Part shown: piece after piece, positions 1-64,000 of the stretch
Layout: each line of letters starts with the position of its first letter
Numbering within the stretch: position 1 is the stretch's first letter
Assembly: GCA_964228555.1 (NCBI GenBank)
Contig: CAXQZU010000009.1
Coordinates: 14,778 to 78,777, forward strand
Length of the DNA stretch: 64,000 bases
Direction of reading: 5' to 3'
From: Planctomycetota bacterium
GTDB taxonomy: Bacteria; Planctomycetota; PLA2; JAEUHO01
The notes under the pieces: model-generated
Databases searched by the model: none
Told to the model about the DNA's origin: nothing
Seen by the model: only the letters and a program-made list of their open reading frames with translations
Translations under genes and position numbers: made by a program

Positions 1-135
1 CTGCTCGCGCGCATCGAGGGCCACGGCCTGCTCGCGCTGCAGACCGACGACAGCGCCTCGGCCGAGCGCGTCCTGCGCGAGCGCGGCTTCTCGCTGGCCC
101 ACCAGGACGACCTGGGCGACGCCAGCGACGCCTGA
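1..135 (+). CDS. 3' end of an upstream gene (partial, C-terminal 44 codons), function unknown
   Basis: Open frame runs from the window edge to TGA at 133-135 (LLARIEGHGLLALQTDDSASAERVLRERGFSLAHQDDLGDASDA*), with GC3-rich codon usage. Confidence 0.3.
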   Translation: MLARIEGHGLLALQTDDSASAERVLRERGFSLAHQDDLGDASDA

Positions 136-236
136 GGGCGCACGGCACGGAGGGCCTGCTCGCGCCCCGCCCGCCGGGTCGTACGGCATGCGCACGGGCG
201 CGACGCGGGGCCGGGCTGCGGACCGGCGTGCGCGGA

Positions 237-321
237 TGGTGGCGGCAGAGGGATTCGAACCCCCGTAGGCAAAGCCAGCTGATTTACAGTCAGCCCCCGT
301 TGGCCACTTGGGTATGCCGCC
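237..321 (-). tRNA. tRNA-Tyr (anticodon GTA)
   Basis: Reverse complement reads GGCGGCATACCCAAGTGGCCAACGGGGGCTGACTGTAAATCAGCTGGCTTTGCCTACGGGGGTTCGAATCCCTCTGCCGCCACCA: cloverleaf with long variable arm, GTA anticodon, encoded CCA. Confidence 0.9.
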
Positions 322-363
322 GTGCGCGCAGCCGCGAGCCTGCCGGATCCAGCGCAGCGGGTG

Positions 364-435
364 AGCCGGTGGTCGGGGTTGAACCGACGACCTGCGGTTT
401 ACAAAACCGCTGCTCTACCGCTGAGCTACACCGGC
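364..435 (-). tRNA. tRNA-Thr (anticodon TGT)
   Basis: Reverse complement reads GCCGGTGTAGCTCAGCGGTAGAGCAGCGGTTTTGTAAACCGCAGGTCGTCGGTTCAACCCCGACCACCGGCT: 7-bp acceptor stem, 5-bp anticodon stem, loop TTTGTAA; CCA not encoded. Confidence 0.85.
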
Positions 436-486
436 AGATCGAGAGCGACGGTAGGCGCACGCCCCCCCACCGTCAAGCCCGGCGCA

Positions 487-1608
487 TCACGTGCGGCGCC
501 GGAGGGCCTCGCGCACCTCGTCGAGGGAGGCGCCCCCGAAGCGCCGGCGCACGTGCCGCGCGAGGTCCAGCGCCACGGCCGCCTCCGCCACGATGGCCAG
601 GCGTGACACGGCGCAGGTGTCGCTGCGCTCGATGCGCGCAGGAGCGGCCTCGCCGGTGCGCAGGTCCACGCTCGCCAGCGGGTTGCGCAGGCTGGCCAGC
701 GGCTTCATGGCCGCGCGCAGCACCACGGGCTCGCCGTTGCTGGTGCCGCCCTCGATGCCGCCCGAGCGGTTGCCGGCCCGCCGCGGCCGCCCTCCCTCGC
801 CGGCGGGCGGCAGGATGGCGTCGTGGGCCTGGCTGCCGGGCAGGCGTGCCAGGGCGAAGCCCAGCCCCAGCTCCACGCCCCGCACGGCCTGGATGCCCAT
901 CAGCGCGGACGCGAGCGTGGCGCTGAGCTTGGTCTCGGGTCGCTCGTGGCCGCCCAGGCCCGTGGGCACGCCCGTGGCCACGACCTCGACCACCCCGCCC
1001 AGCGTGTCACCGGCCGCGCGCGCCGCATCGATGGCCGCCCGGGCGCGCGCCTGCGCCGCAGCGGGCCCCAGCGCGTGCAGGTCCGACGCATCGCGCCGCG
1101 TCCGCGCGGCCTCGAGATCCCCGCCCGGCTCACCCGAGAGGTCCACGTCGCCAATCGCCACCACGTGACCCAGCACACGCACGCCCAGCGCCTCGAGGAA
1201 GGCGGCCGCCACGGCCCCCGCCGCCACGCGCACGGCGGTCTCGCGGGCACTGGAGCGCTCGATCACGTCGCGCGCGTCCGCACTGCCGCGGTTGAGGGCC
1301 CCGGCGAGGTCGGCGTGGCCGGGCCGGGGCGCATGCACGGCCGGCAGGTCCCGGTAGGCAGGGTCGCGGTTGGCCACGCTCAACGCGATGGGGTTGCCCG
1401 TCGCATGACCGTCGCGCACGCCCCCGAGGAAGGTCACGACGTCCTGCTCGGTGCGCGGGCGGGCACCCGAGCCGTAGCCCACCTGCCGCGCGGCCAGGCG
1501 CGCATTCACGAACGCCTCGCTCACGGGCGTGCGCGCCGGGATGCCGGCGAGGATGGCCGTGAGCGAGGGCCCGTGGCTCTCGCCGGCTGTCTCGAGGACG
1601 AGCTCCAT
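487..1608 (-). CDS. aroC: chorismate synthase
   Basis: C-terminal 374 aa of ORF 487..2577 match AroC throughout (LETAGESHGP, RPGHAD, GRSSARETA, GGISSG-like GGIEGGTSNG). ATG at 1608 gives MELVLETAGESHGP. Family alignment suggests the true start may lie a few codons upstream: in-frame ATG at 1680, or a GTG/TTG. Confidence 0.85.
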   Translation of the reverse strand: MELVLETAGESHGPSLTAILAGIPARTPVSEAFVNARLAARQVGYGSGARPRTEQDVVTFLGGVRDGHATGNPIALSVANRDPAYRDLPAVHAPRPGHADLAGALNRGSADARDVIERSSARETAVRVAAGAVAAAFLEALGVRVLGHVVAIGDVDLSGEPGGDLEAARTRRDASDLHALGPAAAQARARAAIDAARAAGDTLGGVVEVVATGVPTGLGGHERPETKLSATLASALMGIQAVRGVELGLGFALARLPGSQAHDAILPPAGEGGRPRRAGNRSGGIEGGTSNGEPVVLRAAMKPLASLRNPLASVDLRTGEAAPARIERSDTCAVSRLAIVAEAAVALDLARHVRRRFGGASLDEVREALRRRT

Positions 1609-1701
1609 GCCCGCACTGTACGGGTCACCCCGCGGGAGCGAAGCGGGCGGCCGGGCAGCCCACCGCGCCGGCCCACGCATGGCGGGTAGCATCGCGGGTG
1701 C

Positions 1702-2604
1702 ATGGCCGCCCAGCCTCCCCCCGAGCCCGCCCCGCCCCCGCGCGCCGCGCCGCAGCCCCGCGGCGAGCTGGGCAAGCGCCTGGAGCGGGTGGTGCTCGAG
1801 CAGCGGCCGCCGGTGTTCGAGGGCAAGGGCAAGATCGTGGCGCTCATCTTCGCGCTGGCGCTGGGCGGGATGATCGTGCAGTGGACCATGGGCGAGGCCG
1901 CCTCGCCGCTGGCCAAGGCCGTGCGCGAACGCGCCGAGCAAGATGCCTCCGGCACCTCGCAGCCCCTCGCCGCGCCGCCCGCGGCTGCGGCGCGCGTCCC
2001 CGAGGCCCCTGGCTCGCGCAACGCCCGAGGCTCCTCCGCCGCGGAGCCCCGCCCGCTCGAGGCCACCCCCGCGGCGCAAGGCGCAGCCAGCGAGCCCGCC
2101 GCGGGCACCGCACCGTCCGCGCCACCGGCCGCGCCGGCCGCCGAGGGCACCATCGTGGCCAGTGCGCTGCAGCTGGCGCTGGCTGCCCAGCGCGCCCCGC
2201 TGGCGGACCGCCCCGCCCTGCGGCAGGTCGCGCTGCACGCCTTCGCCGAGATGGCCGGCACGCCAGGCCGGCGGCGGGCCGCGCTGGAGGCCGCACTGCG
2301 GCTGGCCGGCGACGCCATGCCGGAGGAGTCCGAGCAGTGGACCCGGCTGCGCGATGCAGCCCTCGAGGCGCTGGCCTCCACCGCCGACGCAGCGCTGGGC
2401 ATCACCTTCCTCGCCGCGCGCTTCGACCGTGGCGGCGATGCGGGACAGGCCGCCCTCGAACGCATCGTGGACGACGAGCGTGCCCCGCTGGAGCTGCGCG
2501 TGCAGGCCGCGCGGTCCCTGACCGCGGCCCGGCGCACGAAGATGGCCGCGCGGGTGGGCTCCCGCCGCGAGGCGCACCCGCTGCTGCTGGGCGCGCTGCG
2601 CTAG
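1702..2604 (+). CDS. hypothetical membrane-anchored protein (one TM helix, Ala/Pro-rich linker)
   Basis: ATG ORF divergent from aroC; hydrophobic helix IVALIFALALGGMIVQW; non-repetitive C-terminal region; no recognisable family. Confidence 0.45.
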   Translation: MAAQPPPEPAPPPRAAPQPRGELGKRLERVVLEQRPPVFEGKGKIVALIFALALGGMIVQWTMGEAASPLAKAVRERAEQDASGTSQPLAAPPAAAARVPEAPGSRNARGSSAAEPRPLEATPAAQGAASEPAAGTAPSAPPAAPAAEGTIVASALQLALAAQRAPLADRPALRQVALHAFAEMAGTPGRRRAALEAALRLAGDAMPEESEQWTRLRDAALEALASTADAALGITFLAARFDRGGDAGQAALERIVDDERAPLELRVQAARSLTAARRTKMAARVGSRREAHPLLLGALR

Positions 2605-2643
2605 GCTGCTGGGCGCCTTGCGCCAGGCACGCCTCGCAGGGCC

Positions 2644-3948
2644 CTAGCGAGCGGCGGGCACCAGCACGTGCCGGCCCCCGGTGCGTCGGGCCAGGGCGCG
2701 CATCAGGGGATGGTCCACGCCCCCCAGCACCACCGCGTGGACCACGGTGCGCGCAAGGTCGAGCCGCTCCAGCCGCTCGGCCACCACCTCCAGCGGGGTG
2801 CGATCGCTCGTGTCCCGGCCATCGCTGGCCAGCACGAGGGCGATGGCTTCCGGCGGCTCTCGCCCCGCCGCGCGCAAGTCCTCCAGGCGGCGCCGCTGCA
2901 GCGCCATCCCGGCCAGCAGGGCCGTGTGCAGGTCCGTGCTGTGGCCGGGAGCGACGGAGCGCAGGAACAGGTGCAAGGCTTCCTTGGCACGCGGCGTGGC
3001 CTGGACCAGGCGCGGCTCGAAGGTCCTCAACTCGTCGGCGAACAGGATCACGCTGAACCACGCGTCGCTGGGCAAGCGCTCCACGGCCTGCTCGAGGGCA
3101 CGGCGAACCTGCCCCACCCCGCCGGACCCCAACGATCCGCTCAGGTCCACCACGAAGACCACGTCCTTGGAGGTGATGGGCAGGCCCAGGAAGCTGGGCA
3201 CGAGGCCGCGCACGGCGGCGGGGGGCGACGCCTGCACGGGACGCGACGGCTCCACCGTGGATCCGGGCGCCGACGCTGCGGGCGCGGGCGGCGCCAGCAC
3301 AGCCCGCGGCGCGGCGCGCCAGGCCACGGGATCGAGGCCGAGCGGCAGGCCGGTCAGCCGCTCGAGGCTCTCGGCCGCCGCCGTCGCAGCACGCGGGTGC
3401 GCGTCGTCCAGCGCGGCCAGCAGCACGGGCAGCACGTCGGCGCGGCGGCGCTCCCCCAGCAGGAGCAGCAGGCTGGCACGGAAGGTGGGATCCTGGTCCT
3501 GCCGCAGCAGTTGCTGCGCCTGCTCCACGAGGGACTCCGGGGCCTGCGCGACGGCCGCGCGCGCCCGCGCGAGGCAAGCCGCATCCTGCTCCTCCAGCGC
3601 AGCGATCAGCAAGCCCGTCCAGGCCTCAGGGCCACCGACGCGGGCCAGCGCCGCAACCAGCGCGCACCGCACGACCGGCTCGCGCTCGTCGGCCCACGCG
3701 CCGCGCAGCACGCGCGCCGCCGCGCGCTGCTGGTCCGCACGCATGGCGCCGGGTGCAGGCACCCAGCCATCCACCGCGGCGGCCCGCTGCGCCGGCGCGG
3801 GCTCGCGCAGGCCCTTGCGCAGGGCCTCCACGGCCGTGCGTGGCTCGTCGCCGCGCGCCGCGCCGGCCAGCAGGCACCCGCCGCAGGTGCCCAGCAGCAG
3901 GCCCGCCAGCACCGCGCCCGCGATGCCTGCGCCTGCGCGCGCAGGCAC
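2644..3948 (-). CDS. HEAT-repeat and von Willebrand factor A (VWA) domain protein, N-terminal hydrophobic anchor
   Basis: C-terminal part of ORF 2644..5595. VWA/MIDAS signature VVFVVDLSGSLGSGG with downstream SDG and DHPL; upstream PBS-lyase-type HEAT repeats. GTG start at 3948 overlaps the TAG stop of the upstream HEAT gene by 1 nt (TAGTG), followed by a hydrophobic stretch AGIAGAVLAGLLLGTCGGC. Confidence 0.7.
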   Translation of the reverse strand: MPARAGAGIAGAVLAGLLLGTCGGCLLAGAARGDEPRTAVEALRKGLREPAPAQRAAAVDGWVPAPGAMRADQQRAAARVLRGAWADEREPVVRCALVAALARVGGPEAWTGLLIAALEEQDAACLARARAAVAQAPESLVEQAQQLLRQDQDPTFRASLLLLLGERRRADVLPVLLAALDDAHPRAATAAAESLERLTGLPLGLDPVAWRAAPRAVLAPPAPAASAPGSTVEPSRPVQASPPAAVRGLVPSFLGLPITSKDVVFVVDLSGSLGSGGVGQVRRALEQAVERLPSDAWFSVILFADELRTFEPRLVQATPRAKEALHLFLRSVAPGHSTDLHTALLAGMALQRRRLEDLRAAGREPPEAIALVLASDGRDTSDRTPLEVVAERLERLDLARTVVHAVVLGGVDHPLMRALARRTGGRHVLVPAAR

Positions 3949-5447
3949 TAGCGCGACTCCGAGGCCGCCGCCCCGGCCGAGCGAGCCGCTCGCAGGGCCT
4001 CGGGAAGGGCCCGCTGCACCTCGGGAGGCAGGTCCGTGCGCGCCTCCCACGCCTCCAGGCGCGCGAGTGCAGCAGTCCCGCCCAGCGCGCCCAAGGCCTG
4101 CACCACGGCGACGCGCGTGGCCGCGCTGCCCGGCTCGAAGAGCTCGGCCGCCTCCGCCACGTGCGAGCGCGCACGCGCACCCTGGGAGCGCAGCAGGTGG
4201 AGCGCACTGTTGCGCACGCGGTCGCTGGGGTCGCGCAGCGACTCCACGGCCACAGGCAGGGCCTTGGGCTCGCGCAAGCGGGCCAGCACGTCGAGCAGGC
4301 CGCTGCGGGCCTGGTCGTCCAGCCGCGCCGCACCGGATCGCCCCAGCGCGCCGATCAAGGCAGCACGCGCGCCCGGCGTGGCCGTGGGCACGCTGGCCAA
4401 GGCCAGGCGGGCACGCTGCCCGTGCTCGCCCGCCTGCGCGCTGGCCGCCAGCAGGTGCTCGACACTGCGCTCGTCCCCCACCCGGGCCAAGGCCTCCACC
4501 ACGTCCTGCCGCAGCGACGCGGGGCGTGCCTCGCTGTCCAGCGCCACGAGCGCCGCGCTCACACCGCTGGCACCCGGCTGCCCAGCCAGCCGCACCAGCA
4601 CCTGCAAGGCCTCGGGCGTGGCGGCCCTCCCCAGCGCCTCGGCCAGCACCGCCTGGGCCGCCGTGTCGTCGCCAAGACCGGCTCGCCAGCCCAGTGCCGG
4701 CACGCGGCCGGCGCTGCGCAGGGCGTACTCCGTCACGGCGCGCATGCCCTCGGCCCCGCCGCGCAACGCCAGCGCATGGAGCACGTCGGCATCCGCGGCC
4801 CCATCCCGTCCCAGCCGCCCGGCCAGTGCCTGCACCACGTCCGCCTCGCTCGCCCCACGGAAGGTGGCGGCCGACTGCAGCGCCGCCAGCCGCACGCCCG
4901 GCTCCAGGCCCGCCTCGTCGCTCAAGTCCAGCAGGCCGCGCAGCAACGCAGGATCCGCCGCGCGGGCCAGCGCGGGCACCAGCCCCGGGGGAGGTGCCCG
5001 GCGCAGCAGGTCCAGCAGGGCCTCCCGCGCGACCTCGTCGAGGGACTCGCCCTCGGGCATGGCCTGCAGCACCTCGCCCAGCACGGCGCTGCGCACGGGC
5101 CGCTGCGCCAGGGCGGCGGCCAGCGCCTCGCGTCGTTGCGTGGCCGTGGCCAGGCCCGGCGCCACGGGCTCGCGCATGCCCGGCGGCACGGCACCGACCA
5201 CCACGGCCGCAGGTGCGGGCGGCGCAGCGGCCGGGACGCGGGCTGCGCCCGGCGCGGCCGCAGCCTCGTCCGCAGGGCCCGCTGGGGCGGCCTCGGGCCG
5301 CGGCCCCGGCGCCTCGAGGGGCTCGTCGCCAGGTCCCGGGCCGGGTCCCTGCCACACGGCCCACGCTGCGACAAGGAGCAGCAGGGCGCACAGCACGGTC
5401 AAGGCGGCGCGCAGCGGGACGCTCACGGGCTGGGGCCTCCAGGTCAC
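3948..5447 (-). CDS. HEAT-repeat protein with N-terminal TM helix
   Basis: 499-aa ORF with TM LTVLCALLLLVAAWAVW, a Pro/Ala linker, then multiple HEAT-like repeats (VRLAALQSAATFRG..., LRDPSDRVRNSALHLL). Stop coupled to the downstream VWA gene. Confidence 0.65.
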   Translation of the reverse strand: MTWRPQPVSVPLRAALTVLCALLLLVAAWAVWQGPGPGPGDEPLEAPGPRPEAAPAGPADEAAAAPGAARVPAAAPPAPAAVVVGAVPPGMREPVAPGLATATQRREALAAALAQRPVRSAVLGEVLQAMPEGESLDEVAREALLDLLRRAPPPGLVPALARAADPALLRGLLDLSDEAGLEPGVRLAALQSAATFRGASEADVVQALAGRLGRDGAADADVLHALALRGGAEGMRAVTEYALRSAGRVPALGWRAGLGDDTAAQAVLAEALGRAATPEALQVLVRLAGQPGASGVSAALVALDSEARPASLRQDVVEALARVGDERSVEHLLAASAQAGEHGQRARLALASVPTATPGARAALIGALGRSGAARLDDQARSGLLDVLARLREPKALPVAVESLRDPSDRVRNSALHLLRSQGARARSHVAEAAELFEPGSAATRVAVVQALGALGGTAALARLEAWEARTDLPPEVQRALPEALRAARSAGAAASESR

Positions 5448-5498
5448 ACCAGCCTAGCGCCGGTGCGGCGCGCGCCGGGCGCCAGCCGCCGGACCCGC

Positions 5499-6230
5499 CT
5501 AGGCACGCACCCGGGCCGCCTCGGCCATGAACTCGCGGAACAGGCTGCGGGTGAGCGCTTCCGCGCCCAGCCGCTCCGGGTGCCACTGCACGCACTGGAA
5601 GAAGGCGCCGCCCAGCGCTTCCATGCCTTCCACCACCCCGTCCTGCGCTCGCGCCGTGATGCGGAAGAGGGGCGCCACGCGCTGCACGCTCTGGTGATGG
5701 AAGGAGTTCACGACAACCTCGTCTTCGCCCGCCAGGCGCTGCAGGCCCGTGCCAGCCTCGAGGCGCACCGGATGGCTTGCGTCCGAGGGCGCCTTGCCGG
5801 CCGGCGAGTGCACGCCCGCCCCTGGCAGCTCGCTGGGGATGTCCTGCACGAGGGTGCCCCCGAAGGCCACGTTGGCCACCTGCATCCCGCGGCAGATCGC
5901 GAGGATGGGCAAGTGGGCAGCGTGGGCAGCGCGCACCAGCGCCAGCTCGAAGGCGTCGCGCGCCTTGTCCACCTCGCCGAGGCGAGGGTGCGGCGCGACG
6001 CCATACTCGCTGGGGTCCACGTCCACGCCGCCCGACAGCAACAGGCCGTCCAGCCGCGCCACGTAGGACGCTGCCTCCCCGGGCAGCACGCTGGGCAGCA
6101 TCAACGGCAGCCCCCCAGCCTCCTGCACGCGCTCCACGTAGTTGCAGTAGAGCCCGAAGCGGGGCTGCTCGCTGCTGGCGACTGCCTTGCCTTGGAGCGT
6201 GCTGGTGGTGATGCCGATGACCGGGCGCAT
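5499..6230 (-). CDS. gamma-glutamyl-GABA hydrolase-like class I glutamine amidotransferase (peptidase C26 family)
   Basis: ILAICRGMQ catalytic Cys motif, FQCVQWHPE His motif, and N-terminal PVIGIT; matches the PuuD/C26 fold. Confidence 0.8.
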   Translation of the reverse strand: MRPVIGITTSTLQGKAVASSEQPRFGLYCNYVERVQEAGGLPLMLPSVLPGEAASYVARLDGLLLSGGVDVDPSEYGVAPHPRLGEVDKARDAFELALVRAAHAAHLPILAICRGMQVANVAFGGTLVQDIPSELPGAGVHSPAGKAPSDASHPVRLEAGTGLQRLAGEDEVVVNSFHHQSVQRVAPLFRITARAQDGVVEGMEALGGAFFQCVQWHPERLGAEALTRSLFREFMAEAARVRA

Positions 6231-6305
6231 GCGCCCATCCTACGGCGCACGGCGCACGAGCCTGCCTGCGCAGGCAGCGTCACCGGGCTCTGGCAGCATC
6301 TGGGC

Positions 6306-7349
6306 ATGGGTGCCCCCCGTCCCGCCCGCGTCGAGGCCCGTGCCCCCGTGCGCCTGGACCTTGCCGGCGGCACGCTCGACATCTGGCCCCTGTACCTGAC
6401 GCTGCCGCCTCCGGCCGTCACCGTCAACGTGGCGCTGGACGTGCCCGCGCGCGTGACCATCACGGCGCTGCCGCCGGGCGACCGCACCATCCGGCTGCGC
6501 AGCCTCGACCGGGACGCAGAAGCCTCCTACGCCGGCCTCGACGCCCTGCGCGAGGCGCTGGCACGCGGGGCAGGGCCCCTCAAGCTGCTGGCACGCGCGG
6601 TGGACGCGGTGGCGCCCGAAGGCGGGTTCGAGCTGGTGACGGAGGCCGCCAGCCCGGTCGGTGCCGGCCTGGGCGGCAGCTCGGCGCTGCTCATCACCGT
6701 GCTGGGCGCGTTGCACGAGCTTGCCGGCCGCCCGCGCGAGCCGCACGCGCTGCGCGCGCTGGCGCAGGACCTCGAGGCCTGGGTGCTGCGCGGGCCTGCG
6801 GGCTACCAGGACTACTACCCGCCGCTGCTGGGCGGCTGCCTCTCGCTGGAGGGCCGTCCGGGCGGGCTGCTCACCGAGCACCTGCCCGTGGACCTCGACG
6901 CCCTCGCGTCGCGCCTGCGCCTCGTCTACACCGGCGCGCCGCACGACAGCGGCCTGACGAACTGGGGCACGCTGCGCGCCTACCTCGACGGCGAGGAGCC
7001 CACCGTGCGCGCACTGCATGCCATCGCTGACTGCGCGCGCGAGGTGCGGCGCGCGCTGAAGGCGGGTGACATCGACACCGCGCTGCGTGCGGTCGTGGAC
7101 GAGGGCAGCGTGCGCCTGAGGCTGGCGCCGGGCGTGAGCACGCCCGGGATCGAGGCCCTCGACCGCGCCGCCCGGGCCGCCGGCGCCTGGGGCACGAAGA
7201 TCTGCGGGGCGGGCGGCGGGGGCTGCGTGATGGTGGTGCTGCCCCCCCAGCCGCTGGGCACGGCGCTGGACGAGGCGCTGGCCCAGCCGGGCTGCCGCTC
7301 GATCCCCGTGCGGCTGGTGCCGGGGGGACTGTCGGTTCGGCGTGCCTAG
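6306..7349 (+). CDS. GHMP kinase, heptose-7-phosphate kinase / fucokinase-like subgroup
   Basis: C-terminal 347 aa of the spurious 1198-aa ORF 3753..7349. APVRLDLAGGTLDIWPLY (RxSxxGGGTD-like), PVGAGLGGSSALLITVLGAL (GHMP ATP motif), KICGAGGGGCVMVV (motif 3). ATG at 6306. Confidence 0.8.
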   Translation: MGAPRPARVEARAPVRLDLAGGTLDIWPLYLTLPPPAVTVNVALDVPARVTITALPPGDRTIRLRSLDRDAEASYAGLDALREALARGAGPLKLLARAVDAVAPEGGFELVTEAASPVGAGLGGSSALLITVLGALHELAGRPREPHALRALAQDLEAWVLRGPAGYQDYYPPLLGGCLSLEGRPGGLLTEHLPVDLDALASRLRLVYTGAPHDSGLTNWGTLRAYLDGEEPTVRALHAIADCAREVRRALKAGDIDTALRAVVDEGSVRLRLAPGVSTPGIEALDRAARAAGAWGTKICGAGGGGCVMVVLPPQPLGTALDEALAQPGCRSIPVRLVPGGLSVRRA

Positions 7350-8025
7350 CGATTCGCGCCTCGCTGCGGTCGTCTTCGACCTTGACGACACGCTCTACGA
7401 CGCGTTCACGCAGTGCGTGCGCCCTGCGCAGCGCGAGGCTGCGCACGCCATGCTGCGCGCCGGCCTGCGCGCGCCCCTCGAGGCCCTCGTCGCGGCCCGG
7501 GAGGCGCTGGCCGGGAGTCCCGGCGACCTCGACGAGGTGCTGGCCCGGCGCTGGCCCTGCGACGACCCCGCGGGCGTGGCGCGGGCCGGGCGCGAGGCCT
7601 TCCTGGTGCGCGATCCCGGGCCGCTGGTGCCGTACGCCTTCACCCGCCCGGTGCTGGAGGCGGTGCGCGCCTGTGCGCAGGCCGTGCTGCTCACGGCAGG
7701 CCACCCGCCCACGCAGCAGGCCAAGGTGCAGAGGCTAGGCCTCGGCGACCTGCTGGACCCCCACCTGTGGGTGGATACCGCCGCCGGCCAGTCCAAGGCG
7801 GGCGTGCTGCGAGCGTGGATGCGGCAGGCCGGCCTCGCTGCGGCCAAGGTGCTGGTGGTGGGCGACCGCCCGCAGGCCGAGATCGAGGCTGCCCTGCAGC
7901 TGGGCTGCCCAGCGCTGCGCATCCGGGCCGGCGAGTGCGCCCACCAGCCCACGCCACCCGGGGTGCCCGAGGCGCCCGACATCCGGGCCGTGCTGGGATG
8001 GCTCGAGGGCCCGCGCCCGGCGTGA
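7342..8025 (+). CDS. HAD-superfamily hydrolase (subfamily IA phosphatase-like)
   Basis: Motif I VVFDLDDTLYD, motif II LLTAGH, motif III K...VVGDR. Start overlaps the kinase stop by 8 nt, suggesting a coupled kinase/phosphatase pair. Confidence 0.75.
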   Translation: MPSDSRLAAVVFDLDDTLYDAFTQCVRPAQREAAHAMLRAGLRAPLEALVAAREALAGSPGDLDEVLARRWPCDDPAGVARAGREAFLVRDPGPLVPYAFTRPVLEAVRACAQAVLLTAGHPPTQQAKVQRLGLGDLLDPHLWVDTAAGQSKAGVLRAWMRQAGLAAAKVLVVGDRPQAEIEAALQLGCPALRIRAGECAHQPTPPGVPEAPDIRAVLGWLEGPRPA

Positions 8026-8050
8026 GGCAGGCAGGGCCGGCCCCGGTAGA

Positions 8051-8338
8051 GTGCGGGGGTCCCGCCGGAGGCCCGCCGTGAAGCAGCTGACTGCCCTCGA
8101 GGATGCCGCCCTGCGCTTCATCCTGGGCACGTTGCACGAGTCCAACGGCTGGCTGGACCTCACGCGCATCTGCAGCCGCACCGGGCGCCACCTGGGCGAC
8201 GTGCGTGATGCCGTGGCGCGCCTCGTGCGCCGGCGTCTCGTGCAGGTGGACGAGTCCGCGCCCAGCACCGAGCGCTGGCTGCGCTTCGTCACGCCGGGAG
8301 CCGAGGTGACCGCCGCGGGGTCGCCGCCGCGCGCCTAG
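8051..8338 (+). CDS. small hypothetical protein, possible winged-helix regulator
   Basis: 95-aa ORF convergent with the acylase gene; LTRICSRTGRHLGDVRDAVARLVRRRLVQV resembles a wHTH recognition helix. Weak call. Confidence 0.35.
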   Translation: MRGSRRRPAVKQLTALEDAALRFILGTLHESNGWLDLTRICSRTGRHLGDVRDAVARLVRRRLVQVDESAPSTERWLRFVTPGAEVTAAGSPPRA

Positions 8339-10712
8339 CCCGGCTCGAGCCGCAGCAGGTCAGCGCCGGCGGGCGCATCCTCCTCGAGACGCATCGGGAG
8401 CCAGCCGCCCTGGCGCCACGGCTCGGTGAGGTCGTCGTAGTGGGCCGAGCCGGCGTGCGCGCACTGGCCGCCCAGGGTCACCATGCGCGCCTCGGCAGGG
8501 CGCCCGAGGTCCACCACCTGCCGGTAGGAGGGGCCCACCGTCATCGCCAGCGGCTTGTCGTGCGCGTACTGGCCGGAGGCGACCGCAAAGGGGCTGCCCG
8601 GCATCGGGAAGGGCCCCCGCGTGAAGGTGGGCGCCAGCCACGGCACGACACCGGCCGGGTGGTGCAGCGTGAGCGTGTGCGCCTCGCCCCAGGGCGTGTC
8701 CAGCGTGAAGCCGCGCTGCGCGAGGTCGGCCAGCATGTCGCGCAGCGCCTCGCCCAGCACCGTGGGGCGCGCGCCCACCGGCAGCCAAGGGCTGGCTGGG
8801 TCGGTCCAGGCGCGCCACAGCGGCCCGTCGAGCAGGTTCATGTTGCCCATCGTGCGCAGCAGCAGCGGGTCGCCCAGCAGCGCACCGAAGGTGCGGCGGC
8901 AGAGGTGGTGGTAGAGCAGGTGCGCGGGCAGCGTGCCCACGCTGGCCGCCTGCTCGGAGCCGTCCCACGCCAGCAGGCGGTCGATGGCCCGTCCCGCCGC
9001 AGGCTGCGAGCGCCGGGCACCCTCGCCGTGCGGCAGCAGCACGGCATGGCGCAGCACGCGCACCCAGCTGCCGTGCGCGTCGCGCTGCACGGCCGCGAGG
9101 TCGTCGGCCACGAGGTCACGGCGCGTGCCCAGCAGCGCAGTGATGCGCTCCGCACGCCAGCCCGGCTCGTAGAGGTGGCTGAGGTAGTGCGGGAAGCGCC
9201 CGTCCACCTGGGGCTGGTTGGCGCTCACCAGCTGGTCGTCGGGCCCGAGCAGCGCCGCGGGCCGTGCGCCCTCCTCCAGCTCGCCCTGCCAGTCCTCGGC
9301 GCTGCTGCGGCCGTCGCGCGGCAGGCCCGGGTGGCGGGACAGCGTGCGCACCGGCACGCGTCCCATGAGGCGCCAGCCCGCCTCGCGCGCGTCGGCATAG
9401 AGCAGGTTCTGGGCCGGGGCCGCGAAGCCGCGCACGGCTTCGGGCACCTCGCGCGCCGAGCGCGCGCGCCCGAGCGCGAGGAAGGCCTCGAGGTCGCGAC
9501 CCGGCTCCATCCACGTGGCGCGCAACGACAGCGACGGGCCCTCGTAGCCGGGAAAGGCGTCCGACACCAGCGGCCCGCGGTGCGTGCGACGCAGGCGGAA
9601 CATCACCGGGGCGGCGCCGCGGCGCCGGATCTCCAGGCTGGTGCTGGCCAGCTCGCGCCACGCACCGTCCACGCGGTAGCGGCGGCCGGCGGGATCGAGT
9701 TCCTCGATCCACACGTCCGCGTCGTCCAGCATCGCGTTCGTGCTGCCCCACGCCATGCCCGGCGTGCGCCCGATCACCACGCCCGGCGCACCGGGCAGGG
9801 TGGCCCCCACGGCCGCGTAGCGGTCACCGCGCACGCTGGCGAGGTACCACACCCCCGGCAAGGCCAGCTGCAGGTGCGGGTCGCTGGCCAGGATGGGACT
9901 GCCGGAGCGCGTGCGGCCGCTGCCCACGAGGAAGGCGTTGCTGCCCACGCCGCCCGGGGCCATGGGCAGGAAGGAGAGCGCGCCCGCCACGCTGCCGGCC
10001 ATCCAGCGCACCTGCGCGAGGCAGGCCTCCTCGGGCCCCGGCGGCAGGATCGCGGCGAGGTGCTCCGGGCGGCCCTCGAGCTGCTCGGCCAGCGTGGCGA
10101 ACACCGGCACCGAGCGCCACTTGAACGAGAGGCCCAGCGCCATGCCCTTGGCCACGAGCAACGTGTCGCGCGGGTGCCAGGGCTCGAGCGGGAGGCCCAG
10201 CAGGCGATGCTCCAGCGGCCGGCGCCGCCGCAGCACCTCCAGCGCAGCCTCCACGCCCGCGGCGTAGGCCTCCAGCAGGGCACGCCCCTCGTCGTCCGCG
10301 CGCTCCAGCGCGCGCGTGGCGGCCGGCAGCACGTCCAGCGCGTGCATCAGGCGGTCGGCATCCACGGTGGTGCGCCGCGCCCCGAAGGGCGGGAAGCCCA
10401 TGTCGCCCAGCGGGCGCTCGCCCACCAGCTCGCTGGTGCGGCCCGCGAGGGCCCGGCGCATGATGTCCATCTGGAAGAAGCGGTCCAGCCCGTGGCACAC
10501 GCCCAGCGCGGCGAAGGCGTCGGCATCGCTGGGGGCGGCCACGTGCGGCACGCCATGAGCATCGAACTGGACGCGTGCCCCCCCCACCATGCCGCGCACG
10601 CGCAGCGTGCCGCGGTGGGCCGGCTCCCCCCAGCGCGCGGCCAGGCACAGCGGGCCGCGCAGGGCGCGGCCCAGCCAGCCGTGCAGGCGCTGCCTCCACC
10701 CGCGCGAGGCGC

Positions 10713-10716
<4 letters not shown>
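8335..10716 (-). CDS. penicillin acylase family Ntn-hydrolase (penicillin amidase / AHL-acylase-like)
   Basis: C-terminal 793 aa of ORF 8335..11919. HGVPHVAAPSDADAFAALGVCHGLDRFFQMD, the spacer-to-beta-subunit GSNAFLVGSGRT (Ser nucleophile), and WGSTN. GTG start at 10716 forms a GTGA overlap with the stop of the upstream phosphomannomutase gene. No obvious signal peptide from this start. Confidence 0.8.
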
Positions 10717-12119
<1,403 letters not shown>

Positions 12120-12138
12120 GGCAGGGTGCGCGGGCCCG

Positions 12139-13137
12139 CTAGCGGGGGGCCGCGAGGCCGGCCTGCACCAGGTCGTGCAGTCGCACCATGCCCACGGCAC
12201 GCCCCTCCTCGTCCACCACCGGCAGCAGGTTGATGGGCGTGGGCTGGTGGCGTTCCATGACGTGCAGGGCCTCGTAGGCCAGCAGGTCGGGGCGCACCGA
12301 GGTCGGCGTCCGCGTCATCACCTCGCGGGCGGGCCTCGCGAGCAGGTCGGGCACCGAGCCCCCGGCACGCTGGATGGTGCGCCGCACGTCGCCGTCGGTG
12401 ATGAGCCCCACCAGGCGCCCTGCCGCATCCACCACGGAGACGCCGCCCAGCGCACCGCGCGTGACGGCCTCCAGCGCCTGCTGGAAGGTGGCGTCCACCG
12501 ACACGGTGGGATGCGTAGCCGGCCCACGCAGCAGGTCGATGACGCGCAGCGTGAGCTTGGTGCCGATGGCGCCGGAGGGATGGAACAGCGCGTACTGGGT
12601 CGCCCCGAAGCCGCGGCGCTCCATCAGGGCCACGGTGAGGGCATCGCCCAGCGCGATGGTGAGCGTGGTGCTGGTCGTGGGCACGAGGCCCATCGGGTCG
12701 GCCTCCGCCACCTTCCCCCACGCGAGCACGAGGTCGGCCGCCCGGCCCAGCGGGCTGTCGGCGTCTCCCGTGAGCGCGATCACGCGCGCTCCGAGGTTGC
12801 GCATCACGGGCACGAGGTCCACCACCTCGCGCGTGCGGCCGGAGTTGCTGATCGCCAGCACCACGTCCCGCCGGGTGACGATGCCCACGTCGCCGTGGAA
12901 GCCCTCGGCCGGGTGCAGGAACTGGCTGGGCGTGCCCGTGCTGACCAGCGTGCTGGAGAGCTTGGCCCCCACGTGGCCGCTCTTCCCCATGCCGCACACG
13001 ATCACGCGACCCTCGCAGGCGAGGAGCAGGTCCACCGCCTCGTCGAAGGCGCGGCCCAGGCTGCGCGCCAGGGCCTCGAGGGCCTCGACCTCGCGCCGGA
13101 TGACAGCGCGGCCGGTCTCGTGGGCAGGTGCAGGCAT
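12139..13137 (-). CDS. kpsF: arabinose-5-phosphate isomerase (KpsF/GutQ family; SIS plus tandem CBS domains)
   Basis: Internal ATG at 13137 of ORF 12139..13800. SIS motifs VIVCGMGKSGHVGAKL and VVLAISNSGRTRE, with C-terminal CBS pair. Confidence 0.85.
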   Translation of the reverse strand: MPAPAHETGRAVIRREVEALEALARSLGRAFDEAVDLLLACEGRVIVCGMGKSGHVGAKLSSTLVSTGTPSQFLHPAEGFHGDVGIVTRRDVVLAISNSGRTREVVDLVPVMRNLGARVIALTGDADSPLGRAADLVLAWGKVAEADPMGLVPTTSTTLTIALGDALTVALMERRGFGATQYALFHPSGAIGTKLTLRVIDLLRGPATHPTVSVDATFQQALEAVTRGALGGVSVVDAAGRLVGLITDGDVRRTIQRAGGSVPDLLARPAREVMTRTPTSVRPDLLAYEALHVMERHQPTPINLLPVVDEEGRAVGMVRLHDLVQAGLAAPR

Positions 13138-13199
13138 GCGCGCCAGAGTACCCGCAGGGCCTCGCACCCCGATGCTCCCGGGTCGCGTGACCGCGGCCG

Positions 13200-16019
13200 G
13201 TGCCCATGCGGGAAGCGGCCATGGCGCCTGCCCGACCGCTTCCCAGCGCCCTGTGCGGCGTGGTGGGCGGCCTGCTCTGCAGCGGCGCGCACGCCGGCAC
13301 GCCCCTGTTGGTGCTGGCCGGGTTGCTGGCCGCTGCGGCGTCGACGCGGGCCGCGGCCGCCGCCCTGGGCTTCGCGCTGGGCGTGCTGCTGGGCGCGGGC
13401 CTCGCGCGCGGGCAGGCCGCCTGGCCCTTGCCGCAGGAGGCGCTCGTCGAGGCCACGGGCACGGTGCGCTCCTGCGATCCTCCCGCACCGTCGGGCCAGC
13501 GCTTCGTGCTGGCGCTGGACGCGCCGCGCGGAGGCGGCCCGCAGCTGCAGGTGCGCTGGGACGCGAGGGACGCGCCCGCGCTGGCTCCCGGGGATCGCGT
13601 ACGCGCCGTGCTCGAGGTGCAGGATGCAGGGCGGCCGGGCTCGCCCGGCCTGCGGGACCCGCGACCCTGGCTGGCGCGACAGGGCCTGTGGGCCCGCGCC
13701 ACCGCGCAGGGCGAGGAGGCCGTGACGCTGCTGGGACGGGGCCACGGCGCCGCGCGCCTGCTCGCGCGGGCGCGTGAGCAGGCGTCGGCCGCGCTCTCAC
13801 GCCACCTGCGACCCGCCGACGCCGGCCTCGCGCGTGCCCTGCTGCTTGGCGACCGGGGTGCGCTCGCGCGCCGCGATGCCGAGGCCTTCCGGAGCGCGGG
13901 CCAGGGCCACCTCGTGGCGGTCTCCGGCCAGCACGTGGTGCTGGTGCTGGGCACGGTGCTGGTGCTGGCGCGCATGCTGGGCGTGCGCGGGCCCTGGCGC
14001 CTCGCGGCGGGACTGATCACGCTCGCGGCCTACGTGCCGCTGGCCGGCGCGGCCCCCTCCGCCGTGCGCTCGGGCCTCACCGCCAGCACCTGGCTGCTGG
14101 CGCGGCTGGGTGGACGCGAGGCCGTCGCGCTGGACGTCATCTGCGGCACGGCGCTCGCGATGCTGCTGGCCGACCCCGCGGCACTGCAGGACGCCGGCTT
14201 CACCTTGTCCTTCGCCGCGGTGCTGGGCATCGAATGCCTGGCGCCCCGGCTCGCGGCGGGCCTCGGTGCCGTGCCCATCCGCATCGCTGGCGTGCTGGAG
14301 CCATCGCGACCGCGCGTGCGCATGGCGCTGTGCGTGGCGCTGGCCGCGTGGCTGGCAGGAGCGCCGCTGGCACAGCACACCTTCGGCACGCTGGCCCCCG
14401 CGAGCGTGCCCGTGTCCCTGCTGGCGGTGCCGCTCGCCGCGGCCTTGCTGGGCCTCGCGGCGGCGGCGCTGGCGTTGGGCCCGCTGCCCCTGCTGGCGGA
14501 AGGCGTGCGCGGCCTCTTCGCTGCGACCGCGGACCTGCTGCGGGCCCTGCTCGCCCTGCCCGAGACCGCAGGCCTAGGCCTGCTGCAGGGCCCGCAGCCG
14601 GGGCCTGCCTGGCTCGTGGCCGCGCTGGGCCTGCTGGCCGTGGCCTGCGCAGGCCCGCCGCGCCTGCTGCGCTGGTCGCTGCTGGGGCTGGGGGCGCTGC
14701 TGCTGGGTGCGCTCGTCCCACACCCTCCTGCGGTGCCCCGCGCGCCCGAGGCCGTGGCACTCGAAGCGCCACGCGCACAGGCCGTGCTGCTGCGCCTGCC
14801 GGATGCGCGCAACGTCCTGCTGCTCGCAGGCGGTCCTGCGCTGGGTCCGGCGCTGCGCTGGGAGGTGCCGGAGGCGCTGCGCGCCCTCTGCGTGACGCGC
14901 CTGGACCTGCTCTGGCAGGCGAGCAGCGAGGGTCGCGCGCACCGTGATGCGCAGGCCCTCGCCGCGCGCCTGCAGGCCGGACCTGCACGGGTGGACGCGC
15001 CGGCCGATCCGGCCCACGTGCTGCTCTCGGGTGCGTGGGGCCGGCTCGAGGCTGCCACGCAGGCGGGCCGGCGCGTCGTGGACCTCGTGCAGAGAGGCCA
15101 GCGCACGCGCCTGCTGCCGCCGCCCGTGGAGGGCGAGGGTGCGTGGCGCCTGCGCACGGAGCCCGGCACTGCGGCCGGCTGGCAGCCATGGGGCACCGCG
15201 GCCCCCGCGCACGGGCTGGGCGAGTATCCTGCGCACGCGATGCTCGCGCCCGCGCCTCCCGATGCTGCCGCGCTGGGCCTGCTTGCCCTCGCGCTGGGCG
15301 GGTTCGCGCTCGCGTGCGTGCGACCGCTGCGCTGGCTGTCCCCGGGCGGCGCCCTGGCGGCCTTCGTGCTGGGCATGGCGGCGACGGCGACGCTGGGCTG
15401 GGCGGCGCTGGCAGCCCTGCTGGCCCCCTTCATCGTCGCCACGCTGCTGGGAAGGCTGCCGGGCCGTCCGCGGGAGGCTGGCCGCAGCGCACGGCAGGTG
15501 GCCTGCAACGGCTTGCCCGCACTGCTGGGTGCCGGCCTCGCGCTGGCTGGCCTGCGCGAGGCCGGCGCAGCCGTGCTGGTGGCCAGCCTCGCCTGCCTGG
15601 GGGCCGACACCTGCGCCACCGAGGTCGGCACGCGCTACGGAGGGCAACCCCGCTCGCTGTGGGGTGGCCGGCCGCTCGATCCGGGCACGAGCGGGGGCGT
15701 CACGCGGGCCGGCCTCGCAGCCTCGCTGCTGGGCGCGATGCTGTCCCCGCTGGCCTTCGGCTGCGTCGCGGGACTCGACCTCACGACGCAGGCATGGCTG
15801 GCCACGGCGGGTGTCGCAGGCGCGCTGCTCGACAGCCTGCTGGGCGCCACGCTGCAGTTCCGCGGGCGGGCCCCCGATGGGCGCGTGCTGGAGCAACGCA
15901 CGCTCGACGGCGTGGCGCTGGCCCGCGTGCGCGGCTGGCGCGTGCTCGACAACGACGCGGTCAACCTGGCCAGCGGCCTTGCCGCAGGCCTGCTGGGCTG
16001 GGCGCTCGTCGCGGCCTAG
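13200..16019 (+). CDS. ComEC/Rec2-like competence membrane protein fused to C-terminal DUF92 (COG1836/TMEM19-like) domain; no metallo-beta-lactamase HxHxDH motif
   Basis: 939-aa ORF (GTG 13200; ATG alternatives 13206 and 13221). ComEC core motif AFRSAGQGHLVAVSGQHVVLVLG; many TM helices; middle region lacks an HxHxDH motif; C-terminal 250 aa match DUF92 (GADTCATEVGTRYGG, DSLLGATLQ). Confidence 0.75.
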   Translation: MPMREAAMAPARPLPSALCGVVGGLLCSGAHAGTPLLVLAGLLAAAASTRAAAAALGFALGVLLGAGLARGQAAWPLPQEALVEATGTVRSCDPPAPSGQRFVLALDAPRGGGPQLQVRWDARDAPALAPGDRVRAVLEVQDAGRPGSPGLRDPRPWLARQGLWARATAQGEEAVTLLGRGHGAARLLARAREQASAALSRHLRPADAGLARALLLGDRGALARRDAEAFRSAGQGHLVAVSGQHVVLVLGTVLVLARMLGVRGPWRLAAGLITLAAYVPLAGAAPSAVRSGLTASTWLLARLGGREAVALDVICGTALAMLLADPAALQDAGFTLSFAAVLGIECLAPRLAAGLGAVPIRIAGVLEPSRPRVRMALCVALAAWLAGAPLAQHTFGTLAPASVPVSLLAVPLAAALLGLAAAALALGPLPLLAEGVRGLFAATADLLRALLALPETAGLGLLQGPQPGPAWLVAALGLLAVACAGPPRLLRWSLLGLGALLLGALVPHPPAVPRAPEAVALEAPRAQAVLLRLPDARNVLLLAGGPALGPALRWEVPEALRALCVTRLDLLWQASSEGRAHRDAQALAARLQAGPARVDAPADPAHVLLSGAWGRLEAATQAGRRVVDLVQRGQRTRLLPPPVEGEGAWRLRTEPGTAAGWQPWGTAAPAHGLGEYPAHAMLAPAPPDAAALGLLALALGGFALACVRPLRWLSPGGALAAFVLGMAATATLGWAALAALLAPFIVATLLGRLPGRPREAGRSARQVACNGLPALLGAGLALAGLREAGAAVLVASLACLGADTCATEVGTRYGGQPRSLWGGRPLDPGTSGGVTRAGLAASLLGAMLSPLAFGCVAGLDLTTQAWLATAGVAGALLDSLLGATLQFRGRAPDGRVLEQRTLDGVALARVRGWRVLDNDAVNLASGLAAGLLGWALVAA

Positions 16020-16074
16020 GGCGCGCCGCGCGCGGCCCCCCCGCCGGCCGGGAGCCGGGGAGGGTTGGTGCCCG

Positions 16075-16150
16075 CGCTAGGACTCGAACCTAGGACCCGG
16101 TGATTAAGAGTCACCTGCTCTACCAACTGAGCTACGCGGGCAGCAGGACG
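16075..16150 (-). tRNA. tRNA-Lys (anticodon CTT)
   Basis: Reverse complement reads GCCCGCGTAGCTCAGTTGGTAGAGCAGGTGACTCTTAATCACCGGGTCCTAGGTTCGAGTCCTAGCGCGGGCACCA: canonical cloverleaf, encoded CCA. Confidence 0.9.
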
Positions 16151-16204
16151 CAGAGGCTAGCCAGCCCGTCCCCACGCGCAAGCGCGGGCACGGGACCACC
16201 GGGC

Positions 16205-19057
16205 CTACGGCCGTCCCTGCTCGGGGCAGCCGGCATCGATCCAGGCGGCGATGCGGGCGATCTCGGCCTCGGTGGGCTTGCGCTTGCCGCGGGGCGGCAT
16301 GCGCTTCGTCGGCACCTCGGCCACGCGGCCGTCGGCGTAGGTGACCCACAGCGGCTCGCCCTTGAGGGCGCGCACGAGGTTGCTGCGGGCGCTGTCGCCA
16401 CGCACCAGCAGGGCCACCATGCCGTCCTCCCCTTCCACGCGCGGGAAGCGGAAGGCGAGGAACTCGTCGTAGGAAAGCTCCCAGAACTGCTGGTGGGGTG
16501 CGCTGCCCGCGTTGCTCATGTACGAGCCCAGCAGGGCCTTCACCTCCGCGAAGCCCGCCACGGAGGGCGCGGGCGGGGCTGGCTGCGCGGGCGCGGGGGG
16601 CGGGAAGCCTGCCGGCGCGGCGGGCTCGACCGGCGCCGGGGCGGGGAACCCAGCGGCGGGTGCAGCCGGGGCCGGCTCCGGGGCCGGGAAGCCTGCCGGT
16701 GCCGAGGGCTCGCTGGGCGCAGGGAAGCCGCCTGCGGGCGCAGGCTCGGCCGGTGCAGGGAACCCGCCGGGCGCGGCAGGCTCGGCAGGCGCCGGGAACC
16801 CGCCGGGCGCGGCGGGCTCAGCCGGCGCGGGGAACCCGCCAGGCGCAGCCGGCTCGCCCGGCCCGGGACCCGGCTGCGCCGCAGGGCTGGCCGCACCCGC
16901 GCCCGGCGGCAGCGGCGCCGAGCCCGGCTGCTCGGGACAGCCTGCATCGATCCAGGTGGCAATCTGCCCCAGTTGCTCGGGCGTGGGCTTGGTCTTGCCC
17001 CGCGGCGGCATGCGCTTGATGGAGACATCCTCGCGCCGGCCGTCGGCGTAGCGCACCGTCACGGGCTCGCCACGCAACGCCTTGAGCAGGTTGCTGGCCT
17101 TGCTGTCGCCCGGGACCACGAGCTGGATCTCGCCGTCCTCGCCCTCGGCCCTCGGGAAGCGGAAGGCGAGGAACTCGGCGTGCGAGAGCTCCCAGAACTT
17201 CTGGTGGGGCGAGCTGCCCGCCGTGCTCATCCACGAGCCGAGGATGGCCTGGATGCCCGCGTATCCCAGCGGGCTGCTGACGGCAGGCAGGCTGCCGCCC
17301 GGCCCGGCGTCGCGCGGCGGGGCCGTGCCCGGCCCCGGCTCGCGCACGGCGGCCCCGCCCTCGCCCGCCGGCACGGGCACGGGCTCGCGCGGCAGCGTGG
17401 AGGGCGTGCCCAGCACCTCGGGGCAGCCTGCGTCGATCCAGGCGGCAATCCGTTCCACCGTCTCGGCGGGGACGGGCGGCCGGCCCTTGGGCATGCGTGG
17501 CACGTCCTTGCGCGCCCAGGTGCCATCCGCACGCTGCACCAGGCAGCCACGGCCATCCACGAGCACGCGCACGAGGTTGCTCTCGCGGCTGTTCCACGGC
17601 CAGACGAGGCGGTAGCGCGTGCCGGCCTCGTCGGCATCCTCGAAGGTGGCCTTGACGAGCTCGGCGTAGCCCATCTCCTTCCAGAACGCACCGTGAGGGC
17701 TGCTGCCACCCGGGCTCTTGAGGTCCTTGAGCAGCTGCATCGCCTCGGCGAAGCCCAGGTCGTTGGCGCGCCCGGGCGAGGTCACGCCCGGCAGCAGGGA
17801 AGGCACCATGTCCGGCGGGCACTCCGGCGCTGCAGCCGCGTCCACGGAGCAGCCGACATTCATCGGGATGTCGGCGAAGTCGAACACCAGCGTCCAGTTG
17901 CCCTGGAAGAACTGGTAGGTGCGGATGAAGCGGCCCTTGGCCGTCTCCTCCTTGCCGAGCGCGTTCTTGGTGGCCAGGAACAGGCGCCCCATCGCGATCA
18001 CGTAGGCCCCGTCCAGCGGCGAGCGATCCTCGAACTGGGCCGGGTCGTAGGCGTAGCGCGCATCGATCAGCTGCAGGCGGGTCACCGAGCCACGGCCCAG
18101 CGCCTCGAAGTACGACCCCCACGCCTCGGCCACCTTGGTGGCGCCGCGCGCGAACACGCCGTCGGTGCGGAACAGCACCGGGGCCGAGCCCACGGGGAAG
18201 CAGCACTGGCCCAGCACGTCGGCGTCCCGCTCCCGCAGGGCCGTGAGCAGCGCCGACTCCAGCTGGCGGATGCCACGCTCCACGCGGCGCGTGATCCCGT
18301 CAGGTCCCACCTGCTCGCGGAAGGGCCCGGGCGGCGGGCTGCGGTGCACGAGGTCGATGGTGCTGGCGTCGTGTCGCCACGAGGTGCGCACGTGGTTGAC
18401 CACGGCCACCAGCTCCTCGTTGGTGAGGCGCGTGCCCCACGGCGGCATGATGCTGCCCGGCGCGCTGGTGACGATGAACGAGAGCAACGCGTACGGGTTC
18501 TCGGCGACCGCCTTGCCGCTGTCCCGCAGCATCGGCACCCGCGGCGGGGCGCCGTTGCCGTCCTCGCCGTGGCAGCGCGCACAGGTGTCGCCGTACACGC
18601 GCTCGCCCATGCGCACGAGGTCGCGTTCGCGGACGGAAGCGTCCTCGCCGTCCTGGTCCACCGGCGTCAGCAGGTAGGCCAGCGACCAGGCGCCCACCGC
18701 CAGCAGCAGCACCCACGCCCAGGTGGGGATGGGCTCCGGCGTCTCGGCGCGCTTGGGCTCGAAGTCGACCTCGGTGTTGCCGGCGTAGGCGTTGATGATG
18801 ACGTCGACCTGGCCGGCGATGGTCTGGTTCTCCTCGAGGCCGGAGACCGAGATGGCCACGCCGTTGCGCACCACGAAGGGCAGCTCCTTGATCGTGGGCG
18901 GCGCCAGCCCGTTGCTGGCCTCGATGCGCAGCACGTGCGGGCCGTCCGGCAGGTGCAGCGTGGTGAACTGGAAGCGCAGCGGCGGGTGCGCCACCTTGAA
19001 CGGCTCGGTGGCGCCGTCGAGGAAGAGCCGGATGGGTTCCTTGGCCTCTTGCTGCAT
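16205..19057 (-). CDS. CcoP-like membrane-anchored monoheme cytochrome c with three tandem heme-less PSCyt1-like repeats and a Pro/Ala-rich linker
   Basis: 950-aa ORF with ATG at 19057. Roughly 110-aa N-terminal domain, TM helix TWAWVLLLAVGAWSLAYLL, class I cytochrome c motif CARCHGEDGNG...IMPPWG, then three ~100-aa repeats (SSPHGAFWKE...RMPKG...IAAWIDAGCPE, SSPHQKFWEL...KRMPPRG...IATWIDAGCPEQ, SAPHQQFWEL...KRMPPRG...IAAWIDAGCPEQ). These resemble the planctomycete cytochrome c (PSCyt1) domain, but CxxCH is replaced by SPHxxFW. Last gene of the cco cluster. Confidence 0.75.
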   Translation of the reverse strand: MQQEAKEPIRLFLDGATEPFKVAHPPLRFQFTTLHLPDGPHVLRIEASNGLAPPTIKELPFVVRNGVAISVSGLEENQTIAGQVDVIINAYAGNTEVDFEPKRAETPEPIPTWAWVLLLAVGAWSLAYLLTPVDQDGEDASVRERDLVRMGERVYGDTCARCHGEDGNGAPPRVPMLRDSGKAVAENPYALLSFIVTSAPGSIMPPWGTRLTNEELVAVVNHVRTSWRHDASTIDLVHRSPPPGPFREQVGPDGITRRVERGIRQLESALLTALRERDADVLGQCCFPVGSAPVLFRTDGVFARGATKVAEAWGSYFEALGRGSVTRLQLIDARYAYDPAQFEDRSPLDGAYVIAMGRLFLATKNALGKEETAKGRFIRTYQFFQGNWTLVFDFADIPMNVGCSVDAAAAPECPPDMVPSLLPGVTSPGRANDLGFAEAMQLLKDLKSPGGSSPHGAFWKEMGYAELVKATFEDADEAGTRYRLVWPWNSRESNLVRVLVDGRGCLVQRADGTWARKDVPRMPKGRPPVPAETVERIAAWIDAGCPEVLGTPSTLPREPVPVPAGEGGAAVREPGPGTAPPRDAGPGGSLPAVSSPLGYAGIQAILGSWMSTAGSSPHQKFWELSHAEFLAFRFPRAEGEDGEIQLVVPGDSKASNLLKALRGEPVTVRYADGRREDVSIKRMPPRGKTKPTPEQLGQIATWIDAGCPEQPGSAPLPPGAGAASPAAQPGPGPGEPAAPGGFPAPAEPAAPGGFPAPAEPAAPGGFPAPAEPAPAGGFPAPSEPSAPAGFPAPEPAPAAPAAGFPAPAPVEPAAPAGFPPPAPAQPAPPAPSVAGFAEVKALLGSYMSNAGSAPHQQFWELSYDEFLAFRFPRVEGEDGMVALLVRGDSARSNLVRALKGEPLWVTYADGRVAEVPTKRMPPRGKRKPTEAEIARIAAWIDAGCPEQGRP
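16590..16870. repeat. imperfect tandem ~36-bp DNA repeats encoding the (E)PAAPGGFPAPA linker inside the CcoP-like gene
   Basis: Three near-identical units (ggcgcggg-aacccgccgggcgcggcaggctcggc) at about 16751-16858, preceded by more degenerate copies; encodes PAAPGGFPAPAEP x5. Confidence 0.6.
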
Positions 19058-19063
19058 GGCGGG

Positions 19064-19303
19064 CTAGCGGCTCCCACGGGCCGGGGGCACGGCCGGGGGG
19101 TCGTCCTCGAGGATCTGGCGCTTGATGTGGTCGGGTTCCTGCTCGCCGGGGGCGAAGGCGTAGCGTACGCACATCCAGATGGAGGCGAGCGCCGCCAGCG
19201 CGGCCGCCACGGCCACCGCCCACTCCCAGGGCCCCATGTCCTGGAAGTGGACATGGCTGCCGCCGGCCAGCAGCACCCCAGACAGGAGGCCGTCCTGCCC
19301 CAT
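19064..19303 (-). CDS. small single-TM protein, CcoQ-like candidate
   Basis: C-terminal 79 aa of ORF 19064..19732. TM WAVAVAAALAALASIWMCV followed by a charged tail. ATG at 19303 overlaps the ccoO stop (TGATG); alternative ATG at 19237 (MGPWEW...). Confidence 0.5.
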   Translation of the reverse strand: MGQDGLLSGVLLAGGSHVHFQDMGPWEWAVAVAAALAALASIWMCVRYAFAPGEQEPDHIKRQILEDDPPAVPPARGSR

Positions 19304-20136
19304 CACGGCCCCCTCACCGGGCGCTTGAGCGACAGCAGGTACTCGGCCAGCGCCTTGGCGTCCGGCGTGGCCACGAGTCGGGCCCCCTCGGGCAGGCCCA
19401 GCGCCTCGATGCCATCCTCGACCACCTCGCCCTGGTCGGGCGGCGGCTGGCAGAGCTGGCACTCGCGGATCAGGAACCAGGCTGCGCCCACGCCCAGGCA
19501 GAGCGAGAGTCCCAGCGCCGGCGTGAAGCCGAACATCAGCCAGCCCAGCACCGCGAAGGCAAGCGCCACGCCGCCCACCAGCAGCCATGCCTTGCCCGTC
19601 GGGAAGGGCCCGTCGTGCGCCGCGAGGCCCGGGCCGTCGGCCTCGGTGGTGACGCGGAACAGGTAGCGGTAGGGAGGCATCACGCTGCCCGGCGAGACGC
19701 TGCGCGGGTCGTAGAGGTGCCAGTAGTGCCACAGCACGCTCGGCAGCCGGTCGCCCACGCCGGTGAGGTCCGGGCCCGTGCGCTGCGTGCCGATCAGGGG
19801 CGGCCTCGACTGTGCGTACTCCTCGGCCCGCGTGGGCTCATCGAGGCCGAAGCGGGCGTCCGGCGCACGCACGGGCACCACGAGGCGATCGCCGCGCTGC
19901 TCGCGCAGCCGCTCGTCGCCGCGGATCTGCTGCGTGTGGCACACGACGCAGCCGTACGCCTTGAACACCTCCTCGCCGCGGCGCACCAGGTCCGTCGGCG
20001 TGCGCCGCGCATCCACGGGGTAGGCCTTGTCCATGTCGGCCGCGGGTGCCACGGCCACCAGCCACACCAGCACCACGTAGATGCAGAGGGGCAGCAGCAC
20101 GAGCGCGCGGTGGTTGCTGTGGATGTCGAAGGCCAT
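19303..20136 (-). CDS. ccoO: cbb3-type cytochrome c oxidase subunit II (CcoO/FixO) with ~70-aa C-terminal extension containing an extra TM helix and CQLC
   Basis: MAFDIHSNHRALV, heme site YGCVVCHTQQIR, LWHYWHLYDP, GSVMPPY. The extension LLVGGVALAFAVLGWLMFGF...IRECQLCQ is not in canonical CcoO. Confidence 0.85.
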   Translation of the reverse strand: MAFDIHSNHRALVLLPLCIYVVLVWLVAVAPAADMDKAYPVDARRTPTDLVRRGEEVFKAYGCVVCHTQQIRGDERLREQRGDRLVVPVRAPDARFGLDEPTRAEEYAQSRPPLIGTQRTGPDLTGVGDRLPSVLWHYWHLYDPRSVSPGSVMPPYRYLFRVTTEADGPGLAAHDGPFPTGKAWLLVGGVALAFAVLGWLMFGFTPALGLSLCLGVGAAWFLIRECQLCQPPPDQGEVVEDGIEALGLPEGARLVATPDAKALAEYLLSLKRPVRGP

Positions 20137-20139
20137 GGC

Positions 20140-21603
20140 CTAGGAGCCCTCGCGCGCCGGCTCGGTGCCGGGGCTGCCGAAGATGTCGAGCAGCGCGCCG
20201 GGACGCATCTGGTAGATCGCGATGGCCGCCGCCACGTGCGCCGCGGCCATCAGGCAGCCGCCGACCACGCGCCACACCATGTAGGGCCGCATCACGCGCA
20301 CGGAGTCCATGAAGGACTGCCCCTCGACCCACGCTGCGCCCTGCTCCGCGCCGCCCAGGCACAGCGAGGCCACCATGATGGCTCCCCCGCCGAAGGCCAG
20401 CCAGTAGTGCAGGCCCACGAGCCCCACGGGCGGCTCGCGCCCGGTGATGCGCGGCACCAGCCCGTACATCGAGCCCCACAGCAGGAAGGACACGAAGAAG
20501 TACATGGCCGCGTGCGCGTGGCCCACCGTGTAGTGCGTGAGGTGCCAGCCGTCCTGCACGGCCCGCAGGCTCTGCAGCGAGCCCTGCGCCGAGACCAGCA
20601 CGTAGCCCAGCACGCCGGTGAGCACGAAGGGCAGCGAGTAGGACTGGCGGATGGCCACGCGCTCGCCCCACATCGTCAGCAGGAAGTTGCCCGAGGAGGC
20701 GAAGACCGGGACGATCATGGCCACGCTGAAGATCAGCGCGACGTTCTCCAGCCAGTCCGGGATGGCGGTGAACATGTAGTGGTGCGTGCCGATGAGCGTG
20801 TAGAAGACGAGGTGGGTGAAGAAGCCCAGCACGCCCAGCGCATACGAGTAGATGGGCTTGTTGAGCAGCTTGGGCAGGGTGTAGTAGGTCAGGCCCACGG
20901 CCAGCGGGGTGAACCACATGCCCACCGCGTTGTGCATGTAGTAGCCCTGCACGATGGTGTCGGCGAGGCCGCGCTGGAACATCGGCAGGTAGCCCATGAC
21001 CACCACCACCGCGATCCACGCGCAGGCCGCCAGCACGAACCAGCAGGAGATGTAGACGCCCTTCACCTGGCGCCGCGCCACGATGCGGTAGAAGGTCCCG
21101 AACAGCACCAGCACCGCCGCCGCGATGAGGCCGGCCGCCCAGACGGGGTACTCGCGGTACTCCCGGCTGGCGTTGAGCTGGCCCGCCAGCAGCGCGGCCG
21201 TGCCGCCCACCACGCCCGCGTTCCACAGCCACAGGGCGAGGTTGCCGGCCTTGAGCTCGGCCTCGTCCATGGTCACGCGCGCGCACTTGGGCACCACGTA
21301 CAGGGCCAGCGCGATGGACACCATCGAGGTCCAGCCGAACAGCATCGAGAGCGTGTGCACCGGGCGCAGGCGGCCGTAGGTGAGCAGGGCCGAGCCGCCG
21401 AGGAACTCGGGATCGACGTGGCGATAGCCCTCGATGAGGCCGGCCGCCGTGCCCAGCAGCAGCCAGAACACCGCGCTGAACAGCCAGCGATGCACCAGCC
21501 GGGCGAAGCGCGGGTCCGTGCCCGCGGCCGCCACGAACACCGGGATGCCGACGGGGATCTTCACGCGCGCGGGCTCCCGGCGGGCCACGGTGCATGGCCG
21601 CAC
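20140..21603 (-). CDS. ccoN: cbb3-type cytochrome c oxidase subunit I (CcoN)
   Basis: Heme-copper oxidase motifs GTHHYMF and WHLTHYTVGHAH, with 12 predicted TM helices. GTG start at 21603, alternative GTG at 21564; separated from ccoO by 3 nt. Confidence 0.9.
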   Translation of the reverse strand: MRPCTVARREPARVKIPVGIPVFVAAAGTDPRFARLVHRWLFSAVFWLLLGTAAGLIEGYRHVDPEFLGGSALLTYGRLRPVHTLSMLFGWTSMVSIALALYVVPKCARVTMDEAELKAGNLALWLWNAGVVGGTAALLAGQLNASREYREYPVWAAGLIAAAVLVLFGTFYRIVARRQVKGVYISCWFVLAACAWIAVVVVMGYLPMFQRGLADTIVQGYYMHNAVGMWFTPLAVGLTYYTLPKLLNKPIYSYALGVLGFFTHLVFYTLIGTHHYMFTAIPDWLENVALIFSVAMIVPVFASSGNFLLTMWGERVAIRQSYSLPFVLTGVLGYVLVSAQGSLQSLRAVQDGWHLTHYTVGHAHAAMYFFVSFLLWGSMYGLVPRITGREPPVGLVGLHYWLAFGGGAIMVASLCLGGAEQGAAWVEGQSFMDSVRVMRPYMVWRVVGGCLMAAAHVAAAIAIYQMRPGALLDIFGSPGTEPAREGS

Positions 21604-21707
21604 GCCTCGCGGGCACGGTACCGCAGGGCCGGCCCTCGGGCAACTGCGGCGTGGCGCCGCGCGCGCCGCCTGCGGCGTACGATGCGTGCCCCTCCCCGGA
21701 GCCCGCC

Positions 21708-22025
21708 ATGACGCGTCTCGCCACCCTGCTCTGCCTCGTTCCCAGCGCCCTGCTGGCCGTGCTCCTGCTGGGGCCCGGCACCGCGCCGGCGGCCCCGTCG
21801 CGGCCGGAGGTCGCCTACGAGTACAAGCACCTGATCCTGCCCGTGGAGCGCCGCCTCGAGGCGTACGAGAAGGCGGACGTGCTGCTGCTGGAGGCCCTGC
21901 GCCGCAGCGGCGAGGAGGGCTGGGAGCTCGTCTCGGCCTACGAGCCGCCCAACGGCGTGATGGTGGGCCAGCGCGCCAGCGTCGAGTTCTGGCTCAAGCG
22001 CGCCTACGTGCCCGGCACGCGCTAG
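21708..22025 (+). CDS. DUF4177-like small secreted protein
   Basis: ATG at 21708 inside ORF 21594..22025. Signal peptide MTRLATLLCLVPSALLAVLLLG, then EYKHLILP...EEGWELVSAYEP typical of DUF4177. Divergent from ccoN. Confidence 0.55.
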   Translation: MTRLATLLCLVPSALLAVLLLGPGTAPAAPSRPEVAYEYKHLILPVERRLEAYEKADVLLLEALRRSGEEGWELVSAYEPPNGVMVGQRASVEFWLKRAYVPGTR

Positions 22026-22744
22026 CGCGGAGGGGCCGCGCCGGGCAGGTCCTCGGGGCACTGCTCGGCGGGGATGCCGAAGGGGCAGCCGTAGCCGGGC
22101 ACGGGCCGCAGCGGCACCGCGACGGGGCGCCCGGCCACCACGTCCTCCAGCGCGCCCGGCAGCCACGCGGCCGTGGGCTTCTTGAGGCTGTCGTCGAAGG
22201 TGCCGCGGTAGCGCAGCTCGCCGTTGGCGTCCACGATGGCAAACTGCACGGCCTCGCGGAAGCCCAGCTGCTTGCACAGGCGCTGGGTGGGATCGTGCAG
22301 CACGCCGTAGGGCGGCAGGCCCAGCGGGGTGCGCGGCGCGCCGTCCACCGTGCGGCTCCACGCCGCGCGCAGCCGCGCCGCGATCGCCTCGCGCGTGTCG
22401 CGGCCGTCGCCCGCCACCGCGAGGAAGGCGACGCCTTGCGGCTTCCACTGGCGGACCAGCGGCAGCAGGCGCTCGTCGACGTCGTCCACGCACGGGCACT
22501 CCACGCTCCAGGCGTAGAACACCGTCGCCTTCGCGCCCAGCAGCGAGTGCAGGCGCAACGGCGTGCCCGAGAGGTTGGTCACCTCCTGGTCCTCGAGCGG
22601 CTGGCCCACCTCCAGCTTGGCGGGCCCCTGCCGGGCCAGGGCTGTGCCCACAGGATCCTCCCCCACCTGCGCCGCCACGGCCCACGCGCACAGGCCCACC
22701 ACCAGCAGGGCCACCCAGAGGTCGAGGCGACGCAGCAACCGCAT
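22022..22744 (-). CDS. thioredoxin-fold (redoxin/TlpA/Sco-like) protein with signal peptide
   Basis: Signal LWVALLVVGLCAWAVAA; thioredoxin-like core with an unusual WSVECPCV (CPC) active site; extra C-terminal CPFGIPAEQCPE. Confidence 0.6.
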   Translation of the reverse strand: MRLLRRLDLWVALLVVGLCAWAVAAQVGEDPVGTALARQGPAKLEVGQPLEDQEVTNLSGTPLRLHSLLGAKATVFYAWSVECPCVDDVDERLLPLVRQWKPQGVAFLAVAGDGRDTREAIAARLRAAWSRTVDGAPRTPLGLPPYGVLHDPTQRLCKQLGFREAVQFAIVDANGELRYRGTFDDSLKKPTAAWLPGALEDVVAGRPVAVPLRPVPGYGCPFGIPAEQCPEDLPGAAPPR

Positions 22745-22807
22745 GCCCGCAGGCTACCGCGCAGGCGGCGCCCTCCCGAGGGCAACCGGCCCCGGTAGGG
22801 TGAGCGC

Positions 22808-24034
22808 ATGGCCATCGACGCTGCCTCGCCCTGGCCCGGCCTGCCGCTGGGCGCAGCCCGCGAGGAGGCGGCGCGCCTGCTCGCGAGGCTGGAGCGCAAC
22901 GAGAGCGCGCTGCGGCTGGCCGTGGCCGGCGAGGCGCGCCGCATGGCGCCCCTCGTGCGGCACCTGCACGTGCTGGCCACCGCTCACGCCGCGGCGCCGT
23001 TGCTGGAGGCCCTCGCGAGCGCCCCGCGCGTGACCCGCGTGAGCGCCCGCTCCGCATGGCATGTGGAGGTGGAGCTGGCCTGCGGGCTGCCGGTGCTGCT
23101 GGAGGTGCTGGCCGACGAGCAGGACTTCGTGCCGGCGCTGGTGCGGGCGACGGGGCCCGCAGGGCATCTGGCCACCCTGCAGGCGCGCGCCGTGGCGCAA
23201 GGACTGTCCTGGCGTGGCGACGCACTCTGCGGGCCCGAGGGTCGCATCGCCCTGCTCGAGGAGGCCGATCTCTACGCCGCCCTCGGGCTGGACCGGCCCA
23301 TCCCCGAGCAGCGCGAGCAGTGGGTGCCGGGGCTCGAGGTGCACGAGCCGGTGGCGATGGCCGACATGCTGGGCGTGGCCGGCGTGCTCACCCGCGAGGC
23401 TGGCGGCCGCTTCACGGTGGCCGAGATGGCGACGCGCGCCGCGCGCGAGGGCTACGGCTGGATGCTGGCCCGCGTGGGCGCCGAGGCCGGGGCCGGCCCG
23501 CACGAGGCGCTCGCGGCGGCCGTGGCCGGGTGCGAGCACGCCGTGGCCGCCGACCCCGAGACGGGCCTGGAGGCGCGCGCGAGCGTGCGGCTCATGGTCG
23601 AGGCGCGGGCGGCCGGAGGGCCGCACGACCTCACGAGCCCCGCCGGGACCCTGCGCTGCCTGCGCATGCGCCCGGACGAGGGTGCGGGCGCCCTGCGCGG
23701 CGGCGCCTTCGACGTCGTGCTGCTGGAGGGGCCCGCGGAGGACGCGACCGAGCGTGGCCGGCTGCTCGCCGCGCTGGCGAGCACGGGTGCTGCGCTGTGC
23801 GTGCGACCGCCGCCCCACCATCCGCAGCCCGAGCCGCGCCTGCTGGCCGAGGCCGTGGCCCGTGGCGTGCCGCTGCTGCTGCTGGCCGACGCGCATGACC
23901 TCGTGGGGCTGGACCAGCTGGTGCTGGGCGTGGGCCTGTGCCGGCGCGCGGGCGCCCCGGCCGCGACGGTGCTGAACGCCTGGCCGCTGGCGCGTCTGGA
24001 GGCGTGGACGGCCGGGCGGCGAGCACGCGCGTGA
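22808..24034 (+). CDS. hypothetical protein with a degenerate DNA polymerase beta/PolX-like region
   Basis: 408-aa ATG ORF. The stretch HLATLQARAVAQGLSW...IALLEEADLYAALGLDRPIPEQRE resembles the PolX thumb-to-PHP linker (TEeeIy.algLpyIpPElRE); no PHP motifs downstream. Its stop is coupled to nth by a GTGA overlap. Confidence 0.5.
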   Translation: MAIDAASPWPGLPLGAAREEAARLLARLERNESALRLAVAGEARRMAPLVRHLHVLATAHAAAPLLEALASAPRVTRVSARSAWHVEVELACGLPVLLEVLADEQDFVPALVRATGPAGHLATLQARAVAQGLSWRGDALCGPEGRIALLEEADLYAALGLDRPIPEQREQWVPGLEVHEPVAMADMLGVAGVLTREAGGRFTVAEMATRAAREGYGWMLARVGAEAGAGPHEALAAAVAGCEHAVAADPETGLEARASVRLMVEARAAGGPHDLTSPAGTLRCLRMRPDEGAGALRGGAFDVVLLEGPAEDATERGRLLAALASTGAALCVRPPPHHPQPEPRLLAEAVARGVPLLLLADAHDLVGLDQLVLGVGLCRRAGAPAATVLNAWPLARLEAWTAGRRARA

Positions 24035-24732
24035 GCGCCCGGCGGCGCCGCCCCCCTCCGCCTGCACGCGTGGCCGCCGCCGGGTCGGTGCTCGCCACGC
24101 TGGAGGCGCGGTATCCCGGCGCCGAGTGCGCGCTGCACCATCGCAACGCCTTCGAGCTGCTGGCGGCCACCATCCTGTCGGCGCAGTGCACCGACGCACG
24201 CGTCAACCAGGTGACGCCCGCGCTCTTCGAGCGCTGGCCCACCCCGCACGCGCTGGCGCGTGCCAGCCTGCGCGAGCTCGAGGCCGTGGTGCGGCCCACG
24301 GGCTTCTTCCGCAACAAGGCGCGCAACCTGCAGGGCATGGCCCAGCGGCTCGTGGAGGCCTACGGCGGCGAGGTGCCCGAGGCCATGGCCGACTTGCTCA
24401 CGCTGCCGGGCGTGGCCCGCAAGACGGCCAACGTGGTGCGCGGCGTGGTGTGGGGCCTCGCCGGGGGCGTGGTGGTGGACACGCACGTGGGTCGCCTCGC
24501 ACGGCGGCTGGGCTGGACGCGGCATGAGGATCCCGTGAAGGTGGAGCAGGACCTCATGGCGCTGTTCCCCTCCACGGCGTGGATCGGGCTCAGCCACGTG
24601 CTGATCCAGCACGGACGCGACCTGTGCCGCGCGCGTGCGCCGCGCTGCAGCGGGTGCCCCGTCGCGGCCCAGTGCCCGGCTGCCGGCGGGCCGCCGCAGC
24701 GGCCGGCCCGCCCCCGCCGCACGACCGGCTAG
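24031..24732 (+). CDS. nth: endonuclease III (DNA glycosylase/AP lyase)
   Basis: FELLAATILSAQCTDARVN, LPGVARKTANVV HhH-GPD motif, VVDTHVGRLARRLG, C-x6-C-x2-C-x5-C iron-sulfur cluster. GTG at 24031 overlaps the upstream stop. Confidence 0.9.
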   Translation: MSARRRRPPPPARVAAAGSVLATLEARYPGAECALHHRNAFELLAATILSAQCTDARVNQVTPALFERWPTPHALARASLRELEAVVRPTGFFRNKARNLQGMAQRLVEAYGGEVPEAMADLLTLPGVARKTANVVRGVVWGLAGGVVVDTHVGRLARRLGWTRHEDPVKVEQDLMALFPSTAWIGLSHVLIQHGRDLCRARAPRCSGCPVAAQCPAAGGPPQRPARPRRTTG

Positions 24733-24815
24733 GCCCCCGCGCGGCAGCGCGGGCTGGCGCTGGGCAGGGCCGGGGCGGCTGCTAGCATCCGACGCGTTCC
24801 CCCCTGGAGACCGCC

Positions 24816-25514
24816 ATGGCCCCCACCCACGAGTGGACCGCACCCGCCGACGCCGCCACCAGCGAGCGTGGCAGCTTCATCAAGCGCACCTACGGCCACC
24901 TGCTGGGCGCCGTGCTGGGCTTCGTGCTGGTGGAGCTGCTGCTGTTCAAGCTGGGCGTCGCCGAGGGCATCGTGAAGGCCGTCGCGGCCAACCGCGCCAT
25001 GCTCTGGCTGTTCGTGGGCGGCTTCCTGCTGGTGAGCTGGTTTGCCACGCGCATCGCGGTGCGCTCGGTGTCGGTGCCGATGCAGTACCTGGCGCTCGGT
25101 GCCTACGTGCTGTTCGAGGCGGTGCTCTTCGTGCCCATCCTGTGGGTGGCCAACACCTACGCGCCCGGTGCCATCACCAGCGCCGGCCTCATCACCGTGC
25201 TGGGCTTCGCCGGCCTCACGGCCATCGCCTTCACGCTGGGCACGGACTTCAGCTTCCTGCGCGGGCTGGTGCGCTGGGGCTTCTTCTGCGCCTTCCTCGC
25301 CATCGTGGCCGCCCTGATCTTCGGCTTCGAGCTGGGCACCTGGTTCAGCGTCATCATGGTCGCGCTGGCCGGCGCGGCGATCCTCAAGGACACGAGCGAC
25401 GTGCTGCTGCACCTGCCGTCGGACCGGCACGTGTTCGGCGCGCTCAAGCTGTTCAGCTCGGTCGCCGTGATGTTCCTCTACATCCTCGACATCCTGCTGC
25501 GCTCCCGCCGCTAG
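24816..25514 (+). CDS. Bax inhibitor-1/YccA family membrane protein
   Basis: FIKRTYGHLLGAVLGF signature, 7 TM helices, conserved C-terminal D...L.L..D. Confidence 0.85.
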   Translation: MAPTHEWTAPADAATSERGSFIKRTYGHLLGAVLGFVLVELLLFKLGVAEGIVKAVAANRAMLWLFVGGFLLVSWFATRIAVRSVSVPMQYLALGAYVLFEAVLFVPILWVANTYAPGAITSAGLITVLGFAGLTAIAFTLGTDFSFLRGLVRWGFFCAFLAIVAALIFGFELGTWFSVIMVALAGAAILKDTSDVLLHLPSDRHVFGALKLFSSVAVMFLYILDILLRSRR

Positions 25515-25522
25515 GGCGCGGG

Positions 25523-26944
25523 ATGCGCGCGTTCGCCCGGGTCACGCCGGCGCTCCTCGAGCGGCTCGCGTCCGCCGTGGGCCCCGCGCACGTGCGTGCG
25601 GACGCGGCCGCGCAGGAGCGCTACGGGCAGGACGAGACCGAGGACCTCCTCTACCGCCCCGAGGCCGTGGTGTGCCCGGCCTCCACCGCCGAGGTGTCCG
25701 CCGTGCTGGCGCTGGCCAGCGCAGCCGGCGTGCCGGTGACCCCGCGCGGCGCAGGCAGCGGGCTCTCCGGCGGTGCGCTGCCCGTGTTCGGCGGCCTCGT
25801 GCTGTCGCTGGAGCGCATGGATCGCGTGCTGGAGCTGGACCTGGACAACCGCATGGTGGTGGTGCAGCCGGGCGTGCTCACGGGCGAGATCCACCGGCGG
25901 GCGGCCGAGCACGGGCTCGCCTACCCGCCTGACCCCGCCAGCAGCGCCTACTGCATGATCGGCGGCAACCTGGCCGAGAACTCCGGCGGGCCCCACGCGG
26001 TCAAGCACGGCCTCACGCGCGACCACGTGCTGGCGCTGGAGGCCGTGCGCATGGACGGGAGCGTGTTCCGCACCGGGGGCAAGCTGAAGAAGGACGTGGC
26101 CGGATACGACCTCACGCACCTGCTCGTGGGCAGCGAGGGCACGCTGGCGGTGATCACCGAGGCCACGCTGCGACTCGTGCCCGCACCCCGCGCCCGCCGG
26201 CTCGTGCTGGCCCCCTTCGCCAGCCTCGAGGCCGCAGCGCAGGGCATCGTGGCGGTGTACCGCTCGCGCGTGACCCCCTCGGCGCTGGAGATCATGGAGC
26301 GCGCCGCCATCGAGGCCGCCGCCCGCCACCTGGGACGGAGCGTGCCGGGCCAGGACGCCGAGGCCCTGCTCTACGTCGAGTGTGACGGGATGGACGAGCC
26401 CACGGTCGAGGCCGAGGTGCAGGTGCTGGGCGAGGTGCTGCTGGAGGCGGGGGCCGGCGACGTGCTGGTGGCCGGCACGCCGCAGCGCGCACAGGAGCTG
26501 TGGGGCGTGCGCAAGGCCATCGGGGAGGCCGTGCGTGCCATCGGTCCCTACGTGGAGTGCGACACCTCCGTGCCCCCCACCGCCGTGCCCCGCCTCATCG
26601 CGGGCGTGCGCGAGGTGGCCCGGCGCCATGGCGTGCGCCTCGTGGCCTACGGCCACGCCGGCGACGGCAACATCCACGTCAACGTGTTCGCGGGCTCCGC
26701 GCCGCGCGAGGTGCTGGAGGCGGCCATCGAGGGCATCCTGCGCGTGGCCACGGGCCTGGGCGGCACCATCACCGGGGAGCATGGCGTGGGCTGCGTGGCC
26801 ATGCGCCACCTGCACCTGTGCCGTGACCCGGTGGCGCTGGGCCTCATGCGCGCCATCAAGCAGGCCTTCGACCCGGCGGGCCTGCTCAACCCGGGCAAGG
26901 TGCTGGACGAGCCCATCCCGGCCCCGGCCCACCTCGGCGCCTAG
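25523..26944 (+). CDS. FAD-linked oxidase (GlcD / D-lactate dehydrogenase family)
   Basis: ATG at 25523 in ORF 24635..26944. FAD-binding PCMH domain RGAGSGLSGGALP; C-terminal EHGVG and LNPGK motifs. Confidence 0.85.
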   Translation: MRAFARVTPALLERLASAVGPAHVRADAAAQERYGQDETEDLLYRPEAVVCPASTAEVSAVLALASAAGVPVTPRGAGSGLSGGALPVFGGLVLSLERMDRVLELDLDNRMVVVQPGVLTGEIHRRAAEHGLAYPPDPASSAYCMIGGNLAENSGGPHAVKHGLTRDHVLALEAVRMDGSVFRTGGKLKKDVAGYDLTHLLVGSEGTLAVITEATLRLVPAPRARRLVLAPFASLEAAAQGIVAVYRSRVTPSALEIMERAAIEAAARHLGRSVPGQDAEALLYVECDGMDEPTVEAEVQVLGEVLLEAGAGDVLVAGTPQRAQELWGVRKAIGEAVRAIGPYVECDTSVPPTAVPRLIAGVREVARRHGVRLVAYGHAGDGNIHVNVFAGSAPREVLEAAIEGILRVATGLGGTITGEHGVGCVAMRHLHLCRDPVALGLMRAIKQAFDPAGLLNPGKVLDEPIPAPAHLGA

Positions 26945-27025
26945 CCCCCGTCCGCCTGCGGCAGAGGTGGGGCCCGTGCACGCACCCGGGCATGGTGGTC
27001 ACGCCCCGTCGCGGGCGCGTGCCCC

Positions 27026-27871
27026 ATGATCCCCCTGCTGCCCACGCCCTACGTCGACCACCTGCTGCACCCGCGCGGCGTGGGCGATGTCACCCTCGCG
27101 CAGGCCGCAGGCGAGGTGGGCAGCATGGTGGGTGGTGGCGGCGTGCGCGTCACGCTGGCCTGGCGCGAGGTGGGGCGCCGCGCCGTGCTCGACGAGGTGA
27201 TGGCCCGCGCGTTCGGCAGCCATGCCCTGCTGGCGCCCGCCTCCGCGCTGGTGACCGCGGCCCTGGGCATGCACGAGGAGCAGGCCAAGGCGCTGCAGGC
27301 CCGCGACCTCGCCAGCCTGCTGCGGGGCCCGGGCGCGCAGGCCCCTGCGCTGCCCGCCGCCGTGGAGCGCGGCTGCGCCCTCGTCGCCGAGGCCTTCCTG
27401 CGCGCGCTGGGCGTGGAGAGCGCGGGTCGCCCGGCCGACCCGCTGGGCGTGGGCCTGCTGGTGTGCCGCTGCCTGGGCGTAGGCGACCGGCAGGTGCGGC
27501 AGGCCGTGCGCGAGGGCGCGCGCACGCCCGAGCAGGTGGGCGACCGGTGCCGGGCAGGCACCGGATGCCGCTCGTGCCGCCCCGACTTGTGGACGCTCAT
27601 CGACGAGGCGGTCCCGCTGCAGCCCGTGGCCGGGGGCGGGGACCCCCACCCCGTGGCGCGCATCGTGTGGCTGCACGGGGGCCGTGCGCTGGGATGCCTG
27701 GGCATGCGGCTGCGCCGGGTGCGGGTGCTGGACGATGCCGTCGAGATCGCGGTGGAGCCGGCGCGGGCGCGCCCGGACACGCAGGAGATGGGCGCCGTGG
27801 CCATCGTGCGCCACCTGCTGCGCGAGACCGTGGGCCCGCAGGTGCCGGTGCGGCTCGACGCCGGGCCCTAG
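27026..27871 (+). CDS. NifU-N-like / BFD-like [2Fe-2S]-binding domain protein
   Basis: N-terminal IscU/NifU-like region (LHPRGVGDV...) without canonical Cys ligands; BFD-like motif VCRCLGVGDRQVRQAV...CRAGTGCRSCRP. Confidence 0.55.
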   Translation: MIPLLPTPYVDHLLHPRGVGDVTLAQAAGEVGSMVGGGGVRVTLAWREVGRRAVLDEVMARAFGSHALLAPASALVTAALGMHEEQAKALQARDLASLLRGPGAQAPALPAAVERGCALVAEAFLRALGVESAGRPADPLGVGLLVCRCLGVGDRQVRQAVREGARTPEQVGDRCRAGTGCRSCRPDLWTLIDEAVPLQPVAGGGDPHPVARIVWLHGGRALGCLGMRLRRVRVLDDAVEIAVEPARARPDTQEMGAVAIVRHLLRETVGPQVPVRLDAGP

Positions 27872-28023
27872 GGTCCGGCCGCGGGCGCGGGGCTCCACTG
27901 GCCCGATCGCGCAGCCGATCCACCGTGGTGGTGGCCCAGGAGCGCCCGCGGCTCCCCTCCCGCGGCGGCAGCCCCGGGAGCCCCTGGCCGGAAGCCAGCG
28001 TGGGGCCCGGCAGGAGGCGCGCG

Positions 28024-28425
28024 ATGGGCATCCCCGTCAAGGCCCTGTTCACCGTCGAGGAGGCCGTGCGCACGCTGCCGCTCGTGAGAGCCATCGTGGC
28101 GGACCTCGTGGAGCAGGTGGCCGCGCACCGCGCCACCAGCCGCGCATGGCGTGACGCGCCGCCGGCCAGCGGCGAGCGACGCCTGCTGGAGGACGACCTG
28201 CGCCTGCTGGGCGCGCGCGTGCAGGGCTGCCTCGACGAGCTGGCTGCGCTGGGGCTGGAGGTGCGCGACCTCGAGCTGGGCCACGTGGACTTCCCCACGC
28301 TGATGGGCAGCGAGCCCGCCTTCCTCTGCTGGCAGCTGGGCGAGCCCACCGTGACCAGCTGGCACAGCGCGGACACGGGCCACCGCACGCGCCAGCCGCT
28401 GGCCGCCGGCGCCTGCGCGGCCTAG
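28024..28425 (+). CDS. DUF2203 family protein
   Basis: ATG at 28024 inside ORF 26992..28425; 133 aa MGIPVKALFTVEEA...LGLEVRDLELGHVDFP typical of COG4911/DUF2203. Confidence 0.6.
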   Translation: MGIPVKALFTVEEAVRTLPLVRAIVADLVEQVAAHRATSRAWRDAPPASGERRLLEDDLRLLGARVQGCLDELAALGLEVRDLELGHVDFPTLMGSEPAFLCWQLGEPTVTSWHSADTGHRTRQPLAAGACAA

Positions 28426-28434
28426 CGTCCGGCC

Positions 28435-28830
28435 ATGCCCAGCCTGTTCACGCGCATCGTGCAGGGCGAGCTGCCCTGCCACAAGGTGTGGGAGGACGCC
28501 CAGCACCTGGCCTTCCTCGACATCGTGCCCATCCAGCCCGGCCACACGCTGGTGATCCCCAAGCGCGAGGTGGGCTACCTGTTCGACCTGGAGGCGGCCG
28601 AGCAGGAGGCGCTGTGGCGTGCGGTGCGCACGGTGGAGGCCGCCGTGCGGGCCGCCACGGGCTGCAGGCGCACCTGCATGATGGTGGTGGGCTGGGAGGT
28701 GCCGCACGTGCACGTGCACCTCGTGCCCACGAACGCGGCCAGCGAGTTCCCCGTGCCCCCCAAGATCAAGGTGACGCCCCAGCAGCTGGCCTACATGGCC
28801 GCGCGCGTGGCCCGGCAGATTCGCTCCTAG
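28435..28830 (+). CDS. HIT family protein (histidine triad nucleotide hydrolase)
   Basis: HVHVHLVP histidine-triad motif with N-terminal [17 protein letters not shown]. Confidence 0.9.
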
Positions 28831-29414
28831 CGGCGCGCCAGCGCGAGGAACTCCTGGCGTGTCTTGAGGTCGCTGCGGAAGCGCCCGAGCATGCACGAGG
28901 TCACGGTGCTGCTGTTCTGCTTCTCGACGCCCCGCATCATCATGCACAGGTGCTGGGCCTCGATGAGCACGCCCACGCCCTGCGGCCGCAGCACCTCCTC
29001 CAGCGCCCCCGCGATCTGGGTGGTCATGCGCTCCTGCACCTGCAGGCGGCGGGCAAACACGTCCACGACGCGCGCGAGCTTGGAGAGGCCCACGATGCGG
29101 CCCGCGGGCAGGTAGGCCACGTGGGCCCGTCCGAAGAAGGGCAGCAGGTGGTGCTCGCAGAGGCTGTAGACCTCGATGTCCCGCACCACCACCATCTCGT
29201 CGCTGTCGCTGTCGAACAGGGCGCCCGCGAGCAGGGCCTTCACGTCCACGCCATGGCCGCCGGTGAGGTAGGCCAGGCTGCGGGCCACGCGCTCGGGCGT
29301 CTTGGCCAGGTCGGCACGCGAGGCGCCGGGGTCCAGGTGCGGCAGCATCTGGGCCACGGCATCGGCCAGCTCACGCTGGCCGGGACGGTCGCTGGAGGGG
29401 CGGGAGGCGCTCAC
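28827..29414 (-). CDS. folE: GTP cyclohydrolase I
   Basis: [23 protein letters not shown] and MMMRGV motifs; convergent 4-nt overlap with the HIT gene. Confidence 0.9.
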
Positions 29415-29442
29415 GCGGGAAGCCTACCGCCGCGAGGCCGGC

Positions 29443-29952
29443 TCAGGCACCTGCGATGCGGTCCAGGGCCCGGCGGGCGTCCACGCGCAGGTCCGGGTCG
29501 GGGTCGGACAGTGCCGCGGTGAGCGCGGGCACGGCGGCCTGGCCATGCCGCACCAGGCCGTCGATGGCGCGCTCGCAGGTGCGCGCATCGCCTCCCCGCA
29601 GGCGCGCCACCAGCGCCTCCACGGGCTCCAGCGGCCTGCCCTCGGTGCCGTCCACCTCGCGGTCCGGGTCGTCCAGCGCGCGCCAGTCCTGCTCCACGCG
29701 CTGGACGGGCAGCCCCGCCTCCTCGTCGGCACCGGCCTCGGGCAGCGTCGCGCCGGCGGGCGGGTTGCCCGAGGGCTCCGGCGCAGCGTGCTGGGTGGGC
29801 GGCGTGCGCGCCGCGAGCAGGCCGCGCACGACCAGCAGCACGAAGCCCAGCGCGCCCAGCAGCACCAGCACCAGCGTGCCCGTGTCGAGGGAGGCAGCCA
29901 GCGGCACGAGCAGCATCGGGTCCTCCTCGGGCACCTGCATCGGGGCTGCCAC
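29443..29952 (-). CDS. membrane-anchored HEAT-repeat protein
   Basis: TM LVLVLLGALGFVLLVV; C-terminal PBS-lyase HEAT repeat AIDGLVRHGQAAVPALTAALSDPDPDLRVDARRALDRI; located between tRNA-Leu and folE. Confidence 0.5.
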   Translation of the reverse strand: MAAPMQVPEEDPMLLVPLAASLDTGTLVLVLLGALGFVLLVVRGLLAARTPPTQHAAPEPSGNPPAGATLPEAGADEEAGLPVQRVEQDWRALDDPDREVDGTEGRPLEPVEALVARLRGGDARTCERAIDGLVRHGQAAVPALTAALSDPDPDLRVDARRALDRIAGA

Positions 29953-29959
29953 GACAGGC

Positions 29960-30047
29960 TGGTGCGAGAGGAGGGAGTCGAACCCTCAGGGGCCTTGCGG
30001 CCGCAGGCTCCTAAGGCCTGTGCGTCTGCCAGTTCCGCCACTCTCGC
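29960..30047 (-). tRNA. tRNA-Leu (anticodon TAG)
   Basis: Reverse complement reads GCGAGAGTGGCGGAACTGGCAGACGCACAGGCCTTAGGAGCCTGCGGCCGCAAGGCCCCTGAGGGTTCGACTCCCTCCTCTCGCACCA: class II tRNA with long variable arm, perfect 7-bp acceptor stem, encoded CCA. Confidence 0.85.
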
Positions 30048-30119
30048 GCGGGTGCCCCACTCTACGCATGCTCGGCGGCGGCTGCCGCGCGGGCGGCAGG
30101 CTGGCCCGCCCCGCGTGGC

Positions 30120-30635
30120 CTAGCGCAGCGGGCGCTCGAACAGGCGCTGCAGGTCCTCGTCCCGCTGGCGGAAGAGGCGCGGGGCTTCCTCGGCGCACCA
30201 CGCGCGGTAGGCGCCCGGCCCCTTGCGCGCCACCTCGAGCCATGCGTCGCGCACGGAGAGCCCGAAGGGATCACGTCGAGCGAGCGCAGGGCGGCCCGCC
30301 CCGTCGCCGCCGATCTCCGCCGAGAGGCTGCCCGCGACCAGCGTGGCCCGCATGTGCGCCATCGCCGCCACCTCGGCGCCCGGCGCGGCGAGGTCTGGCC
30401 AGAGCAGGGCGCGCAGGAAGCCTGCGTCATCGCTCAGCTGCTGCGTGCCCAGGCCCGGACCTCCCTCCACCCCCGCCACGAGGCGCGCGAGCAAGGCGGC
30501 CTCGCCGGGGGCCTCGCGCGCCGCCGGGGGGCCTGCGGCTTCCTCCGGGCCGGAGGGCCGTCCCGCAGGCCCCTCGCCGCAGCCCGGCGCCCCGAGGAAG
30601 GCCCAGAGCAGCAGGGCGGCCGCCGGCATTCGCAT
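30120..30635 (-). CDS. hypothetical secreted/lipoprotein
   Basis: Signal peptide MRMPAAALLLWAFLGAPGCG; 171 aa, no family recognised. Confidence 0.45.
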   Translation of the reverse strand: MRMPAAALLLWAFLGAPGCGEGPAGRPSGPEEAAGPPAAREAPGEAALLARLVAGVEGGPGLGTQQLSDDAGFLRALLWPDLAAPGAEVAAMAHMRATLVAGSLSAEIGGDGAGRPALARRDPFGLSVRDAWLEVARKGPGAYRAWCAEEAPRLFRQRDEDLQRLFERPLR

Positions 30636-30781
30636 GGCTCCATCCTAGGCCACGGGCAGACGCCTGGAGGCATCACTTGCACTACGCAAGCATTGGGGCA
30701 AGGATGGCTTGGAGGGCGCAGGGGTGAGGGGTAGCCTGCGCAGCCCGGGCGCGTCGCGCCCCGTCGCGTGGAGCGCACCCC

Positions 30782-31900
30782 ATGGCCGAGGCCGCCGAGC
30801 TGCTGCAGGTGATCGACGTGGACGGCAAGACGCGCGGCAAGGCGCCGGCGCTCAAGCCCGACGACCTCAAGGCCATGTTCCGCGCGATGCTGGCCACGCG
30901 GCTCTTCGACCAGCGCGGCATGAACCTGCAGCGCCAGGGTCGCATCGGCTTCTTCGTGCCCTCCATGGGCCAGGAGGCCAGCCAGATCGGTGCCGGCTAC
31001 GCGATGGGCGAGCAGGACTGGCTGTTCCCCTCCTACCGCACGCACTCGCTGGCCATCCTCAAGGGCGTGGCGTGGAAGCGGCTCTACGACCAGCTGTGGG
31101 GCAACGCCACGGACGAGGTGAAGGGCCGCCAGATGCCCAACCACTTCTCGTTCCGCGACATCCGCTGGGTGTCGATCTCCTCGCCCATCGGCACGCAGAT
31201 CAGCCAGGCGGCGGGTGCCGCGCGGGGCATGCAGGTGCGCGGCGAGAAGGGCTGCGTGTGGGCGTGGTTCGGCGATGGCGGTACCTCCAGCAACGACTTC
31301 CATGCGGGCCTCAACTTCGCGGGCGTGTGGAAGTCGCCGGTGGTGTTCATGTGCGAGAACAACCACTGGGCCATCTCGGTGCCCACCGAGAAGCAGACGG
31401 CCAGCCAGACCTTCGCCGACAAGGCCGTGGCCTACGGCATGCGCGGCGTGCGGGTGGACGGCAACGACGTGCTCGCGGTGTACGAGGCGGCCCGCGAGGC
31501 GCGCGAGCGCGCCGTGCGCGGCGAGGGCCCCACGCTCATCGAGACCGTCACCTTCCGCATGGGCCCCCACTCGAGCAGCGACGACCCCAAGCGCTACCAG
31601 GCCCAGAGCCTGTTCGAGGCCTGGCAGAAGAAGGACCCCATCGAGCGCTTCCGGGCCTGGCTCAAGGTCAAGAAGCTGTGGTCGCAGGAGTGGGAGGACC
31701 AGCTCTCCAAGGGCATCCAGGACGAGCTCGCCAAGGCGGTCGAGGCGGCCGAGGCCACGCCGGCGCCCACCCTCGACACGCTGTTCGACGACGTCTACGC
31801 CACGCTGCCCGCCCAGCTCGCCGAGCAGAAGGCGGGCCTCATGGAGCAGATCCGCCGCAGCGGCGAGATCGAGAACGCCGGCGGCGCCTTCCCGCTCTAG
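30782..31900 (+). CDS. 2-oxoacid (branched-chain/pyruvate) dehydrogenase E1 component alpha subunit
   Basis: TPP motif GDGGTSSNDFHAGLNFAG, CENNHWAIS, phosphorylation-loop-like YRMGPHSSSDD. Confidence 0.9.
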   Translation: MAEAAELLQVIDVDGKTRGKAPALKPDDLKAMFRAMLATRLFDQRGMNLQRQGRIGFFVPSMGQEASQIGAGYAMGEQDWLFPSYRTHSLAILKGVAWKRLYDQLWGNATDEVKGRQMPNHFSFRDIRWVSISSPIGTQISQAAGAARGMQVRGEKGCVWAWFGDGGTSSNDFHAGLNFAGVWKSPVVFMCENNHWAISVPTEKQTASQTFADKAVAYGMRGVRVDGNDVLAVYEAAREARERAVRGEGPTLIETVTFRMGPHSSSDDPKRYQAQSLFEAWQKKDPIERFRAWLKVKKLWSQEWEDQLSKGIQDELAKAVEAAEATPAPTLDTLFDDVYATLPAQLAEQKAGLMEQIRRSGEIENAGGAFPL

Positions 31901-31975
31901 ACCCCACGACCACCGTCCCCTCCCCCTCTCCACGGCGCGGCCGGCAGCCGCCACCCGCCACGAAAGGACGACCCC

Positions 31976-32953
31976 ATGCCCGAGATGACCATGCTGCAGG
32001 CGATCAACGACGCCCTGCACGTCGCGATGGCGAAGGACGACGGCGTCGTCATGCTGGGCGAGGACATCGGCAAGAAGGGTGGCGTGTTCGGCGCCACGCA
32101 AGGGCTGCACGACAAGTACGGCGAGATGCGCGTGATGGACACGCCCCTCTCGGAGTGCGGCATCATCGGCAGTGCGGTGGGCATGGCCCTCTACGGCCTC
32201 AAGCCGGTGCCCGAGATCCAGTTCCTCGACTTCATCTATCCCGCCTTCGACCAGATCGTCTCCGAGGCGGCCAAGATGCGCTACCGCTCGGGCGGCCAGT
32301 GGACCTGCCCGATGGTGATCCGCAGCCCCTCGGGCGGCGGCATCCGCGGCGGCCACTACCACTCGCAGTCCAGCGAGGCCTACTTCGCGCACACGCCCGG
32401 GCTGCGCGTGGTGATGCCGAGCACGGCGCGCGACGCCAAGGGCATGCTGCTGTCGGCGATCTTCTGCGGCGACCCGGTGGTGTTCCTCGAGCCCAAGCAC
32501 CTCTACCGCCTGGCCAAGGGCGACGTGCCCGCAGGCTGGTACGTGGAAGACCTCGACAAGGCGCGCGTCGCGCACGAGGGCACGGACGTGACCGTGGTGT
32601 CCTGGGGCGCCATGATGCACACCTGCGAGGAAGTGCTCAAGGAGGCCCACGAGAAGGGCATCTCGGTGGAGCTGGTGGACCTGCGCACCCTGCTGCCGTG
32701 GGACGCCGAGACCGTGCTGGCCAGCGTGCGCAAGACGGGGCGCCTCGTGACCGTGCAGGAGGCCCCGCGCACCTGCGGCTTCGGCAGCGAGGTGGCTGCC
32801 ACGGTCGCCGAGAAGGCCATCGACTCGCTGCGTGCGCCCATCGCGCGCGTGGCCGGCTTCGACACGCCGTTCCCCTACACGCTGGAGCACGTCTACAAGC
32901 CCGACCGCAAGCGCGTGCTGGGCGCCATCGAGTACGTCTGCCGCTGGGAGTGA
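31976..32953 (+). CDS. 2-oxoacid dehydrogenase E1 component beta subunit
   Basis: Transketolase-like pyrimidine-binding and C-terminal domains (MGEDIGKKGGVFG, TPLSECGIIG). Confidence 0.9.
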   Translation: MPEMTMLQAINDALHVAMAKDDGVVMLGEDIGKKGGVFGATQGLHDKYGEMRVMDTPLSECGIIGSAVGMALYGLKPVPEIQFLDFIYPAFDQIVSEAAKMRYRSGGQWTCPMVIRSPSGGGIRGGHYHSQSSEAYFAHTPGLRVVMPSTARDAKGMLLSAIFCGDPVVFLEPKHLYRLAKGDVPAGWYVEDLDKARVAHEGTDVTVVSWGAMMHTCEEVLKEAHEKGISVELVDLRTLLPWDAETVLASVRKTGRLVTVQEAPRTCGFGSEVAATVAEKAIDSLRAPIARVAGFDTPFPYTLEHVYKPDRKRVLGAIEYVCRWE

Positions 32954-33039
32954 GGATCGCTCCCCCGGCCCCATCGCCCCGCGCGGGGCACACCTGCTGC
33001 ACGTAGCCCGGGGACGGGAGCGTCCCCAAGGAGACCGCC

Positions 33040-34362
33040 ATGGCCTTCGAGTTCAAGCTGCCCGACATCGGCGAGGGCCTCACCGAGGGTGAGGTCGTCA
33101 AGTGGCTCGTGAAGGAGGGCGATGCCGTCCAGAGCGAGCAGCCCATGGTCGAGGTGATGACGGACAAGGCGACGGTCGAGATCACCTCGCCGCGCACCGG
33201 CCGCATCGCCAAGATCCTGGCGCAGGACGGCCAGAAGATCCCCGTGGGCTCGGTGATGGTGGTGATCGAGGAGGGTGCGGGCGGCAGCGCGGCGCCTGCA
33301 GCCGCTGCGGCGCCTGCGGCCGCCGCGGCCAAGGCCCAGCCCAGCCCGGCGGCGCGCCCGCCGGTGCCGCAGGCCGCCCCGGCGGTGGCCGCGCCCGCGG
33401 CCAGCGCGCCGCGCCGCGAGCGCACGCTGGCCGCCCCGGCCACGCGCAAGCGCGCGCGCGAGCTGGGGGTGGACCTCGACAGCATCCCCGCCTCGGGCCC
33501 CCACGGCCGGCTCACGCGCGCCGACCTCGACGCCTTCGTGGCCGGCGGCGCGCGCACGCCGGCGAGCGCGCCGGCCGCGGTGCCCGCGCGCAGCGTGGCC
33601 CCGGCCGTGCCCAGCGCCCCCCCGGCGCGCGTGGCGCCCGTGGCCCCGCCGGTGCTGGCCGAGGACACGCGCGTGCCCCTGCGGGGCCTGCGCGGGAAGA
33701 TCGCCGAGCAGATGCTGCGCAGCAAGCAGCACGCCCCGCACTTCACCTACGTGGACGAGTGCGACATGACCGAGGTGGTGCGCCTGCGCGAGGCCGCCAA
33801 GCCGGCGGCCGAGGCGCGCGGGGTGAAGCTCACCTTCCTGCCCTTCATCATGAAGGCGCTGGTGGTGGCCCTGCGCAAGCACCCCACGATCAACGCCCTC
33901 GTGGACGACACCAAGGGCGAGTACGTGCTCAAGCGCGACATCAACGTCGGCCTGGCCACGGACACCGACGACGGCCTGACCGTGCCGGTGGTGAAGGGCG
34001 TGGACCGCCGCTCCATCCTGGAGATCGCGGCCGAGATCCAGCGGCTGACCGAGGCCGCGCGGGCCCGCAAGGTGGCGCTGGAAGACCTCAAGGGCGGCAC
34101 GATCACCATCACCAGCGCCGGCAGCATCGGCGGCCTGCTGGCCACCCCCATCCTCAACTACCCCGAGGTGGGCATCCTGGGCGTCTACAAGGTGGCCGAC
34201 CGCCCGGTGGTGCGCGACGGCCAGGTGGTGGTGCGCAAGATGTGCAACCTCTCCATCACGCTGGATCACCGCATCGTGGACGGCGCCACGGCCGCCCGCT
34301 TCATGAACGAGATGCTGCGCCTGCTGCAGGCGCCGGGCCTGTTGCTGGTCGAGGGCGCCTAG
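33040..34362 (+). CDS. dihydrolipoamide acyltransferase E2 component
   Basis: Lipoyl domain EVMTDKATVEI, peripheral subunit-binding domain, catalytic DHRIVDGA. Confidence 0.9.
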   Translation: MAFEFKLPDIGEGLTEGEVVKWLVKEGDAVQSEQPMVEVMTDKATVEITSPRTGRIAKILAQDGQKIPVGSVMVVIEEGAGGSAAPAAAAAPAAAAAKAQPSPAARPPVPQAAPAVAAPAASAPRRERTLAAPATRKRARELGVDLDSIPASGPHGRLTRADLDAFVAGGARTPASAPAAVPARSVAPAVPSAPPARVAPVAPPVLAEDTRVPLRGLRGKIAEQMLRSKQHAPHFTYVDECDMTEVVRLREAAKPAAEARGVKLTFLPFIMKALVVALRKHPTINALVDDTKGEYVLKRDINVGLATDTDDGLTVPVVKGVDRRSILEIAAEIQRLTEAARARKVALEDLKGGTITITSAGSIGGLLATPILNYPEVGILGVYKVADRPVVRDGQVVVRKMCNLSITLDHRIVDGATAARFMNEMLRLLQAPGLLLVEGA

Positions 34363-34365
34363 GCC

Positions 34366-35532
34366 GTGAAGGCCCCCTCCGGCAAGCGCGAGCCTGCGCC
34401 GCCCCGTGCCCGCACGGGCCGTGGCGCCGTGCCGCCCATGCCCGACCCCTTCGCGGTGGGCCCGCTGGGCCTGTTCCGCCTGGTGGACGAGCACGGCGCC
34501 GAGGTGGCCGAGGTGCCTGCCCTGCCCGAGGGCCTCGCCGTGCGCTTCCTCGAGGCCATGCTGTTCCAGCGCGCGCTGGACCAGCGCATGCTCAACCTGC
34601 AGCGGCAGGGGCGCATCGGCTTCTACGGCACGGCCAAGGGCCAGGAGGGCGCGGCGCTGGGCTCGGGCGCGGCCTTCGACGGGGAGGACTGGGTGTTCCC
34701 CGCCCTGCGCGAGGGTGCCGTGGCCCTCTGGCGCGGCATGGCGCTGGAGGCCTACATCGCCCAGTGCTTCGGCAACGCGGCCGACCCCACGCACGGCCGC
34801 CAGATGCCCTGCCACTACAGCGACAAGGGCGCGCGCTACATCTCGCTCTCCTCGCCCATCGCCACGCAGGTGACCCAGGCCGCGGGCGCGGCCCGCGCGG
34901 TGCAGGTGCGGGGCGACCGCACGGTGGTGGGCGGCTACCTGGGCGACGGCGCCACCAGCGAGCCTGACTTCCACGCGGCGCTCAACTTCGCCGGCGTGTG
35001 GAAGGCTCCGGTGGTCTTCGTGTGCCAGAACAACCAGTGGGCCATCAGCGTGCCGCTGTCCAAGCAGACGGCCTCGGCGACCCTGGCCGTCAAGGCCAAG
35101 GCCTACGGCATGCCGGGCCTGCGCGTGGACGGCAACGACGTGCTGGCCTGCTACGTGGCCACGAAGGCCGCCGTGGACCGCGCCCGGCGCGGCGAGGGTC
35201 CCAGCTTCGTGGAGTGCCTCACCTACCGGCTGGGCGGCCACTCCTCCAGCGACGATCCCTCGAAGTACCGGGACGAGTCCGAGGCGAAGGCGTGGGAGGC
35301 GCGCGACCCGCTGCTGCGCCATCGCGCCTGGCTGGCGGCGCGCGGCCTGTGGGACGCGGCGCGCGAGGAGGCCTTCCTTGCCTCGGCGGGCAAGCGCATC
35401 ACCGACGCCATCGCGCGCGTCGAGGCTGCCCCGCAGCCTGCGGCCGACACCCTGTTCCGCGACGTGTGGGCGAGCGTGCCCCCGCTGCTGCAGGACCAGC
35501 AACGCCGCCTGGAGGGCGGCCTGCCGGTCTAG
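34366..35532 (+). CDS. second 2-oxoacid dehydrogenase E1 alpha-subunit paralog
   Basis: GDGATSEPDFHAALNFAG, CQNNQWAIS, YRLGGHSSSDD. GTG at 34366 immediately after the E2 stop (alternative ATG 34438). No second beta subunit follows. Confidence 0.8.
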   Translation: MKAPSGKREPAPPRARTGRGAVPPMPDPFAVGPLGLFRLVDEHGAEVAEVPALPEGLAVRFLEAMLFQRALDQRMLNLQRQGRIGFYGTAKGQEGAALGSGAAFDGEDWVFPALREGAVALWRGMALEAYIAQCFGNAADPTHGRQMPCHYSDKGARYISLSSPIATQVTQAAGAARAVQVRGDRTVVGGYLGDGATSEPDFHAALNFAGVWKAPVVFVCQNNQWAISVPLSKQTASATLAVKAKAYGMPGLRVDGNDVLACYVATKAAVDRARRGEGPSFVECLTYRLGGHSSSDDPSKYRDESEAKAWEARDPLLRHRAWLAARGLWDAAREEAFLASAGKRITDAIARVEAAPQPAADTLFRDVWASVPPLLQDQQRRLEGGLPV

Positions 35533-35622
35533 GCCGCGGCCACGCCCTCGCCCGACGTCCGTCCCCCATCCCATCCCGACCTGCACACGGGCCCGCGAGG
35601 GCCCCAGCGCCCGGAGGCTCCC

Positions 35623-37029
35623 ATGGCAAGCGAGACGTTCGACCTGGTGGTGATCGGCAGCGGTCCCGGCGGCTACGTGGCCGGCATCCGCGCGGCCCAG
35701 CTGGGCCTGAAGACCGCCGTGATCGAGGAGGACAAGATCGGCGGCGTGTGCCTCAACGTGGGCTGCATCCCCTCGAAGAGCCTGATCTACGCCTCGGGGC
35801 TGGTGGAGAAGATCCGTCACGCCGACGCGCTGGGCCTCTCGGTGGGCGAGGTGAAGGTGGACGGCAAGCGCCTGCAGGCCTGGAAGTCGGGCATCGTCAA
35901 CCGCCTGACCACGGGCGTCGGCTTCCTGCTGTCGAAGAACGGGGCCACCGTGGTGCAGGGCAAGGCCGAGTTCGCCTCCCCCACGAGCGTCACGGTGACG
36001 GCCGCCGACGGCAAGGTGCGCACGCTGGAGTTCAAGAAGTGCATCGTGGCGGTGGGCGCACGTCCCGTGCACCTGCCCTTCCTTCCCATCGGCCCCCGCG
36101 TGGTGGACTACCGGGGCGCGCTGGACATCGACTTCGTGCCGCAGTCCTTCACCGTGGTGGGCGGCGGCGTGATCGGCCTGGAGCTGGGCGGCGTGTTCCA
36201 GCGGCTGGGCGCGCGGCTCACCGTGGTCGAGCTGACGGACAGCCTGCTGCCCGGCACCGACCCCGAGCTGGTCAAGACGCTGGAGCGCGAGCTCAAGAAG
36301 GCGGGCGCCACGATCCACAAGGAGACCGGTGCGACCGGCGTGGCGACGAAGGGCGGCAAGCAGGTCCTCACCGCGAAGACGAAGGCCGGCGAGGCGCTGG
36401 AGATCGACAGCGAGATGGTGCTCGTGGCCGTGGGCTTCAAGCCCAACAGCGATCGCGTGGGCGCGGCCAAGGCAGGGCTGGCCATCGACAAGACGGGCCA
36501 CTTCACGGTCAACGCCCAGCGCCAGACCAACGTGCCGCACATCTATGCCATCGGCGACTGCGCCGGCCTGCCCTGGCTGGCCCACAAGGCCAGCAAGGAG
36601 GGCATCGTGGCCGCCGAGCACGCGGCGGGCAGGAAGGTGGCCTACGACGTGCGCGCCATGCCCAGCGCCGTGTTCACCCACCCCGAGGTGGCCACCGTGG
36701 GCCTGCAGGAGCACGAGGCTCGTTCACGCGGCCGCGAGGTGCGCGTGGGCAAGTTCCCCTTCACCGCGCTGGGCCGCGCGATGTCGGTGGGCGCCACCGA
36801 GGGCTTCGTCAAGATCATCGCCGATGCCAAGACCGACGAGGTGCTGGGCGTGGCGGCCATCGGCTACCAGGCCAGCGACCTCATCGCCGAGGCCGCGCTG
36901 GCCATCGAGATGGGTGCCACCAGCGAGGACATCGCCCTCACGGTCCACGCCCACCCCACCTGGCCCGAGTCGCTGATGGAGGCGGCCGAGGCCGTGCACA
37001 AGCACGCCATCCACATCCTCAACACCTAG
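35623..37029 (+). CDS. lpd: dihydrolipoyl dehydrogenase (E3)
   Basis: FAD motif DLVVIGSGPGGY, redox disulfide GGVCLNVGCIPSK, HAHPT(L/W)xE C-terminal motif. Confidence 0.95.
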   Translation: MASETFDLVVIGSGPGGYVAGIRAAQLGLKTAVIEEDKIGGVCLNVGCIPSKSLIYASGLVEKIRHADALGLSVGEVKVDGKRLQAWKSGIVNRLTTGVGFLLSKNGATVVQGKAEFASPTSVTVTAADGKVRTLEFKKCIVAVGARPVHLPFLPIGPRVVDYRGALDIDFVPQSFTVVGGGVIGLELGGVFQRLGARLTVVELTDSLLPGTDPELVKTLERELKKAGATIHKETGATGVATKGGKQVLTAKTKAGEALEIDSEMVLVAVGFKPNSDRVGAAKAGLAIDKTGHFTVNAQRQTNVPHIYAIGDCAGLPWLAHKASKEGIVAAEHAAGRKVAYDVRAMPSAVFTHPEVATVGLQEHEARSRGREVRVGKFPFTALGRAMSVGATEGFVKIIADAKTDEVLGVAAIGYQASDLIAEAALAIEMGATSEDIALTVHAHPTWPESLMEAAEAVHKHAIHILNT

Positions 37030-37061
37030 TCCCGGCGCGCGCCGGACCGGGCCATGCCCGG

Positions 37062-38309
37062 CTAGGGCGTCAGCAGGTAGGCACTGGCCTGGCCGGCCTG
37101 GGCCGGGTCGGTGCCGATGCCGCCCACGAACAGGATGCGGCCGTCGGGCAGGCGCGTGGCGCTGTGGGCACCCATGCCGCGCGGGAACACGAGCGCCGTG
37201 GCGTAGGTGCCCGCGCCCGGCGTGCTGCCGTCCTCGACCAGCAGCTCGCAGCTGCGGGTGAGCACGCCCCCGTTGCCGAAGTCGTAGCCGCCCACGACCA
37301 GCACCACGTGGTCGCTCACCGGGGTGGCCGTGGCGAACACCCGGTTGCGGGCCAGCGGGCTGCTGGCATCGCGCACGCCGCTGCCGTCGGCCGGCGCGTA
37401 GAACACCGCGTTGCTGTTGCCGCCCCCGGCCACCAGCGCGGCACCGCCGGGCAGCACGGCACCACAGGCGTTGTAGCGCGGTCCCCCCGTGCCCGGCGGG
37501 GCGAAGGGCACGAAGGCATCGCTGCCCGGCTCGAAGCGCTCGCAGCGCTCGTCGGCGTCGCTGCCGCCGGCCAGCAGCAGGCTGCCGTCCCCCAGCGGGA
37601 GCAGGAGGTGCGTGGCTCGCGTGTGGAGCATGCGCGAGGCCAGCAAGGCGAAGCGGCCCGTGGCGGGATCGAAGACCTCGGCATCGTCGTGGTCGAGCAG
37701 GTCGCCGCCCTCGAGGCGGCTGCCTCCCGTCACCAGCACCCGCCCGTCCGGCAGGAGCGCCGCGGCCGCGTCCGTGCGCGGCCGCACCATGCGGCCGACC
37801 TCGGTGAAGGTCCCCGTGGAGGGGTCGAACACCTCGGCGCGATCCAGCACCGAGAGCACGCCCAGGGATCCCTCCACGTAGCCGCCGGCCAGCAGCACGC
37901 GACCGTCCAGCAGGCGCACCGCCACGTGGTTGCTGCGCGCCACGGCCATCGACCCGGTCGTGGTCACGAACTGCTGGGTGCTGGGCACGTAGATCTCGGC
38001 CCGGTCCGTGAGCAGCGTGCCCGCCACGGTGCCCCCCGCGACCAGCACCCGGCCGCTGGCGAGCAGGGTGGCCGTGTGCGAGTAGCGGCCCATGCTGAGC
38101 GAGCCGTAGGTGGGCCACAGGTCGCTGGCCGTGAGGTTGGGCACCTCGACCCGGGCCCCGCCGCCGCCCGGCACGTCGTAGAAGATGGACCCCCCGCCCA
38201 CGCTCCCGCCCGAGCCCCCGCCGCCGCAGGCGGCCAGGAGCAGGCAGGCCAGCCCCGCCAGGCGGCGCAGCGCGCCAGCCGGGCGGGCTCTCGGCAGGGC
38301 AGGGGCCAT
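37062..38309 (-). CDS. Kelch-repeat lipoprotein
   Basis: Lipobox LLAACGGG; repeated GRVLVAGG / GG-containing Kelch blades. Confidence 0.7.
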   Translation of the reverse strand: MAPALPRARPAGALRRLAGLACLLLAACGGGGSGGSVGGGSIFYDVPGGGGARVEVPNLTASDLWPTYGSLSMGRYSHTATLLASGRVLVAGGTVAGTLLTDRAEIYVPSTQQFVTTTGSMAVARSNHVAVRLLDGRVLLAGGYVEGSLGVLSVLDRAEVFDPSTGTFTEVGRMVRPRTDAAAALLPDGRVLVTGGSRLEGGDLLDHDDAEVFDPATGRFALLASRMLHTRATHLLLPLGDGSLLLAGGSDADERCERFEPGSDAFVPFAPPGTGGPRYNACGAVLPGGAALVAGGGNSNAVFYAPADGSGVRDASSPLARNRVFATATPVSDHVVLVVGGYDFGNGGVLTRSCELLVEDGSTPGAGTYATALVFPRGMGAHSATRLPDGRILFVGGIGTDPAQAGQASAYLLTP

Positions 38310-38326
38310 GCCGTGGAGTCTAGGCG

Positions 38327-39763
38327 TCAGCGCGGCCTGCGCGCGGGACGCCGCAGGCGCGCCTGCCAGCGGGCCACCTCACGGCGCACGTTGGCCGGCG
38401 CCGTGCCGCCGACGGCCCGCCGGGCCGCGACGGCAGCCTCGGGCGTGAGGGCCGCGTAGACCTCCCGCGTGAAGGCCGGGTGGGCCGCCCGGAAGGCCTC
38501 CAGCGGCAAGGCCTCGAGGGCCACCCCACGGCGCTCGGCCTCCCCCACGAGCCGCCCCACCGCCCCGTGGGCCTCCCGGAAGGGCACGCCACGGCGGGCC
38601 AGCCAATCTGCCGCCTCGGTGGCCAGCAAGTAGCCGCCGGGCTCCTCGACGGCAGCCCGCATGCGCTGCTTGTCGAAGCGCACGTCGCCCAGCATGGCCT
38701 CGGCCACCTCCAGCATGGTGGCCAGGTGGTCCTCGGCGGCGAACACCAGCACCTTGTCCTCCTGCAGGTCCTTGCTGTACCCCAGCGGCAGGCCGCGCTG
38801 GATCTCCAGCAGGGCGCCCAGGTCGGCCGTCACGCGCGCCGCGCGGGCGCGCAGCAGCTCGGCCCCGTCCGGGTTGCGCTTCTGGGGCATGATCGAGGAG
38901 CCGGTGCTGACCGCATCGCCCAGCCGCGCGAAGCCGAACTCGCGCGTGGTCCACAGCACGAGGTCGGCCCCCAGCCGCGAGAGCGTGGTGGCCAGCATGG
39001 CGGCGGCGGCGAGGAAGGCCGTCGCATCGCGCCGCGACGAGACCGCCTCCAGGCTGTTGGGCGAGGGCGCGAGGAAGCCCAGCCGGCGCGCGGTGCGGCG
39101 CCGGTCGATGCGGAACGTGGTGCCCGCGCCCGCGCCCGCGCCCAGCGGGCACTCGCGCGGCACGTAGGCCAGGCCCTGCCGGTCCTGCTCCAGCATCTCC
39201 ACGTAGGCGAGCAGCGCATGGCCCAGCAGCACGGGCTGGGCACGCTGCAGGTGGGTGTAGAAGGGCATCAGGGCCTGCCCGTCGCGCCGTGCCAGCGCCA
39301 CCAGCGCGCGTTGCACGCCGCGCACGGCGGCCTCGAGGCGCGCGGCCGCGCCGGCCAGCCACAGGCGCAGGTCGGTGGCGACCTGGTCGTTGCGGCTGCG
39401 CGCCGTGTGCAGGCGAGCCCCGTCGGCGCCCACCAGCTCGATCAGGCGCCGCTCCACGGCCATGTGGATGTCCTCGTCGCCCGGCGCCGGCACGAAGCGC
39501 CCCGTGGCCCACTCGCGCTCGATGCGCGCCAGCCCCGCGAGGATGCGGCGCACGGCCGCCCGCGGGAGGATGCCTGCCGCACCCAGCATCTCGGCATGCG
39601 CCCGGCTGCCCGCGAGGTCCTCGCGCCACAGGCGGCGGTCCACCGGCAGCGAGCGGTTGATCGCATCCAGCGCCGGGTGCACGCCCGCCGAGAAGCGGCC
39701 GTGCACGAGGCCTCGTGCGCCCGCCTTGCGGGCCCTCGTCGTGCGCTTGCGCCGTGCCGCCAT
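38327..39763 (-). CDS. argH: argininosuccinate lyase
   Basis: Fumarate-lyase signature GSSIMPQKRNPD, TARSRNDQVATD. Confidence 0.95.
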   Translation of the reverse strand: MAARRKRTTRARKAGARGLVHGRFSAGVHPALDAINRSLPVDRRLWREDLAGSRAHAEMLGAAGILPRAAVRRILAGLARIEREWATGRFVPAPGDEDIHMAVERRLIELVGADGARLHTARSRNDQVATDLRLWLAGAAARLEAAVRGVQRALVALARRDGQALMPFYTHLQRAQPVLLGHALLAYVEMLEQDRQGLAYVPRECPLGAGAGAGTTFRIDRRRTARRLGFLAPSPNSLEAVSSRRDATAFLAAAAMLATTLSRLGADLVLWTTREFGFARLGDAVSTGSSIMPQKRNPDGAELLRARAARVTADLGALLEIQRGLPLGYSKDLQEDKVLVFAAEDHLATMLEVAEAMLGDVRFDKQRMRAAVEEPGGYLLATEAADWLARRGVPFREAHGAVGRLVGEAERRGVALEALPLEAFRAAHPAFTREVYAALTPEAAVAARRAVGGTAPANVRREVARWQARLRRPARRPR

Positions 39764-39781
39764 GCCGCCTCCTCTCCCCGC

Positions 39782-40840
39782 CTACGCGAGGTAGCGCTCG
39801 GCCAGCGCGCGATAGGCACGCGCGGCCTCCTCCACCTGCTCGACCGCCACCCACTCGTCCGGCGCGTGGCTGGCCGCACTGGTGCCGGGGCCCATGACCA
39901 CGCCGGGCACGTGGCGCACGTGGTGCAGGTCGCTCACGCCGCCGAAGCGGCCCATGCGCCGCGTGGGGCTGGCCTCCAGGGCGCACTGCACGATGGCGGC
40001 CTCCCGCGGGGTGCGCACGGGCAGGAAGCGCGTGCTCTTGACCACCACGCGCGAGGCGACCGCGCTGCGCAGCAGGTCCAGCATGCGCTGGTTGTCGCAG
40101 CCGGGCGTGGGCCGCCCATCGAGGTCCACGGTGCAGGAGCCCGGCAGCACGTTGGGCTTGGTGCCGCCCTGGATCACCGTGCACTGCAGGGTGGCCGGGC
40201 CCAGGTCGGGGTCGGGCGCGCCCAGGTCCAGCGACTGCACCGCCACCACGTCGCGCGCCGCCTTCTCCACCGCGTTCTCGCCCTCCCACGGGCGCGAGGC
40301 ATGGCACGAGCGGCCCTGCGCCTCGAGCGTGACGCGCAGCAGGCCGCGCTGGCCCGGGCACACCTCCAGCCCCGTGGGCTCGCCCACCACGCTGGCGTCG
40401 AAGGGGGGCAGCAGCCCCCCGATGGCCTCGATGCCCTGCCCGCCCGTCTCCTCGTCGCACACCAGCGCCGCCACGAGGCGGCCCGCCAGGCGCGCACGGT
40501 CCACCGTGACCAGCGCGTGCGCCATGGCTGCCACGGAGGACTTGGCGTCGTTGCTGCCCCGCCCGAACACCTTGCCGCCCTCCAGCGCGCCGTCCCAGGG
40601 CTCGCGCGTCCAGCCGGGGCCCACGGGCACCACGTCGATGTGCGTGAGCAGCAGCAGGCCACGGCCCGGCGGGGCCGGACGCTGCCCCTCCACCACGCCC
40701 CACACGTTGCGGCCCGACACGTGCACCTCGGCCCCGCGCTCGCGCAGCCAGCGAGCGAGGTGGTCACGGCAGGCCGCCTCGTCCCCCGACACGGACGGGA
40801 TGCGGACGATCTCGCGCAGCAGGTCGACCGGCGCGCTCAC
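39782..40840 (-). CDS. argE: M20-family deacylase (acetylornithine/acetylcitrulline deacetylase ArgE-like)
   Basis: LLTHIDVVP, GRGSNDAKSS, CDEETGG metal-binding motifs; sits inside the arg operon with a 4-nt overlap to argB. Confidence 0.8.
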   Translation of the reverse strand: MSAPVDLLREIVRIPSVSGDEAACRDHLARWLRERGAEVHVSGRNVWGVVEGQRPAPPGRGLLLLTHIDVVPVGPGWTREPWDGALEGGKVFGRGSNDAKSSVAAMAHALVTVDRARLAGRLVAALVCDEETGGQGIEAIGGLLPPFDASVVGEPTGLEVCPGQRGLLRVTLEAQGRSCHASRPWEGENAVEKAARDVVAVQSLDLGAPDPDLGPATLQCTVIQGGTKPNVLPGSCTVDLDGRPTPGCDNQRMLDLLRSAVASRVVVKSTRFLPVRTPREAAIVQCALEASPTRRMGRFGGVSDLHHVRHVPGVVMGPGTSAASHAPDEWVAVEQVEEAARAYRALAERYLA

Positions 40841-41760
40841 AGCGGGACGGCCCCGCCCGTGCGCACCGGCGCCGGGCGCTCGGGCTCGATCAGCGTGCCC
40901 GCGCCCTCGTTGGTGAACAGCTCCAGCAGGATGGCGCTCTCGGCGAGGCCGGAGAGGATGTGTCCCGCCTCGCAGCCCCCATCCACGGCGTCGATGAGCG
41001 ACTCCACCTTGGGCGCCATGCCCCCGGAGATGATGCCGCTCTCCATGGCCGCGCGCGCCTCGGGCACCGTGAGGCGCGAGATGAGCGTGCGCGGGTCCTT
41101 GGGGTCGCGCAGCAGGCCGGGCACGTTGGTCAGCGAGATCAGCTTGGCCGCGCCCATCGAGCGCGCGATCACGCTTGCCACCGTGTCGGCGTTGATGTTC
41201 AGCACGTTGCCGTCGTCGTCGCTGCCCAGCGAGGAGATCACCGGCACGTAGCCGTTCTCCACCAGCAGCGTGAGCAGGTGCGGGTCGCAGGCGGTGACGT
41301 CGCCCACGTGGCCGAAGTCCACCAGCGTGGTCTCGCCCGTGGCAGCGTCCTTCATGGGCCGCGGCGGGCGGCGCACGGCGTGCAGGATGTTGCCATCCAC
41401 GCCCGAGAGGCCCACGCCGCGCACGCCCTGCGCACGCAGGGCCGAGAGGATCTCCACGTTGATCTGGCCTGCGAACACCATCTTGGCCACGTCCAGCGTC
41501 TCGGCGTCCGTCACGCGGCGCCCCTCGACCATCTTGGGCGTGAGGCCCAGGCGCCGGCTCAGGTCGCTGGCCTGCGGGCCGCCCCCGTGCACCACCACGC
41601 AGCGGATGTTGACGTGCACCAGCAGCGAGATGTCCTGGGCCAGCGAGCGCAGCGCAGCATCCTGGTCGGCGATCTCGCCGCCCAGCTTGATCACCATGGT
41701 GCGCCGGCGGTGGCGCCGCAGGTAGGGCAGCGCTTCCTTCAGCAGGGAGATGGTCGTCAC
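40837..41760 (-). CDS. argB: acetylglutamate kinase
   Basis: VIKLGG, VVHGGGPQ, NINAD, GGMAPK amino-acid-kinase motifs. Confidence 0.95.
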   Translation of the reverse strand: MTTISLLKEALPYLRRHRRRTMVIKLGGEIADQDAALRSLAQDISLLVHVNIRCVVVHGGGPQASDLSRRLGLTPKMVEGRRVTDAETLDVAKMVFAGQINVEILSALRAQGVRGVGLSGVDGNILHAVRRPPRPMKDAATGETTLVDFGHVGDVTACDPHLLTLLVENGYVPVISSLGSDDDGNVLNINADTVASVIARSMGAAKLISLTNVPGLLRDPKDPRTLISRLTVPEARAAMESGIISGGMAPKVESLIDAVDGGCEAGHILSGLAESAILLELFTNEGAGTLIEPERPAPVRTGGAVPL

Positions 41761-41821
41761 GGTCGGCTCCTCCCGGGCCCGGGCCTCGCCCAGGGCCCGT
41801 CCAGCATCGTGCGTCGAGGGG

Positions 41822-42859
41822 TCAGGGGGTCACGCCCAGCGCGCGGCACAGCGTGGCCTTCTGCACGTCCAGCCGCGCGCGGCCCTGGTCGATCACGGCG
41901 CTGGCCGGCGAGTCCAGCACCTCGTCGGCCACCTTCAGGTTGCGCCGCACCGGCAGGCAGTGCATGAAGATGGCCCGGTCGGCGGCCGCCATCGCCTGGC
42001 CGTCGACACGCCAGCCCCGGAGGCCCGCCAGCACCTCCGCCGCACGGGCCGGCTGGGCGTAGAGGTGGCTCGCGCCCCACGACTTGCCGTACAGCACCCG
42101 TGCCCCGCGCAGGGCGGCGGCGCGGTCGTGGGTCACGGACAGCGTGCCGCCCGCCGCCTGCGACAGGCGGCGCGCGTCGGCCATCACGCCGGGATCGAGG
42201 TCGAAGCCCTCGGGATGGGCCAGCACCACCTCGTGGCCCTCGCGACACATGGCCAGCAGCGCCGCGTTGGGCACGGCCATGGGCAGGGGCTTGATGTGCG
42301 GCAGCCAGCTCACCACCACCTTGTGCCGGCCGGGGCCGAGGCGGCGACGCACCGTGAGGGCATCGGCCAGCCCCTGGTGCGGGTGGTCGAAGGCGCTCTC
42401 GAGGTTGAGCACCGGCACGCGGCTGGCCCGCATCACGGCGCCCAGCACCGGCTCGCTGGCGTCCACGGCGGCATCCTTGAGGCCCGCGAAGGCGCGCACG
42501 CCCACGACGTCCACCATCGTGCCCAGCACGCCGAAGCCTTCCTTCACGTGCTCGGCCGCCTCCCCGTCCATCACCACGCCGTCGCGGTGCTCGAGGTTCC
42601 ACAGGCCGTTGCCCACCTGCAGGTAGACCGCATGCGCACCCAGGTCGAAGCAGGCGACCTCGAACGAGGTGCGCGTGCGCAGCGAGGCATTCCAGAACAC
42701 CATGGCGGCCCGGCGCCTGGAGAGCAGGTGCTCGCGGCCGCGCAGGCCGGCCAGCACCTCGGCCTGCTCCAGCAGCCAGGACCAGTCCCGCTGCGGCAGC
42801 GTGCGCAGCGAGGCGAGGTGCCAGGGAGCGATGCGTTGCGGGGTGGTGGGGCCGTCCAA
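41822..42859 (-). CDS. argF: ornithine / N-acetylornithine carbamoyltransferase
   Basis: SLRTRTSFE (STRTR), HPHQGLAD (HPxQ), HCLP motifs; the adjacent argE suggests the acetylornithine-type (ArgF') route. Confidence 0.8.
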   Translation of the reverse strand: MDGPTTPQRIAPWHLASLRTLPQRDWSWLLEQAEVLAGLRGREHLLSRRRAAMVFWNASLRTRTSFEVACFDLGAHAVYLQVGNGLWNLEHRDGVVMDGEAAEHVKEGFGVLGTMVDVVGVRAFAGLKDAAVDASEPVLGAVMRASRVPVLNLESAFDHPHQGLADALTVRRRLGPGRHKVVVSWLPHIKPLPMAVPNAALLAMCREGHEVVLAHPEGFDLDPGVMADARRLSQAAGGTLSVTHDRAAALRGARVLYGKSWGASHLYAQPARAAEVLAGLRGWRVDGQAMAAADRAIFMHCLPVRRNLKVADEVLDSPASAVIDQGRARLDVQKATLCRALGVTP

Positions 42860-42946
42860 CGGCGCGTACGTCCTCGGGAAGGGCCCGACGATACCGCCAG
42901 CGTGCCGCGAGGGCGAGCCCGCGCCAGCCGCCCGCGCCTGCGGTGC

Positions 42947-44170
42947 CTAGACGGCGGCCGTGGCCGGCACGGCGAGGGCCCGGGCCAGCGCCTGCACGAA
43001 GGGCTCCGCCTCCTCCAGCGTGAGCGTCAGGGGCGGCAGGAGGCGGATCTGGTGCGGGTCGGCCTCGCAGGAGCCCACGAGGATGCCGGCGTCGAACAGG
43101 GCCTGGATCACGGGCTTGGCCGGACGGTCGAGGTTGACGCCGCGGATCAGGCCCAGCCCCGACACGCTGCGCACGCCCGCGACGGCGCCGAGGCGCTCGG
43201 CCAGCGCCGCGCCCGTGCGCCGGGCACGCCCCGGCAGGTCCTCGTCGCGCACGATGCCGGCGGTGGCCGCGATGGCCGCACAGGCCAGCGGGCCGCCCCC
43301 GAAGGTGGTGCCCTGCTCGCCCAGCTTCATGCGCGCCGCGAGGTCCTCGCGCACGAACACGACGGCGGCGGGGAAGCCGCCGGCCACGCCCTTGGCGCCG
43401 GTGATCAGGTCGGGCGTGACGCCCACGTTCTCGCCGAAGAAGGTCGTGCCCGTGCGCCCGAAGCCCGTCTGCACCTCGTCGAAGACCAGCAGGGTGCCCG
43501 TGCGCGTGCACAGCTCGCGCAGGCCCCGGAAGTACTCGGGGGGCGCCATGCGGATGCCGCCCATCGACGGGATGGGCTCGAGGATCACGCAGGCCGCGCC
43601 GGCCCCCACCGCCGCCTCGGTGGCCGCCAGGTCGCCGTAGGGCACGTAGGCGTGCTGCCCGGGGATGGGATAGGCCGCGTCGCGGTACTTGGGCATGCCC
43701 GTGGCGCCCAGCGCCCCGAGGGTGCGGCCGTGGAAGCCGTCCACCAGCGACACCACCTGCATGCGGCCGGTGGCCTTGCGGGCGATCTTGAGCGCCGTCT
43801 CGTTGCTCTCGGTGCCGCTGTTGCAGAGGAACACGCGCTGCAGGCCCTTGGGCGCCAGCGTGGCGAGGCGCTCGGCCGCCAGCGCGCGGATGTCGCTGTA
43901 GACGACGTTGCTGTAGAAGACCAGCCGGCCCGCCTGCTCGCGCAGCGCCGCCACCAGCCGCGGATGGCAGTGGCCTGCCAGCGCCACGCAGTGGCCGCCG
44001 TAGAGGTCCAGGAAGCGCCGCCCCTCGACGTCGAAGACGTACGAGCCCCGGCCCTCGGCCAGCGCGATGGGCCACTTGGAGTAGGTCGGCACCTGCCAGC
44101 GGTCTTCCTGCTCGCGCGCGGACGCGTTGGTGGTGGGCAGGGCGCCAAGGGTGCGTGTGGGTTGCAGCAT
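42947..44170 (-). CDS. argD: acetylornithine aminotransferase (class III PLP aminotransferase)
   Basis: LCNSGTESNE, DEVQTGFGRTG, and the PLP-lysine region GAKGVAGGFP. Confidence 0.9.
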   Translation of the reverse strand: MLQPTRTLGALPTTNASAREQEDRWQVPTYSKWPIALAEGRGSYVFDVEGRRFLDLYGGHCVALAGHCHPRLVAALREQAGRLVFYSNVVYSDIRALAAERLATLAPKGLQRVFLCNSGTESNETALKIARKATGRMQVVSLVDGFHGRTLGALGATGMPKYRDAAYPIPGQHAYVPYGDLAATEAAVGAGAACVILEPIPSMGGIRMAPPEYFRGLRELCTRTGTLLVFDEVQTGFGRTGTTFFGENVGVTPDLITGAKGVAGGFPAAVVFVREDLAARMKLGEQGTTFGGGPLACAAIAATAGIVRDEDLPGRARRTGAALAERLGAVAGVRSVSGLGLIRGVNLDRPAKPVIQALFDAGILVGSCEADPHQIRLLPPLTLTLEEAEPFVQALARALAVPATAAV

Positions 44171-45198
44171 CAGAGCCCCAGTCCGGGCAGCCGCAGGCCG
44201 GTGGACTCGTCCAGCCCCGCCACCAGGTTCATGTTCTGCACGGCCGTGCCGGCCATGCCCTTGCCGAGGTTGTCGATGGCCACCGTGACCAGCGCCAGGC
44301 CGTCGGCATGGGTGACGTGCACGTCGGCCATGGCCGTGCCCACCACGCTACGCACCTCCGGGGGTTCCGCCACCAGCCGCACGAAGGGCTCGTCGGCGTA
44401 GGCTTGCTGGAAGGCCTCGGACACGGCGGCGGCCCCCCCGCGCACGGGCGCGAAGGCCGTCACGTGGATGCCGCGCGAGATGGGCGCGCTGTGCGGCACG
44501 AAGTCCACGCGGGCGTCCGGGCCCAGCGCCGCGACGATCTCGGGCAGGTGCTGGTGCTTGAGCGGCTTGTAGGCCTTGAGGTTCATGAAGCGCTCGGGGT
44601 GGTGCGTGCCCTTGCTGGGCTCGCTGCCCGAGCCCGAGGAGCCGGTGATGCTGGACACGCCCACCCGGCCCGCCAGCAGGCCGGCACGGGCCAGCGGCCA
44701 CAGCGCGAGGATGGTGGCGCTGGCATGGCAGCCCGGGTTGGCCACCAGGCGCGCCCGCCGGATGGCCTCGCGGTGCCCGCACTCGGGCAGGCCGTAGACC
44801 GCCTCGCGCAGGCGCGTGGGCGCCGGGTGCGGCAGGCCGTACCACGCCTCGTACTGGCTGGGGTCCTTGAGGCGGAAGTCGCCCGAGAGGTCGATCACCT
44901 TCAGGCGCGGGGCCTGGTCCAGCAAGCCGGGCGTCTGCGCGGCCGAGACGCCGTGCGGCTTGGCCTGGAACAGGATGTCGTTGGACGCCGCCAGCGCGCG
45001 CAGCGCCTCGGGCGTCTCCTGGCTGAAGCACAGGCTGGTGAAGCCGCGCAGGTGCGGCCACGTGTCGGCCAGCGGCTTGGTGCTCGTGCGGCTGGTGACC
45101 GCGGTGACCTCGACATGCGGGTGGGCGAGGAGGAGCCGGGCCAGCTCCATGCCGCCGTAGCCCGTGCCGCCGAGGATGGCGACCTTGAGTCGCGTCAT
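44170..45198 (-). CDS. argC: N-acetyl-gamma-glutamyl-phosphate reductase
   Basis: Internal ATG at 45198 of ORF 44170..46080. KVAILGGTGYGG, active site ANPGCHASA. ATGA overlap with the mdh stop. Confidence 0.9.
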   Translation of the reverse strand: MTRLKVAILGGTGYGGMELARLLLAHPHVEVTAVTSRTSTKPLADTWPHLRGFTSLCFSQETPEALRALAASNDILFQAKPHGVSAAQTPGLLDQAPRLKVIDLSGDFRLKDPSQYEAWYGLPHPAPTRLREAVYGLPECGHREAIRRARLVANPGCHASATILALWPLARAGLLAGRVGVSSITGSSGSGSEPSKGTHHPERFMNLKAYKPLKHQHLPEIVAALGPDARVDFVPHSAPISRGIHVTAFAPVRGGAAAVSEAFQQAYADEPFVRLVAEPPEVRSVVGTAMADVHVTHADGLALVTVAIDNLGKGMAGTAVQNMNLVAGLDESTGLRLPGLGL

Positions 45199-46124
45199 TG
45201 CAGGGACTTCACCTCGGCGATGCCCTTGGCCACGCTGGCTGCGGAGGCCTTGAGCGCCTGCGTCTCGGCTGCGTCCAGCGGCAGCTCCACGATGCGCGTC
45301 ACGCCCTTGGCGCCCAGGTGGATGGGCACGCCCAGGTACACGTCCTTGATGCCGTACTGGCCAGACAGCCACGTGCTGCAGGCCAGCAGGCGGTTGGTGT
45401 CGCCCAGCACGGCCTCGACCATCAGGGCTGCGCTGGCGCCCGGCGCGTAGTACGCGCTGCCCGTGCCCAGCAGCTTGACGATCTCCGCGCCGCCGTTGCG
45501 GGCGCGATCGCTCATGCGCTGGATGGCCTCGGCGGGCAGCAGCTGCGTGATCGGCACGCCGTTGACCGTCGAGAAGCGCGGCAGCGGCACCATCGTGTCG
45601 CCGTGGCCGCCCAGCACCATGGCCTTCACGTCCGTGGGCGAGCACTTCAGCTCCATCGCGATGAAGGTGGCGAAGCGGGCCGAGTCCAGGATGCCCGCCA
45701 TGCCCACCACGCGCTCGGGCGCGAAGCCCGTCACCTGCTGCACGACCCACGTCATCACGTCCAGCGGGTTGGTGACCACGATCACGATGCTGTGGGGCGC
45801 GTGCCGCTTGATGTGCTCGGCACTGGCGCGCGCGATCTCCACGTTCTTGCGCAGCAGGTCCATGCGGTCCATGCCGGGCTTGCGCGGGAAGCCCGCCGTG
45901 ACGACCACCACCTCGGCACCAGCGATCACTGCGGGATCGTTGCCGCCGGTGACCCGGCCGTCGAAGCCGAACACCGGGCCGCACTGCGACATGTCCAGCG
46001 CCTTGCCCGCGGGCACGCCCTCGGCGATGTCGAACACGGCGACGTCGGCCACGCCGCGGCTGGCCAGCTGGTAGGCACACGTCGCGCCCACGTTGCCGCC
46101 GCCGATGATCGCTACCTTGCGCAT
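45195..46124 (-). CDS. mdh: malate dehydrogenase (LDH-like MDH)
   Basis: Internal ATG at 46124 of ORF 45195..46973. KVAIIGGGNVG, GFPRKPGMDR, IVVTNPLD, MVLGGHGD. Confidence 0.9.
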   Translation of the reverse strand: MRKVAIIGGGNVGATCAYQLASRGVADVAVFDIAEGVPAGKALDMSQCGPVFGFDGRVTGGNDPAVIAGAEVVVVTAGFPRKPGMDRMDLLRKNVEIARASAEHIKRHAPHSIVIVVTNPLDVMTWVVQQVTGFAPERVVGMAGILDSARFATFIAMELKCSPTDVKAMVLGGHGDTMVPLPRFSTVNGVPITQLLPAEAIQRMSDRARNGGAEIVKLLGTGSAYYAPGASAALMVEAVLGDTNRLLACSTWLSGQYGIKDVYLGVPIHLGAKGVTRIVELPLDAAETQALKASAASVAKGIAEVKSLQ

Positions 46125-46272
46125 GATGGTGCTCCGGGCCGGTGGCGTGCTCGCACGCCCCGGGACCCGGAGCATAGGGGTCCGGCCCCCCGCGACAAGG
46201 GTCCCGGCCAGCGTCGCCACGGGCTCGGGAGCGGGCGCCGGGACCTCCGGCGAGGCGGGGGCGCGAGCGCCC

Positions 46273-47613
46273 CTAGCGCGGTGCGCGCGGCCCGTAGGCC
46301 TCCAGCAGCCGGCCCAGGCCCTGCTCGGCCTCCTCGTAGCGCCGGCGCGTGGCCTCGAAGGCGGCCAGCGTGCCCGCCACCCTGGCCTTGACCTCCTCGG
46401 CGTCGCCCCCGGGTGCCGCCAGCACCTCGCGCAGCAGGCGCGCGGCGTCCTCCATCTGCTCCATCGCCCGCACGTAGGTGAGCGCCGCCACGCGCAGGTT
46501 CTCGTAGGCCACCTGGTCGTCGTCCGGCTTGTTGGCCAGCTTCCAGGGGTGGGCCCGGATGTCCTCGGTGGCATCCAGCACGTTGCGCGCGGCATCCTCG
46601 AGCACCTCGAAGATCGTGCCGAGGTCGCCACCCGCCTCCTGCACGACGCGCCGGGCGTCCGGTCCCAGCCCCCGGAAGTCGGCCACGAGCCCCTTGAGCC
46701 CGTTGCCCAGGCCTTGCACCTCGTCGAGGAAGGCATCCACCTTGGGAGCGCCGCTGCGCACCAGCTCGTCCACCCGCGCCGAGGCGCTCTTGAGCGAGGC
46801 CAGCGCCTCCCCCACGTCGGCGCGCGCCTCCTCCACGGTCTCCTTGCCGGCCGCGGCCAGCGAGCGCAGGTCGTCGGTGGCGCGCAGGACGTTCGTGGCA
46901 ATCGCGTCCATGTCGCGCTCGACCACCGCGAGGCTGCGCTTGAGCGAGCCCAGCGCGGCCAGCGCCTCGTCACTCATGGCCTGCGTGTCCAGCGCCTCCA
47001 CCTTGCGGCGCACGTCCTGCAGCAGGGCCTTGGCCTCGTCCACGGTCGGCCCCAGCTGCCCGGTGGCGTCGATCAGGTGCTGCACCAGCTGGTCGACCTT
47101 CGATGCGATGTCGTCGAGGCTGGCGCCCTGCGTGCCCAGGATGGGCCGGGCCAGCGTCTCGGCCGCCCCCATCCACTCGCTGCTGATCCCGGGCACCAGC
47201 ACCAGGGAGGGCACGCCCGTGACCAGGTTGCTCTTGAGGCGGGCCGTGGTGCCCCGCGGCAGCTGCTGGTCGGCCCCCAGCTCCAGCTCGGCGAGCACGT
47301 ACACCTCGCGCACCTCCTGCGGGGTGCCCGCGGGCATGCGCGCGAGCCGTTCGCGGTCCGCTGCCGTCAGCTGCTCGCCGCGGCGCAGCTCGCTGCCCTG
47401 CGCGACGCGCGCCACGCGCCCCACCTCGAGCCCGAGGTAGTAGACCGTGTCGCCCACCACGGGCGCGGCGTCGCCCGGCGCGAAGCGCACCTGCCAGCGC
47501 GAGAAGCCCTCCATGAAGCCGCGGCCGGTGGCCACGAGCAGCAGGGCCAGCAGCGCCGCGATGCCACCCAGCACCACGAGGCCCGCGAGCAGCTCGGAAC
47601 GGCGGGAGTACAT
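46273..47613 (-). CDS. mlaD: MlaD/MCE-family substrate-binding protein with long C-terminal helical extension
   Basis: N-terminal TM plus MCE domain (VYYLGLEVGRV...LVTGVPSLVLVPG) followed by ~300 aa of coiled-coil. Confidence 0.8.
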   Translation of the reverse strand: MYSRRSELLAGLVVLGGIAALLALLLVATGRGFMEGFSRWQVRFAPGDAAPVVGDTVYYLGLEVGRVARVAQGSELRRGEQLTAADRERLARMPAGTPQEVREVYVLAELELGADQQLPRGTTARLKSNLVTGVPSLVLVPGISSEWMGAAETLARPILGTQGASLDDIASKVDQLVQHLIDATGQLGPTVDEAKALLQDVRRKVEALDTQAMSDEALAALGSLKRSLAVVERDMDAIATNVLRATDDLRSLAAAGKETVEEARADVGEALASLKSASARVDELVRSGAPKVDAFLDEVQGLGNGLKGLVADFRGLGPDARRVVQEAGGDLGTIFEVLEDAARNVLDATEDIRAHPWKLANKPDDDQVAYENLRVAALTYVRAMEQMEDAARLLREVLAAPGGDAEEVKARVAGTLAAFEATRRRYEEAEQGLGRLLEAYGPRAPR

Positions 47614-47626
47614 GCGCCAGCCTCCG

Positions 47627-48448
47627 CTAGAGCCGGAACAGGAGGAAGTAGTTGAGCACGGCGTCGCTCACCACGATGAGCAGGATGGAGGTGACCACCG
47701 CGCGGGTCGTGGCCCGGCCCACGCCCTCGGCGCCGCCCTGCACCTCGAAGCCCCGCCAGCAGCCCACGGCCCCGATGATCAAGCCGAAGATCGCCGCCTT
47801 GAGCACGCCGCGCCACACGTCGTCCGGTCCCAGCTGGGCCCACGCCTGGTGGAAGTAGGTCGACGCCGGCACGTCCAGCACGCCCACGGCCACCGCCAGG
47901 CCGCCCAGGATCCCCAGCCAGTCGCCCAGCAAGGTCAGGCAGGGCACCATCAGCACCACGGCCAGCAGGCGGGGCGCCACGACATAGCGCACCGGGTTGA
48001 GCGCCATGGTGCGGATGGCCGTGATCTCCTCGCGCACCACCATGGTGCCGATCTCCGCCGCCAGCGCCGCCCCGATGAAGCCGGTCATGATCACGCCCGT
48101 CAGCAGCGGGCCCAGCTCCAGCACCGTGCCCACGCTCATCAGGTTGCCGACGTAGTGCACGAAGCCCAGCGTCTCCAGGATGTTGCCCCCGATCAGGGCG
48201 AGGATCATCCCCACGAACACGTTGACGAGGAACACCACGCCCAGCGCGCGGGGTCCCACGCGCACGGACTGCTGCAGGAAGGCCGCCATGCCCACGGGCC
48301 GCCGGCGCCACGGCCCCAGCAGCAGGTGGCCGAGGCTGTCCCGCACCAGCAGGCCCAGGCCGCCCAGCAGGTGCACGAGGTCCAGCGCCCCCGCCCCGAG
48401 GGCGTGCACCGGCGTGCGCCGCGGCGGGCTCGTGGGGATCTGGCTCAA
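47627..48448 (-). CDS. mlaE: MlaE-family ABC transporter permease
   Basis: Typical MlaE/YrbE permease with EITAIRTMALNPVRYVVAPRLLA and 5 TM segments. Confidence 0.85.
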   Translation of the reverse strand: MSQIPTSPPRRTPVHALGAGALDLVHLLGGLGLLVRDSLGHLLLGPWRRRPVGMAAFLQQSVRVGPRALGVVFLVNVFVGMILALIGGNILETLGFVHYVGNLMSVGTVLELGPLLTGVIMTGFIGAALAAEIGTMVVREEITAIRTMALNPVRYVVAPRLLAVVLMVPCLTLLGDWLGILGGLAVAVGVLDVPASTYFHQAWAQLGPDDVWRGVLKAAIFGLIIGAVGCWRGFEVQGGAEGVGRATTRAVVTSILLIVVSDAVLNYFLLFRL

Positions 48449-48512
48449 CGGCCCGCTCGGCCTCCGGCTCCCAGGGGTGCAGGACCGGCCACGGCCCGGG
48501 CCCGCCCTGCCA

Positions 48513-48839
48513 TCACTTCAGTGCGTCGGCGCTGGTGGCACGGATGTCGAAGATCGAGGTGAGGTTCGACAGGCGGAACAGGTTCTGCACGGAGGTGGAG
48601 AGCCCGCACAGGCGCAGCCGGCCGCCGTACTTGTTCGTGGCCTGCAGCGCCTCGATGAGCGTGGCCAGCCCGCTGGAGTCGATGAAGGCCACCGCCGTCA
48701 GGTCCACGACCACGGGCGTGGCCTTTTCCTGCAGCGCCGCCCGCAGCTGGGTGCGGAGGTCGGGCGACGTATGCATGTCCACCTGCCCCTCGACGGTGAA
48801 GATGGCAGCGGTGCCCTGGCTGGTGCGGTTGATCTTCAT
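48513..48839 (-). CDS. STAS-domain protein (anti-sigma factor antagonist / MlaB-like)
   Basis: 108 aa, VVDLTAVAFIDSSGLATL with the conserved phosphorylatable Ser. Confidence 0.8.
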   Translation of the reverse strand: MKINRTSQGTAAIFTVEGQVDMHTSPDLRTQLRAALQEKATPVVVDLTAVAFIDSSGLATLIEALQATNKYGGRLRLCGLSTSVQNLFRLSNLTSIFDIRATSADALK

Positions 48840-48866
48840 GCAGGTGGTTCCTGTGGGGGCGTGATC

Positions 48867-49301
48867 CTACGCGAGCGCGGGCGGGGCTGCACGCTTGACG
48901 AGCGTGAGGGTGGTCCCCCCGAAGTCGTTCTTGCGGTACTCCACCGAGTCCATCGTGGCACGCATCAGGTGCACGCCCAGGCCGCCGGGGCGGATCTCGT
49001 CGAGGGGGCGAGACTGGATCTGGCTGGGGTCCACGAAGCGGCCCCGGTCCACCACCTCCACCTGGACCCAGCCGGGGCGGGCACGCAGGTCGATGTCCAC
49101 GGGCTGGTCGTGGCGGTCACGGTAGGCGTGGCGGATGACGTTGGAGACGGCCTCGCTGACAGCCAGCAGCAGCGTGTCCCGGGCCTCGTCGCCGAAGCCC
49201 GCCAGCTCGGCGCCCTGCTGGGCCAGCGCGCGCACCAGCGGCAGGTAGCGCGGGTCGCTGCACAGGCTGACGTGGATGCGGTCGGGGGCGGCCTCGCTCA
49301 C
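48867..49301 (-). CDS. anti-sigma regulatory factor (RsbW/SpoIIAB-like serine kinase, HATPase_c)
   Basis: C-terminal 144 aa of ORF 48867..49664. N-box AVSEAVSNVIRHAY, G-box GGLGVHLM. GTG at 49301 forms a GTGA overlap with the upstream lipoprotein stop. Confidence 0.7.
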   Translation of the reverse strand: MSEAAPDRIHVSLCSDPRYLPLVRALAQQGAELAGFGDEARDTLLLAVSEAVSNVIRHAYRDRHDQPVDIDLRARPGWVQVEVVDRGRFVDPSQIQSRPLDEIRPGGLGVHLMRATMDSVEYRKNDFGGTTLTLVKRAAPPALA

Positions 49302-49720
49302 GGCTGGCTCCCGCCGGAGGCCGTGCGACCCGCCCACCACGCACGCCACGCCTCGACCTGCGCACGCTGCTCGTCGGGGCTGGCGTAGGGCCGGTAGCCC
49401 GTGTCGTGGCCCGTGAGCAGGCGCAGGCTGCGGCCTGCCATCAGGCGCACGGTGGCGTCCTCGTCGTCGAGCAGCTCGATCAAGGCCGGCACCAGGCCGT
49501 CGAGGCCGAGGCGGGCCGCCTCGCCCGCGGCCTGCGCCCGTATGGAGGGGTTCGGGCTGGCAAGGTCCTCGGCCGGCTTCAATGGGCGCGGCGGGCTGCT
49601 GCACGCACCGAGGGCGAGCAGGGCCAGCAGCAGGGCCGTCCCGCAACCTGGGCGCACCCGCCACCCGTCCCCGGAGCCGGCGCGAAGGCTGCTCCGGCCA
49701 AGGACCGTCATCGGGCGCAC
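49298..49720 (-). CDS. HEAT-repeat lipoprotein with Trp-rich C-terminal motif
   Basis: Lipobox LLALLALGACSS; HEAT repeat VPALIELLDDEDATVRLMAGRSL; tail LRLLTGHDTGYRPYASPDEQRAQVEAWRAWW is shared with several paralogs in this window. Confidence 0.6.
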   Translation of the reverse strand: MRPMTVLGRSSLRAGSGDGWRVRPGCGTALLLALLALGACSSPPRPLKPAEDLASPNPSIRAQAAGEAARLGLDGLVPALIELLDDEDATVRLMAGRSLRLLTGHDTGYRPYASPDEQRAQVEAWRAWWAGRTASGGSQP

Positions 49721-49849
49721 GCTCCAGCGGCCAGGCTCGGCCAGGCCGTGGGCGCGATTGTGGGCGCGGACTGCCGCGAACGCAACCTCACAGGGCCCAC
49801 CGTGCTGGCCGCAGGCGCTTTCCCATGCCCGCCGCGCCCGGCCCCGGCC

Positions 49850-50836
49850 TCAGGCCAGCGAGCCCTGCTCCCGGTACCACCGTGCGGTGGCCTGGAGGCC
49901 CTCCGCCAGCGACAGGCGCGCCCGCCATCCCATGACACGGGCCACGGCCTCGCCCGAGCACACCCAGTGCCCCTCGCCCACCTCGGCCACCCGCTCGCGG
50001 CTCAAGAGCAGCGGGCGCCGTGCCAGCTGCCCCAGCGCCTCGGCGCATGACCCCAGCAGGCGCGCCGCAGACGACGGCAGGGCGAGCCGCCTCGGCTCAC
50101 GGCCCACCGCGACGGCGAGCGCTCGCGCCAGCCCCTCCTGCGTCACGGGCGGGTCGCTCGTGATGAACCAGGCCTTGCCCCGTGCCGCAGGCGAGCGGCC
50201 CGCGACCAGCATGCCCGCCGCCAGGTCCTCGACGTGCACGAGGCTCAGGCGCCGGCTGCCTGCGCCCAGCACGGGCAGCAGGCCGCGAGCCACGGCCTGG
50301 AACAGCGCGAGGAAGTCGCGGTCACGGGGCCCGTACACGGCCGGCGGCCGCACGATCACCCACGACAGGTCCCCGCCCAGTGCCTGCAGCCCCTGCTCGG
50401 CCAGGCGCTTGCTGCGCCCGTAGGTCGTGACGGGCCGTAGCGGCGCATCCTCGGCGAGGGCACGCCCGTCGGCCGAGGGCCCCACCGCCGCCAGCGAGGA
50501 GCAGAAGACGAAGCGCTGCACGCCCGCGGCGGCCGCATGCCGGGCCAGCGTCAGGGTGGCGTCGGCATTCACGCGCACCATCTGGCGCCGCGTGCGCGAG
50601 CGCGTGAGCGCGCCCAGGTGCCACACCTCGTCGACGCCGCGCACGGCGTCGGCCAGCCCACGGCCGCTCTCGAGATCGCCCGCCACCACCTCGACGGGCA
50701 GGCCGCGCAGGCGCTCGGGCACCCCCTGCCGCGCGAGGCAACGGAGCTGGGCACCCCCGGCCAGCAGCCGCTCGACGAGGTGGCTGCCGACGAAGCCATG
50801 GGCACCGGTCACGAGGGCCTTCACCCGCGCGAGCAT
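49850..50836 (-). CDS. NAD-dependent epimerase/dehydratase family reductase (candidate ceramide reductase CerR)
   Basis: Start MLARVKALVTGAHGFVGSHL (ATG 50836) inside ORF 49850..50884. Extended SDR Rossmann motif and YxxxK-like YGRSK. Divergent from the spt gene. Confidence 0.75.
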   Translation of the reverse strand: MLARVKALVTGAHGFVGSHLVERLLAGGAQLRCLARQGVPERLRGLPVEVVAGDLESGRGLADAVRGVDEVWHLGALTRSRTRRQMVRVNADATLTLARHAAAAGVQRFVFCSSLAAVGPSADGRALAEDAPLRPVTTYGRSKRLAEQGLQALGGDLSWVIVRPPAVYGPRDRDFLALFQAVARGLLPVLGAGSRRLSLVHVEDLAAGMLVAGRSPAARGKAWFITSDPPVTQEGLARALAVAVGREPRRLALPSSAARLLGSCAEALGQLARRPLLLSRERVAEVGEGHWVCSGEAVARVMGWRARLSLAEGLQATARWYREQGSLA

Positions 50837-51030
50837 ACGGCCGTCGGCACGGCCCCCGCCGCGGCGGCCGCCCGCCACGCCCACGCTCGCTGCCGGCGTG
50901 GTTCACTGTCGGCATCCCCCCTACGATGAGACGAGACCGCGGGCGCAGGCGGCCCGGTCGCCAGGCCTCCCCGGGCCCCAAGACCAGCCCTCGCGTCCCC
51001 GGCCGCCCCACCCCACGAGGACGTCCCGCC

Positions 51031-52227
51031 TTGGACCTGTTCGAGAAGGCCGCCCGCTTCGCGCGCGCTGACCTGCTCAAGCAAGCGGGCCTCTACCCGT
51101 ACTTCCGGGCCATCGAGGAGAGCGAGGGCGGGCGCCGGGTGCGCATCGGCGGCCGCACCATCGTGATGGCCGGGTCGAACAACTACCTGGGCCTCACCCA
51201 CGACCCCCGCGTGCTGGAGGCGGCGCGCGAGGCCGTCAGCCGCTACGGCGCGGGCTGCACCGGCTCGCGCTTCCTGAACGGCACGCTGGCCCTCCACGAG
51301 CAGCTGGAGGAGCGCCTGGCGCGCTTCCTGGGCCAGGAGGCCTGCATCACCTCGGGCACCGGCTTCCAGACCAACGTGGGCGCGATCTCGGCACTGGCCT
51401 CCAGCCGCGAGGACCTGATCTTCGGCGACCGCGACAACCACGCCTCCATCATCGATGGCTGCCGCCTCTCCTTCGCCAAGCAGCTGAAGTACCGCCACAA
51501 CGACATGGACGACCTCGGGCGCCTGCTGCGCGAGACGCCCGTGAGCGAGGGCGGCTCGCGGCTGGTGGTGACCGATGGCGTGTTCAGCATGCTGGGCGAC
51601 CTGGCCCCGCTGCAGCGCATGCTGCCGCTGGCGCACGAGCACGGTGCCCGCGTGATGGTGGACGACGCACACGCCCTGGGCGTGCTGGGCGCGCGCGGGC
51701 GCGGGACGGCCGAGCACCTGGGCGTGCACGACCAGGTCGACCTCATCAGCGGCACCTTCAGCAAGAGCATGGCCTGCCTGGGCGGCTTCGTGGCCGGCCC
51801 GCGCGTCGTGGTGGACCTGATCAAGCACACCAGCCGCTCGGTCATCTTCTCGGCCAGCATGACGCCCGCCAGCGTGGCCACCGTGCTGGCCTGCCTCGAC
51901 ATCGTCGAGCGCGAGCCGGCACGTCGCGAGCGCCTGTGGGCCAACGTGCGGCGCATGAAGCAAGGCTTCCAGGAGATGGGCCTCGAGGTCATCGACGGGG
52001 GCAGCCCCATCCTGAGCGTGGTGGTGGGCGAGGAGCAGCCCACGCTGGAGTTCAACAACCTGCTCTTCGCGCACGGCGTGTTCGTCAATCCCGTGATCCC
52101 GCCGGCCGTGCCGCAGGGCATGTGCCTGCTGCGCACCTCGTACATGGCCACCCACACCGACGAGGACCTCGACGCCATCCTCGCGGGCTTCAAGAAGGTG
52201 GGCGAGCGCCTGCGCGTCCTGCGCTAG
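51031..52227 (+). CDS. spt: serine palmitoyltransferase-like alpha-oxoamine synthase (class II PLP aminotransferase)
   Basis: LDLFEKAARFARADLLKQAGLYPYFRAIE matches the SPT N-terminus; PLP-lysine motif GTFSKSMACLGG; N(N)YLGL. Start placed at TTG 51031 (GAGGA 11 nt upstream); ORF track starts at 50926 with an unlikely Arg/Pro-rich leader. Confidence 0.8.
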   Translation: MDLFEKAARFARADLLKQAGLYPYFRAIEESEGGRRVRIGGRTIVMAGSNNYLGLTHDPRVLEAAREAVSRYGAGCTGSRFLNGTLALHEQLEERLARFLGQEACITSGTGFQTNVGAISALASSREDLIFGDRDNHASIIDGCRLSFAKQLKYRHNDMDDLGRLLRETPVSEGGSRLVVTDGVFSMLGDLAPLQRMLPLAHEHGARVMVDDAHALGVLGARGRGTAEHLGVHDQVDLISGTFSKSMACLGGFVAGPRVVVDLIKHTSRSVIFSASMTPASVATVLACLDIVEREPARRERLWANVRRMKQGFQEMGLEVIDGGSPILSVVVGEEQPTLEFNNLLFAHGVFVNPVIPPAVPQGMCLLRTSYMATHTDEDLDAILAGFKKVGERLRVLR

Positions 52228-52245
52228 GCGGCCCGCGTCCCGCCC

Positions 52246-53388
52246 GTGCCCTTGCAGGACCTCGAGGTGCGCGCCACGCGCCCGGGCCGCGAGGAACGCC
52301 TGTTCCTGCGCCTTCCCTACCGCCTCTACGACGGCCAGCCCGGGTGGGTCCCCCCGCTGCGCATGGCCGAGGCGGCCCTGCAGGACCGCCGCTCCAACCC
52401 CTTCTTCCGGCACAGCGAGGCCCAGCACTTCCTCGCATGGCAGGGCGGACGCGTGGTGGGCCGCGTGGCCGCCATCGAGAACCGGCGCCACAACGAGGTG
52501 CACGCCGAGCGCATCGGATTCTTCGGGTTCCTGGACGCCGAGCCCCGCGTGCAGGTGTTCCGGGCGCTGCTGGAGGCTGCGGCCGCGTGGTGCCGGCAGC
52601 GCGGCCTGCTCGCGCTGCGCGGACCCGCCTCCTACAGCACCAACGACACCTGCGGCACGCTGGTCGAGGGCTTCGGGCAGCGGCCCGCGGTGCAGATGCC
52701 CTGGAACCCGCCGGGCACCGACGCGCTGCTGCAGTCCGCCGGGCTGCGTCCGGCCCAGGACCTGGTGGCCTGCTGGCTGGCCGCGTCGCTGCCCGCCCCC
52801 GAGCGCTTCGAGCGGGTCGTGTCGCGCCGCCTCGAGCGCAGCGGCATCCGGCTGCGCCCGCTGGACCTGCGCGACTTCGCGCGCGAGGTGGAGGTGCTGC
52901 GCGACCTCTACAACCGCTCCTGGGAACGCAACTGGGGCTTCGTGCCGGCCACCGAGGAAGAGTTCCGCCACGCGGCCAAGGACCTCAAGTCCGTGGTCTC
53001 TCCGCAGCTCTCCTGCGTGGCCGAGGAGCAAGGCCGCCCGGTGGGATTCTGCGCCGTGCTGCGGGACGTGAACGCCGTGCTGGCCCCGCGCGGCCACGGG
53101 GGCCTGTTGCCCACCAACCTCTGGCGCCTGCTGGTGGGGCTGCCGCGCGTGCGCCGCTACCGCGTGATCGCGCTGGGCGTCGTGCCGGAGGCGCGCGGCA
53201 AGGCCATCAACGAGGCGTTCTTCCTGCATGCCCACGCTGCCTGCCGCCGCCTGGGCCATGAGGGCGCCGAGGCCTCGTGGATCCTCGCGGACAACCAGCG
53301 CATGCTGGCGCCCATCGAGGCCATGGGCGGCGTGGTGACCAAGCGCTACCGGCTCTACGAGCAGCCCTTGGCGCCGTCCACGCCCTAG
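52246..53388 (+). CDS. GNAT-fold N-acyltransferase-like protein (candidate bacterial ceramide synthase bCerS)
   Basis: 380 aa, 18 nt downstream of spt; approximately 380-aa acyl-CoA N-acyltransferase-like architecture (RLPYRLYDGQPGWVPPL, NPFFRHSE, FGFLDA). Confidence 0.65.
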   Translation: MPLQDLEVRATRPGREERLFLRLPYRLYDGQPGWVPPLRMAEAALQDRRSNPFFRHSEAQHFLAWQGGRVVGRVAAIENRRHNEVHAERIGFFGFLDAEPRVQVFRALLEAAAAWCRQRGLLALRGPASYSTNDTCGTLVEGFGQRPAVQMPWNPPGTDALLQSAGLRPAQDLVACWLAASLPAPERFERVVSRRLERSGIRLRPLDLRDFAREVEVLRDLYNRSWERNWGFVPATEEEFRHAAKDLKSVVSPQLSCVAEEQGRPVGFCAVLRDVNAVLAPRGHGGLLPTNLWRLLVGLPRVRRYRVIALGVVPEARGKAINEAFFLHAHAACRRLGHEGAEASWILADNQRMLAPIEAMGGVVTKRYRLYEQPLAPSTP

Positions 53389-53409
53389 GCGGCGAGCGCC
53401 GCCGCGGGG

Positions 53410-54822
53410 CTAGCCGCGCGGCTGGCCCTGCCGCAGGCGCACGTCGGCCTCGTTGTCCTTCCACCAGGCCCCCCAGGCCTTCTGGGCGCGCTTGAGCTCG
53501 TTGCGGGGCTGGCCGGCCTGGAAGGGCTCCTGGTGGCCCGTGATGGCGATGAGCGCCTGCTGGGCCGCGGTCTGGACCAGCTGCTCCCGGTCGTCCAGCG
53601 CCTCGATCAGGCCCGGCACGGCGTCACAGGCCTTGAGCTCGCGCAGCGCGTCGGCGGCGCCCAGCCGCACGTAGAAATCCCGATGCGACTTGAGCGCCGC
53701 GAGCAGGGCGTTGACCGCCCGCAGGTCCTTGAGCTCGGCCAGCTTGATGGTGGCGTTGAAGGCGATGCCCGCGTTGGGATCCTTGAGCAGGGCCACCCAG
53801 TGCTGCAGCATGCCGTCGTCGGCCGTGGGCGCCGTGGGTGCGGCGGGCCCCGGTGCCGCGGGCGCCGCGGGTGCTGCCGGAGCCGGCGCGGGCGGGGCGG
53901 GCACCGGCGCCGCCGGCGCAGCCTCGGGCTGCCGCGCCCGCGCAGGCTGGCCGCTGGCGCGCGCCTGCACGTCGCGCAGCCAGTCGTAGACCTGCCGCAG
54001 GCGGGCATCCAGCGTGCGCAGCGTCGCGTCCGAGGCCTCCAGGCGGGACTGCGTGCCCGCCTGCAGATCCTTCACCTGCTCGGACAGTGCCTGCAGCTCG
54101 GTGCGCACAGCCTGGCCCGCCTGCACCTGCTGGGCCAGCGCCGCCTGCTGCGCATCGAGGATGCCCAGGCGCTCGTCCGGGGCGCGGCGCGCGTCGGCCA
54201 GCGTGCGCGCGGCCTGCTCCTCGATGGCGGCCGCCACCGCCGGGCTCACGGCCTGCGTCTGCGCCGGGCGCAGGCGGTCGTAGAGCACCCAGCCGGCGGC
54301 GCCGAGAGCCAGCAAGGCCAGCAGCGTGGCCAGCGGCGCGCCCCGGCGCGGCGGCGCCAGCAGGCGACGGCCCACGCAGGCGGGGCACAAGGCCCTGCCG
54401 CCCGCCCGCACAGCCCTGCCCGTGCCGAAGTCCGCCTCGGGCACCGACTGGCTGCAGCCCGCGCAGAAGGAAATGGTCACCGGGGCGCTCCCCGCCGGCA
54501 GCTTGGCCACGGACGGCGGCAGGTCCAGCCCCAGCGGGGCGGTGCGCGCGCCCACCGGCCGGTCCGCCAGCTGCTCGAGGGCGAGGCAGGCCGCGCACGC
54601 GTTGCGGCCGGCCACGCTGCGAGCCTTGCCCAGCGCCACGTCCGCGTCCGGGATCGACTCGTGGCAGGCGTCGCAGAAGCGCAGCTCGATGCCCGCGCCC
54701 GGAGCCGACGCCGCGATGCAGGCTGCGCAGGCATGCCGGCCGCCGGCCGTGCGCGCGCGGCCCGCCGCGAAGTCGGCGTCCGGGATCGACGCCTGGCACG
54801 CCTCGCAGAATCGGATGTCCAT
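53410..54822 (-). CDS. triple MJ0042-type zinc-ribbon / TM / coiled-coil / HEAT-repeat protein with Trp-rich C-terminus
   Basis: ATG 54822 (MDIRFCEAC). Three tandem CxxC...CxxC ribbons (RFCEACQASIPDADF...ACAAC; RFCDACHESIPDADV...ACAAC; SFCAGCSQSVPEADF...CPAC), TM LATLLALLALGAAGWVLY, coiled coil, PAPAAPAAP linker, HEAT repeats, tail IAITGHQEPF...AWGAWW. Confidence 0.7.
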   Translation of the reverse strand: MDIRFCEACQASIPDADFAAGRARTAGGRHACAACIAASAPGAGIELRFCDACHESIPDADVALGKARSVAGRNACAACLALEQLADRPVGARTAPLGLDLPPSVAKLPAGSAPVTISFCAGCSQSVPEADFGTGRAVRAGGRALCPACVGRRLLAPPRRGAPLATLLALLALGAAGWVLYDRLRPAQTQAVSPAVAAAIEEQAARTLADARRAPDERLGILDAQQAALAQQVQAGQAVRTELQALSEQVKDLQAGTQSRLEASDATLRTLDARLRQVYDWLRDVQARASGQPARARQPEAAPAAPVPAPPAPAPAAPAAPAAPGPAAPTAPTADDGMLQHWVALLKDPNAGIAFNATIKLAELKDLRAVNALLAALKSHRDFYVRLGAADALRELKACDAVPGLIEALDDREQLVQTAAQQALIAITGHQEPFQAGQPRNELKRAQKAWGAWWKDNEADVRLRQGQPRG

Positions 54823-54915
54823 GCATGCCTCGCACACGGGGGACGCCGGCCGTCCGCCGCCCCCCCATCCTACCCGCGCACGCCACGCAGGGGGCGGCCC
54901 CTGCCGGCGCAAGGC

Positions 54916-55863
54916 CTAGCCGGCCTTGGGCTGCTTGAGCCGCTCGCGCACCGCCGCCTCGTTGCGGTTCCACCACTCCAGCATCTCGCCGCGAGCCTTG
55001 CTGCGCTCGGCGGGACGGGCCTGCGGCGTCAGCCCGAGGTCGTGCTCGGTGATGAGGCGCAGGGACTTGCCCGCCTGCTGCGCGACCATCTGCGTCTTGT
55101 CCTTCAACGCATCGGCCAGGGCCGGCACCGCGTCGCAGGCACGCAGGTCGCCCAGGGCGCTGGCCGCGGCCTGGCGCATCAGGTAGTCGTCGTGCGCGGC
55201 CAGGATCTTCACCAGCTTGGGGACGGACGCCATCACCTGCCGCCGCGCCACGACGGTGATCGCGGGGTAGATGGTCTCGGGCTGGTCGCTGTCGAGGTCG
55301 GCGAGCGCCTTCTCCACGATGGCCTTCGCGACCAGCGGATCCTCCTGCACGCTGGGCAGCTCCGGCTTGGGCAGGCCAGGCAGGGTGGCCTTCGGGGCCG
55401 CCGGCGTCGCCGCGGGCTTGGGGCCTGCTGCGGGCGCCGCGGCCACCGCCACGGGGCGCTCCTCCACGGCCTTCACGCGGGCCTCGAGGGCGGCCAAGGC
55501 CTTCGTCTCGCGGTCCAGGCCGGCGCTCAGGGTCGTGAGCACGGCCTCCAGCTCCTCCAGCTTGCCCGAGGCCAGGTCGGCTGAGGACTGCACGCGGGCC
55601 TGCGCTTGCTGCAGCCCCTCGGTCGCGCCCGAGAGCAGGTCCTGCAGCCGCTTGAGGCGCTGGTCCAGCTCGCGCTGGGCCGACTGGTCGCGCGCCGCCG
55701 CCGCGCGCTGCACTTCCTCGGCCAGCTGGCGCGCCACCTTGTCCACCTCGGCGCTCGACAGCGCGACGGTGACGGCGGCCGGGGCCTCGGCGCCACGCGG
55801 CAGCAGGGACACGACGCCGGCCGCCAACGCCAGCAGCGACACGACCAGTGCGACCTTGTTCAT
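54916..55863 (-). CDS. membrane-anchored coiled-coil / HEAT-repeat protein, paralog of the C-terminal half of 53410-54822
   Basis: Signal/TM MNKVALVVSLLALAAGVVSLL, coiled coil, Pro/Ala linker, HEAT repeats, tail LRLITEHDLGLTPQ...EMLEWW. Confidence 0.7.
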   Translation of the reverse strand: MNKVALVVSLLALAAGVVSLLPRGAEAPAAVTVALSSAEVDKVARQLAEEVQRAAAARDQSAQRELDQRLKRLQDLLSGATEGLQQAQARVQSSADLASGKLEELEAVLTTLSAGLDRETKALAALEARVKAVEERPVAVAAAPAAGPKPAATPAAPKATLPGLPKPELPSVQEDPLVAKAIVEKALADLDSDQPETIYPAITVVARRQVMASVPKLVKILAAHDDYLMRQAAASALGDLRACDAVPALADALKDKTQMVAQQAGKSLRLITEHDLGLTPQARPAERSKARGEMLEWWNRNEAAVRERLKQPKAG

Positions 55864-55911
55864 GGGCTACCTCGCAGGGAGATGCTACGACGCCACGGGG
55901 GCGACCGAGGC

Positions 55912-56298
55912 CTAGTCTTCCTCGCCCTCGCCACCGCGGCGGGTCTCGAAGTCCCCGCCCTGCGCGATGAGGGCCACGCGTTCCTTCATCTGCCGCCCGA
56001 CCTTGAAGCGCACCACGCGCTTGGCCGGCACGTCCACCTTCTGCAGGGTGCGCGGGTTCTGCGCGATGCGCGCCGCCCGGTCCTTGATCTCGAAGACGCC
56101 GAACTCGCGGAACTCGATGCGGTTGCCCCGGCCCAGCTCGCGGATGATCTCGTCGAGGAAGAGCTGGATCACGTCCTTGACCACGACCTTGGTCTGGGCG
56201 GTGCGCTCGGCGATGCGCGCCACCAGCTCCTTCTTGGTGATCGTGTGGCCGCCAGGGCCACGCGGGCTGTCAGGACGGGGGCTGGGGGGCTGGGGCAT
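55912..56298 (-). CDS. HU/IHF-family DNA-binding protein with Pro-rich N-terminal and acidic C-terminal extensions
   Basis: ITKKELVARIAERT, GNRIEFREFGVFEIKDRAAR, NPRT...V.VPAKRVVRFKVGR: classic IHF/HU fold signatures. Confidence 0.85.
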   Translation of the reverse strand: MPQPPSPRPDSPRGPGGHTITKKELVARIAERTAQTKVVVKDVIQLFLDEIIRELGRGNRIEFREFGVFEIKDRAARIAQNPRTLQKVDVPAKRVVRFKVGRQMKERVALIAQGGDFETRRGGEGEED

Positions 56299-56427
56299 GC
56301 GCGATGGGTCTCCCGGCGCGGGGGGCGCCCGCCGCCGTGGCGGAACTCCCTAGATCGTTGTGGCGCCGAACTTTAGGATCAGGGCTCGCGCCTGTCAAAG
56401 GGCCACCCCCACCCCCACGAGGCAGCC

Positions 56428-56847
56428 ATGGCCCAACCCTCCCTTCCCGACGCCCTCGCGATGCGGGACCTGCGCGCCGGACTGCGTCCCGAGGCCCAGC
56501 GGGAGCAGGTGGCGGCGGCCCTGCGGGCGGACGGCCGGCACGTGCAGGCCCTGCTGCTCTACGAGGGCCGCGCCAGCCACCCGGCCCTGGAGGGCCAGCA
56601 GGCCCGCGCCGTGCGCGAGGGCCGCACCTTCGAGCTGCTGTCCATGCGGCGGCTGGGCCGGCCCGTGCCGGACACCGACCTGCGTGCCGCCGCTGCGGCC
56701 TCCGCAGCAGCCGGACGGCACATGGAGGCACGCCTGGCCCTCACGGCCCTCGGCGACCTCGACGGGGTGCGCGCGCTGGCGGCCTGCCTGCCCCCCAGCC
56801 TCGTGCCGCCCCCGCCGGCACCGCCTGCGGCGCCCGCGAAGGCCTAG
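56428..56847 (+). CDS. hypothetical protein
   Basis: 139-aa ATG ORF divergent from the IHF-like gene; non-repetitive N-terminal 95 aa; no family recognised; could be spurious. Confidence 0.3.
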   Translation: MAQPSLPDALAMRDLRAGLRPEAQREQVAAALRADGRHVQALLLYEGRASHPALEGQQARAVREGRTFELLSMRRLGRPVPDTDLRAAAAASAAAGRHMEARLALTALGDLDGVRALAACLPPSLVPPPPAPPAAPAKA

Positions 56848-56862
56848 CCCGCCCCGGCGGGC

Positions 56863-59142
56863 TCAGCGCGCACCCGCGCCCGCCGCCTCCTCTGCATCCT
56901 CCTCGGCCTGGCGCTGCTGGAGGCGCTGCCGCAGGTCGGTGAAGCGGGCTCGCAGGCGCTCGACCTCGGACGAGGGCGCAGCGAGGTCCAGCCGGGAGAG
57001 GCCCTCGCGCACCATGTCGAGCGCGGCGCCGTAGCTGCCGAAGTGCATGCCGCGGATCTGGGCTGCCCAGTAGCGTGCCTCGAACGACGACGGGTCCAGC
57101 CGCAGCGCCTCCTCGTAGTCGTCGGCTGCCAGCCGCATGGTGTCCGGGCTCTCCTGGCTGGCCCGTGCGCTGCGCAGCAGGCTGGCCACCCGCTCGGCCT
57201 GCGCCTCGCGACCAGCCTCGAGCTGCCGCCCGGCATGGACCCGCAAGGCCGGGTCGGGGTGCTCGAGGGCCACCTCGTGCAGCACCCCGAGGCCCGCCTC
57301 GTAGCGACCGTCCGCGACCAAGGCCTGTGCGCAGCGCCACAGCAGGTCCAGGTCGGGCGTCGCGCGCGCGAGGCGGGCAGCGGCTCGCTCGTGCAGCAAC
57401 GCCTCCAGCGCGGCGTCGGCGGCCGCCTGCGGCTTGCCCTGCATGGCCTGCGCGCGCAGGAGCGCAGCGTAGATGCGCGCGGCGCTGCGCCGCTCCCGGA
57501 TGCTGGACTCCGAGCGCGCGCCTGCGCGCCCGGACAGCAGCGGGTGCAGGCGCCGGGCCTCGCCCAGCGTCTCGAGCGCATCGGCGGGTGTCGCCGTCTC
57601 CAACTGCAGCAAGGCCAGCACCAGCCAGCCCTGGGCGTCGTGGCGCGTGGCCGGGTGACGCGTGGCCGCCTGCGCGAGGTCCATCGCCTCGGCGCGCGCG
57701 TCGCGGGCAGCCTCGAGCAAGGGCGCCCGGCCCGGGTCGCGCCACGGGTCGTTGTCGCGCACCGGCCTGCGCGCGGCCTCGGCGTGCAGCCGGTCCGCTT
57801 CCTGCCGCAGCCGGTCCGCGCGCCGCAGCAAGGCGGGCCCATGGCTGCCCGGCAAGGCGAGCAAGCGCGCGTGCACCGCGTCCTCGCTGGCCATGCCGCG
57901 GGCCACGCGCACGCTGAGCAAGGTGAGGCACAGGAGCACGAGGCCGGGCATCCATCCCGCCAGCACCCGGCGCGCATGGCTGGCCGCTGCCCAGGCAGCC
58001 AGCGACTCCGCCGCCAGCCCTGCCAGCACGGCCAGCGCGGGCAGGGCGAGCGACGCCCAGCGGTCCTCCAGCACGCTCCCGAGCGGCAAGGCCAGGCTGG
58101 CACCGACCAGCAGCGAGGCGGCCACGAGCACGCTGGCGCGCATCGCGGCCAAGGCCCCACGGCGCACGGGCAGCAGCCATGCGGCCAGCACCACGACACT
58201 GGCCACGAACACGGCGACGAGGCGCGGACCCTCCAGCAGCCAGCCGCGACCGGGCTGCGCCTCGTGCGTGCGGTCGGCCACCCATCCCACGGGCAGGGCC
58301 AGGTGCAGGCCGGCGCGCGCAAGGGCCTCCAGGCCCTGCGCGATGCGCCCCAGCAGGCCGGGCTCGTCGGCATCCACGCCCGGCAGGCCCGGGCCGTGGC
58401 CCCACCAGAGCGCAAGCCACAGCGCCGCCCCCACGAGCGAGGCCAGCACGGGCCCCACGCAGGTCGAGGCGGGGCGCGATGCGTCCGCACGCCGGGCCGT
58501 GAGCGCCAGCAGCCAGGCCACCACGGGCAGGGCCACCCACGCCTCGCACGCGAGCAAGGCCAGCAGCGTGCATGCCGCCACCCACGCCAGCCTCGCGGGC
58601 TGGCCCGGCTTCCAGCCCAGCGCCAGCCAGAGGGCCGACGACGCCAGGACCGTCCCCAGCAACAGGCTGCGCCCCACCAGCAGCGCCACCGCACCGGTGG
58701 CCAGCGGGTGCGCGGCCACCACGAGGCCCACGCACAACCCCAGCACCCGCCGGCCAGGAGCCACGCGCCAGGCGATCAGGGTCGAGAGCACCGCCACCAG
58801 CGCGTGCAGCAGCAGGTTGGTCGCATGACCCGCGGGCAGCGCGGCCTCGGAGCCCAGCAGCGCGCGCTCGACGGCAAGGCTCGCGACCGCCAGCGGGCGC
58901 CACGGCTGCTGCTCGAGCTGGCCCGGCCCGTGCGGCTGGCGGAAGGCAGCCGGCAGCGCGGCCCAGCCCCGCTCCAGCACCGGGTTGGAGGACACCACCG
59001 GCACGTCGTCGAGCACCGCGCGGCCCGCCAGCGTGGCACCTTGCGCGAGCAGCGCCACCAGCGCCACCAGCGCCAGCCCACGGGCCAGGCCGCCGGGCGA
59101 CCGGGCCGCGGCATGCGGCGCAGGATCGGGCGGCTCGGCCAT
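56863..59142 (-). CDS. polytopic membrane protein with C-terminal TPR repeats (GT-C fold, PMT/TMTC/ArnT-like glycosyltransferase candidate)
   Basis: ATG 59142 (MAEPPDP) chosen to avoid a 115-nt overlap with the upstream gene. About 11 TM helices with an LDDVPVVSSNPVL loop (DD/DE acidic motif plus NP, reminiscent of PMT/TMTC), then TPR-like helical repeats. Confidence 0.6.
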   Translation of the reverse strand: MAEPPDPAPHAAARSPGGLARGLALVALVALLAQGATLAGRAVLDDVPVVSSNPVLERGWAALPAAFRQPHGPGQLEQQPWRPLAVASLAVERALLGSEAALPAGHATNLLLHALVAVLSTLIAWRVAPGRRVLGLCVGLVVAAHPLATGAVALLVGRSLLLGTVLASSALWLALGWKPGQPARLAWVAACTLLALLACEAWVALPVVAWLLALTARRADASRPASTCVGPVLASLVGAALWLALWWGHGPGLPGVDADEPGLLGRIAQGLEALARAGLHLALPVGWVADRTHEAQPGRGWLLEGPRLVAVFVASVVVLAAWLLPVRRGALAAMRASVLVAASLLVGASLALPLGSVLEDRWASLALPALAVLAGLAAESLAAWAAASHARRVLAGWMPGLVLLCLTLLSVRVARGMASEDAVHARLLALPGSHGPALLRRADRLRQEADRLHAEAARRPVRDNDPWRDPGRAPLLEAARDARAEAMDLAQAATRHPATRHDAQGWLVLALLQLETATPADALETLGEARRLHPLLSGRAGARSESSIRERRSAARIYAALLRAQAMQGKPQAAADAALEALLHERAAARLARATPDLDLLWRCAQALVADGRYEAGLGVLHEVALEHPDPALRVHAGRQLEAGREAQAERVASLLRSARASQESPDTMRLAADDYEEALRLDPSSFEARYWAAQIRGMHFGSYGAALDMVREGLSRLDLAAPSSEVERLRARFTDLRQRLQQRQAEEDAEEAAGAGAR

Positions 59143-59174
59143 GGCTGGGGCAGGCGTCCCCGGAGGGCCGCGCG

Positions 59175-61175
59175 CTAGCCCTTGCGCGCCGGGGCCGGTC
59201 GCTTGACGGGCTTGTAGGCCAGCGCGGAGGTGTCGAGCACCAGCATCTTCTTGCAGTAGTCCTCGAAGTCCTTCTGCAGGCCCGCCCACGAGTCCGGATC
59301 GTCGGCACTCACCTTGAAGGCGGCACGGAAGGCGCGCGCGCCCTCCTCGCGGTTCATCACGGCCTTGAGGTAGGCCATGAGGCTGTCACGGTACTTGCCG
59401 CCCAGCTGGTCCATGCACATCTCGAACAGCCATGCGCCCTGCTGGTAGATGAACATCTGCTGGCCCCAGCCCGGGTCCAGGCCCATGCGCGCGGCATGCT
59501 GCATCGCGTCGGCGTAGGTGGTCCAGGAGGTGAGATCCTCCAGCTTCACCACGGGGTAGTCCTTGCCCATCTTCTTGAGGGCCGCCGCCATGCCCTGCGC
59601 CTCGCGCAGCCGGGTGTAGTTGCGGCCGGTGAAGGACAGCTTGCCGTCCTCGCTGAGCTTGTGCGAGCCGAAGTACTCCGCGAGGCCCTCGCCCCACCAG
59701 TCCTGCGTGAAGTTCTTCTTCGGGCTCCAGCCGTTGATCTGCATGCCGAACCAGTGCTCGAGCTGGTGCGTGCCCTCGTGCAGGTTCTTGGCGATCTCGA
59801 AGACGCGCGCATCGCCCTCGTTCCTCTCGTCGAAGAGGTAGATCCACGCCGTCTTCCACTCGAAGTAGCCGCCCACGCCGTCGGGCAGCTTCATGCCCTT
59901 CACCTCGTGGAACTTGTTGAATGCGTCCTTGTCCTCGAAGATCCACACCACGAGCGGCACGCCGCCCTGGTAGGACGCCTTCTTGGCAGCCACGAGGTCC
60001 GGCCGGCCGCCCCACTCGTCGCTCAGGTCGTTGAGGCCCAGCGCCTGCTTGAAGCGCCGGTTCCACTCCTCGTAGAGCTGCGTGTAGATCGCCTGCTTCT
60101 CGTCCATCAGCGGCTCGAACTCGGCGCGCTTGGCGGCCAGGCGCTCGCGCTCCTTCTTGCGCTCCGAGCGGGGCATGCCCAGCAGGTCCAGGTCGCTGAG
60201 GCGGTCCTTGGAGGCATAGCAGATCAGGTGCGGCGGGCTCCAGCGCACGGCGAAGTTCTGGTCCTTGAACAGCTTGTCCTGGAGGATGTTGTTCCAGATG
60301 TCGTCGCCCGCGCGGTAGAGGCGGTCCTCGCGCAGCTTGCGCGCGTGCTCCTGCACCTCCCGGAGTGCCTCGGCCGCCAGGCGGCGGTCCTCCTCGTCCT
60401 TGAGCCAGCGCTGCGCATTGGCGGCCTCGAAGGCCGCGATGAAGGGCCGGCCCTTGGTCTGGCTGATCTCCTCGGGCAGGGGGTGGCGGAACTCCTCGTA
60501 GCCCAGCGCCGCACGCGCCTCCTTGTCGTCGCTGCCGTAGGCCGTCTCCACGTACTGCTCGTAGGTGGCCAGCAGCGTGGCCTTGGCGGGCTCGCCCAGG
60601 TCCTTGAGGCGCGCGATGAAGCCCTTCCAGTCCTTGCCCTTGCGCGTGTCGGCCGGCGACTTCTGCATGTCGGCCTTGACCTGCACGAGGCTGTCCTTGG
60701 GCGCCTCGACCACCGGCGCAGGCGCCGGCGGGCCGCCGGCCGAGGTGCCCTGCGGCTTGTCCTTGCCGCCTCCGGCCATGAGGGCCACGACCACGATCGC
60801 CACCACGAGCGCAGCGCCGCCCCCGACCAGCGCCATCGGCGGGCCCTTGCGCGCCGGCGGGGCACCGCGCCCGGCACGCTCGTCGCGCTCGGCGCGGCTG
60901 GCCCGCTGGGGCGCCGCAGGCGCGGCCTGCGTGGGCTCCTGCGCCCGCTGGGCCGGCTTGAACTGGGGCCCCCGGGGGCTGCGCGCGGCGCCCACGCTGG
61001 AGGCCGCGGGCGCAGCCGGGCTGCGGCCGGGCGGCGGCGCGGCCGGCGCAGCGCCGGGGGCCCCCGCGTGGGCGGTCATCAGGGCGCCGCAGGCGCCGCA
61101 GCGGAACTGCTGTCCCTTGGCGAAGGCCGAGACGTCGAACTGGGCCTGGCAGGACGGGCACGCCTGAAGCTTCAT
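59175..61175 (-). CDS. MJ0042-type zinc-ribbon / TM / HExxH-motif protein (putative membrane-anchored metallopeptidase)
   Basis: N-terminal CPSCQAQFDV...RCGACGA ribbon, Pro/Ala linker, TM ALVGGGAALVVAIVVVALMAGG, ~480-aa extracytoplasmic domain containing NLHEGTHQLEHWFG (HExxH). Confidence 0.65.
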   Translation of the reverse strand: MKLQACPSCQAQFDVSAFAKGQQFRCGACGALMTAHAGAPGAAPAAPPPGRSPAAPAASSVGAARSPRGPQFKPAQRAQEPTQAAPAAPQRASRAERDERAGRGAPPARKGPPMALVGGGAALVVAIVVVALMAGGGKDKPQGTSAGGPPAPAPVVEAPKDSLVQVKADMQKSPADTRKGKDWKGFIARLKDLGEPAKATLLATYEQYVETAYGSDDKEARAALGYEEFRHPLPEEISQTKGRPFIAAFEAANAQRWLKDEEDRRLAAEALREVQEHARKLREDRLYRAGDDIWNNILQDKLFKDQNFAVRWSPPHLICYASKDRLSDLDLLGMPRSERKKERERLAAKRAEFEPLMDEKQAIYTQLYEEWNRRFKQALGLNDLSDEWGGRPDLVAAKKASYQGGVPLVVWIFEDKDAFNKFHEVKGMKLPDGVGGYFEWKTAWIYLFDERNEGDARVFEIAKNLHEGTHQLEHWFGMQINGWSPKKNFTQDWWGEGLAEYFGSHKLSEDGKLSFTGRNYTRLREAQGMAAALKKMGKDYPVVKLEDLTSWTTYADAMQHAARMGLDPGWGQQMFIYQQGAWLFEMCMDQLGGKYRDSLMAYLKAVMNREEGARAFRAAFKVSADDPDSWAGLQKDFEDYCKKMLVLDTSALAYKPVKRPAPARKG

Positions 61176-61262
61176 CGGGGCTCCTTGCCGCCACCCCGCG
61201 GGGCTGGGGAGCCGAGGCGCGGCGCCCGGTTTATAGCACGACGCGCCGGGCCGCCGGGCGGC

Positions 61263-62051
61263 CTACCACGCAAAGCCCTGCTTGCGATTGGCCTCGATCC
61301 ACTCCCGGGCCGCCGCCGTGCTGGGGAAGTCCTGGCCCGTGAGGGCCTTGATCGCAGCGTGCGTGGCCGCCTTGGACTCGTTCCACAGGTGCCAGCGCTC
61401 CTCCCACCAGGAGGCGGGCGGGCTGTTGGGGTCCGAGGGGTTGGTGGACACCGGCTCGTCGATGTTCTCGGCCAGCCAGCGCGCGAAGCGCTTGTCCTTC
61501 GCCTGCTCGGCATAGAAGGCGATGTCCACCAGCTGGCCCACGTTGGTGCGTGCAGGATTGCCCACGGTCCAGCGCCACTGCTTCTCCACCTCGTCGTACT
61601 GCTTCTTGTCGAGCACCACGCCCATCCGGCCCAGCGCGCGCAGCACCTTGGCACGCACCGCCGGGCGCTTGTCGTTGGCGGCCTGTCCCCACGACGCCGC
61701 CCACAGGCCCTTCCAGGCCGGGTAGGCGCGCAGCTCGAGCAGCTCGGCAGCGCGCAGGGCCACGACCGGCTCGGCGTGCTTGAGCAGCCGCAGCAAGCCC
61801 TTCTCCAGCTGGACATGCTTGAGGCCGCGCAACGCCTGCAGCGCGCGCAGCGCCTCGTCGGCCTTGCGCGCCTTGCCCGCCTCCTCCACGGCGGCCAGCA
61901 GCACGGGCAGCTGCTCGGCGCTGGCCTCGGTCACCTCGGTCTCGAGGTCCTCGCCCTCGGCGGCCAGCCGGGACGGGAAGGCCAGCGCCACCAGCACCAG
62001 CGCGATCAGGCTGCAGGCGCGCACGAGACGGTGCGGGGGGCGAGCGCTCAT
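61263..62051 (-). CDS. secreted HEAT/helical-repeat protein with Trp-rich tail (same paralog family)
   Basis: Signal peptide ACSLIALVLVALAFPSRLAA; tail IKALTGQDFPSTAAAREWIEANRKQGFAW and internal PPASWWEERWHLW. Confidence 0.55.
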   Translation of the reverse strand: MSARPPHRLVRACSLIALVLVALAFPSRLAAEGEDLETEVTEASAEQLPVLLAAVEEAGKARKADEALRALQALRGLKHVQLEKGLLRLLKHAEPVVALRAAELLELRAYPAWKGLWAASWGQAANDKRPAVRAKVLRALGRMGVVLDKKQYDEVEKQWRWTVGNPARTNVGQLVDIAFYAEQAKDKRFARWLAENIDEPVSTNPSDPNSPPASWWEERWHLWNESKAATHAAIKALTGQDFPSTAAAREWIEANRKQGFAW

Positions 62052-62154
62052 CGCGTCCTCCTCGGCCAGCGCAGGGCGGCCGCGCTGGATGGTAGCGGCT
62101 CGCGCGGGGGCTGGCTATGCTCCCCGCCCTCACGCTTCCCGCGAGGCCGAGCCC

Positions 62155-62637
62155 ATGCCCCAGACGCTCATCGACCTCTCCATCATCGACCCCTCCCGGG
62201 TGGTGGCCAGCCTCGAGGACATCCGGCGGCACAACCCGCAGCGCTACGAGATGGAACAGCTCACGCGGGTATGCCACTTCGACCTGCAGGCCGGCGAGGC
62301 GGCGGGCGTGCTGGAACTGCCCGCCGACCCGTGGTGGGGCCGCGGCCACGTGCCCGGCCGGCCGCTGATGCCCGGCGTGCTGATGCTGGAGGCGGCCGCC
62401 CAGCTGTGCTCGTGGTGCGCCTGGCAGGTCTACGACGCGGCCACCTACAAGGACCGCTTCTTCGGGTTCGGCGGCATCGACGACGTGAAGTTCCGCTCGG
62501 TGGTGCTGCCCAGCCAGACGCTGCTCATCCTCGGCAAGAAGGTGGAGGTGCGCGACCGGCGCGCCATCTTCGACACGCAGGGCGTCGTCGAGGGTCGCAT
62601 CGCCTTCTCGGCCCGCATCACCGGGATGTGGGTGTAG
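62155..62637 (+). CDS. FabA/FabZ-like hot-dog fold dehydratase
   Basis: ATG 62155 inside ORF 61780..62637. CHFDLQAGEAAG...PGRPLMPGVLMLEAAAQL matches the (3R)-hydroxyacyl-ACP dehydratase active-site region (His and Glu present). Confidence 0.7.
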   Translation: MPQTLIDLSIIDPSRVVASLEDIRRHNPQRYEMEQLTRVCHFDLQAGEAAGVLELPADPWWGRGHVPGRPLMPGVLMLEAAAQLCSWCAWQVYDAATYKDRFFGFGGIDDVKFRSVVLPSQTLLILGKKVEVRDRRAIFDTQGVVEGRIAFSARITGMWV

Positions 62638-62658
62638 GGCGCCGCGACGCTCCCGGCC

Positions 62659-63195
62659 CTAGGGGGCCGCGGGGCGCTCCCATGGCCAGCGGCCCGTGGC
62701 GTGCTCGCGCGCGCGCTCGACATACCCCGCCGCATGGGCCACGGCCTCGAGCCGGCGCTCGGCTGGGTCCAGCGTGCGCACCACGCGCGCCGGCACGCCC
62801 ACCACCAGCGTCCAGGGCGGCACCTCCTGCCCCTCGCGCACCAACGCGCCAGCGGCCACGATGGCGCCCTCCCCCACCTTGCTGCCGCCCAGCAGGATGG
62901 CGCCCATGCCCACGAGGGCGAGGTCGCCGATGTGCACGCCGTGGCACAGCGCCCCGTGCCCGATCGTGACATCGCTGCCGATGGCCTGCGGGCAGCCCGG
63001 GTCCACGTGCACCACGGCGCCGTCCTGCACGTTGGTGCGCGCCCCGATGGTGATGGCGGCGTCGTCGCCGCGCACCACGACGCCGTACCACAGGCTGGCA
63101 TCGCGCCCCAGCGCCACCCGCCCCGTGACGCTGGCCGTGCTGGCCACGAAGGCCTCGCCCACGGCGTGCAGGCAGTGGGCAGCGGGCCCGCTCAC
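62659..63195 (-). CDS. gamma-class carbonic anhydrase / hexapeptide-repeat (LbH) protein
   Basis: C-terminal 178 aa of ORF 62659..63801. Left-handed beta-helix hexapeptide repeats with His ligands (VHVDPG, IGHGALCHGVHIG). GTG 63195 forms a GTGA overlap with the upstream CPBP gene stop. Confidence 0.75.
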   Translation of the reverse strand: MSGPAAHCLHAVGEAFVASTASVTGRVALGRDASLWYGVVVRGDDAAITIGARTNVQDGAVVHVDPGCPQAIGSDVTIGHGALCHGVHIGDLALVGMGAILLGGSKVGEGAIVAAGALVREGQEVPPWTLVVGVPARVVRTLDPAERRLEAVAHAAGYVERAREHATGRWPWERPAAP

Positions 63196-63878
63196 GCAGC
63201 GTCCCCGTGCAGCAGGCGCGCCACCATCGGCGCCAGCGACGAGGCGTTGTGCACGGCGTGCACCACCACGCAGGCCAGCAGCGAGTTGGTGCGCTCCATG
63301 ACCCACGACAGCACCATCGCCAGCGCGAACAGCGGCACGAAGGCCATCATGTTCCCGTGGATGGCCGCGAACACGAGCGAGACGAGCACGGCCGCGCCGA
63401 AGGGCCCGCCCGGCATGCGCTGGCGCAGCGAGGGGTAGAGCAGGCCGCGGAACACGGCCTCCTCGGTCACCGGCGCCACCAGCACGCCGAAGGCAGCGAT
63501 CAGCCAGGGCTGGGCCGGGTGCTGGGGCGCAGCGAAGTGCTGCACGACCTCCTGCACCTGCAGGGGCTGGCCCGTGGACACCATGAGCCAGCCCCAGACC
63601 AGCTGCACCGGCAGCACCAGCAGCGTGGCGATGCAGGCGAACTTGAGGCCCAGCAGCACGCCCGAGCGCGCGGGGGGCAGTCGCGGCGGGCCCAGCCGCT
63701 GCCGGCGCATGGCCACCAGCAGCGCCGGGGGGGCCAGCGCCAGCGTCACGGCGAGGATGCCGAACTCCACGTCCGCCAGCGGCCGCTTGCCCGGCGGCCA
63801 CAGGCTGACCATGACCAGCTGCACGCCGACCACGAAGCAGGCAAACAGGGCCAGCGCGTTGCCCGCACTCGCCACCAC
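63192..63878 (-). CDS. CPBP-family intramembrane metalloprotease (CAAX protease-like)
   Basis: EEAVFRG motif 1, FAAIHG motif 2, HAVHN motif 3 on a polytopic membrane scaffold. Confidence 0.8.
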   Translation of the reverse strand: MVASAGNALALFACFVVGVQLVMVSLWPPGKRPLADVEFGILAVTLALAPPALLVAMRRQRLGPPRLPPARSGVLLGLKFACIATLLVLPVQLVWGWLMVSTGQPLQVQEVVQHFAAPQHPAQPWLIAAFGVLVAPVTEEAVFRGLLYPSLRQRMPGGPFGAAVLVSLVFAAIHGNMMAFVPLFALAMVLSWVMERTNSLLACVVVHAVHNASSLAPMVARLLHGDAA

Positions 63879-64000
63879 GGTGGGCCAGTCGCCGCCGGGC
63901 GCAGCCTGCCCACGACCCCAGCCGGGCAGCGGCGCTCCATGGCGCCTGCGGTCCTCCAGCAGGATCTCGTGGGCGAGGCAGCCGATGCCTGCCAGCAGCA

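Follow-up and report, generated by a model that had tools for sequence, protein, structure and literature searches.

A planctomycete ComEC homolog with a degenerate nuclease domain is fused to a DUF92 membrane domain

The window, by which we mean the whole 64-kb stretch of DNA that was analyzed, contains on its forward strand an uninterrupted ORF at positions 13200-16019, 939 aa long when counted from a GTG codon. An ATG at 13221 (MAPARPLP) makes a more likely start, being the one called in the 98%-identical homolog P0001; the gene would then span 13221-16019 on the + strand, with TAG (16017-16019) as its stop codon. Third-position GC keeps to a single frame over the whole of the ORF, which shows that no frameshift splits it into separate comEC and DUF92 genes, and the dN/dS measured pairwise against the 98%-identical L039 is 0.20 overall and lowest in the Competence part (0.11, from small counts). 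The ORF is confirmed as one real gene under selection, which bears out an earlier note on this DNA that had proposed a single-gene fusion of ComEC and DUF92. Pfam places DUF4131 at residues 36-173 (E 5e-12), Competence (PF03772) at 214-484 (E 9e-46) and DUF92 (PF01940) at 706-929 (E 1e-41), in agreement with the Competence signature and DUF92 match that the note had claimed, and gives no Lactamase_B match in the protein; the domain matches are far too strong to be due to chance. The strings that the note quoted are present at aa 229 (AFRSAGQGHLVAVSGQHV), aa 801 (GADTCATEVGTRYGG) and aa 878 (DSLLGATLQ) of the 939-aa protein. With a full-length AF2 model at pLDDT 89.9, our best reading of the product is an inner-membrane polypeptide with roughly 19 predicted helices, two modules of which appear intact and one dead.

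Divergent from the fusion gene, across an 83-bp intergenic region, lies a gene for an arabinose-5-phosphate isomerase of the KpsF/GutQ family (Kdo pathway; 12139-13137, - strand), recognized by a SIS and two CBS domains in Pfam and by TIGR00393 (283 bits, cut-off 203.7). Downstream of kpsF is a phosphoglucomutase/phosphomannomutase-family mutase (10713-12200, - strand) that matches PGM_PMM domains I-IV in Pfam, and whose best NCBIfam match, PgmG-like, falls under its cut-off. At the 3' side, the fusion gene is bounded by a tRNA-Lys(CTT) (ARAGORN; 16066-16141, - strand) situated 47 nt beyond the stop codon; eight related loci also have a tRNA-Lys(CTT) downstream. The kpsF gene adjoins the fusion gene in all of the related loci with upstream flank (16/16), and the mutase is present in 16/16 loci as well. 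These conserved neighbors are enzymes for envelope sugar precursors only, with no competence proteins among them, and a search of the 64-kb window found no comEA, dprA, comF or pilus genes and no second canonical ComEC. A parallel to the kpsF neighbor is provided by E. coli YcaI, a ComEC-family inner-membrane protein whose gene adjoins the Kdo/lipid A genes msbA-lpxK-kdsB, although YcaI carries the annotation of an inner-membrane protein of the MBL superfamily, is without DUF92, and has different neighbors, on the same strand. No natural competence is known for E. coli in the laboratory.

The ComEC part of the protein keeps the order of canonical ComEC/Rec2 proteins (Neomoorella carbonis, PDB 30bt; B. 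subtilis; L. pneumophila), namely three TM helices, an OB fold and the Competence core. The AF2 model begins with three helices (residues 6-20, 24-40 and 45-66) that would correspond to ComEC TM1-3 (13236-13418, + strand), followed by a beta-barrel region; according to the cryo-EM study, three TM helices precede the OB fold in most ComECs (PMC13539106). The predicted periplasmic OB fold (13440-13736, + strand) is recognized by PF13567, i.e. DUF4131 (46.2 bits, cut-off 31.6), by a profile of canonical ComEC OB domains (72 bits) and by Foldseek, which matches it to the NMR structure of a ComEC OB domain (9iew; probability 0.99, 28% identity). The Competence, or channel, domain (13737-14711, + strand), comprising non-spanning helices and TM4-11, scores 156.8 bits against PF03772 (cut-off 23), 97.7 bits against TIGR00360 ComEC_N-term (cut-off 36.5) and, with a profile built from the cores of canonical ComECs, 214 bits; the full-length equivalog TIGR00361 ComEC_Rec2 is not reached (88.4 bits, cut-off 190). 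The cryo-EM ComEC 30bt_A aligns to the fusion protein at E 7e-27, and its H254 falls on H237. Across 19 family members the latter residue (motif GQGHLVAVSGQHV) and R290 (motif PSAVR) do not vary (alignment A1), and canonical ComECs share the channel His and PSxxR Arg with the fusion protein. Such a His at the channel constriction and an Arg essential for transformation have been described for ComEC (PMC13539106); judged by motif position rather than direct alignment, R290 is probably the counterpart of L. pneumophila R285. The ComEC-type channel residues thus appear to be kept.

After TM11, and as in canonical ComECs on what is predicted to be the periplasmic side, follows a segment derived from a metallo-beta-lactamase (MBL; 14748-15188, + strand). 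It is homologous, column by column, to the intact MBLs of the family members P0020, P0023 and P0008 (alignment A1), aligns by phmmer to the first MBL strands of 30bt_A, and matches positions 16-64 of the 252 in a profile of canonical ComEC MBLs at 11.6 bits (iE 9e-6). AF2 models it as beta-rich (pLDDT 70-94), and Foldseek matches it to the MBL hydrolase 1vjn_B (probability 0.99, 125 columns). With about 150 residues left, it does not amount to a complete alpha-beta/beta-alpha sandwich; the corresponding segments of close relatives align to the first ~130 profile positions, the rest being deleted. LDLLWQASSEGRAH stands where intact MBLs have LDLxxxSHxDxDH: in motif 1 another residue stands in for the Asp (LLLAGG), motif 2 has become QASSEGR, and motifs 3-5 are absent (alignment A1 and motif search). 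The nuclease is non-functional, with each of its metal-binding motifs either substituted or deleted. Residues ~517-663 are therefore best described, from alignment and model, as a predicted folded but catalytically dead N-terminal half of the ComEC nuclease domain, a structural remnant and not an enzyme. A motif search of the whole protein found no H.H.DH, H.D.DH or similar motif anywhere, in line with the note, which had reported HxHxDH as missing, and no divergent but intact MBL motif, which would have told against the note, is present in the window either; the note's description of the protein as lacking the beta-lactamase domain holds for the missing Lactamase_B match and the dead nuclease, but overlooks the vestigial half-MBL that is still predicted to fold. 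The C-terminal MBL is optional among ComEC/Rec2 proteins (PMC6299819). A linker (15189-15263, + strand), disordered according to AF2 (pLDDT below 50 at residues 659-676 in the 932-aa numbering), leads out of this segment and carries a tyrosine, Tyr676 (EYPAHA / YDAPA motif), that is invariant in the family alignment (A1). What sets the fusion protein apart from canonical ComEC/Rec2 is thus its dead half-domain in place of the MBL and the whole 8-TM DUF92 that is appended.

This DUF92/COG1836 domain (15264-16016, + strand) is predicted, from Pfam, AF2, alignment and loop charges, to consist of eight TM helices and a cytoplasmic beta-hairpin. It matches PF01940 over essentially its full length (143.3 bits, cut-off 27.5; profile positions 9-250 of 251), and its AF2 model reaches pLDDT 94.9 and pTM 0.92. 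In an alignment of 109 rows, the query included, 14 columns are invariant (R762, V767, N770, D803, G810, G829, G832, G838, D878, G882, Q886, N918, V921 and N922); the full-length match, 14/14 of these columns, both Asp residues and the 8-helix fold with its cytoplasmic hairpin are shared with the DUF92/COG1836/TIGR00297 family, to which Arabidopsis VTE6 and human TMEM19 belong. The predicted cytoplasmic face bears the Asp pair, D803 (GADT) and D878 (DSLLG), together with R762, Q766, N770 and N918-D919-N922, and 16 Arg/Lys residues are located within or beside the four loops predicted as cytoplasmic, compared with one flanking the three opposite loops. Within the fusion protein DUF92 is the most conserved domain (80% identity, compared with 71% for Competence). 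It differs from stand-alone DUF92 proteins of ~250 aa in being the C-terminal domain of a ComEC, in having lost the Cys/His of the hairpin Zn-ribbon, and in scoring only 67-71 bits against the hypothetical-equivalog TIGR00297 (cut-off 205.85), by which measure it appears to represent a divergent subfamily. The Zn-ribbon (CxxC...[CH]xC), located between DSxLG..Q and NDxVN, is common but not universal in the DUF92 family; there is no Cys or His in this hairpin of the query, and the ribbon is retained only in six basal fusion clusters and in most of the stand-alone DUF92 proteins sampled.

COG1836/PF01940 has been assigned to the CdsA/dolichol-kinase superfamily as a predicted isoprenoid kinase with two catalytic Asp residues; DUF92 is reported to be distantly homologous to this superfamily of CdsA, dolichol kinase (Sec59) and phytol kinase (PF01148, COG0170), at an HHpred probability of 97.6%, and to share its di-metal Asp pair (PMC5898192). 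In our analysis this similarity was not significant: the best enzyme match of the DUF92 model in Foldseek was TmCdsA 4q2g (E 0.08, TM 0.29), the DUF92 HMM found no match among PDB sequences, and the fusion DUF92 is not a member of PF01148. In plants, the family is represented by the phytyl-phosphate kinase VTE6 (PMC5694494, PMC3223725), the only member for which a nucleotide-dependent prenyl-phosphate kinase activity is known; the host of the fusion is a non-photosynthetic planctomycete. With its motifs in place, the DUF92 module looks catalytically competent for an activity that is itself predicted. The cofactor of VTE6 is probably CTP.

The fusion was found only in uncultured Planctomycetota, in 21 species-level MAGs that make up all genomic matches, and it forms about 30 clusters at 50% identity among 1.84 billion representatives. 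All of its carriers are uncultured, and the family is known from sequences alone. The combination of ComEC and DUF92 is real and confined to one small bacterial clade, persists down to about 38% identity, and has no description in the literature; a 2018 survey of proteins with Competence domains does not contain it (PMC6299819). Both domain trees recover the family as monophyletic, which argues for a single origin of the fusion, and the members with an intact MBL and a Zn-ribbon are basal in the DUF92 tree. In basal members (P0020, P0023, P0008 and others) the SH[AG]D[AQS]DH motif is intact and the Lactamase_B domain complete, although within the family Pfam itself matches Lactamase_B in P0020 and P0008 only; DUF92 was therefore fused to a complete ComEC, and decay of the MBL came later. 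Across the family, scores against the canonical-ComEC MBL profile fall from 263 bits through 12 bits to none, and the OB score is at most 26 bits in the short forms. The MBL is lost in derived lineages, and the OB fold is gone as well from the shortest forms, while the channel core and DUF92 are conserved throughout, the Competence profile score being 155-230 bits in all members. These data revise the earlier note on several points. It had taken the fusion as a sign of decoupling from the nuclease, yet P0020, P0023 and P0008 keep an intact MBL; it had placed the protein in a Myxococcota context, but every genomic match is a Planctomycetota MAG; and it had held that neither partner has a well-defined role, but ComEC is a ssDNA channel with a periplasmic nuclease (PMC13539106, PMC12455585), and COG1836 belongs with the CdsA/dolichol-kinase superfamily and the VTE6 kinase.

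Based on these results we can present a proposal, towards which we lean with modest confidence: the protein would be a ComEC ortholog without a nuclease, its channel still translocating, tethered to an active enzyme of lipid-phosphate kinase type, with no obligatory chemical link between the two. In this proposal DUF92 joined once, in a planctomycete ancestor, to a complete ComEC whose MBL looked active; this domain would then have decayed, probably along more than one branch, as would the OB fold in the shortest forms, with the channel core and DUF92 held under purifying selection. The first module would be the ComEC DNA-channel unit (three TM helices, a periplasmic OB fold and an 8-TM Competence core with H237 and R290 kept), the second the dead N-terminal half of the periplasmic MBL nuclease, its C-terminal half deleted, and the third the 8-TM DUF92/COG1836 enzyme of the CdsA/dolichol-kinase superfamily. 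The MBL of ComEC is periplasmic (PMC13539106), and the OB fold and MBL stub are predicted to be so here; the N-terminus of DUF92 would begin in the periplasm, exactly where the last ComEC helix ends, which would put its Asp pair and other polar motifs on the cytoplasmic side, where a nucleotide co-substrate would bind. The channel module may still move a nucleic-acid strand, with degradation of the strand happening elsewhere or not at all. There is precedent for this, as the S. pneumoniae ComEC has an inactive MBL, for which EndA substitutes, and the H. pylori ComEC has none, and both organisms are transformable (PMC12455585); the channels of these ComECs work without a nuclease of their own, as that of the fusion protein would without catalytic residues, and neither of the two carries a DUF92 domain. 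DUF92 in turn would be a lipid-phosphate kinase at the inner leaflet, dependent on a nucleotide (probably CTP) and with a prenyl-phosphate as its probable substrate, and the two modules would be co-expressed and co-localized because they are tethered.

Several observations sit uneasily with this explanation. The progressive loss, after fusion, of both DNA-handling periplasmic modules could mean that the channel no longer handles DNA; kpsF and pgm, the conserved neighbors, make envelope sugar precursors and are not competence proteins; that the fusion is kept in members as little as about 38% identical is a hint that the tethering may not be accidental; and this DUF92 lies below the TIGR00297 cut-off and lacks the Zn-ribbon typical of its stand-alone relatives.

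A different possibility, which we consider rather unlikely, is that the Competence core has quit DNA import and works with DUF92 on a phosphate-bearing envelope lipid. The decay of first the MBL and then the OB fold alongside a conserved TM core and DUF92, the rank of DUF92 as the most conserved part and the persistence of the fusion over deep divergence could all be read in this way, as could the invariant presence, in 16/16 loci, of kpsF (Kdo pathway) and the PGM/PMM mutase as envelope-glycan precursor enzymes, the similar position of E. coli ycaI beside msbA-lpxK-kdsB, and a link of archaeal COG1836 to uppS. However, no change is seen in the channel-lining His and Arg or in any of the ComEC core motifs, the profile scores are as high as those of canonical ComECs, and the OB fold of this very protein is still recognizable (72 bits). 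Synteny inside one clade may be mere inheritance, and DUF92 is linked with ComEC in no other phylum. Competence-domain-only ComECs are also common (PMC6299819), and H. pylori is transformable although its ComEC is without an MBL domain (PMC12455585). The lipid could, for example, be a polyprenyl phosphate or polyprenol that is returned across the membrane and re-phosphorylated at the cytoplasmic site of DUF92. We know of no Competence domain with lipid-transport activity, which is a further point against this reading, and we regard as improbable the specific claim that core and DUF92 form one coupled machine that has lost DNA import and handles an envelope lipid, by polyprenyl phosphate return and re-phosphorylation or otherwise.

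It is also conceivable, if quite improbable, that only the DUF92 half matters and that the ComEC half is a decaying passenger, at most a membrane anchor or targeting scaffold. The greater conservation of DUF92 and the visible decay of the MBL and OB modules would fit, and in two related assemblies (L004 and L035/L036) the DUF92 part is a separate ORF. These splits are compatible with sequencing error, though, because the assemblies are of long-read style and the interruptions consist of one TGA and of a frameshift by 1 nt in a run of C. Moreover, the Competence part has the lowest dN/dS in the gene, small counts notwithstanding, all of its motifs are kept across members that are only 36-44% identical, and its profile scores stay at the level of canonical ComECs.

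We find it very unlikely that DUF92 is instead a cytoplasmic-side partner in DNA import, an Asp-metal nucleotide site at the channel exit that takes or processes the strand or couples nucleotide chemistry to its passage, in a role loosely comparable to that of ComFA/ComFC in Firmicutes. The predicted topology does put the active face of DUF92 on the channel-exit side, the CdsA superfamily binds nucleotides, the ancestral DUF92 bears a cytoplasmic Zn-ribbon, and ComEC reportedly needs cytoplasmic partners (PMC12663950). However, the Zn-ribbon is gone from most fusion proteins, this one included, stand-alone DUF92 genes are not near competence genes, and those of other phyla have no Competence domain within 8 kb. 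To our knowledge, moreover, neither DUF92 nor any enzyme of the CdsA family has been seen to act on nucleic acids. Finally, that the long ORF is an artefact, whether a frame left open by chance in DNA of 75% GC or two genes merged through mis-assembly or a frameshift error, has next to nothing left to recommend it, for although high GC breeds spurious long ORFs and the listed 8-kb region 11000-19000 is overlapped by 37 ORFs of 80 aa or more, this reading is already refuted by three Pfam domains in the correct order (E from 5e-12 to 1e-46), a codon-position GC pattern that is uniform along the ORF, the recurrence of the fusion in a contig of another sample (98% identical) and in at least 21 independent MAGs that stem from different studies, and the dN/dS of 0.20.

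ComEC is the universal gate for DNA entry in natural transformation, and most bacteria encode it, many of which have never been seen to take up DNA. A clade in which ComEC is permanently tied to a lipid-kinase-type enzyme, with first the nuclease and then the DNA-binding OB fold eroding, amounts to an experiment of nature that asks which of its parts ComEC cannot do without. The fusion also offers a rare functional handle on DUF92, a widespread domain with very little bacterial biochemistry, and on possible roles of ComEC outside transformation. If the two halves are independent, they would make a neat case of domains decaying once a topologically permissive fusion had taken place; if they are coupled, this would suggest that the Competence domain has a new activity. 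Should a lipid-handling machine prove true, it would mean a non-DNA function for a near-universal domain, and could help explain both the persistence of ComEC in non-competent bacteria and its position beside Kdo/lipid A genes in E. coli and in these planctomycetes.

The ComEC-DUF92 gene occupies 13200-16019 (+) in DNA of about 75% GC that contains many spurious ORFs, and its 939 codons show a single codon-position GC pattern throughout (GC3 about 0.9, GC2 about 0.6). The three peptide strings quoted in the earlier note were located in its product, at aa 229, 801 and 878. Pfam detects both of the domains proposed there, Competence (PF03772; aa 214-484, E 9e-46) and DUF92 (PF01940; aa 706-929, E 1e-41), together with the OB fold, DUF4131 (PF13567; aa 36-173, E 5e-12). 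Among the NCBIfam models, the protein scores above the cut-off of TIGR00360 (ComEC_N-term) and under those of TIGR00361 (full-length ComEC) and TIGR00297. The same note had considered a frameshift that would split the ORF into two genes; this is ruled out by the constant GC frame and by the homologs. Compared with the DNA of a 98%-identical homolog, the gene has 40.5 synonymous and 18.5 non-synonymous differences, giving a dN/dS of 0.20 for the whole gene and 0.11 for the Competence part. Given the single frame, the domain matches and the low whole-gene ratio, the fusion is a real single gene under selection. It is monocistronic, and its start codon is likely the ATG at 13221, which matches the start called in that homolog. 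A database look-up found no record of the exact protein sequence, and promoter and terminator consensus scans, which are uninformative for this organism, gave no match.

At three related loci (L004, L035 and L036), ORF calling splits the ComEC and DUF92 parts in two. At the L004 junction (9267-9291), a single in-frame TGA is followed by 21 nt and an ATG; L035 (~8238-8316) and L036 have a 1-nt frameshift in a C-rich stretch encoding PPPAPPP, just past a conserved YDPP. All are long-read-style MAG assemblies, and the split forms could reflect true fission of the gene or else indel and base errors of long-read sequencing. Since they are indistinguishable from sequencing errors, we set them aside as natural two-gene versions and do not count them as Rosetta-stone evidence.

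The earlier reading of the protein as a ComEC without its metallo-beta-lactamase (MBL) domain is correct insofar as Pfam finds no Lactamase_B match and neither H-x-H-x-D-H nor H-x-D-x-D-H occurs anywhere in the protein, but a degenerate N-terminal half of the domain persists between Competence and DUF92. When the protein was aligned with 18 fusion homologs, aa ~517-663 matched column by column the full MBL of three of them (P0020, P0023 and P0008), which retain LDVGHGQA, LLDAG, SH[AG]D[AQ]DH and PHHG. The window protein has ALEAPRAQA, LLLAGG and WQASSEGRAH at the matching columns, and the C-terminal half of the domain is wholly missing. We scored the fusion family against an MBL profile built from 52 canonical, non-fusion ComECs: nine clusters with an intact motif reached 186-263 bits, P0262 and P0015 76-81 bits, P0004-P0007 about 50 bits, P0003 25 bits, and the window protein, like the two relatives closest to it, about 12 bits (iE 9e-6), with no signal in about 20 short forms of ~790 aa. 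The motif search and this score rule out a divergent but intact MBL motif, a possibility that the earlier note had left standing. A phmmer alignment to the cryo-EM ComEC among PDB sequences reaches the first MBL strands, AlphaFold2 places a beta-rich folded unit in the segment (pLDDT 70-94), and Foldseek aligns 125 of its columns to the MBL hydrolase 1vjn_B (probability 0.99). The nuclease domain is therefore a vestige, dead as a catalyst, rather than absent.

The full-length model (mean pLDDT 89.9, pTM 0.70) predicts, in order, three TM helices, the OB barrel, amphipathic helices, eight core TM helices, the MBL stub, a disordered linker bearing Tyr676, which is invariant across the family, and finally the eight helices and the beta-hairpin of DUF92. 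The arrangement agrees with the topology of N. carbonis ComEC as determined by cryo-EM: 11 TM helices, with OB and MBL in the periplasm. Modelled alone, DUF92 reached a pLDDT of 94.9 and a pTM of 0.92. Sixteen Arg/Lys residues lie in or flank its four putative cytoplasmic loops, versus one flanking the three opposite loops; Arg-rich loops thus alternate as required for the predicted N-out, C-out 8-TM arrangement. Under that orientation, all of its invariant polar residues (R762, Q766, N770, D803-T804-E808, S831-G832, D878-S879-Q886 and N918-D919-N922) are predicted to lie at the cytoplasmic face of the membrane. Because the last ComEC helix is predicted to exit to the periplasm and the first DUF92 helix to enter from it, the joining of the two appears topologically natural. 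In the ComEC half, H237 aligns with the constriction His and R290 (the PSxxR Arg) is invariant across the fusion family. The ComEC channel lining is highly conserved, and two of its residues, the constriction His and an Arg beneath it, are important for transformation (PMC13539106).

DUF92 (COG1836/PF01940) has been tied to the CdsA cytidylyltransferase family (HHpred, 97.6% probability), with two conserved di-metal Asp, an archaeal gene context of uppS and a predicted role as an isoprenoid kinase (PMC5898192). A plant member, At1g78620/VTE6, is a phytyl-phosphate kinase (PMC5694494, PMC3223725). Our structure searches lend weak support to a link with CdsA: among enzymes, Foldseek matched TmCdsA best (probability about 0.6, TM 0.29). 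Foldseek against the PDB was non-significant (best E 0.08), a DUF92 profile matched no solved structure among PDB sequences, and we found no solved structure of DUF92. Most of the stand-alone DUF92 proteins sampled (P0130-P0183) share a CxxC...[CH]xC Zn-ribbon in the cytoplasmic hairpin, which is flanked by the motifs DSxLG..Q and NDxVN (window ~15864-15950). Within the fusion family it is found only in six basal clusters (P0020, P0023, P0242, P0245, P0246 and P0248), which belong to the nine MBL-intact clusters, and it is gone from the window protein and every derived form. In other phyla, stand-alone DUF92 genes have heterogeneous neighbours that offer no consistent functional clue, and ComEC was not found near them. 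At one Spirochaetaceae MAG locus (L022, 8721-9527, +) the DUF92 gene is directly followed by an MBL-fold (Lactamase_B_2) gene, and at one Gemmatimonadaceae MAG locus (L028, 8829-10094, +) by a FAD_binding_3, lycopene-cyclase-like oxidoreductase that is possibly geranylgeranyl-reductase-like.

When one genome was scanned for each GTDB species, the fusion was found at 21 loci, all in Planctomycetota or Planctomycetia MAGs; carriers of the fusion include GCA_016795345.1, JBJTIJ01, CAVVXN01 and CAWDIE01. The remaining 11 matches were stand-alone DUF92 genes, mostly from Spirochaetes and Gemmatimonadaceae MAGs; one came from an Acidobacteria MAG and one from an unclassified bacterium. An exhaustive HMMER search across 1.84 billion cluster representatives yielded no more than 45 proteins at E ≤ 1e-30, of which about 30 are fusion clusters. 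Proteins encoded near the fusion gene are 62-93% identical to counterparts in fusion-bearing Planctomycetota MAGs, and the window encodes a planctomycete-typical DUF1570 protein, which together indicate that the host is a planctomycete, not a myxobacterium. The Myxococcota context assumed in the earlier note, and the spread of fusions in that phylum, thus fall away: every related locus is from Planctomycetota (21/21 fusion loci), which rules out a Myxococcota origin.

Per-domain neighbour-joining trees place the fusion family as monophyletic relative to those canonical ComECs and stand-alone DUF92s that were sampled, a result that is suggestive only, as the trees have no support values and their rooting is unchecked. 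The MBL-intact members are basal in the DUF92 tree. Scored against profiles of canonical ComEC modules, the Competence core gives 155-230 bits in every family member, while the OB fold gives 53-160 bits in long forms (72 in the window protein) and 26 or less in short forms. At the same distance, identity is 80% for DUF92, the most conserved part of the protein, 71% for Competence, 56-59% for OB and 54% for the MBL stub. From the domain trees, the MBL, OB and Competence profile scores and the Zn-ribbon distribution, we propose that DUF92 joined once to a complete ComEC, that the periplasmic nuclease then decayed, probably on more than one branch, and that the OB fold also decayed in the short clade, with the membrane core and DUF92 preserved throughout. 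MBL and OB modules are frequently gained and lost across bacteria (PMC6299819). Another planctomycete genome encodes an unfused, canonical ComEC that carries a THTDLDH motif, and the surroundings of that gene are different.

Upstream, across an intergenic region of 83 bp, the fusion gene faces a divergent gene for a KpsF/GutQ-family arabinose-5-phosphate isomerase (Kdo pathway), which is followed by a PGM/PMM mutase gene (the pair spanning 10713-13137, -) and then a penicillin amidase gene. The divergent kpsF-pgm pair is found at all 16 related loci with an upstream flank (L001, L003-L007, L009, L010, L012, L015-L021), across all three MBL states. In E. coli K-12 (L033, NC_000913 964320-971598), the ComEC homolog ycaI is directly upstream of msbA-lpxK-ycaQ-ycaR-kdsB. 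In two phyla that are distantly related, ComEC-family genes thus adjoin Kdo/lipid A genes, a parallel that may be coincidence. On the other side, tRNA-Lys(CTT) (16066-16141, -) lies 47 nt past the fusion stop codon, and it recurs about 2-6 kb downstream of the matched region at eight related loci (including L006, L010, L015, L016, L019, L020 and L021). Beyond it are cytochrome c and cbb3-oxidase genes, a block (16208-21993, -) kept in only 2-4 related loci; here a 950-aa protein in which one cbb3-type cytochrome c domain was identified adjoins FixO and CcoN-like cbb3 oxidase genes. No other competence gene was found within the 64-kb window. Elsewhere, a 2-oxoacid dehydrogenase cluster (30728-37026, +) has two E1-alpha-type (E1_dh) genes (30728-31897 and 34363-35529) placed around single E1-beta, E2 and E3 genes, and an 840-aa ORF with coding-like GC3 and no Pfam match at E ≤ 0.001 (56866-59385, -) adjoins a 695-aa protein weakly matching DUF1570, a planctomycete family.

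The reading that we favour, at somewhat better than even confidence, is that the protein is the lineage's ComEC ortholog, in which channel and OB fold still function and the nuclease is gone, permanently tethered to an active, cytoplasm-facing DUF92 of lipid-phosphate-kinase type. The tether would probably be historical, being topologically permissive and requiring no chemical link between the halves. Bacteria can be transformable with a ComEC whose MBL is inactive or lacking: EndA is used in S. pneumoniae, and the H. pylori ComEC has no MBL (PMC12455585). The main rival, conceivable if unlikely, is that the two conserved membrane modules act together on an envelope lipid and that DNA is no longer imported; the decay of the periplasmic domains that handle DNA, neighbours that make envelope precursors and the length of time over which the fusion has persisted all speak for this. 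That the ComEC half is a relic serving as a mere anchor is improbable in view of the low dN/dS and the intact motifs, and it is very improbable that DUF92 receives the DNA. An artefactual fusion can practically be dismissed, being refuted by the results on frame, homologs and selection.

In public databases these proteins are labelled 'ComEC/Rec2 family competence protein'. Our literature search found no paper naming ComEC together with DUF92, and a 2018 systematic survey of Competence-domain architectures includes no such combination (PMC6299819). What is new is a ComEC whose nuclease is decaying and to which an enzyme domain of the CdsA superfamily has been added; it is restricted to one small planctomycete clade, whose members are uncultured, not culturable and known from MAGs. 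The fusion itself was unexpected, and the series of decaying domains constitutes a clean natural experiment.

Follow-up and report, generated by a model that had tools for sequence, protein, structure and literature searches.

PBS-type HEAT proteins (PF13646; HEAT_PBS, PF03130), such as CpcE/CpcF, NblB, YibA and the designed alphaRep, are built from 31-residue helix-hairpin repeats. The products of three genes described here, A, B and C, contain the same repeats with the common pattern D..VR..AA.AL..IG....AVP.LI.AL.D, and their domain matches alphaRep with E-values down to 2e-29 and CpcE at 6e-5. However, the described PBS-type proteins lack the TG-DFGYDP loop and W..WW helix (the tail) that end the domain in A, B and C, and matches in the PDB extend no further than profile position 15. 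The domain, here called capped HEAT, also differs in its predicted extracytoplasmic location, its shortness (2-3 repeats per unit) and the lack of any link to bilin lyase activity.

B resembles a second group of proteins. GltJ (AgmX, of the Myxococcus Agl-Glt system), ZitP of Caulobacter and TonB/TolA-type anchors show the same layout of N-terminal cytoplasmic CxxC...CxxC ribbon, single transmembrane (TM) helix, extended or flexible periplasmic spacer and C-terminal globular domain, and GltJ is an earlier example of a periplasm-spanning protein with a cytoplasmic ribbon at its N-terminus (PMC11135422). In contrast to the GltJ type, which ends in TonB-C, B ends in a capped HEAT domain and has no GYF domain; unlike in the GltJ system, no Agl/Exb/Tol motor genes lie near B. 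Its ribbons have no detectable sequence similarity to those of GltJ or ZitP, or to TIGR02098.

A is reminiscent of PqiC and MlaA, the lipoprotein partners of MCE/Mla systems: it is a small lipoprotein whose gene opens an operon that also encodes MlaE and an MCE/PqiB-like protein. The likeness is one of gene context only, with no sequence or fold relation. The operon of A differs from those systems in adding a partner-switching pair (RsbW-like kinase and STAS protein) and in having no ATPase.

A tail shared by three HEAT proteins

The window, that is the whole stretch of 64,000 nucleotides analysed, from an uncultured planctomycete, had been annotated in a first pass with a paralogous family of four genes, A to D. 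Their coordinates (Table 1) were confirmed, all on the minus strand, with reading frames backed by GC3 values of 0.89-0.96. A, B and C score above the HEAT_2 (PF13646) gathering cut-off of 27.7 bits. We searched the 596 six-frame ORFs of the window with an HMM of the tail alone, built without the repeat region and trained solely on database proteins, including orthologues of A and B and none of C. Between A, B and C and the remaining 593 ORFs the HMM leaves a gap of six or more orders of magnitude, the next ORF reaching E=0.14. Likewise, ungapped identities between the three tails amount to 11-15 of 38 positions, a level reached by 0-3 of 100,000 shuffles. The HMM and the shuffles thus bear out the paralogy of A, B and C, which have HEAT domain and tail in common. 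The motif first described, L-T-G-H-D...W-x-x-W-W, is found in A and B; C has a variant, ITEHD...MLEWW.

The proposed fourth member, D, was rejected. Its HEAT_2 match (20.9 bits) is below the cut-off, both tail HMMs fail to detect it at E<=20, hhalign against the capped HEAT module returns a probability of 0.7%, and BLAST finds no similarity to A, B or C. D also has no counterpart at the distant syntenic locus L006.

The neighbouring gene E has, as annotated, a ribbon, a TM segment and an HExxH motif (HEGTH). Its matches to Pfam DUF1570 (21.4 bits; cut-off 22), Zn_ribbon_4 and TIGR02098 (16.0 bits; cut-off 20.9) are all sub-threshold, and the best PDB match of its ribbon is the weakly similar GltJ/AgmX ribbon 7zok (E=0.048). 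At least five HEAT_2 proteins are encoded in the window. Of the further HEAT entries listed earlier, 2644-5447 comprises two genes, one for a HEAT and VWA lipoprotein and one for a TM and HEAT protein, and the gene at 29443-29952 is sub-threshold. Inside the HEAT and VWA lipoprotein, a tail-like stretch matches marginally (E=0.015).

Table 1. Features of the locus, given as positions in the window
Feature	Position	Strand	Description and basis
Operon downstream of A	46273-49301	-	order kinase, STAS, MlaE, MCE; NCBIfam
MCE/PqiB-like protein	46273-47667	-	NCBIfam
MlaE permease	47627-48448	-	NCBIfam
STAS/MlaB-like protein	48513-48839	-	NCBIfam
RsbW-like kinase	48867-49301	-	GTG start overlaps A stop as GTGA
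Gene A	49298-49720	-	small lipoprotein with capped HEAT domain; ORF, HEAT_2 31.9 bits, aligned orthologues
A tail	49325-49414	-	TGHDTGYRPYASPDEQRAQVEAWRAWWAGR; TG loop and Trp helix; tail HMM E=9e-20
A HEAT repeats	49415-49555	-	residues 53-102; Pfam HEAT_2 and HEAT
A N-terminal signal region	49601-49720	-	ends in lipobox LLALGAC (Cys40); sequence
Gene B	53410-54822	-	470 aa: three Zn ribbons, TM, long helix, Pro/Ala linker, capped HEAT; ORF, HEAT_2 43.9 bits, AF2 model
B tail	53428-53541	-	TGHQEPFQAGQPRNELKRAQKAWGAWWKDNEADVRLRQ; 11-residue loop and 26-residue helix; tail HMM E=2e-15; AF2 pLDDT 96-98
B HEAT repeats	53542-53817	-	three repeats, six helices; HEAT_2; AF2 pLDDT 96.5
B linker	53818-53955	-	disordered, Pro/Ala-rich, residues 290-335 (46 residues); AF2 pLDDT 47-54, no secondary structure
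B long helix	53956-54243	-	single 96-residue helix, residues 194-289, presumed coiled-coil stalk; AF2 pLDDT 93-97
B transmembrane helix	54280-54339	-	APLATLLALLALGAAGWVLY; hydrophobic segment; AF2 helix 163-183
B Zn ribbon 3	54373-54480	-	orthologue alignment
B Zn ribbon 2	54583-54690	-	sequence, AF2
B Zn ribbon 1	54715-54822	-	C6, C9, C32, C35; sequence; AF2 beta-hairpins, pLDDT about 90
Gene C	54916-55863	-	315 aa: N-terminal anchor, helical region, Pro/Ala linker, capped HEAT; ORF, HEAT_2 33.9 bits
C tail	54937-55050	-	TEHDLGLTPQARPAERSKARGEMLEWWNRNEAAVRERL; tail HMM E=8e-8, training set without C orthologues
C N-terminal hydrophobic segment	55801-55863	-	signal anchor or signal peptide; sequence
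Gene E	59175-61175	-	neighbour, not a HEAT protein; Zn ribbon, TM, DUF1570-like domain
E HEGTH	59754-59780	-	within E
E TM segment	60765-60836	-	within E
E Zn ribbon	61077-61175	-	within E
Gene D	61263-62051	-	secreted 262-aa protein, weak HEAT-like region; tail-family membership unsupported

We then asked how far the tail extends beyond this locus. A 49-position profile, searched against 1.84 billion proteins, recovers 3198 protein clusters at E<=1e-3 and 139 representatives at E<=1e-10. From 199 units we derived the consensus AL..[IL]TGqDFG[FY]DP.A...ER....[VI]..W+.WW..N, in which the Trp residues rank with the best-conserved positions (89-97%). In 126 of the 146 best representatives, no more than 25 residues separate the last copy from the C-terminus, and 65 of these 146 contain 2-10 copies, internal as well as in tandem; P0099-P0104, for example, have four units each, spaced by about 95 aa. 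In relatives the capped HEAT domain is preceded by a lipobox, a signal peptide or a TM segment, and 88 of 122 full-length representatives have a hydrophobic N-terminal segment. An extracytoplasmic location of the domain is indicated on sequence grounds. The tail is covered by no Pfam, NCBIfam or PDB entry, and its carriers, all metagenomic, bear no annotation beyond 'HEAT repeat domain-containing protein' or hypothetical.

Domain model and membrane anchors

The AlphaFold2 (AF2) model of the B domain (pLDDT 96.5, pTM 0.90) superimposes on alphaRep and other PBS-type HEAT structures with an rmsd of 0.9-1.5 A over about 90-96 columns. In this model the tail forms a loop (residues 99-109) and a 26-residue helix (110-135) that close a three-repeat HEAT domain. 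The tail helix is likewise confident in the model of full-length B. Most likely the tail is an integral structural element of the HEAT domain, serving as C-terminal cap or as connector between units. Burial of the Trp residues is inferred from the confidence scores and their conservation; W453 and W454 of B are invariant in 29 orthologues.

The three proteins appear to be anchored in different ways, with membrane topologies assigned by sequence rules, and the anchors listed in the first-pass annotation were all recovered: a lipobox in A, ribbons followed by a TM helix in B, and an N-terminal hydrophobic segment in C. A is 140 aa long from its GTG start (119 or 137 aa in MAG annotations; it is annotated in L001-L004), most orthologues retain its lipobox Cys, and its tail is nearly invariant among them. 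C resembles B without ribbons (32% identity over 139 aa) and has orthologues in L013, L014, P0181 and P0277. A TM anchor is favoured for C, because in L014 the orthologue carries 20 cytoplasmic residues ahead of the hydrophobic segment.

The ATG start of B at 54822 is backed by MAG annotation and by orthologues beginning M[DE]I[RL]FC. B is a member of a coherent, uncharacterised family: about 28 clusters are close relatives, and the ribbon-TM-HEAT layout recurs in some 30 of the 146 best representatives. The module of cytoplasmic zinc ribbon, TM helix and periplasmic HEAT repeats described earlier stands for B and its family. B has three ribbons and most relatives one. Ribbon 1 is restricted to the four closest orthologues; ribbon 3 is the copy to which the lone ribbon of every other member aligns, with F119, C120, C123 and C149 invariant. 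These ribbons are not demonstrably of the MJ0042 type to which they had been assigned, as they match neither TIGR02098, even at E<=1, nor any PDB ribbon. The long helix gives coiled-coil-type noise matches in Pfam, and the linker varies between orthologues in sequence and length. Helix and disordered linker lie between membrane and HEAT domain in the AF2 model, which is compatible with a periplasm-spanning protein.

Gene order and rival readings

A, B and C have separate sets of orthologues, and the triad persists across one lineage; it is conserved, tails included, in L013 and L014. A, B and C are ancient paralogues that share a single kind of extracytoplasmic domain. A is the first gene of an RsbW-STAS-MlaE-MCE operon, whose order is kept in L001-L004, L007-L010, L013, L014 and the P0275 contig. 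The longer order B, GNAT-like, Spt-like, epimerase, A, kinase, STAS, MlaE, MCE is retained down to 35-37% identity of B. In this lineage, capped HEAT genes adjoin envelope-lipid genes. The syntenic block also carries housekeeping genes such as Mdh and Asd. At only two of five distant loci (L011, L012) a capped-HEAT lipoprotein adjoins a ribbon-TM-stalk protein.

That pairing, together with the presence of several differently anchored capped HEAT proteins in one locus, would suit a reading close to the original proposal of a shared binding partner: the Trp-rich helix may be a docking motif, through which capped HEAT proteins associate with their own kind or with each other, as A might with B or with C, or contact a single periplasmic partner shared by them all. 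Conservation at the W..WW and ER positions is extreme over thousands of proteins and, were the Trp residues at the surface, would fit a binding motif equally. However, the models confidently include the helix in the fold, it is repeated within single polypeptides, and co-occurrence may simply mirror the lineage-wide synteny that includes Mdh and Asd. We regard docking as possible, though rather unlikely.

Gene context also raises the possibility that capped HEAT proteins are auxiliary components in envelope-lipid handling, A as a PqiC- or MlaA-like partner of the MlaE/MCE transporter, and B and C alongside the neighbouring ceramide genes (Spt, bCerS-like and CerR-like). The overlap of A with the RsbW-like start, the STAS, MlaE and MCE-like genes that follow and the retained gene order from B to MCE all speak for it; moreover, Spt, bCerS and CerR genes are often clustered, and bacterial sphingolipid transporters are not known (PMC11334938; bioRxiv 10.1101/2023.11.08.566215). 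Yet distant members of the ribbon-TM-stalk family are not beside lipid genes, the same block holds unrelated housekeeping genes, and the operon is without an MlaF ATPase. Furthermore, Spt scores 491 bits, below the NCBIfam cut-off of 640, and bCerS and CerR are putative identities. A lipid role seems doubtful, with a small chance of being right.

Sorting tags such as PEP-CTERM, MYXO-CTERM, GlyGly-CTERM and the T9SS CTD are, like the tail, conserved motifs of envelope proteins that lie at the C-terminus or close to it, and the C-terminal position of most last copies fits the earlier suggestion of a localisation signal. The tail is nonetheless not purely a C-terminal signal, because internal and tandem copies occur frequently. 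Neither a hydrophobic helix nor a basic cluster follows the motif, no NCBIfam CTERM sorting model matches A-D, carriers already have lipoprotein, signal-peptide or TM targeting, and the motif is predicted as a folded helix. A sorting signal is already largely refuted by these data and very improbable. Least credible is the reading that the tails resemble each other only as HEAT repeats do in general, or by chance of composition, the genome having 75% GC. Despite the abundance of HEAT repeats in the window and about 20 W..WW strings in its six-frame translation (mostly in non-coding frames), this reading has been refuted for A, B and C by the tail-only HMM, the shuffles and the finding that generic HEAT proteins (alphaRep, P0278, P0279) match profile positions 1-15 only, and it is the best description of D.

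A probable periplasmic scaffold

We return to the structural reading, and think it reasonably probable that the three paralogues display their capped HEAT domains, with a structural tail, in the periplasm from different anchors as a scaffold. Each domain is a short solenoid of PBS-lyase-type HEAT repeats, two to three in number, with a final helix (AL..ITG) leading through the conserved loop (DFG[FY]DP.A...ER) into a roughly 25-residue helix with W..WW on one face. The domain of A would hang from a lipid anchor. B and C would rise from the inner membrane on a long, probably coiled-coil, helical stalk that continues into a flexible Pro/Ala linker. With a stalk of about 14 nm and a linker adding up to about 15 nm, the HEAT domain could sit far from the inner membrane. 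The zinc ribbons of B could recruit a cytosolic partner, by analogy with those of GltJ and ZitP. The HEAT surface may serve as a scaffold for protein binding, joining members anchored in the inner membrane to the lipoprotein ones, or binding a common periplasmic ligand. Capped HEAT is a real, widespread and unnamed variant of PBS-type HEAT domains, and probably serves as a periplasm-spanning scaffold.

A, B and C have in common a capped HEAT domain

The first-pass annotation proposed that four minus-strand genes, A, B, C and D, end after their HEAT repeats in a common Trp-rich tail with the motif L-T-G-H-D...W-x-x-W-W. The minus-strand frames it used are backed by third-position GC of 0.89-0.96 (GC of the window is ~75%), and the same locus is found in MAG GCA_046089665.1, where gene boundaries are called identically. 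In NCBI records, B and C go by the name 'HEAT repeat domain-containing protein [Planctomycetia bacterium]', and E, the neighbour of D, is a hypothetical protein. Pfam HEAT_2 (PF13646, gathering threshold 27.7 bits) matches A, B and C above threshold, with 31.9, 43.9 and 33.9 bits, respectively, whereas D stays below it at 20.9 bits. In A, B and C this match runs as far as '...L[RI].[LI]', and the ~40 residues that follow, which constitute the tail, are covered by no Pfam or NCBIfam model. Likewise, a search of Pfam and NCBIfam for a curated family of the tail or of the B ribbon, with window proteins and distant members, returned generic HEAT models only; the tail is thus not part of a characterised Pfam family.

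A tail-only HMM was built from database proteins, without window sequences and without the HEAT repeat region; its training set included orthologues of A and B and none of C. Among all 596 six-frame ORFs of the window, this HMM picked out A at E=9e-20, B at 2e-15 and, further down, C at 8e-8; D was not among its matches, and the next ORF scored 0.14. C is the most independent test, because no C orthologue was used in training. The tails align ungapped with 11-15 identities in 38 positions, a level equalled by at most 3 of 100,000 shuffles, so that the C-terminal similarity of these three proteins is statistically supported. Furthermore, B and C are 32% identical over 139 residues of the whole domain, and A is 36-43% identical to both over the last HEAT repeat and tail. 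The tail pattern tested was AL..ITG.DFGYDP.....ER......W..WW..N; the family is defined here and curated nowhere.

D was invisible to both tail profiles (E<=20), matched the module by hhalign with a probability of 0.7% and gave no match in BLAST comparisons with A, B and C. Its counterpart is also absent from the distant syntenic locus L006, although A, B, C and E are present there. Neither the two tail HMMs nor hhalign, BLAST or synteny thus supported D as a member, and the family therefore comprises three of the four genes. Together the results show that A, B and C have in common one discrete capped HEAT domain, composed of repeats and tail.

The range 2644-5447, previously given as one entry, has the HEAT/TM content ascribed to it but holds two genes. 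Within the lipoprotein at one end, the stretch ESLERLTGLPLGLDPVAWRAA resembles a degenerate tail (E=0.015), in an internal position. In the distant locus L012 a 763-aa VWA protein likewise precedes a capped-HEAT lipoprotein. On the plus strand, a 942-aa frame (13191-16019) combines ComEC-type Competence and DUF4131 with a C-terminal DUF92 integral membrane domain; it could represent a gene fusion, or else two separate genes taken for a single frame. Positions 16205-21993 (minus strand) hold a cbb3-type oxidase cluster (COX1-like, FixO-like) and then a 952-aa protein, the sole recognised part of which is a cytochrome c domain (residues 150-229), with ~800 residues lying outside it.

Predicted structure and membrane anchoring

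We modelled the last 140 residues of B with 14 aligned relatives in AlphaFold2. The model (pLDDT 96.5, pTM 0.90) displays six HEAT helices and then, after a loop of 11 residues, a single helix of 26 residues containing KAWGAWW, and a full-length model of B, built with 29 orthologues, gives the same arrangement. The repeats superpose on alphaRep designs and CpcE as a HEAT-like alpha-solenoid of paired helices; in Foldseek searches of the PDB only the three HEAT repeats align (rmsd 0.9-1.5 A, 90-98 columns), leaving the tail outside the alignment. Sequence and profile searches found no PDB chain carrying the tail. The i/i+3/i+4 spacing places the tail Trp residues on one helical face, where they are probably buried. 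The very high model confidence, the one-face Trp spacing, the extreme conservation and the tandem use lead us to read the tail as a predicted integral cap or connector of the HEAT domain. Set against an integral cap, it is possible but doubtful that the tail helix is itself a docking motif.

The full-length model shows B as a bitopic protein with cytoplasmic ribbons, and with a long helix and a flexible linker ahead of the capped HEAT domain. The 96-residue helix would span ~14 nm if straight. An Arg-rich segment precedes the TM helix and, together with the ribbons, indicates an N-in orientation that places the HEAT domain in the periplasm. Thus, the proposed layout of cytoplasmic zinc ribbon, TM helix and periplasmic HEAT repeats holds for B, and it recurs in relatives. 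Close relatives of B form ~28 clusters; four have the triple ribbon (65-66% identity), and the others (35-52% identity, 348-376 aa) carry a single ribbon that aligns with the third copy of B. The layout of B with a very similar N-terminus (M.I.FCD.CNES.P..D...G.A....G...C..C) is seen in ~30 of the 146 best representatives of the profile search described below. C has the layout of B minus the ribbons, and its orthologue in locus L014 bears a short cytoplasmic extension ahead of the hydrophobic segment, which suggests that C is anchored by a TM helix. A has a predicted signal peptide and a lipobox (LLALGAC, Cys40; pattern applied [LVI][ASTG][GA]C), as expected of a bacterial lipoprotein; an equivalent Cys occurs in most orthologues and in the lipoproteins of the distant loci L011 and L012. 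B and C resemble the periplasm-spanning anchors of the TonB/TolA kind in overall layout only: Pfam and NCBIfam scans of B and C gave no TonB_C or TolA-III domain, and no ExbBD/TolQR-type motor genes were found in the window.

The ribbons had been called MJ0042-type, a designation that finds no support for B. Against TIGR02098 (curated cut-off 20.9 bits), B gave no match at E<=1 and the E ribbon reached 16.0 bits (E=0.0074). The best Pfam ribbon match of B, DZR, is sub-threshold (21.3 vs 27.3 bits), and no PDB ribbon matched. Each of the three C-x2-C-x22-C-x2-C units of B is modelled as paired beta-strands, and the Cys positions are invariant, or Cys/His, in orthologues; as modelled, the units fit a generic zinc ribbon with two CxxC knuckles on beta-hairpins. 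The best PDB match of the E ribbon is the GltJ/AgmX ribbon 7zok (E=0.048). GltJ (PMC11135422) recruits a cytosolic regulator through an N-terminal cytoplasmic ribbon, from which a single TM helix leads to a flexible stretch in the periplasm and a globular domain at the C-terminus; it is a useful functional analogue, which B resembles in layout only. E itself does have the ribbon-TM layout with an HExxH motif ascribed to it: zinc ribbon, TM helix and HEGTH (residues 466-470) are all present, the last in a DUF1570-like context (PF07607, MA-clan metallopeptidases) whose match falls slightly short of the threshold (21.4 vs 22 bits, E=3.2e-4).

We infer that the Trp helix caps or stabilises a short HEAT solenoid and that the 96-residue helix may oligomerise into a stalk. 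B and C would thereby position their HEAT domains well away from the inner membrane. A partner protein might bind to the HEAT surface; it could be the lipoprotein paralogue or a common ligand. The cytoplasmic ribbons would couple the HEAT scaffold to a cytosolic partner.

Genomic neighbourhood

In the sequence GTGA, the GTG start codon of a gene for an RsbW-like kinase and the stop codon of A overlap. The apparent operon that begins with A joins a partner-switching pair to an Mla-type lipid transporter, and encodes no MlaF ATPase. The three genes between A and B look like a Spt/bCerS/CerR ceramide cluster, with the Spt-like match below its cut-off. In bacteria Spt, bCerS and CerR genes are often clustered, and among Black Sea MAGs 138 of Planctomycetota encode Spt-like proteins (PMC11334938). 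The epimerase/Spt-like/GNAT-like trio is syntenic in all related loci, and the order HU/IHF, C, B / GNAT-like, Spt-like / epimerase, A, kinase, STAS, MlaE, MCE, Mdh is kept down to 35-37% identity of B, with the tail retained by all A-, B- and C-type proteins of those loci.

The persistence of the B-Spt-like-A-MlaE-MCE order to such divergence favours the view that A, B and C serve the adjacent Mla/MCE and ceramide genes. However, the syntenic block also holds housekeeping genes, and distant ribbon-TM-stalk proteins have no lipid genes adjacent in any of five loci; we therefore consider this view unlikely. Because of these distant members, a link of capped HEAT to lipid synthesis or transport can only be hypothesised. 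It is attractive since the transporters of bacterial sphingolipids are not yet identified (bioRxiv 10.1101/2023.11.08.566215). Less likely still is that the triad forms a dedicated trans-envelope lipid-trafficking apparatus in Planctomycetia, in which A, B and C act with the RsbW/STAS-regulated MlaE-MCE system and with the products of the adjoining Spt, bCerS-like and CerR-like genes. Such an apparatus would probably handle ceramide-type lipids; its Trp-capped HEAT domains would connect inner and outer membrane, and the ribbons would couple to a cytosolic regulator. If true, these proteins would be candidates for the machinery that transports sphingolipids in bacteria.

A small cytosolic TPR gene, divergently transcribed, lies beside the distant ribbon-TM-stalk gene in four of the five loci. 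Its products (136-185 aa, mutual identity 46-59%) lack a signal peptide, and we regard them as a candidate cytosolic partner of the ribbon-TM-stalk capped-HEAT protein. A capped-HEAT lipoprotein gene adjoins the ribbon-TM-stalk gene in two of the five. In the window, a 139-aa ORF (56428-56847, plus strand) is divergent from IHF-C-B and matches no family; related loci have it too (59% identity in L013, 46% in L006), and it is therefore probably a real gene. We rejected it as a counterpart of the small TPR genes, to which it has no significant similarity. E and the polytopic TPR membrane protein beside it (56863-59142/59289, 759-808 aa) are conserved in syntenic loci, and D was not found in L006.

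Features of the window, of protein B (residues) and of related loci (locus coordinates).
Feature	Position	Strand	Basis or remark
Lipoprotein, HEAT_2 and C-terminal VWA domain	~2644-3950	minus	
499-aa HEAT protein, TM-anchored	3948-5447		
A	49298-49720	minus	
B	53410-54822	minus	
C	54916-55863	minus	
D	61263-62051	minus	
E	59175-61175	minus	
Apparent operon: A, RsbW-like Ser kinase, STAS/MlaB-like, MlaE permease, MCE/PqiB-like (446-464 aa)	46273-49720		
SDR/epimerase, possibly CerR-like	49850-50884	minus	family match
Alpha-oxoamine synthase	50926-52227	plus	best NCBIfam match serine palmitoyltransferase NF047600, 491 bits vs cut-off 640
380-aa protein, possibly bCerS-like	52246-53388	plus	faint GNAT match only
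D, E, polytopic membrane protein with C-terminal TPR region	56863-62051	minus	head to tail
B, three small beta-hairpin Zn-ribbon modules	N-terminal		AF2, pLDDT ~90
B, TM helix	163-183		AF2
B, stalk helix, 96 residues unbroken	194-289		AF2, pLDDT 93-97
B, Pro/Ala linker, disordered	290-335		AF2
B, capped HEAT domain	C-terminal, after linker		AF2
TPR gene, L011	691-1131		divergent
TPR gene, L015	3679-4236		divergent
TPR gene, L016	3260-3673		divergent
TPR gene, L017	117-527		divergent

Spread of the tail module and its significance

A 49-position profile of the last HEAT helix and tail (alignment A2) was searched against 1.84 billion representative proteins, with 3198 matches at E<=1e-3, of which 139 reach E<=1e-10. 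Since profile positions 1-15 are also matched by generic repeats, some of the weakest of the 3198 may prove to be long arrays of generic HEAT; the tail is present in all of the best 146 representatives. The consensus of 199 units is VR.AA..AL..[IL]TGqDFG[FY]DP.A...ER....[VI]..W+.WW..N, with Trp at the three tail positions in 89%, 97% and 94%, and a short form, ITGQDFGxDxxxWxxWWexN, was also found. Architecture statistics come from this search; the domain-query homologue search returned only proteins up to ~1.7x query length and under-reports multi-domain architectures, missing even the 470-aa self protein. Proteins P0099-P0104 have four units each, ~95 residues apart, and very large proteins have up to ten matched stretches each. 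In a crude hydrophobicity scan, 88 of 122 full-length representatives had a hydrophobic N-terminal segment before their first tail, consistent with a mainly extracytoplasmic domain. These results show that the capped HEAT domain is widespread, mostly behind export or anchor signals. M56/BlaR1-type proteins were rejected as carriers of a capped HEAT sensor, as P0278 and P0279 have generic HEAT repeats only.

The tail had also been suggested to be a localisation signal. The motif is multi-copy in 65 of the 146 best representatives and often internal, so a pure C-terminal tag cannot explain it. In sorting signals such as PEP-CTERM and MYXO-CTERM a short motif leads into a hydrophobic helix and then a basic cluster at the very end of the protein, whereas the tail is hydrophilic or amphipathic, without such a helix or cluster, and no NCBIfam CTERM sorting model matched A-D. 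A sorting function is thus very improbable. Least probable of all, given the HMM and shuffle results for A, B and C, is that the tail similarity reflects chance or generic HEAT resemblance, which is the best description of D only.

The HEAT repeats themselves are of the ordinary PBS type and already known, and capped HEAT proteins are not a categorically new system. The cap, its ~95-residue super-repeat and the zinc ribbon-TM-stalk-capped HEAT family appear undescribed: no library or literature match was obtained, and the literature searched yielded no account of a HEAT/zinc-ribbon/periplasmic family. Capped HEAT is a sequence-recognisable extracytoplasmic domain in thousands of clusters that every database consulted labels generic 'HEAT repeat'. 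A conserved membrane protein family, composed of zinc ribbon, TM helix, helical stalk, linker and capped HEAT domain, is now defined, no member of which has been studied. Planctomycete-type envelopes abound in such proteins, and their annotation would gain from a curated capped-HEAT model. Should the association with the neighbouring ceramide and Mla/MCE genes prove functional, these proteins would bear on the question of how sphingolipids reach the outer membrane in bacteria.

Follow-up and report, generated by a model that had tools for sequence, protein, structure and literature searches.

In Caulobacter crescentus, ceramide synthesis involves Spt (CC_1162/CCNA_01220), bCerS (CC_1154/CCNA_01212) and CerR (CC_1164/CCNA_01222), whose genes are scattered across a 17-gene region, and the pathway needs five genes, including AcpR (the cognate ACP) and AasR (the acyl-ACP synthetase). 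The cluster of Escherichia coli B/BL21-type strains, spt-acpR-epi-aasR plus yghO (ECD_02850-02854), has its GNAT gene adjoining the spt operon and paralogues of lptF/lptG on its flanks; it also encodes a fatty acyl-AMP ligase and an ACP. YghO (ECD_02850) and Swit_3908 of Sphingomonas have been equated with CC_1154 (PMC9386255, Figure 9 legend) and are regarded as CC_1154/bCerS orthologues (PMC9386255, PMC11324152); CC_1154 and Swit_3908 share 45% identity at 97% coverage, with an E-value of 5e-109 (PMC11324152, table S2B). In the sphingolipid producers of the Bacteroidota, spt is not clustered with bCerS/CerR (PMC11334938). In a bulk, homology-based survey, 138 Planctomycetota MAGs were reported to encode Spt-like proteins, and homologues of bCerS and CerR were often co-located with the Spt-like genes (Ding et al., ISME J 2024, PMC11334938). 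In its 'Spt-like' clade B clusters from Black Sea MAGs, these genes lay near one another on a scaffold, in phyla beyond the classical producers.

In the present study, we analyzed a 64-kb stretch of DNA (the window) from a Planctomycetia MAG and found the same three families as in Caulobacter, encoded here by contiguous genes rather than scattered ones and, unlike in the Bacteroidota, clustered. The locus is of the same kind as the clade B clusters; its lineage and the locus itself are not described in that survey, which covered different MAGs. It is probable that the three genes constitute a minimal bacterial module making the (dihydro)ceramide backbone. The ceramide-cluster interpretation given in the initial annotation was thus supported, and none of the outcomes that it had named as contradicting it (grouping of the GNAT with unrelated acetyltransferases, of the reductase with sugar epimerases rather than CerR, or of the synthase with BioF/Kbl) was found. 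This type of cluster had already been predicted for the phylum by genome surveys, and the find is sound but ordinary.

The longest ORF of the CerR-like extended-SDR reductase spans 49850..50884 on the minus strand (344 aa, GTG start at 50884), although the gene may instead be 49850..50836 (minus strand, ATG start at 50836, 328 aa, MLARVKALVTGAHGFVG...). The Spt-like alpha-oxoamine synthase (AOS) lies on the plus strand, its longest ORF being 50926..52227 (433 aa, ATG start at 50926). The likelier gene, judged from the sequence, is 51031..52227 (plus strand, 398 aa) with a TTG start at 51031, because GAGGA (51017-51021) lies 9 nt upstream and 398 aa matches the 397-400 aa of the relatives. The bCerS-like tandem-GNAT protein of the YghO/CC_1154 family is encoded at 52246..53388 on the plus strand (380 aa, GTG start). 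A check of the sequence and ORFs confirmed what the initial annotation had described, namely the positions, the divergent reductase, the third protein of ~380 aa, the motifs LYPYFRAIE and GTFSKS (both in the second ORF) and the exact spacing of 18 nt between the synthase stop (52227) and the GNAT GTG start (52246). The third-position GC was 0.92 for the reductase and 0.96 for both the synthase and the GNAT, against a window GC of ~0.74; thus the three ORFs are real genes and not high-GC artefacts. An 812-aa antisense ORF (50821..53259) that overlaps the trio failed the same composition filter. The divergent intergenic region (50885..51030) measures 146-194 nt, depending on the reductase start chosen, and presumably holds promoters in both directions; since a sigma-70-like consensus was sought there and not found, we infer rather than observe the promoter function.

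The synthase matched Aminotran_1_2 (PF00155, E 1.5e-52), and its PLP lysine lies within GTFSKS. Among NCBIfam models, SerpalmtaseCFB scored highest at 491 bits, followed by a Kbl-related model (387), Kbl (385) and BioF (376), while the PDB sequence search gave 398 bits for Sphingobacterium multivorum Spt and at most 304 for every non-Spt chain. These results agreed with the earlier assignment to the Spt type rather than BioF/Kbl, which trailed both Spt matches by about 100 bits. The synthase nevertheless scored below all NCBIfam Spt equivalog cut-offs (491 against 640 for SerpalmtaseCFB, 408 against 500 and 328 against 670) and was nearer to the CFB type (491 bits) than to the alpha-proteobacterial type (328 bits). 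The closest characterised enzyme is S. multivorum Spt (PDB 3A2B and the 8GUH series), with 49.5% identity over 390 columns. Among the 18 residues contacting PLP-L-Ser in that enzyme (PMC10196870), 16 are identical in the synthase, including the equivalents of Asn52, Gly80, Ser81, His138 and Ser243, which form the serine hydroxyl and carboxylate network. The equivalents of Sphingomonas Spt H159, D231, H234, K265 and R390 are also conserved.

The tie of the GNAT and the reductase to Caulobacter bCerS and CerR runs through the literature-defined orthologues of E. coli and Sphingomonas. Both reference loci were sound, as their Spts exceeded the NCBIfam equivalog cut-offs (833 against 670 and 600 against 500); the E. 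coli Spt passes that of SerpalmtaseBetaP (600 against 500), which the window synthase fails. The Sphingomonas N-acetyltransferase used was the gene after lptF-lptG-desaturase, mirroring the position of Swit_3908 after Swit_3905 and Swit_3906. Each window protein is homologous over its full length to the orthologues of the corresponding Caulobacter enzyme, with only 30-39% identity to the proteobacterial proteins; for the E. coli cluster, the values were 32% for YghO, 30% for the epimerase and 39% for Spt, near full length, and the GNAT gene adjoins the synthase gene as it does in E. coli.

The GNAT matched Acetyltransf_1 (PF00583, E 1.4e-7) at residues 218-354 and carries a conserved V-x-P-E-A-R-G motif at residues 313-318, in its C-terminal half. 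BLASTP aligned it over 97-98% of its length with YghO (E 7e-58) and with the Sphingomonas positional bCerS (32% identity, E 7e-63). In the PDB sequence search it had no match at E<=1, and hence no solved acetyltransferase. The AlphaFold2 model (pLDDT 92) consisted of two GNAT halves, and the best Foldseek matches were tandem GNATs, including the clavulanate-pathway enzyme 2WPW, MAB_4324 (7Q3A), MshD (1OZP) and Eis. The two-halves-per-chain fold is common to these proteins and the window GNAT (probability 1.0, TM ~0.57-0.61, 11-19% identity in the structural alignment), but they have no detectable sequence similarity to it and transfer acetyl or small acyl groups to unrelated acceptors. The proposed bCerS candidate is a full-length homologue of YghO and of the Swit_3908 counterpart.

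The reductase matched Epimerase (PF01370, E 1.5e-36) and has an N-terminal GxxGxxG motif and a YxxxK motif in the form YGRSK; no signal peptide was apparent in its sequence. It aligned end to end with the Sphingomonas positional CerR (35% identity over 325 aa, E 9e-39, 112 bits) and with the E. coli cluster epimerase (E 1e-36, BLASTP). However, its identity to HpnA (about 31-33%) and to HpnA and other extended SDRs taken together (31-34%) equals that to CerR (30-35%), and a sugar-context SDR of Indioceanicola scored 133 bits, above the Sphingomonas CerR. The top NCBIfam match was HpnA (TIGR03466, hopanoid-associated sugar epimerase), at 158 bits over the full length against a cut-off of 368; known CerR orthologues also weakly top-match HpnA (83-93 bits). 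A neighbour-joining tree placed the reductase with CerR; the single clade of CerR and linked SDRs had a bootstrap of ~30/100, and HpnA fell outside a clade of the window protein and CerR in 74/100 replicates. By sequence alone, then, HpnA and some sugar-context SDRs are at least as close to the reductase as CerR is, and because sequence cannot separate the reductase from HpnA-like SDRs, the CerR assignment rests on linkage. The initial annotation had called it CerR-like; the alignment to CerR orthologues and the gene linkage bear this out, whereas the sequence is equally near to the other SDRs.

Across 84 related loci from many phyla, a Spt-like gene stands beside the GNAT gene in 63, a reductase homologue is near it in 59, and both accompany it in 55. 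The linked loci show several gene orders, some with overlapping stop and start codons, and the trio is retained in relatives 53-60% identical. The closest annotated relatives of the reductase come from Rubrobacter and Streptomyces plasmids, where they are the SDRs of AOS-GNAT-SDR operons, encoded immediately downstream of the GNAT. Natural AOS-GNAT fusion proteins (P0147 and P0238) also exist, and their AOS half likewise top-matches SerpalmtaseCFB. Plasmids of actinomycetes thus also carry this trio, and in Streptomyces sp. NBC_01001 it is followed by a gene for a condensation-domain protein.

AcpR and AasR, for which the initial annotation had proposed a search of the flanks, were both absent from the 64-kb window, so the trio represents a three-gene form and not the five-gene proteobacterial form. 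The LptF2/LptG2, kinase and head-group genes of Caulobacter have no counterparts nearby; head-group, kinase, glycosyltransferase and hopanoid genes were all absent from the window, where the neighbours of the trio are housekeeping genes. The analysis shows that the genes are real, that they are homologous to these families, that the Spt active site is conserved and that the three-gene linkage is conserved; we infer the substrates, the products, the step order and the production of sphingolipids by the host. No lipidomic evidence of sphingolipids in any planctomycete was found in the searchable literature. The Spt-like PLP enzyme would form 3-ketodihydrosphingosine by condensing a long-chain acyl thioester with L-serine, and the thioester is probably acyl-CoA, since the neighbourhood encodes neither a dedicated ACP nor an acyl-ACP synthetase. 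S. multivorum Spt is a soluble enzyme that works directly on acyl-CoA, in keeping with the window having no ACP gene. The tandem-GNAT would then N-acylate the long-chain base using acyl-CoA, and the CerR-like reductase would use NAD(P)H to reduce the 3-keto group. Both the natural fusion of Spt with GNAT and the frequent operon order Spt-GNAT-SDR fit acylation before reduction. The order of these two steps is disputed even for Caulobacter.

Another amino acid (glycine, alanine or cysteate) could enter the same module and give a 1-deoxy- or nor-sphingoid N-acyl lipid or a sulfonolipid-type (capnine-like) lipid, which we regard as unlikely. The scores below every Spt equivalog cut-off would be in keeping with this, as would the two changed active-site positions, one of which is the equivalent of Ala79 (Thr here), a residue that touches the substrate side chain via water (PMC10196870), and the replacement of Sphingomonas Spt R378 by Ile; such proteins are also named just 'Spt-like' in PMC11334938, where (1-deoxy)ceramides are discussed. 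However, the E. coli Spt, which produces 3-oxo-sphinganine (PMC9386255), has the same Thr and also lacks R378, the serine network is intact in the synthase, and structures of cysteate-C-fatty acyltransferases scored 259/255 bits, far under the 398 bits of Spt. 

A dihydroceramide-type membrane lipid is likewise favoured over a diffusible or specialised N-acyl amino-ketone or amino-alcohol (a signal or natural product), proposed by analogy with CqsA-type or secondary-metabolite AOS enzymes. That reading is quite improbable: CqsA-type models (NCBIfam, 220 bits) and structures (PDB, 131 bits) fell far behind, the window has no other biosynthetic genes, and the family occurs in mostly Gram-negative phyla, as a membrane-lipid trait would, although the plasmid-borne trios, with the condensation-domain protein in Streptomyces, and the use of AOS enzymes in several natural-product pathways (PMC12006855) point the other way. 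Chance adjacency of an ordinary small-molecule acetyltransferase and a nucleotide-sugar or hopanoid epimerase beside a BioF/Kbl-type enzyme is strongly disfavoured and very improbable. It draws on the generic database names of the nearest relatives ('GNAT/N-acetyltransferase', 'NAD-dependent epimerase/dehydratase') and on the HpnA top match and undiscriminating identities of the SDR, but is opposed by the three-gene linkage in several gene orders, the fusion proteins, the GNAT E-values of ~1e-60 to YghO/bCerS orthologues with zero PDB sequence matches, and an HpnA score under half of the family cut-off.

The three genes that the initial annotation had read as a bacterial ceramide cluster were all found in the window, together with the quoted motifs LYPYFRAIE and GTFSKS. 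The CerR-like (ceramide reductase-like) reductase ORF lies at 49850-50884 on the minus strand (344 aa). It is followed divergently on the plus strand by the serine palmitoyltransferase (Spt)-like synthase, whose longest ORF spans 50926-52227 (433 aa), and, after the claimed spacing of 18 nt, by the tandem GNAT at 52246-53388 (380 aa). The G+C content was about 74-78% throughout the window; therefore, the ORF listing was crowded with spurious long frames. A codon-position filter (third-position GC >0.86 and second-position GC <0.62) left a clean gene set, and the three ORFs, with third-position GC of 0.92, 0.96 and 0.96, all passed. One antisense ORF of 812 aa, lying over the synthase and the GNAT (50821-53259, minus strand), failed this filter, as did the other long antisense frames, and these were treated as high-GC artefacts. 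As for the starts, the synthase more plausibly begins at the TTG at 51031, which lies 9 nt past a GAGGA and gives 398 aa, matching the 397-400 aa of its relatives, and the reductase may begin at the ATG at 50836 (328 aa). Scans for promoters, terminators and Rfam families at the three genes yielded nothing useful.

The bCerS (ceramide synthase) candidate gave little signal in domain libraries. The GNAT had a weak match to Acetyltransf_1 (PF00583, residues 218-354), no NCBIfam match and no match to PDB sequences even at E≤1, and the 380-aa NCBI protein of its 90%-identity cluster was labelled only 'N-acetyltransferase family protein'. An AlphaFold (AF2) model built on 39 homologues (pLDDT 92.2) consisted of two GNAT-like halves, and the best PDB matches found by Foldseek were the tandem GNATs 2WPW, MAB_4324 and MshD. 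A V-x-P-E-A-R-G segment is conserved in the C-terminal half, with P314 and R317 invariant; its place in the GNAT fold leads us to infer that it forms the CoA-binding loop. A word-indexed search found 1476 family members at E≤0.001 among 8000 candidates scored, and an exhaustive search gave 6977 cluster representatives (50% level), with 1121 reaching E≤1e-30.

The link to known ceramide loci was obtained by tblastn with the GNAT against an annotated plasmid collection, which matched E. coli 'protein YghO' and an N-acetyltransferase of Sphingomonas parapaucimobilis, each at 32% identity. The gene contexts of these two homologues were diagnostic. In E. coli, lptF and lptG are followed by a spt-like alpha-oxoamine synthase (AOS), an ACP, an epimerase, a fatty acyl-AMP ligase and then yghO; in Sphingomonas, the order is NAD(P)H-binding protein, ACP, AOS, ATP-binding protein, lptF, lptG, desaturase and N-acetyltransferase. 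A previous study defined the correspondences as epi = CC_1164/ECD_02852/Swit_3897, with aca equated to CC_1154/yghO ECD_02850/Swit_3908 (PMC9386255). Another reported 45% identity between CC_1154 and Swit_3908 (97% coverage, E 5e-109; table S2B) and a locus numbering in which Swit_3905 and Swit_3906 (LptF2 and LptG2) stand shortly ahead of Swit_3908 (PMC11324152), with which the gene order of the fetched Sphingomonas locus agrees. In each reference locus, the AOS scored above an NCBIfam Spt equivalog cut-off (833 against 670 and 600 against 500).

The bCerS and CerR comparisons were comparisons with literature-defined orthologues, which stood for the Caulobacter sequences. In BLASTP, the GNAT aligned over 97-98% of its length with YghO of E. 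coli (32% identity, E 7e-58) and with the Sphingomonas protein that corresponds in position to Swit_3908 (32% identity, E 7e-63). This full-length homology supported the proposal that the GNAT is a bCerS candidate; the published survey criterion against Caulobacter CCNA_01212 is E≤1e-30 with at least 50% coverage (PMC11334938). Like the GNAT, the two reference bCerS orthologues matched no NCBIfam model. The Spt-like synthase was 38% identical to the Sphingomonas AOS and 39% identical to that of E. coli (BLASTP). Since the two reference sets are mutually only 35-47% identical, the window proteins are about as distant from either set as the sets are from each other.

The E. coli cluster, known from PMC9386255, comprises spt, ACP, epimerase, fatty acyl-AMP ligase and yghO beside extra lptF/lptG copies (locus L086, record NZ_MG591698.1), and of 5426 complete E. 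coli genomes, 4068 contain it at ≥80% coverage. Its AOS is already named 'spt' in RefSeq, and YghO has no functional name there. On Roseomonas megaplasmids (hits H2-H14), a GNAT homologue with 38-39% identity adjoins a nucleotidyltransferase-family gene, which recalls Caulobacter CC_1153 beside CC_1154.

The synthase has the fold-type I PLP alpha-oxoamine synthase domain (Aminotran_1_2, PF00155, E 1.5e-52), and it was compared with BioF, Kbl, ALAS, CqsA and cysteate acyltransferase as well as with characterised Spt. Its top NCBIfam model was the CFB-type serine palmitoyltransferase (SerpalmtaseCFB, 491 bits), followed by beta-proteobacterial Spt (408 bits), a Kbl-related model (387 bits), Kbl (385 bits) and BioF (376 bits). 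It fell below all NCBIfam Spt equivalog cut-offs (491 against 640 for CFB, 408 against 500 for BetaP and 328 against 670 for AlphaP) and is therefore named 'Spt-like' and not a curated equivalog. In the PDB search, Sphingobacterium multivorum Spt was the best match with 398 bits (3A2B, 49.5% identity over 390 columns); the next class reached 304 bits, Sphingomonas Spt 279-288 bits and Kbl at most 265 bits. The synthase thus sides with Spt and not with BioF/Kbl, as the initial annotation had it (491 versus ≤387 bits in NCBIfam; 398 versus ≤304 bits for non-Spt structures). A cysteate acyltransferase, which would imply sulfonolipids, scored much lower in the same search (cysteate-C-fatty acyltransferase, 259 bits), as did CqsA (131 bits), and both readings were rejected. 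The PLP lysine and the His/Asp/His/Arg set, equivalent to H159, D231, H234, K265 and R390 of Sphingomonas Spt, are kept. R378 is not kept, and E. coli Spt also lacks it. Of the 18 residues reported to form the PLP-L-serine site of S. multivorum Spt (PMC10196870), 16 are identical in the synthase, the exceptions being Ala79 to Thr and Met271 to Ile. Given these scores and the conserved active site, the protein is a Spt-like enzyme whose most likely substrate is serine.

Relatives whose GNAT is 54-60% identical to that of the window had the same arrangement of the three genes. A single scan of species-representative genomes with a reduced GNAT alignment gave 80 further loci, from Bacteroidota, Gemmatimonadota, Acidobacteriota, Planctomycetota, Verrucomicrobiota, Ignavibacteria, Chloroflexota, Bdellovibrionales, Elusimicrobia, Zixibacteria, an actinomycete and others, with no Caulobacter or Sphingomonas among them. 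The three window proteins were searched by tblastn against these 80 loci and four earlier ones. Across the 84 loci, a Spt-like gene adjoined the GNAT in 63, a reductase homologue was close by in 59, and both were present in 55; several of the loci that had no such neighbours were cut by contig ends. The gene order varied: in some loci the reductase lies upstream in divergent orientation, and in others it comes straight after the GNAT, with overlap of their codons. AOS-GNAT-SDR operons were also found on Rubrobacter and Streptomyces plasmids. The occurrence of the ceramide-type module on plasmids of several bacteria suggests that it moves by horizontal transfer. The operon on Rubrobacter radiotolerans plasmid 1 (L089) is followed by an LTA-synthase-family protein, and that on a linear plasmid of Streptomyces sp. 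NBC_01001 (L090) by a condensation-domain protein. On the IncP plasmid pPNP1 of Pseudomonas sp. JS425 (L097), the yghO-like gene of a five-gene-type cluster is broken by an IS5 element.

The reductase was the protein for which rival assignments were hardest to separate. It has an Epimerase domain (PF01370, E 1.5e-36), a GxxGxxG motif in VTGAHGFVGSH and a YxxxK motif in YGRSK, and its sequence opens directly at the Rossmann motif, no signal peptide being apparent; the reference CerRs carry the same motifs and open alike. BLASTP gave 35% identity to the Sphingomonas positional CerR (325 aa, E 9e-39) and 30% to the E. coli epimerase equivalent to ECD_02852 (E 1e-36), and the two reference CerRs are only 35% identical to each other. 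HpnA or a sugar epimerase would be the competing identities. HpnA was the top NCBIfam match at 158 bits, well under the cut-off of 368, and the reference CerRs likewise matched HpnA best and below the cut-off, at 83-93 bits. In the annotated plasmid collection, the reductase matched the SDRs of the Rubrobacter (157 bits) and Streptomyces (142 bits) AOS-GNAT-SDR operons, an Indioceanicola SDR in a sugar context (133 bits), the Sphingomonas positional CerR (112 bits) and HpnA (91-100 bits), and pairwise identities failed to discriminate CerR from HpnA or other SDRs. A CerR clade separate from HpnA, OleD-like and nucleotide-sugar SDRs was sought by tree building. In a neighbour-joining tree of 71 SDRs, one clade held the window reductase, all 57 linked SDRs and the 3 proteobacterial CerRs; HpnA, GalE, UXS and others lay outside it, with the exception of one long-branch Pseudomonas O-antigen SDR. 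The split joining the window protein, the linked SDRs and CerR appeared in about 30/100 bootstrap replicates, and HpnA stood outside the window and CerR clade in 74/100. The sequence data thus agree with a place in the CerR clade but do not prove it. HpnA and sugar epimerase were rejected on the conserved linkage and the sub-threshold HMM scores, as sequence alone was insufficient to decide. The CerR claim accordingly held for homology and for linkage, and the clade itself received low bootstrap values; the assignment as CerR-like follows mainly from the conserved linkage.

Taken as a bacterial Spt/bCerS/CerR cluster, the three genes were therefore correctly and well interpreted, given the homology to the reference orthologues and the conserved linkage. 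From its sequence, the synthase is predicted most likely to convert L-serine and a long-chain acyl thioester to 3-ketodihydrosphingosine (3-KDS), and the GNAT most likely to N-acylate 3-KDS or sphinganine from acyl-CoA. In the most likely route, the Spt-like enzyme would condense L-serine with acyl-CoA to 3-KDS, the tandem GNAT would N-acylate this product, and the SDR would then reduce the 3-keto group with NAD(P)H to yield dihydroceramide. The order of acylation and reduction is disputed even for Caulobacter (PMC11087976; PMC11324152), and linked fusion proteins bear on whether bacteria acylate before reducing. Two predicted single chains, P0147 (780 aa) and P0238 (777 aa), join an N-terminal Spt-like AOS to a C-terminal YghO/bCerS-type tandem GNAT, and their AOS halves matched SerpalmtaseCFB best (470 and 539 bits); a third predicted AOS-GNAT fusion, P0214 (648 aa), is N-terminally truncated. 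We infer that acylation comes first, which would suit both these fusions and an operon order of Spt-GNAT-SDR. On a bolder reading that we consider improbable, the recurrence of this order and the fusion of Spt with bCerS would provide genomic evidence of an independent kind that 'acylate first, reduce later' is the general route in bacteria.

The initial annotation had suggested that a cognate ACP and acyl-ACP synthetase be sought in the flanks, and these were absent: a tblastn search of the whole 64-kb window detected no homologue of an ACP or of a fatty-acyl-AMP ligase, and the Pfam-scanned neighbours of the three genes included neither. Among the 84 related loci, an AasR-like (fatty-acyl-AMP-ligase) match beside the cluster was clear only in L055 and weak in L037, and no ACP match was found. 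The Rhodobacteria-type five-gene system (spt, acpR, aasR, cerR and cerS) encodes the dedicated ACP (AcpR) and acyl-ACP synthetase (AasR) with spt, whereas the window does not, and the locus was therefore not filed as the five-gene type.

The envelopes of planctomycetes are unusual, and activity of this cluster would mean that members of the class Planctomycetia produce ceramide-based lipids. The literature searched contained no experimental account of sphingolipids in planctomycetes. A metagenomic survey reported Spt-like proteins in 138 Planctomycetota MAGs, with bCerS and CerR homologues often co-located with Spt-like genes (PMC11334938). The Spt/bCerS/CerR pathway is already published; the locus adds a member to it and opens no new question. 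The find is a modest one; its worth is chiefly in better annotation, the practical gain given the NCBI label of the GNAT, and in a compact three-gene version of the pathway that does without its own ACP system and would lend itself to reconstitution.

Downstream of the reductase, a block of minus-strand genes encodes a HEAT-repeat protein (49298-49720, directly downstream), an RsbW-like HATPase_c_2 protein (48867-49298), a STAS protein (48513-48839), MlaE (47627-48448) and an MlaD-like protein of 446 aa (46273-47613); the block (46273-49720) has no gene for an MlaF ATPase. This Mla/STAS/HEAT order is kept in two relatives' loci, L001 (1732-5468) and L002 (1816-5469), where the proteins of the three-gene cluster are 46-76% identical to those of the window, and a search of the 80 genome-scan loci from other lineages did not detect the block. 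Since it was detected only in L001 and L002 and is not conserved in other phyla, it was not counted as part of the module. The block may represent a unit for lipid transport and partner switching that is specific to this lineage. A broader reading takes the three genes as half of a larger sphingolipid locus and the Mla/STAS/HEAT genes as a dedicated, partner-switch-regulated ceramide transporter; we consider this improbable. Ceramide transport to the outer membrane by these genes would parallel the role proposed for LptF2/LptG2 in Caulobacter.

Beyond the MlaD-like gene lie malate dehydrogenase and arginine-biosynthesis genes. The region 33040-46130 holds 2-oxoacid dehydrogenase E2/E1/E3 genes (33040-37029), a Kelch-repeat protein, a malate/lactate dehydrogenase and the arginine genes (argH-like, M20 peptidase, amino-acid kinase, OTCase, class-III aminotransferase and argC-like), and four tRNA genes occur at 237-435, 16066-16141 and 29960-30047. 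Because its surroundings are housekeeping genes, the locus is chromosomal and not obviously an island. On the opposite flank are genes for HEAT-repeat proteins, for an HU-like protein and for large proteins that lack annotation. In total, three HEAT-repeat proteins flank the three-gene cluster (53410-55863 and 49298-49720, minus strand), and similar HEAT proteins flank it in the relatives' loci L001-L003. The 500-aa HEAT protein (53410-54912) carries repeated Cys-x-x-Cys segments in its N-terminal half.
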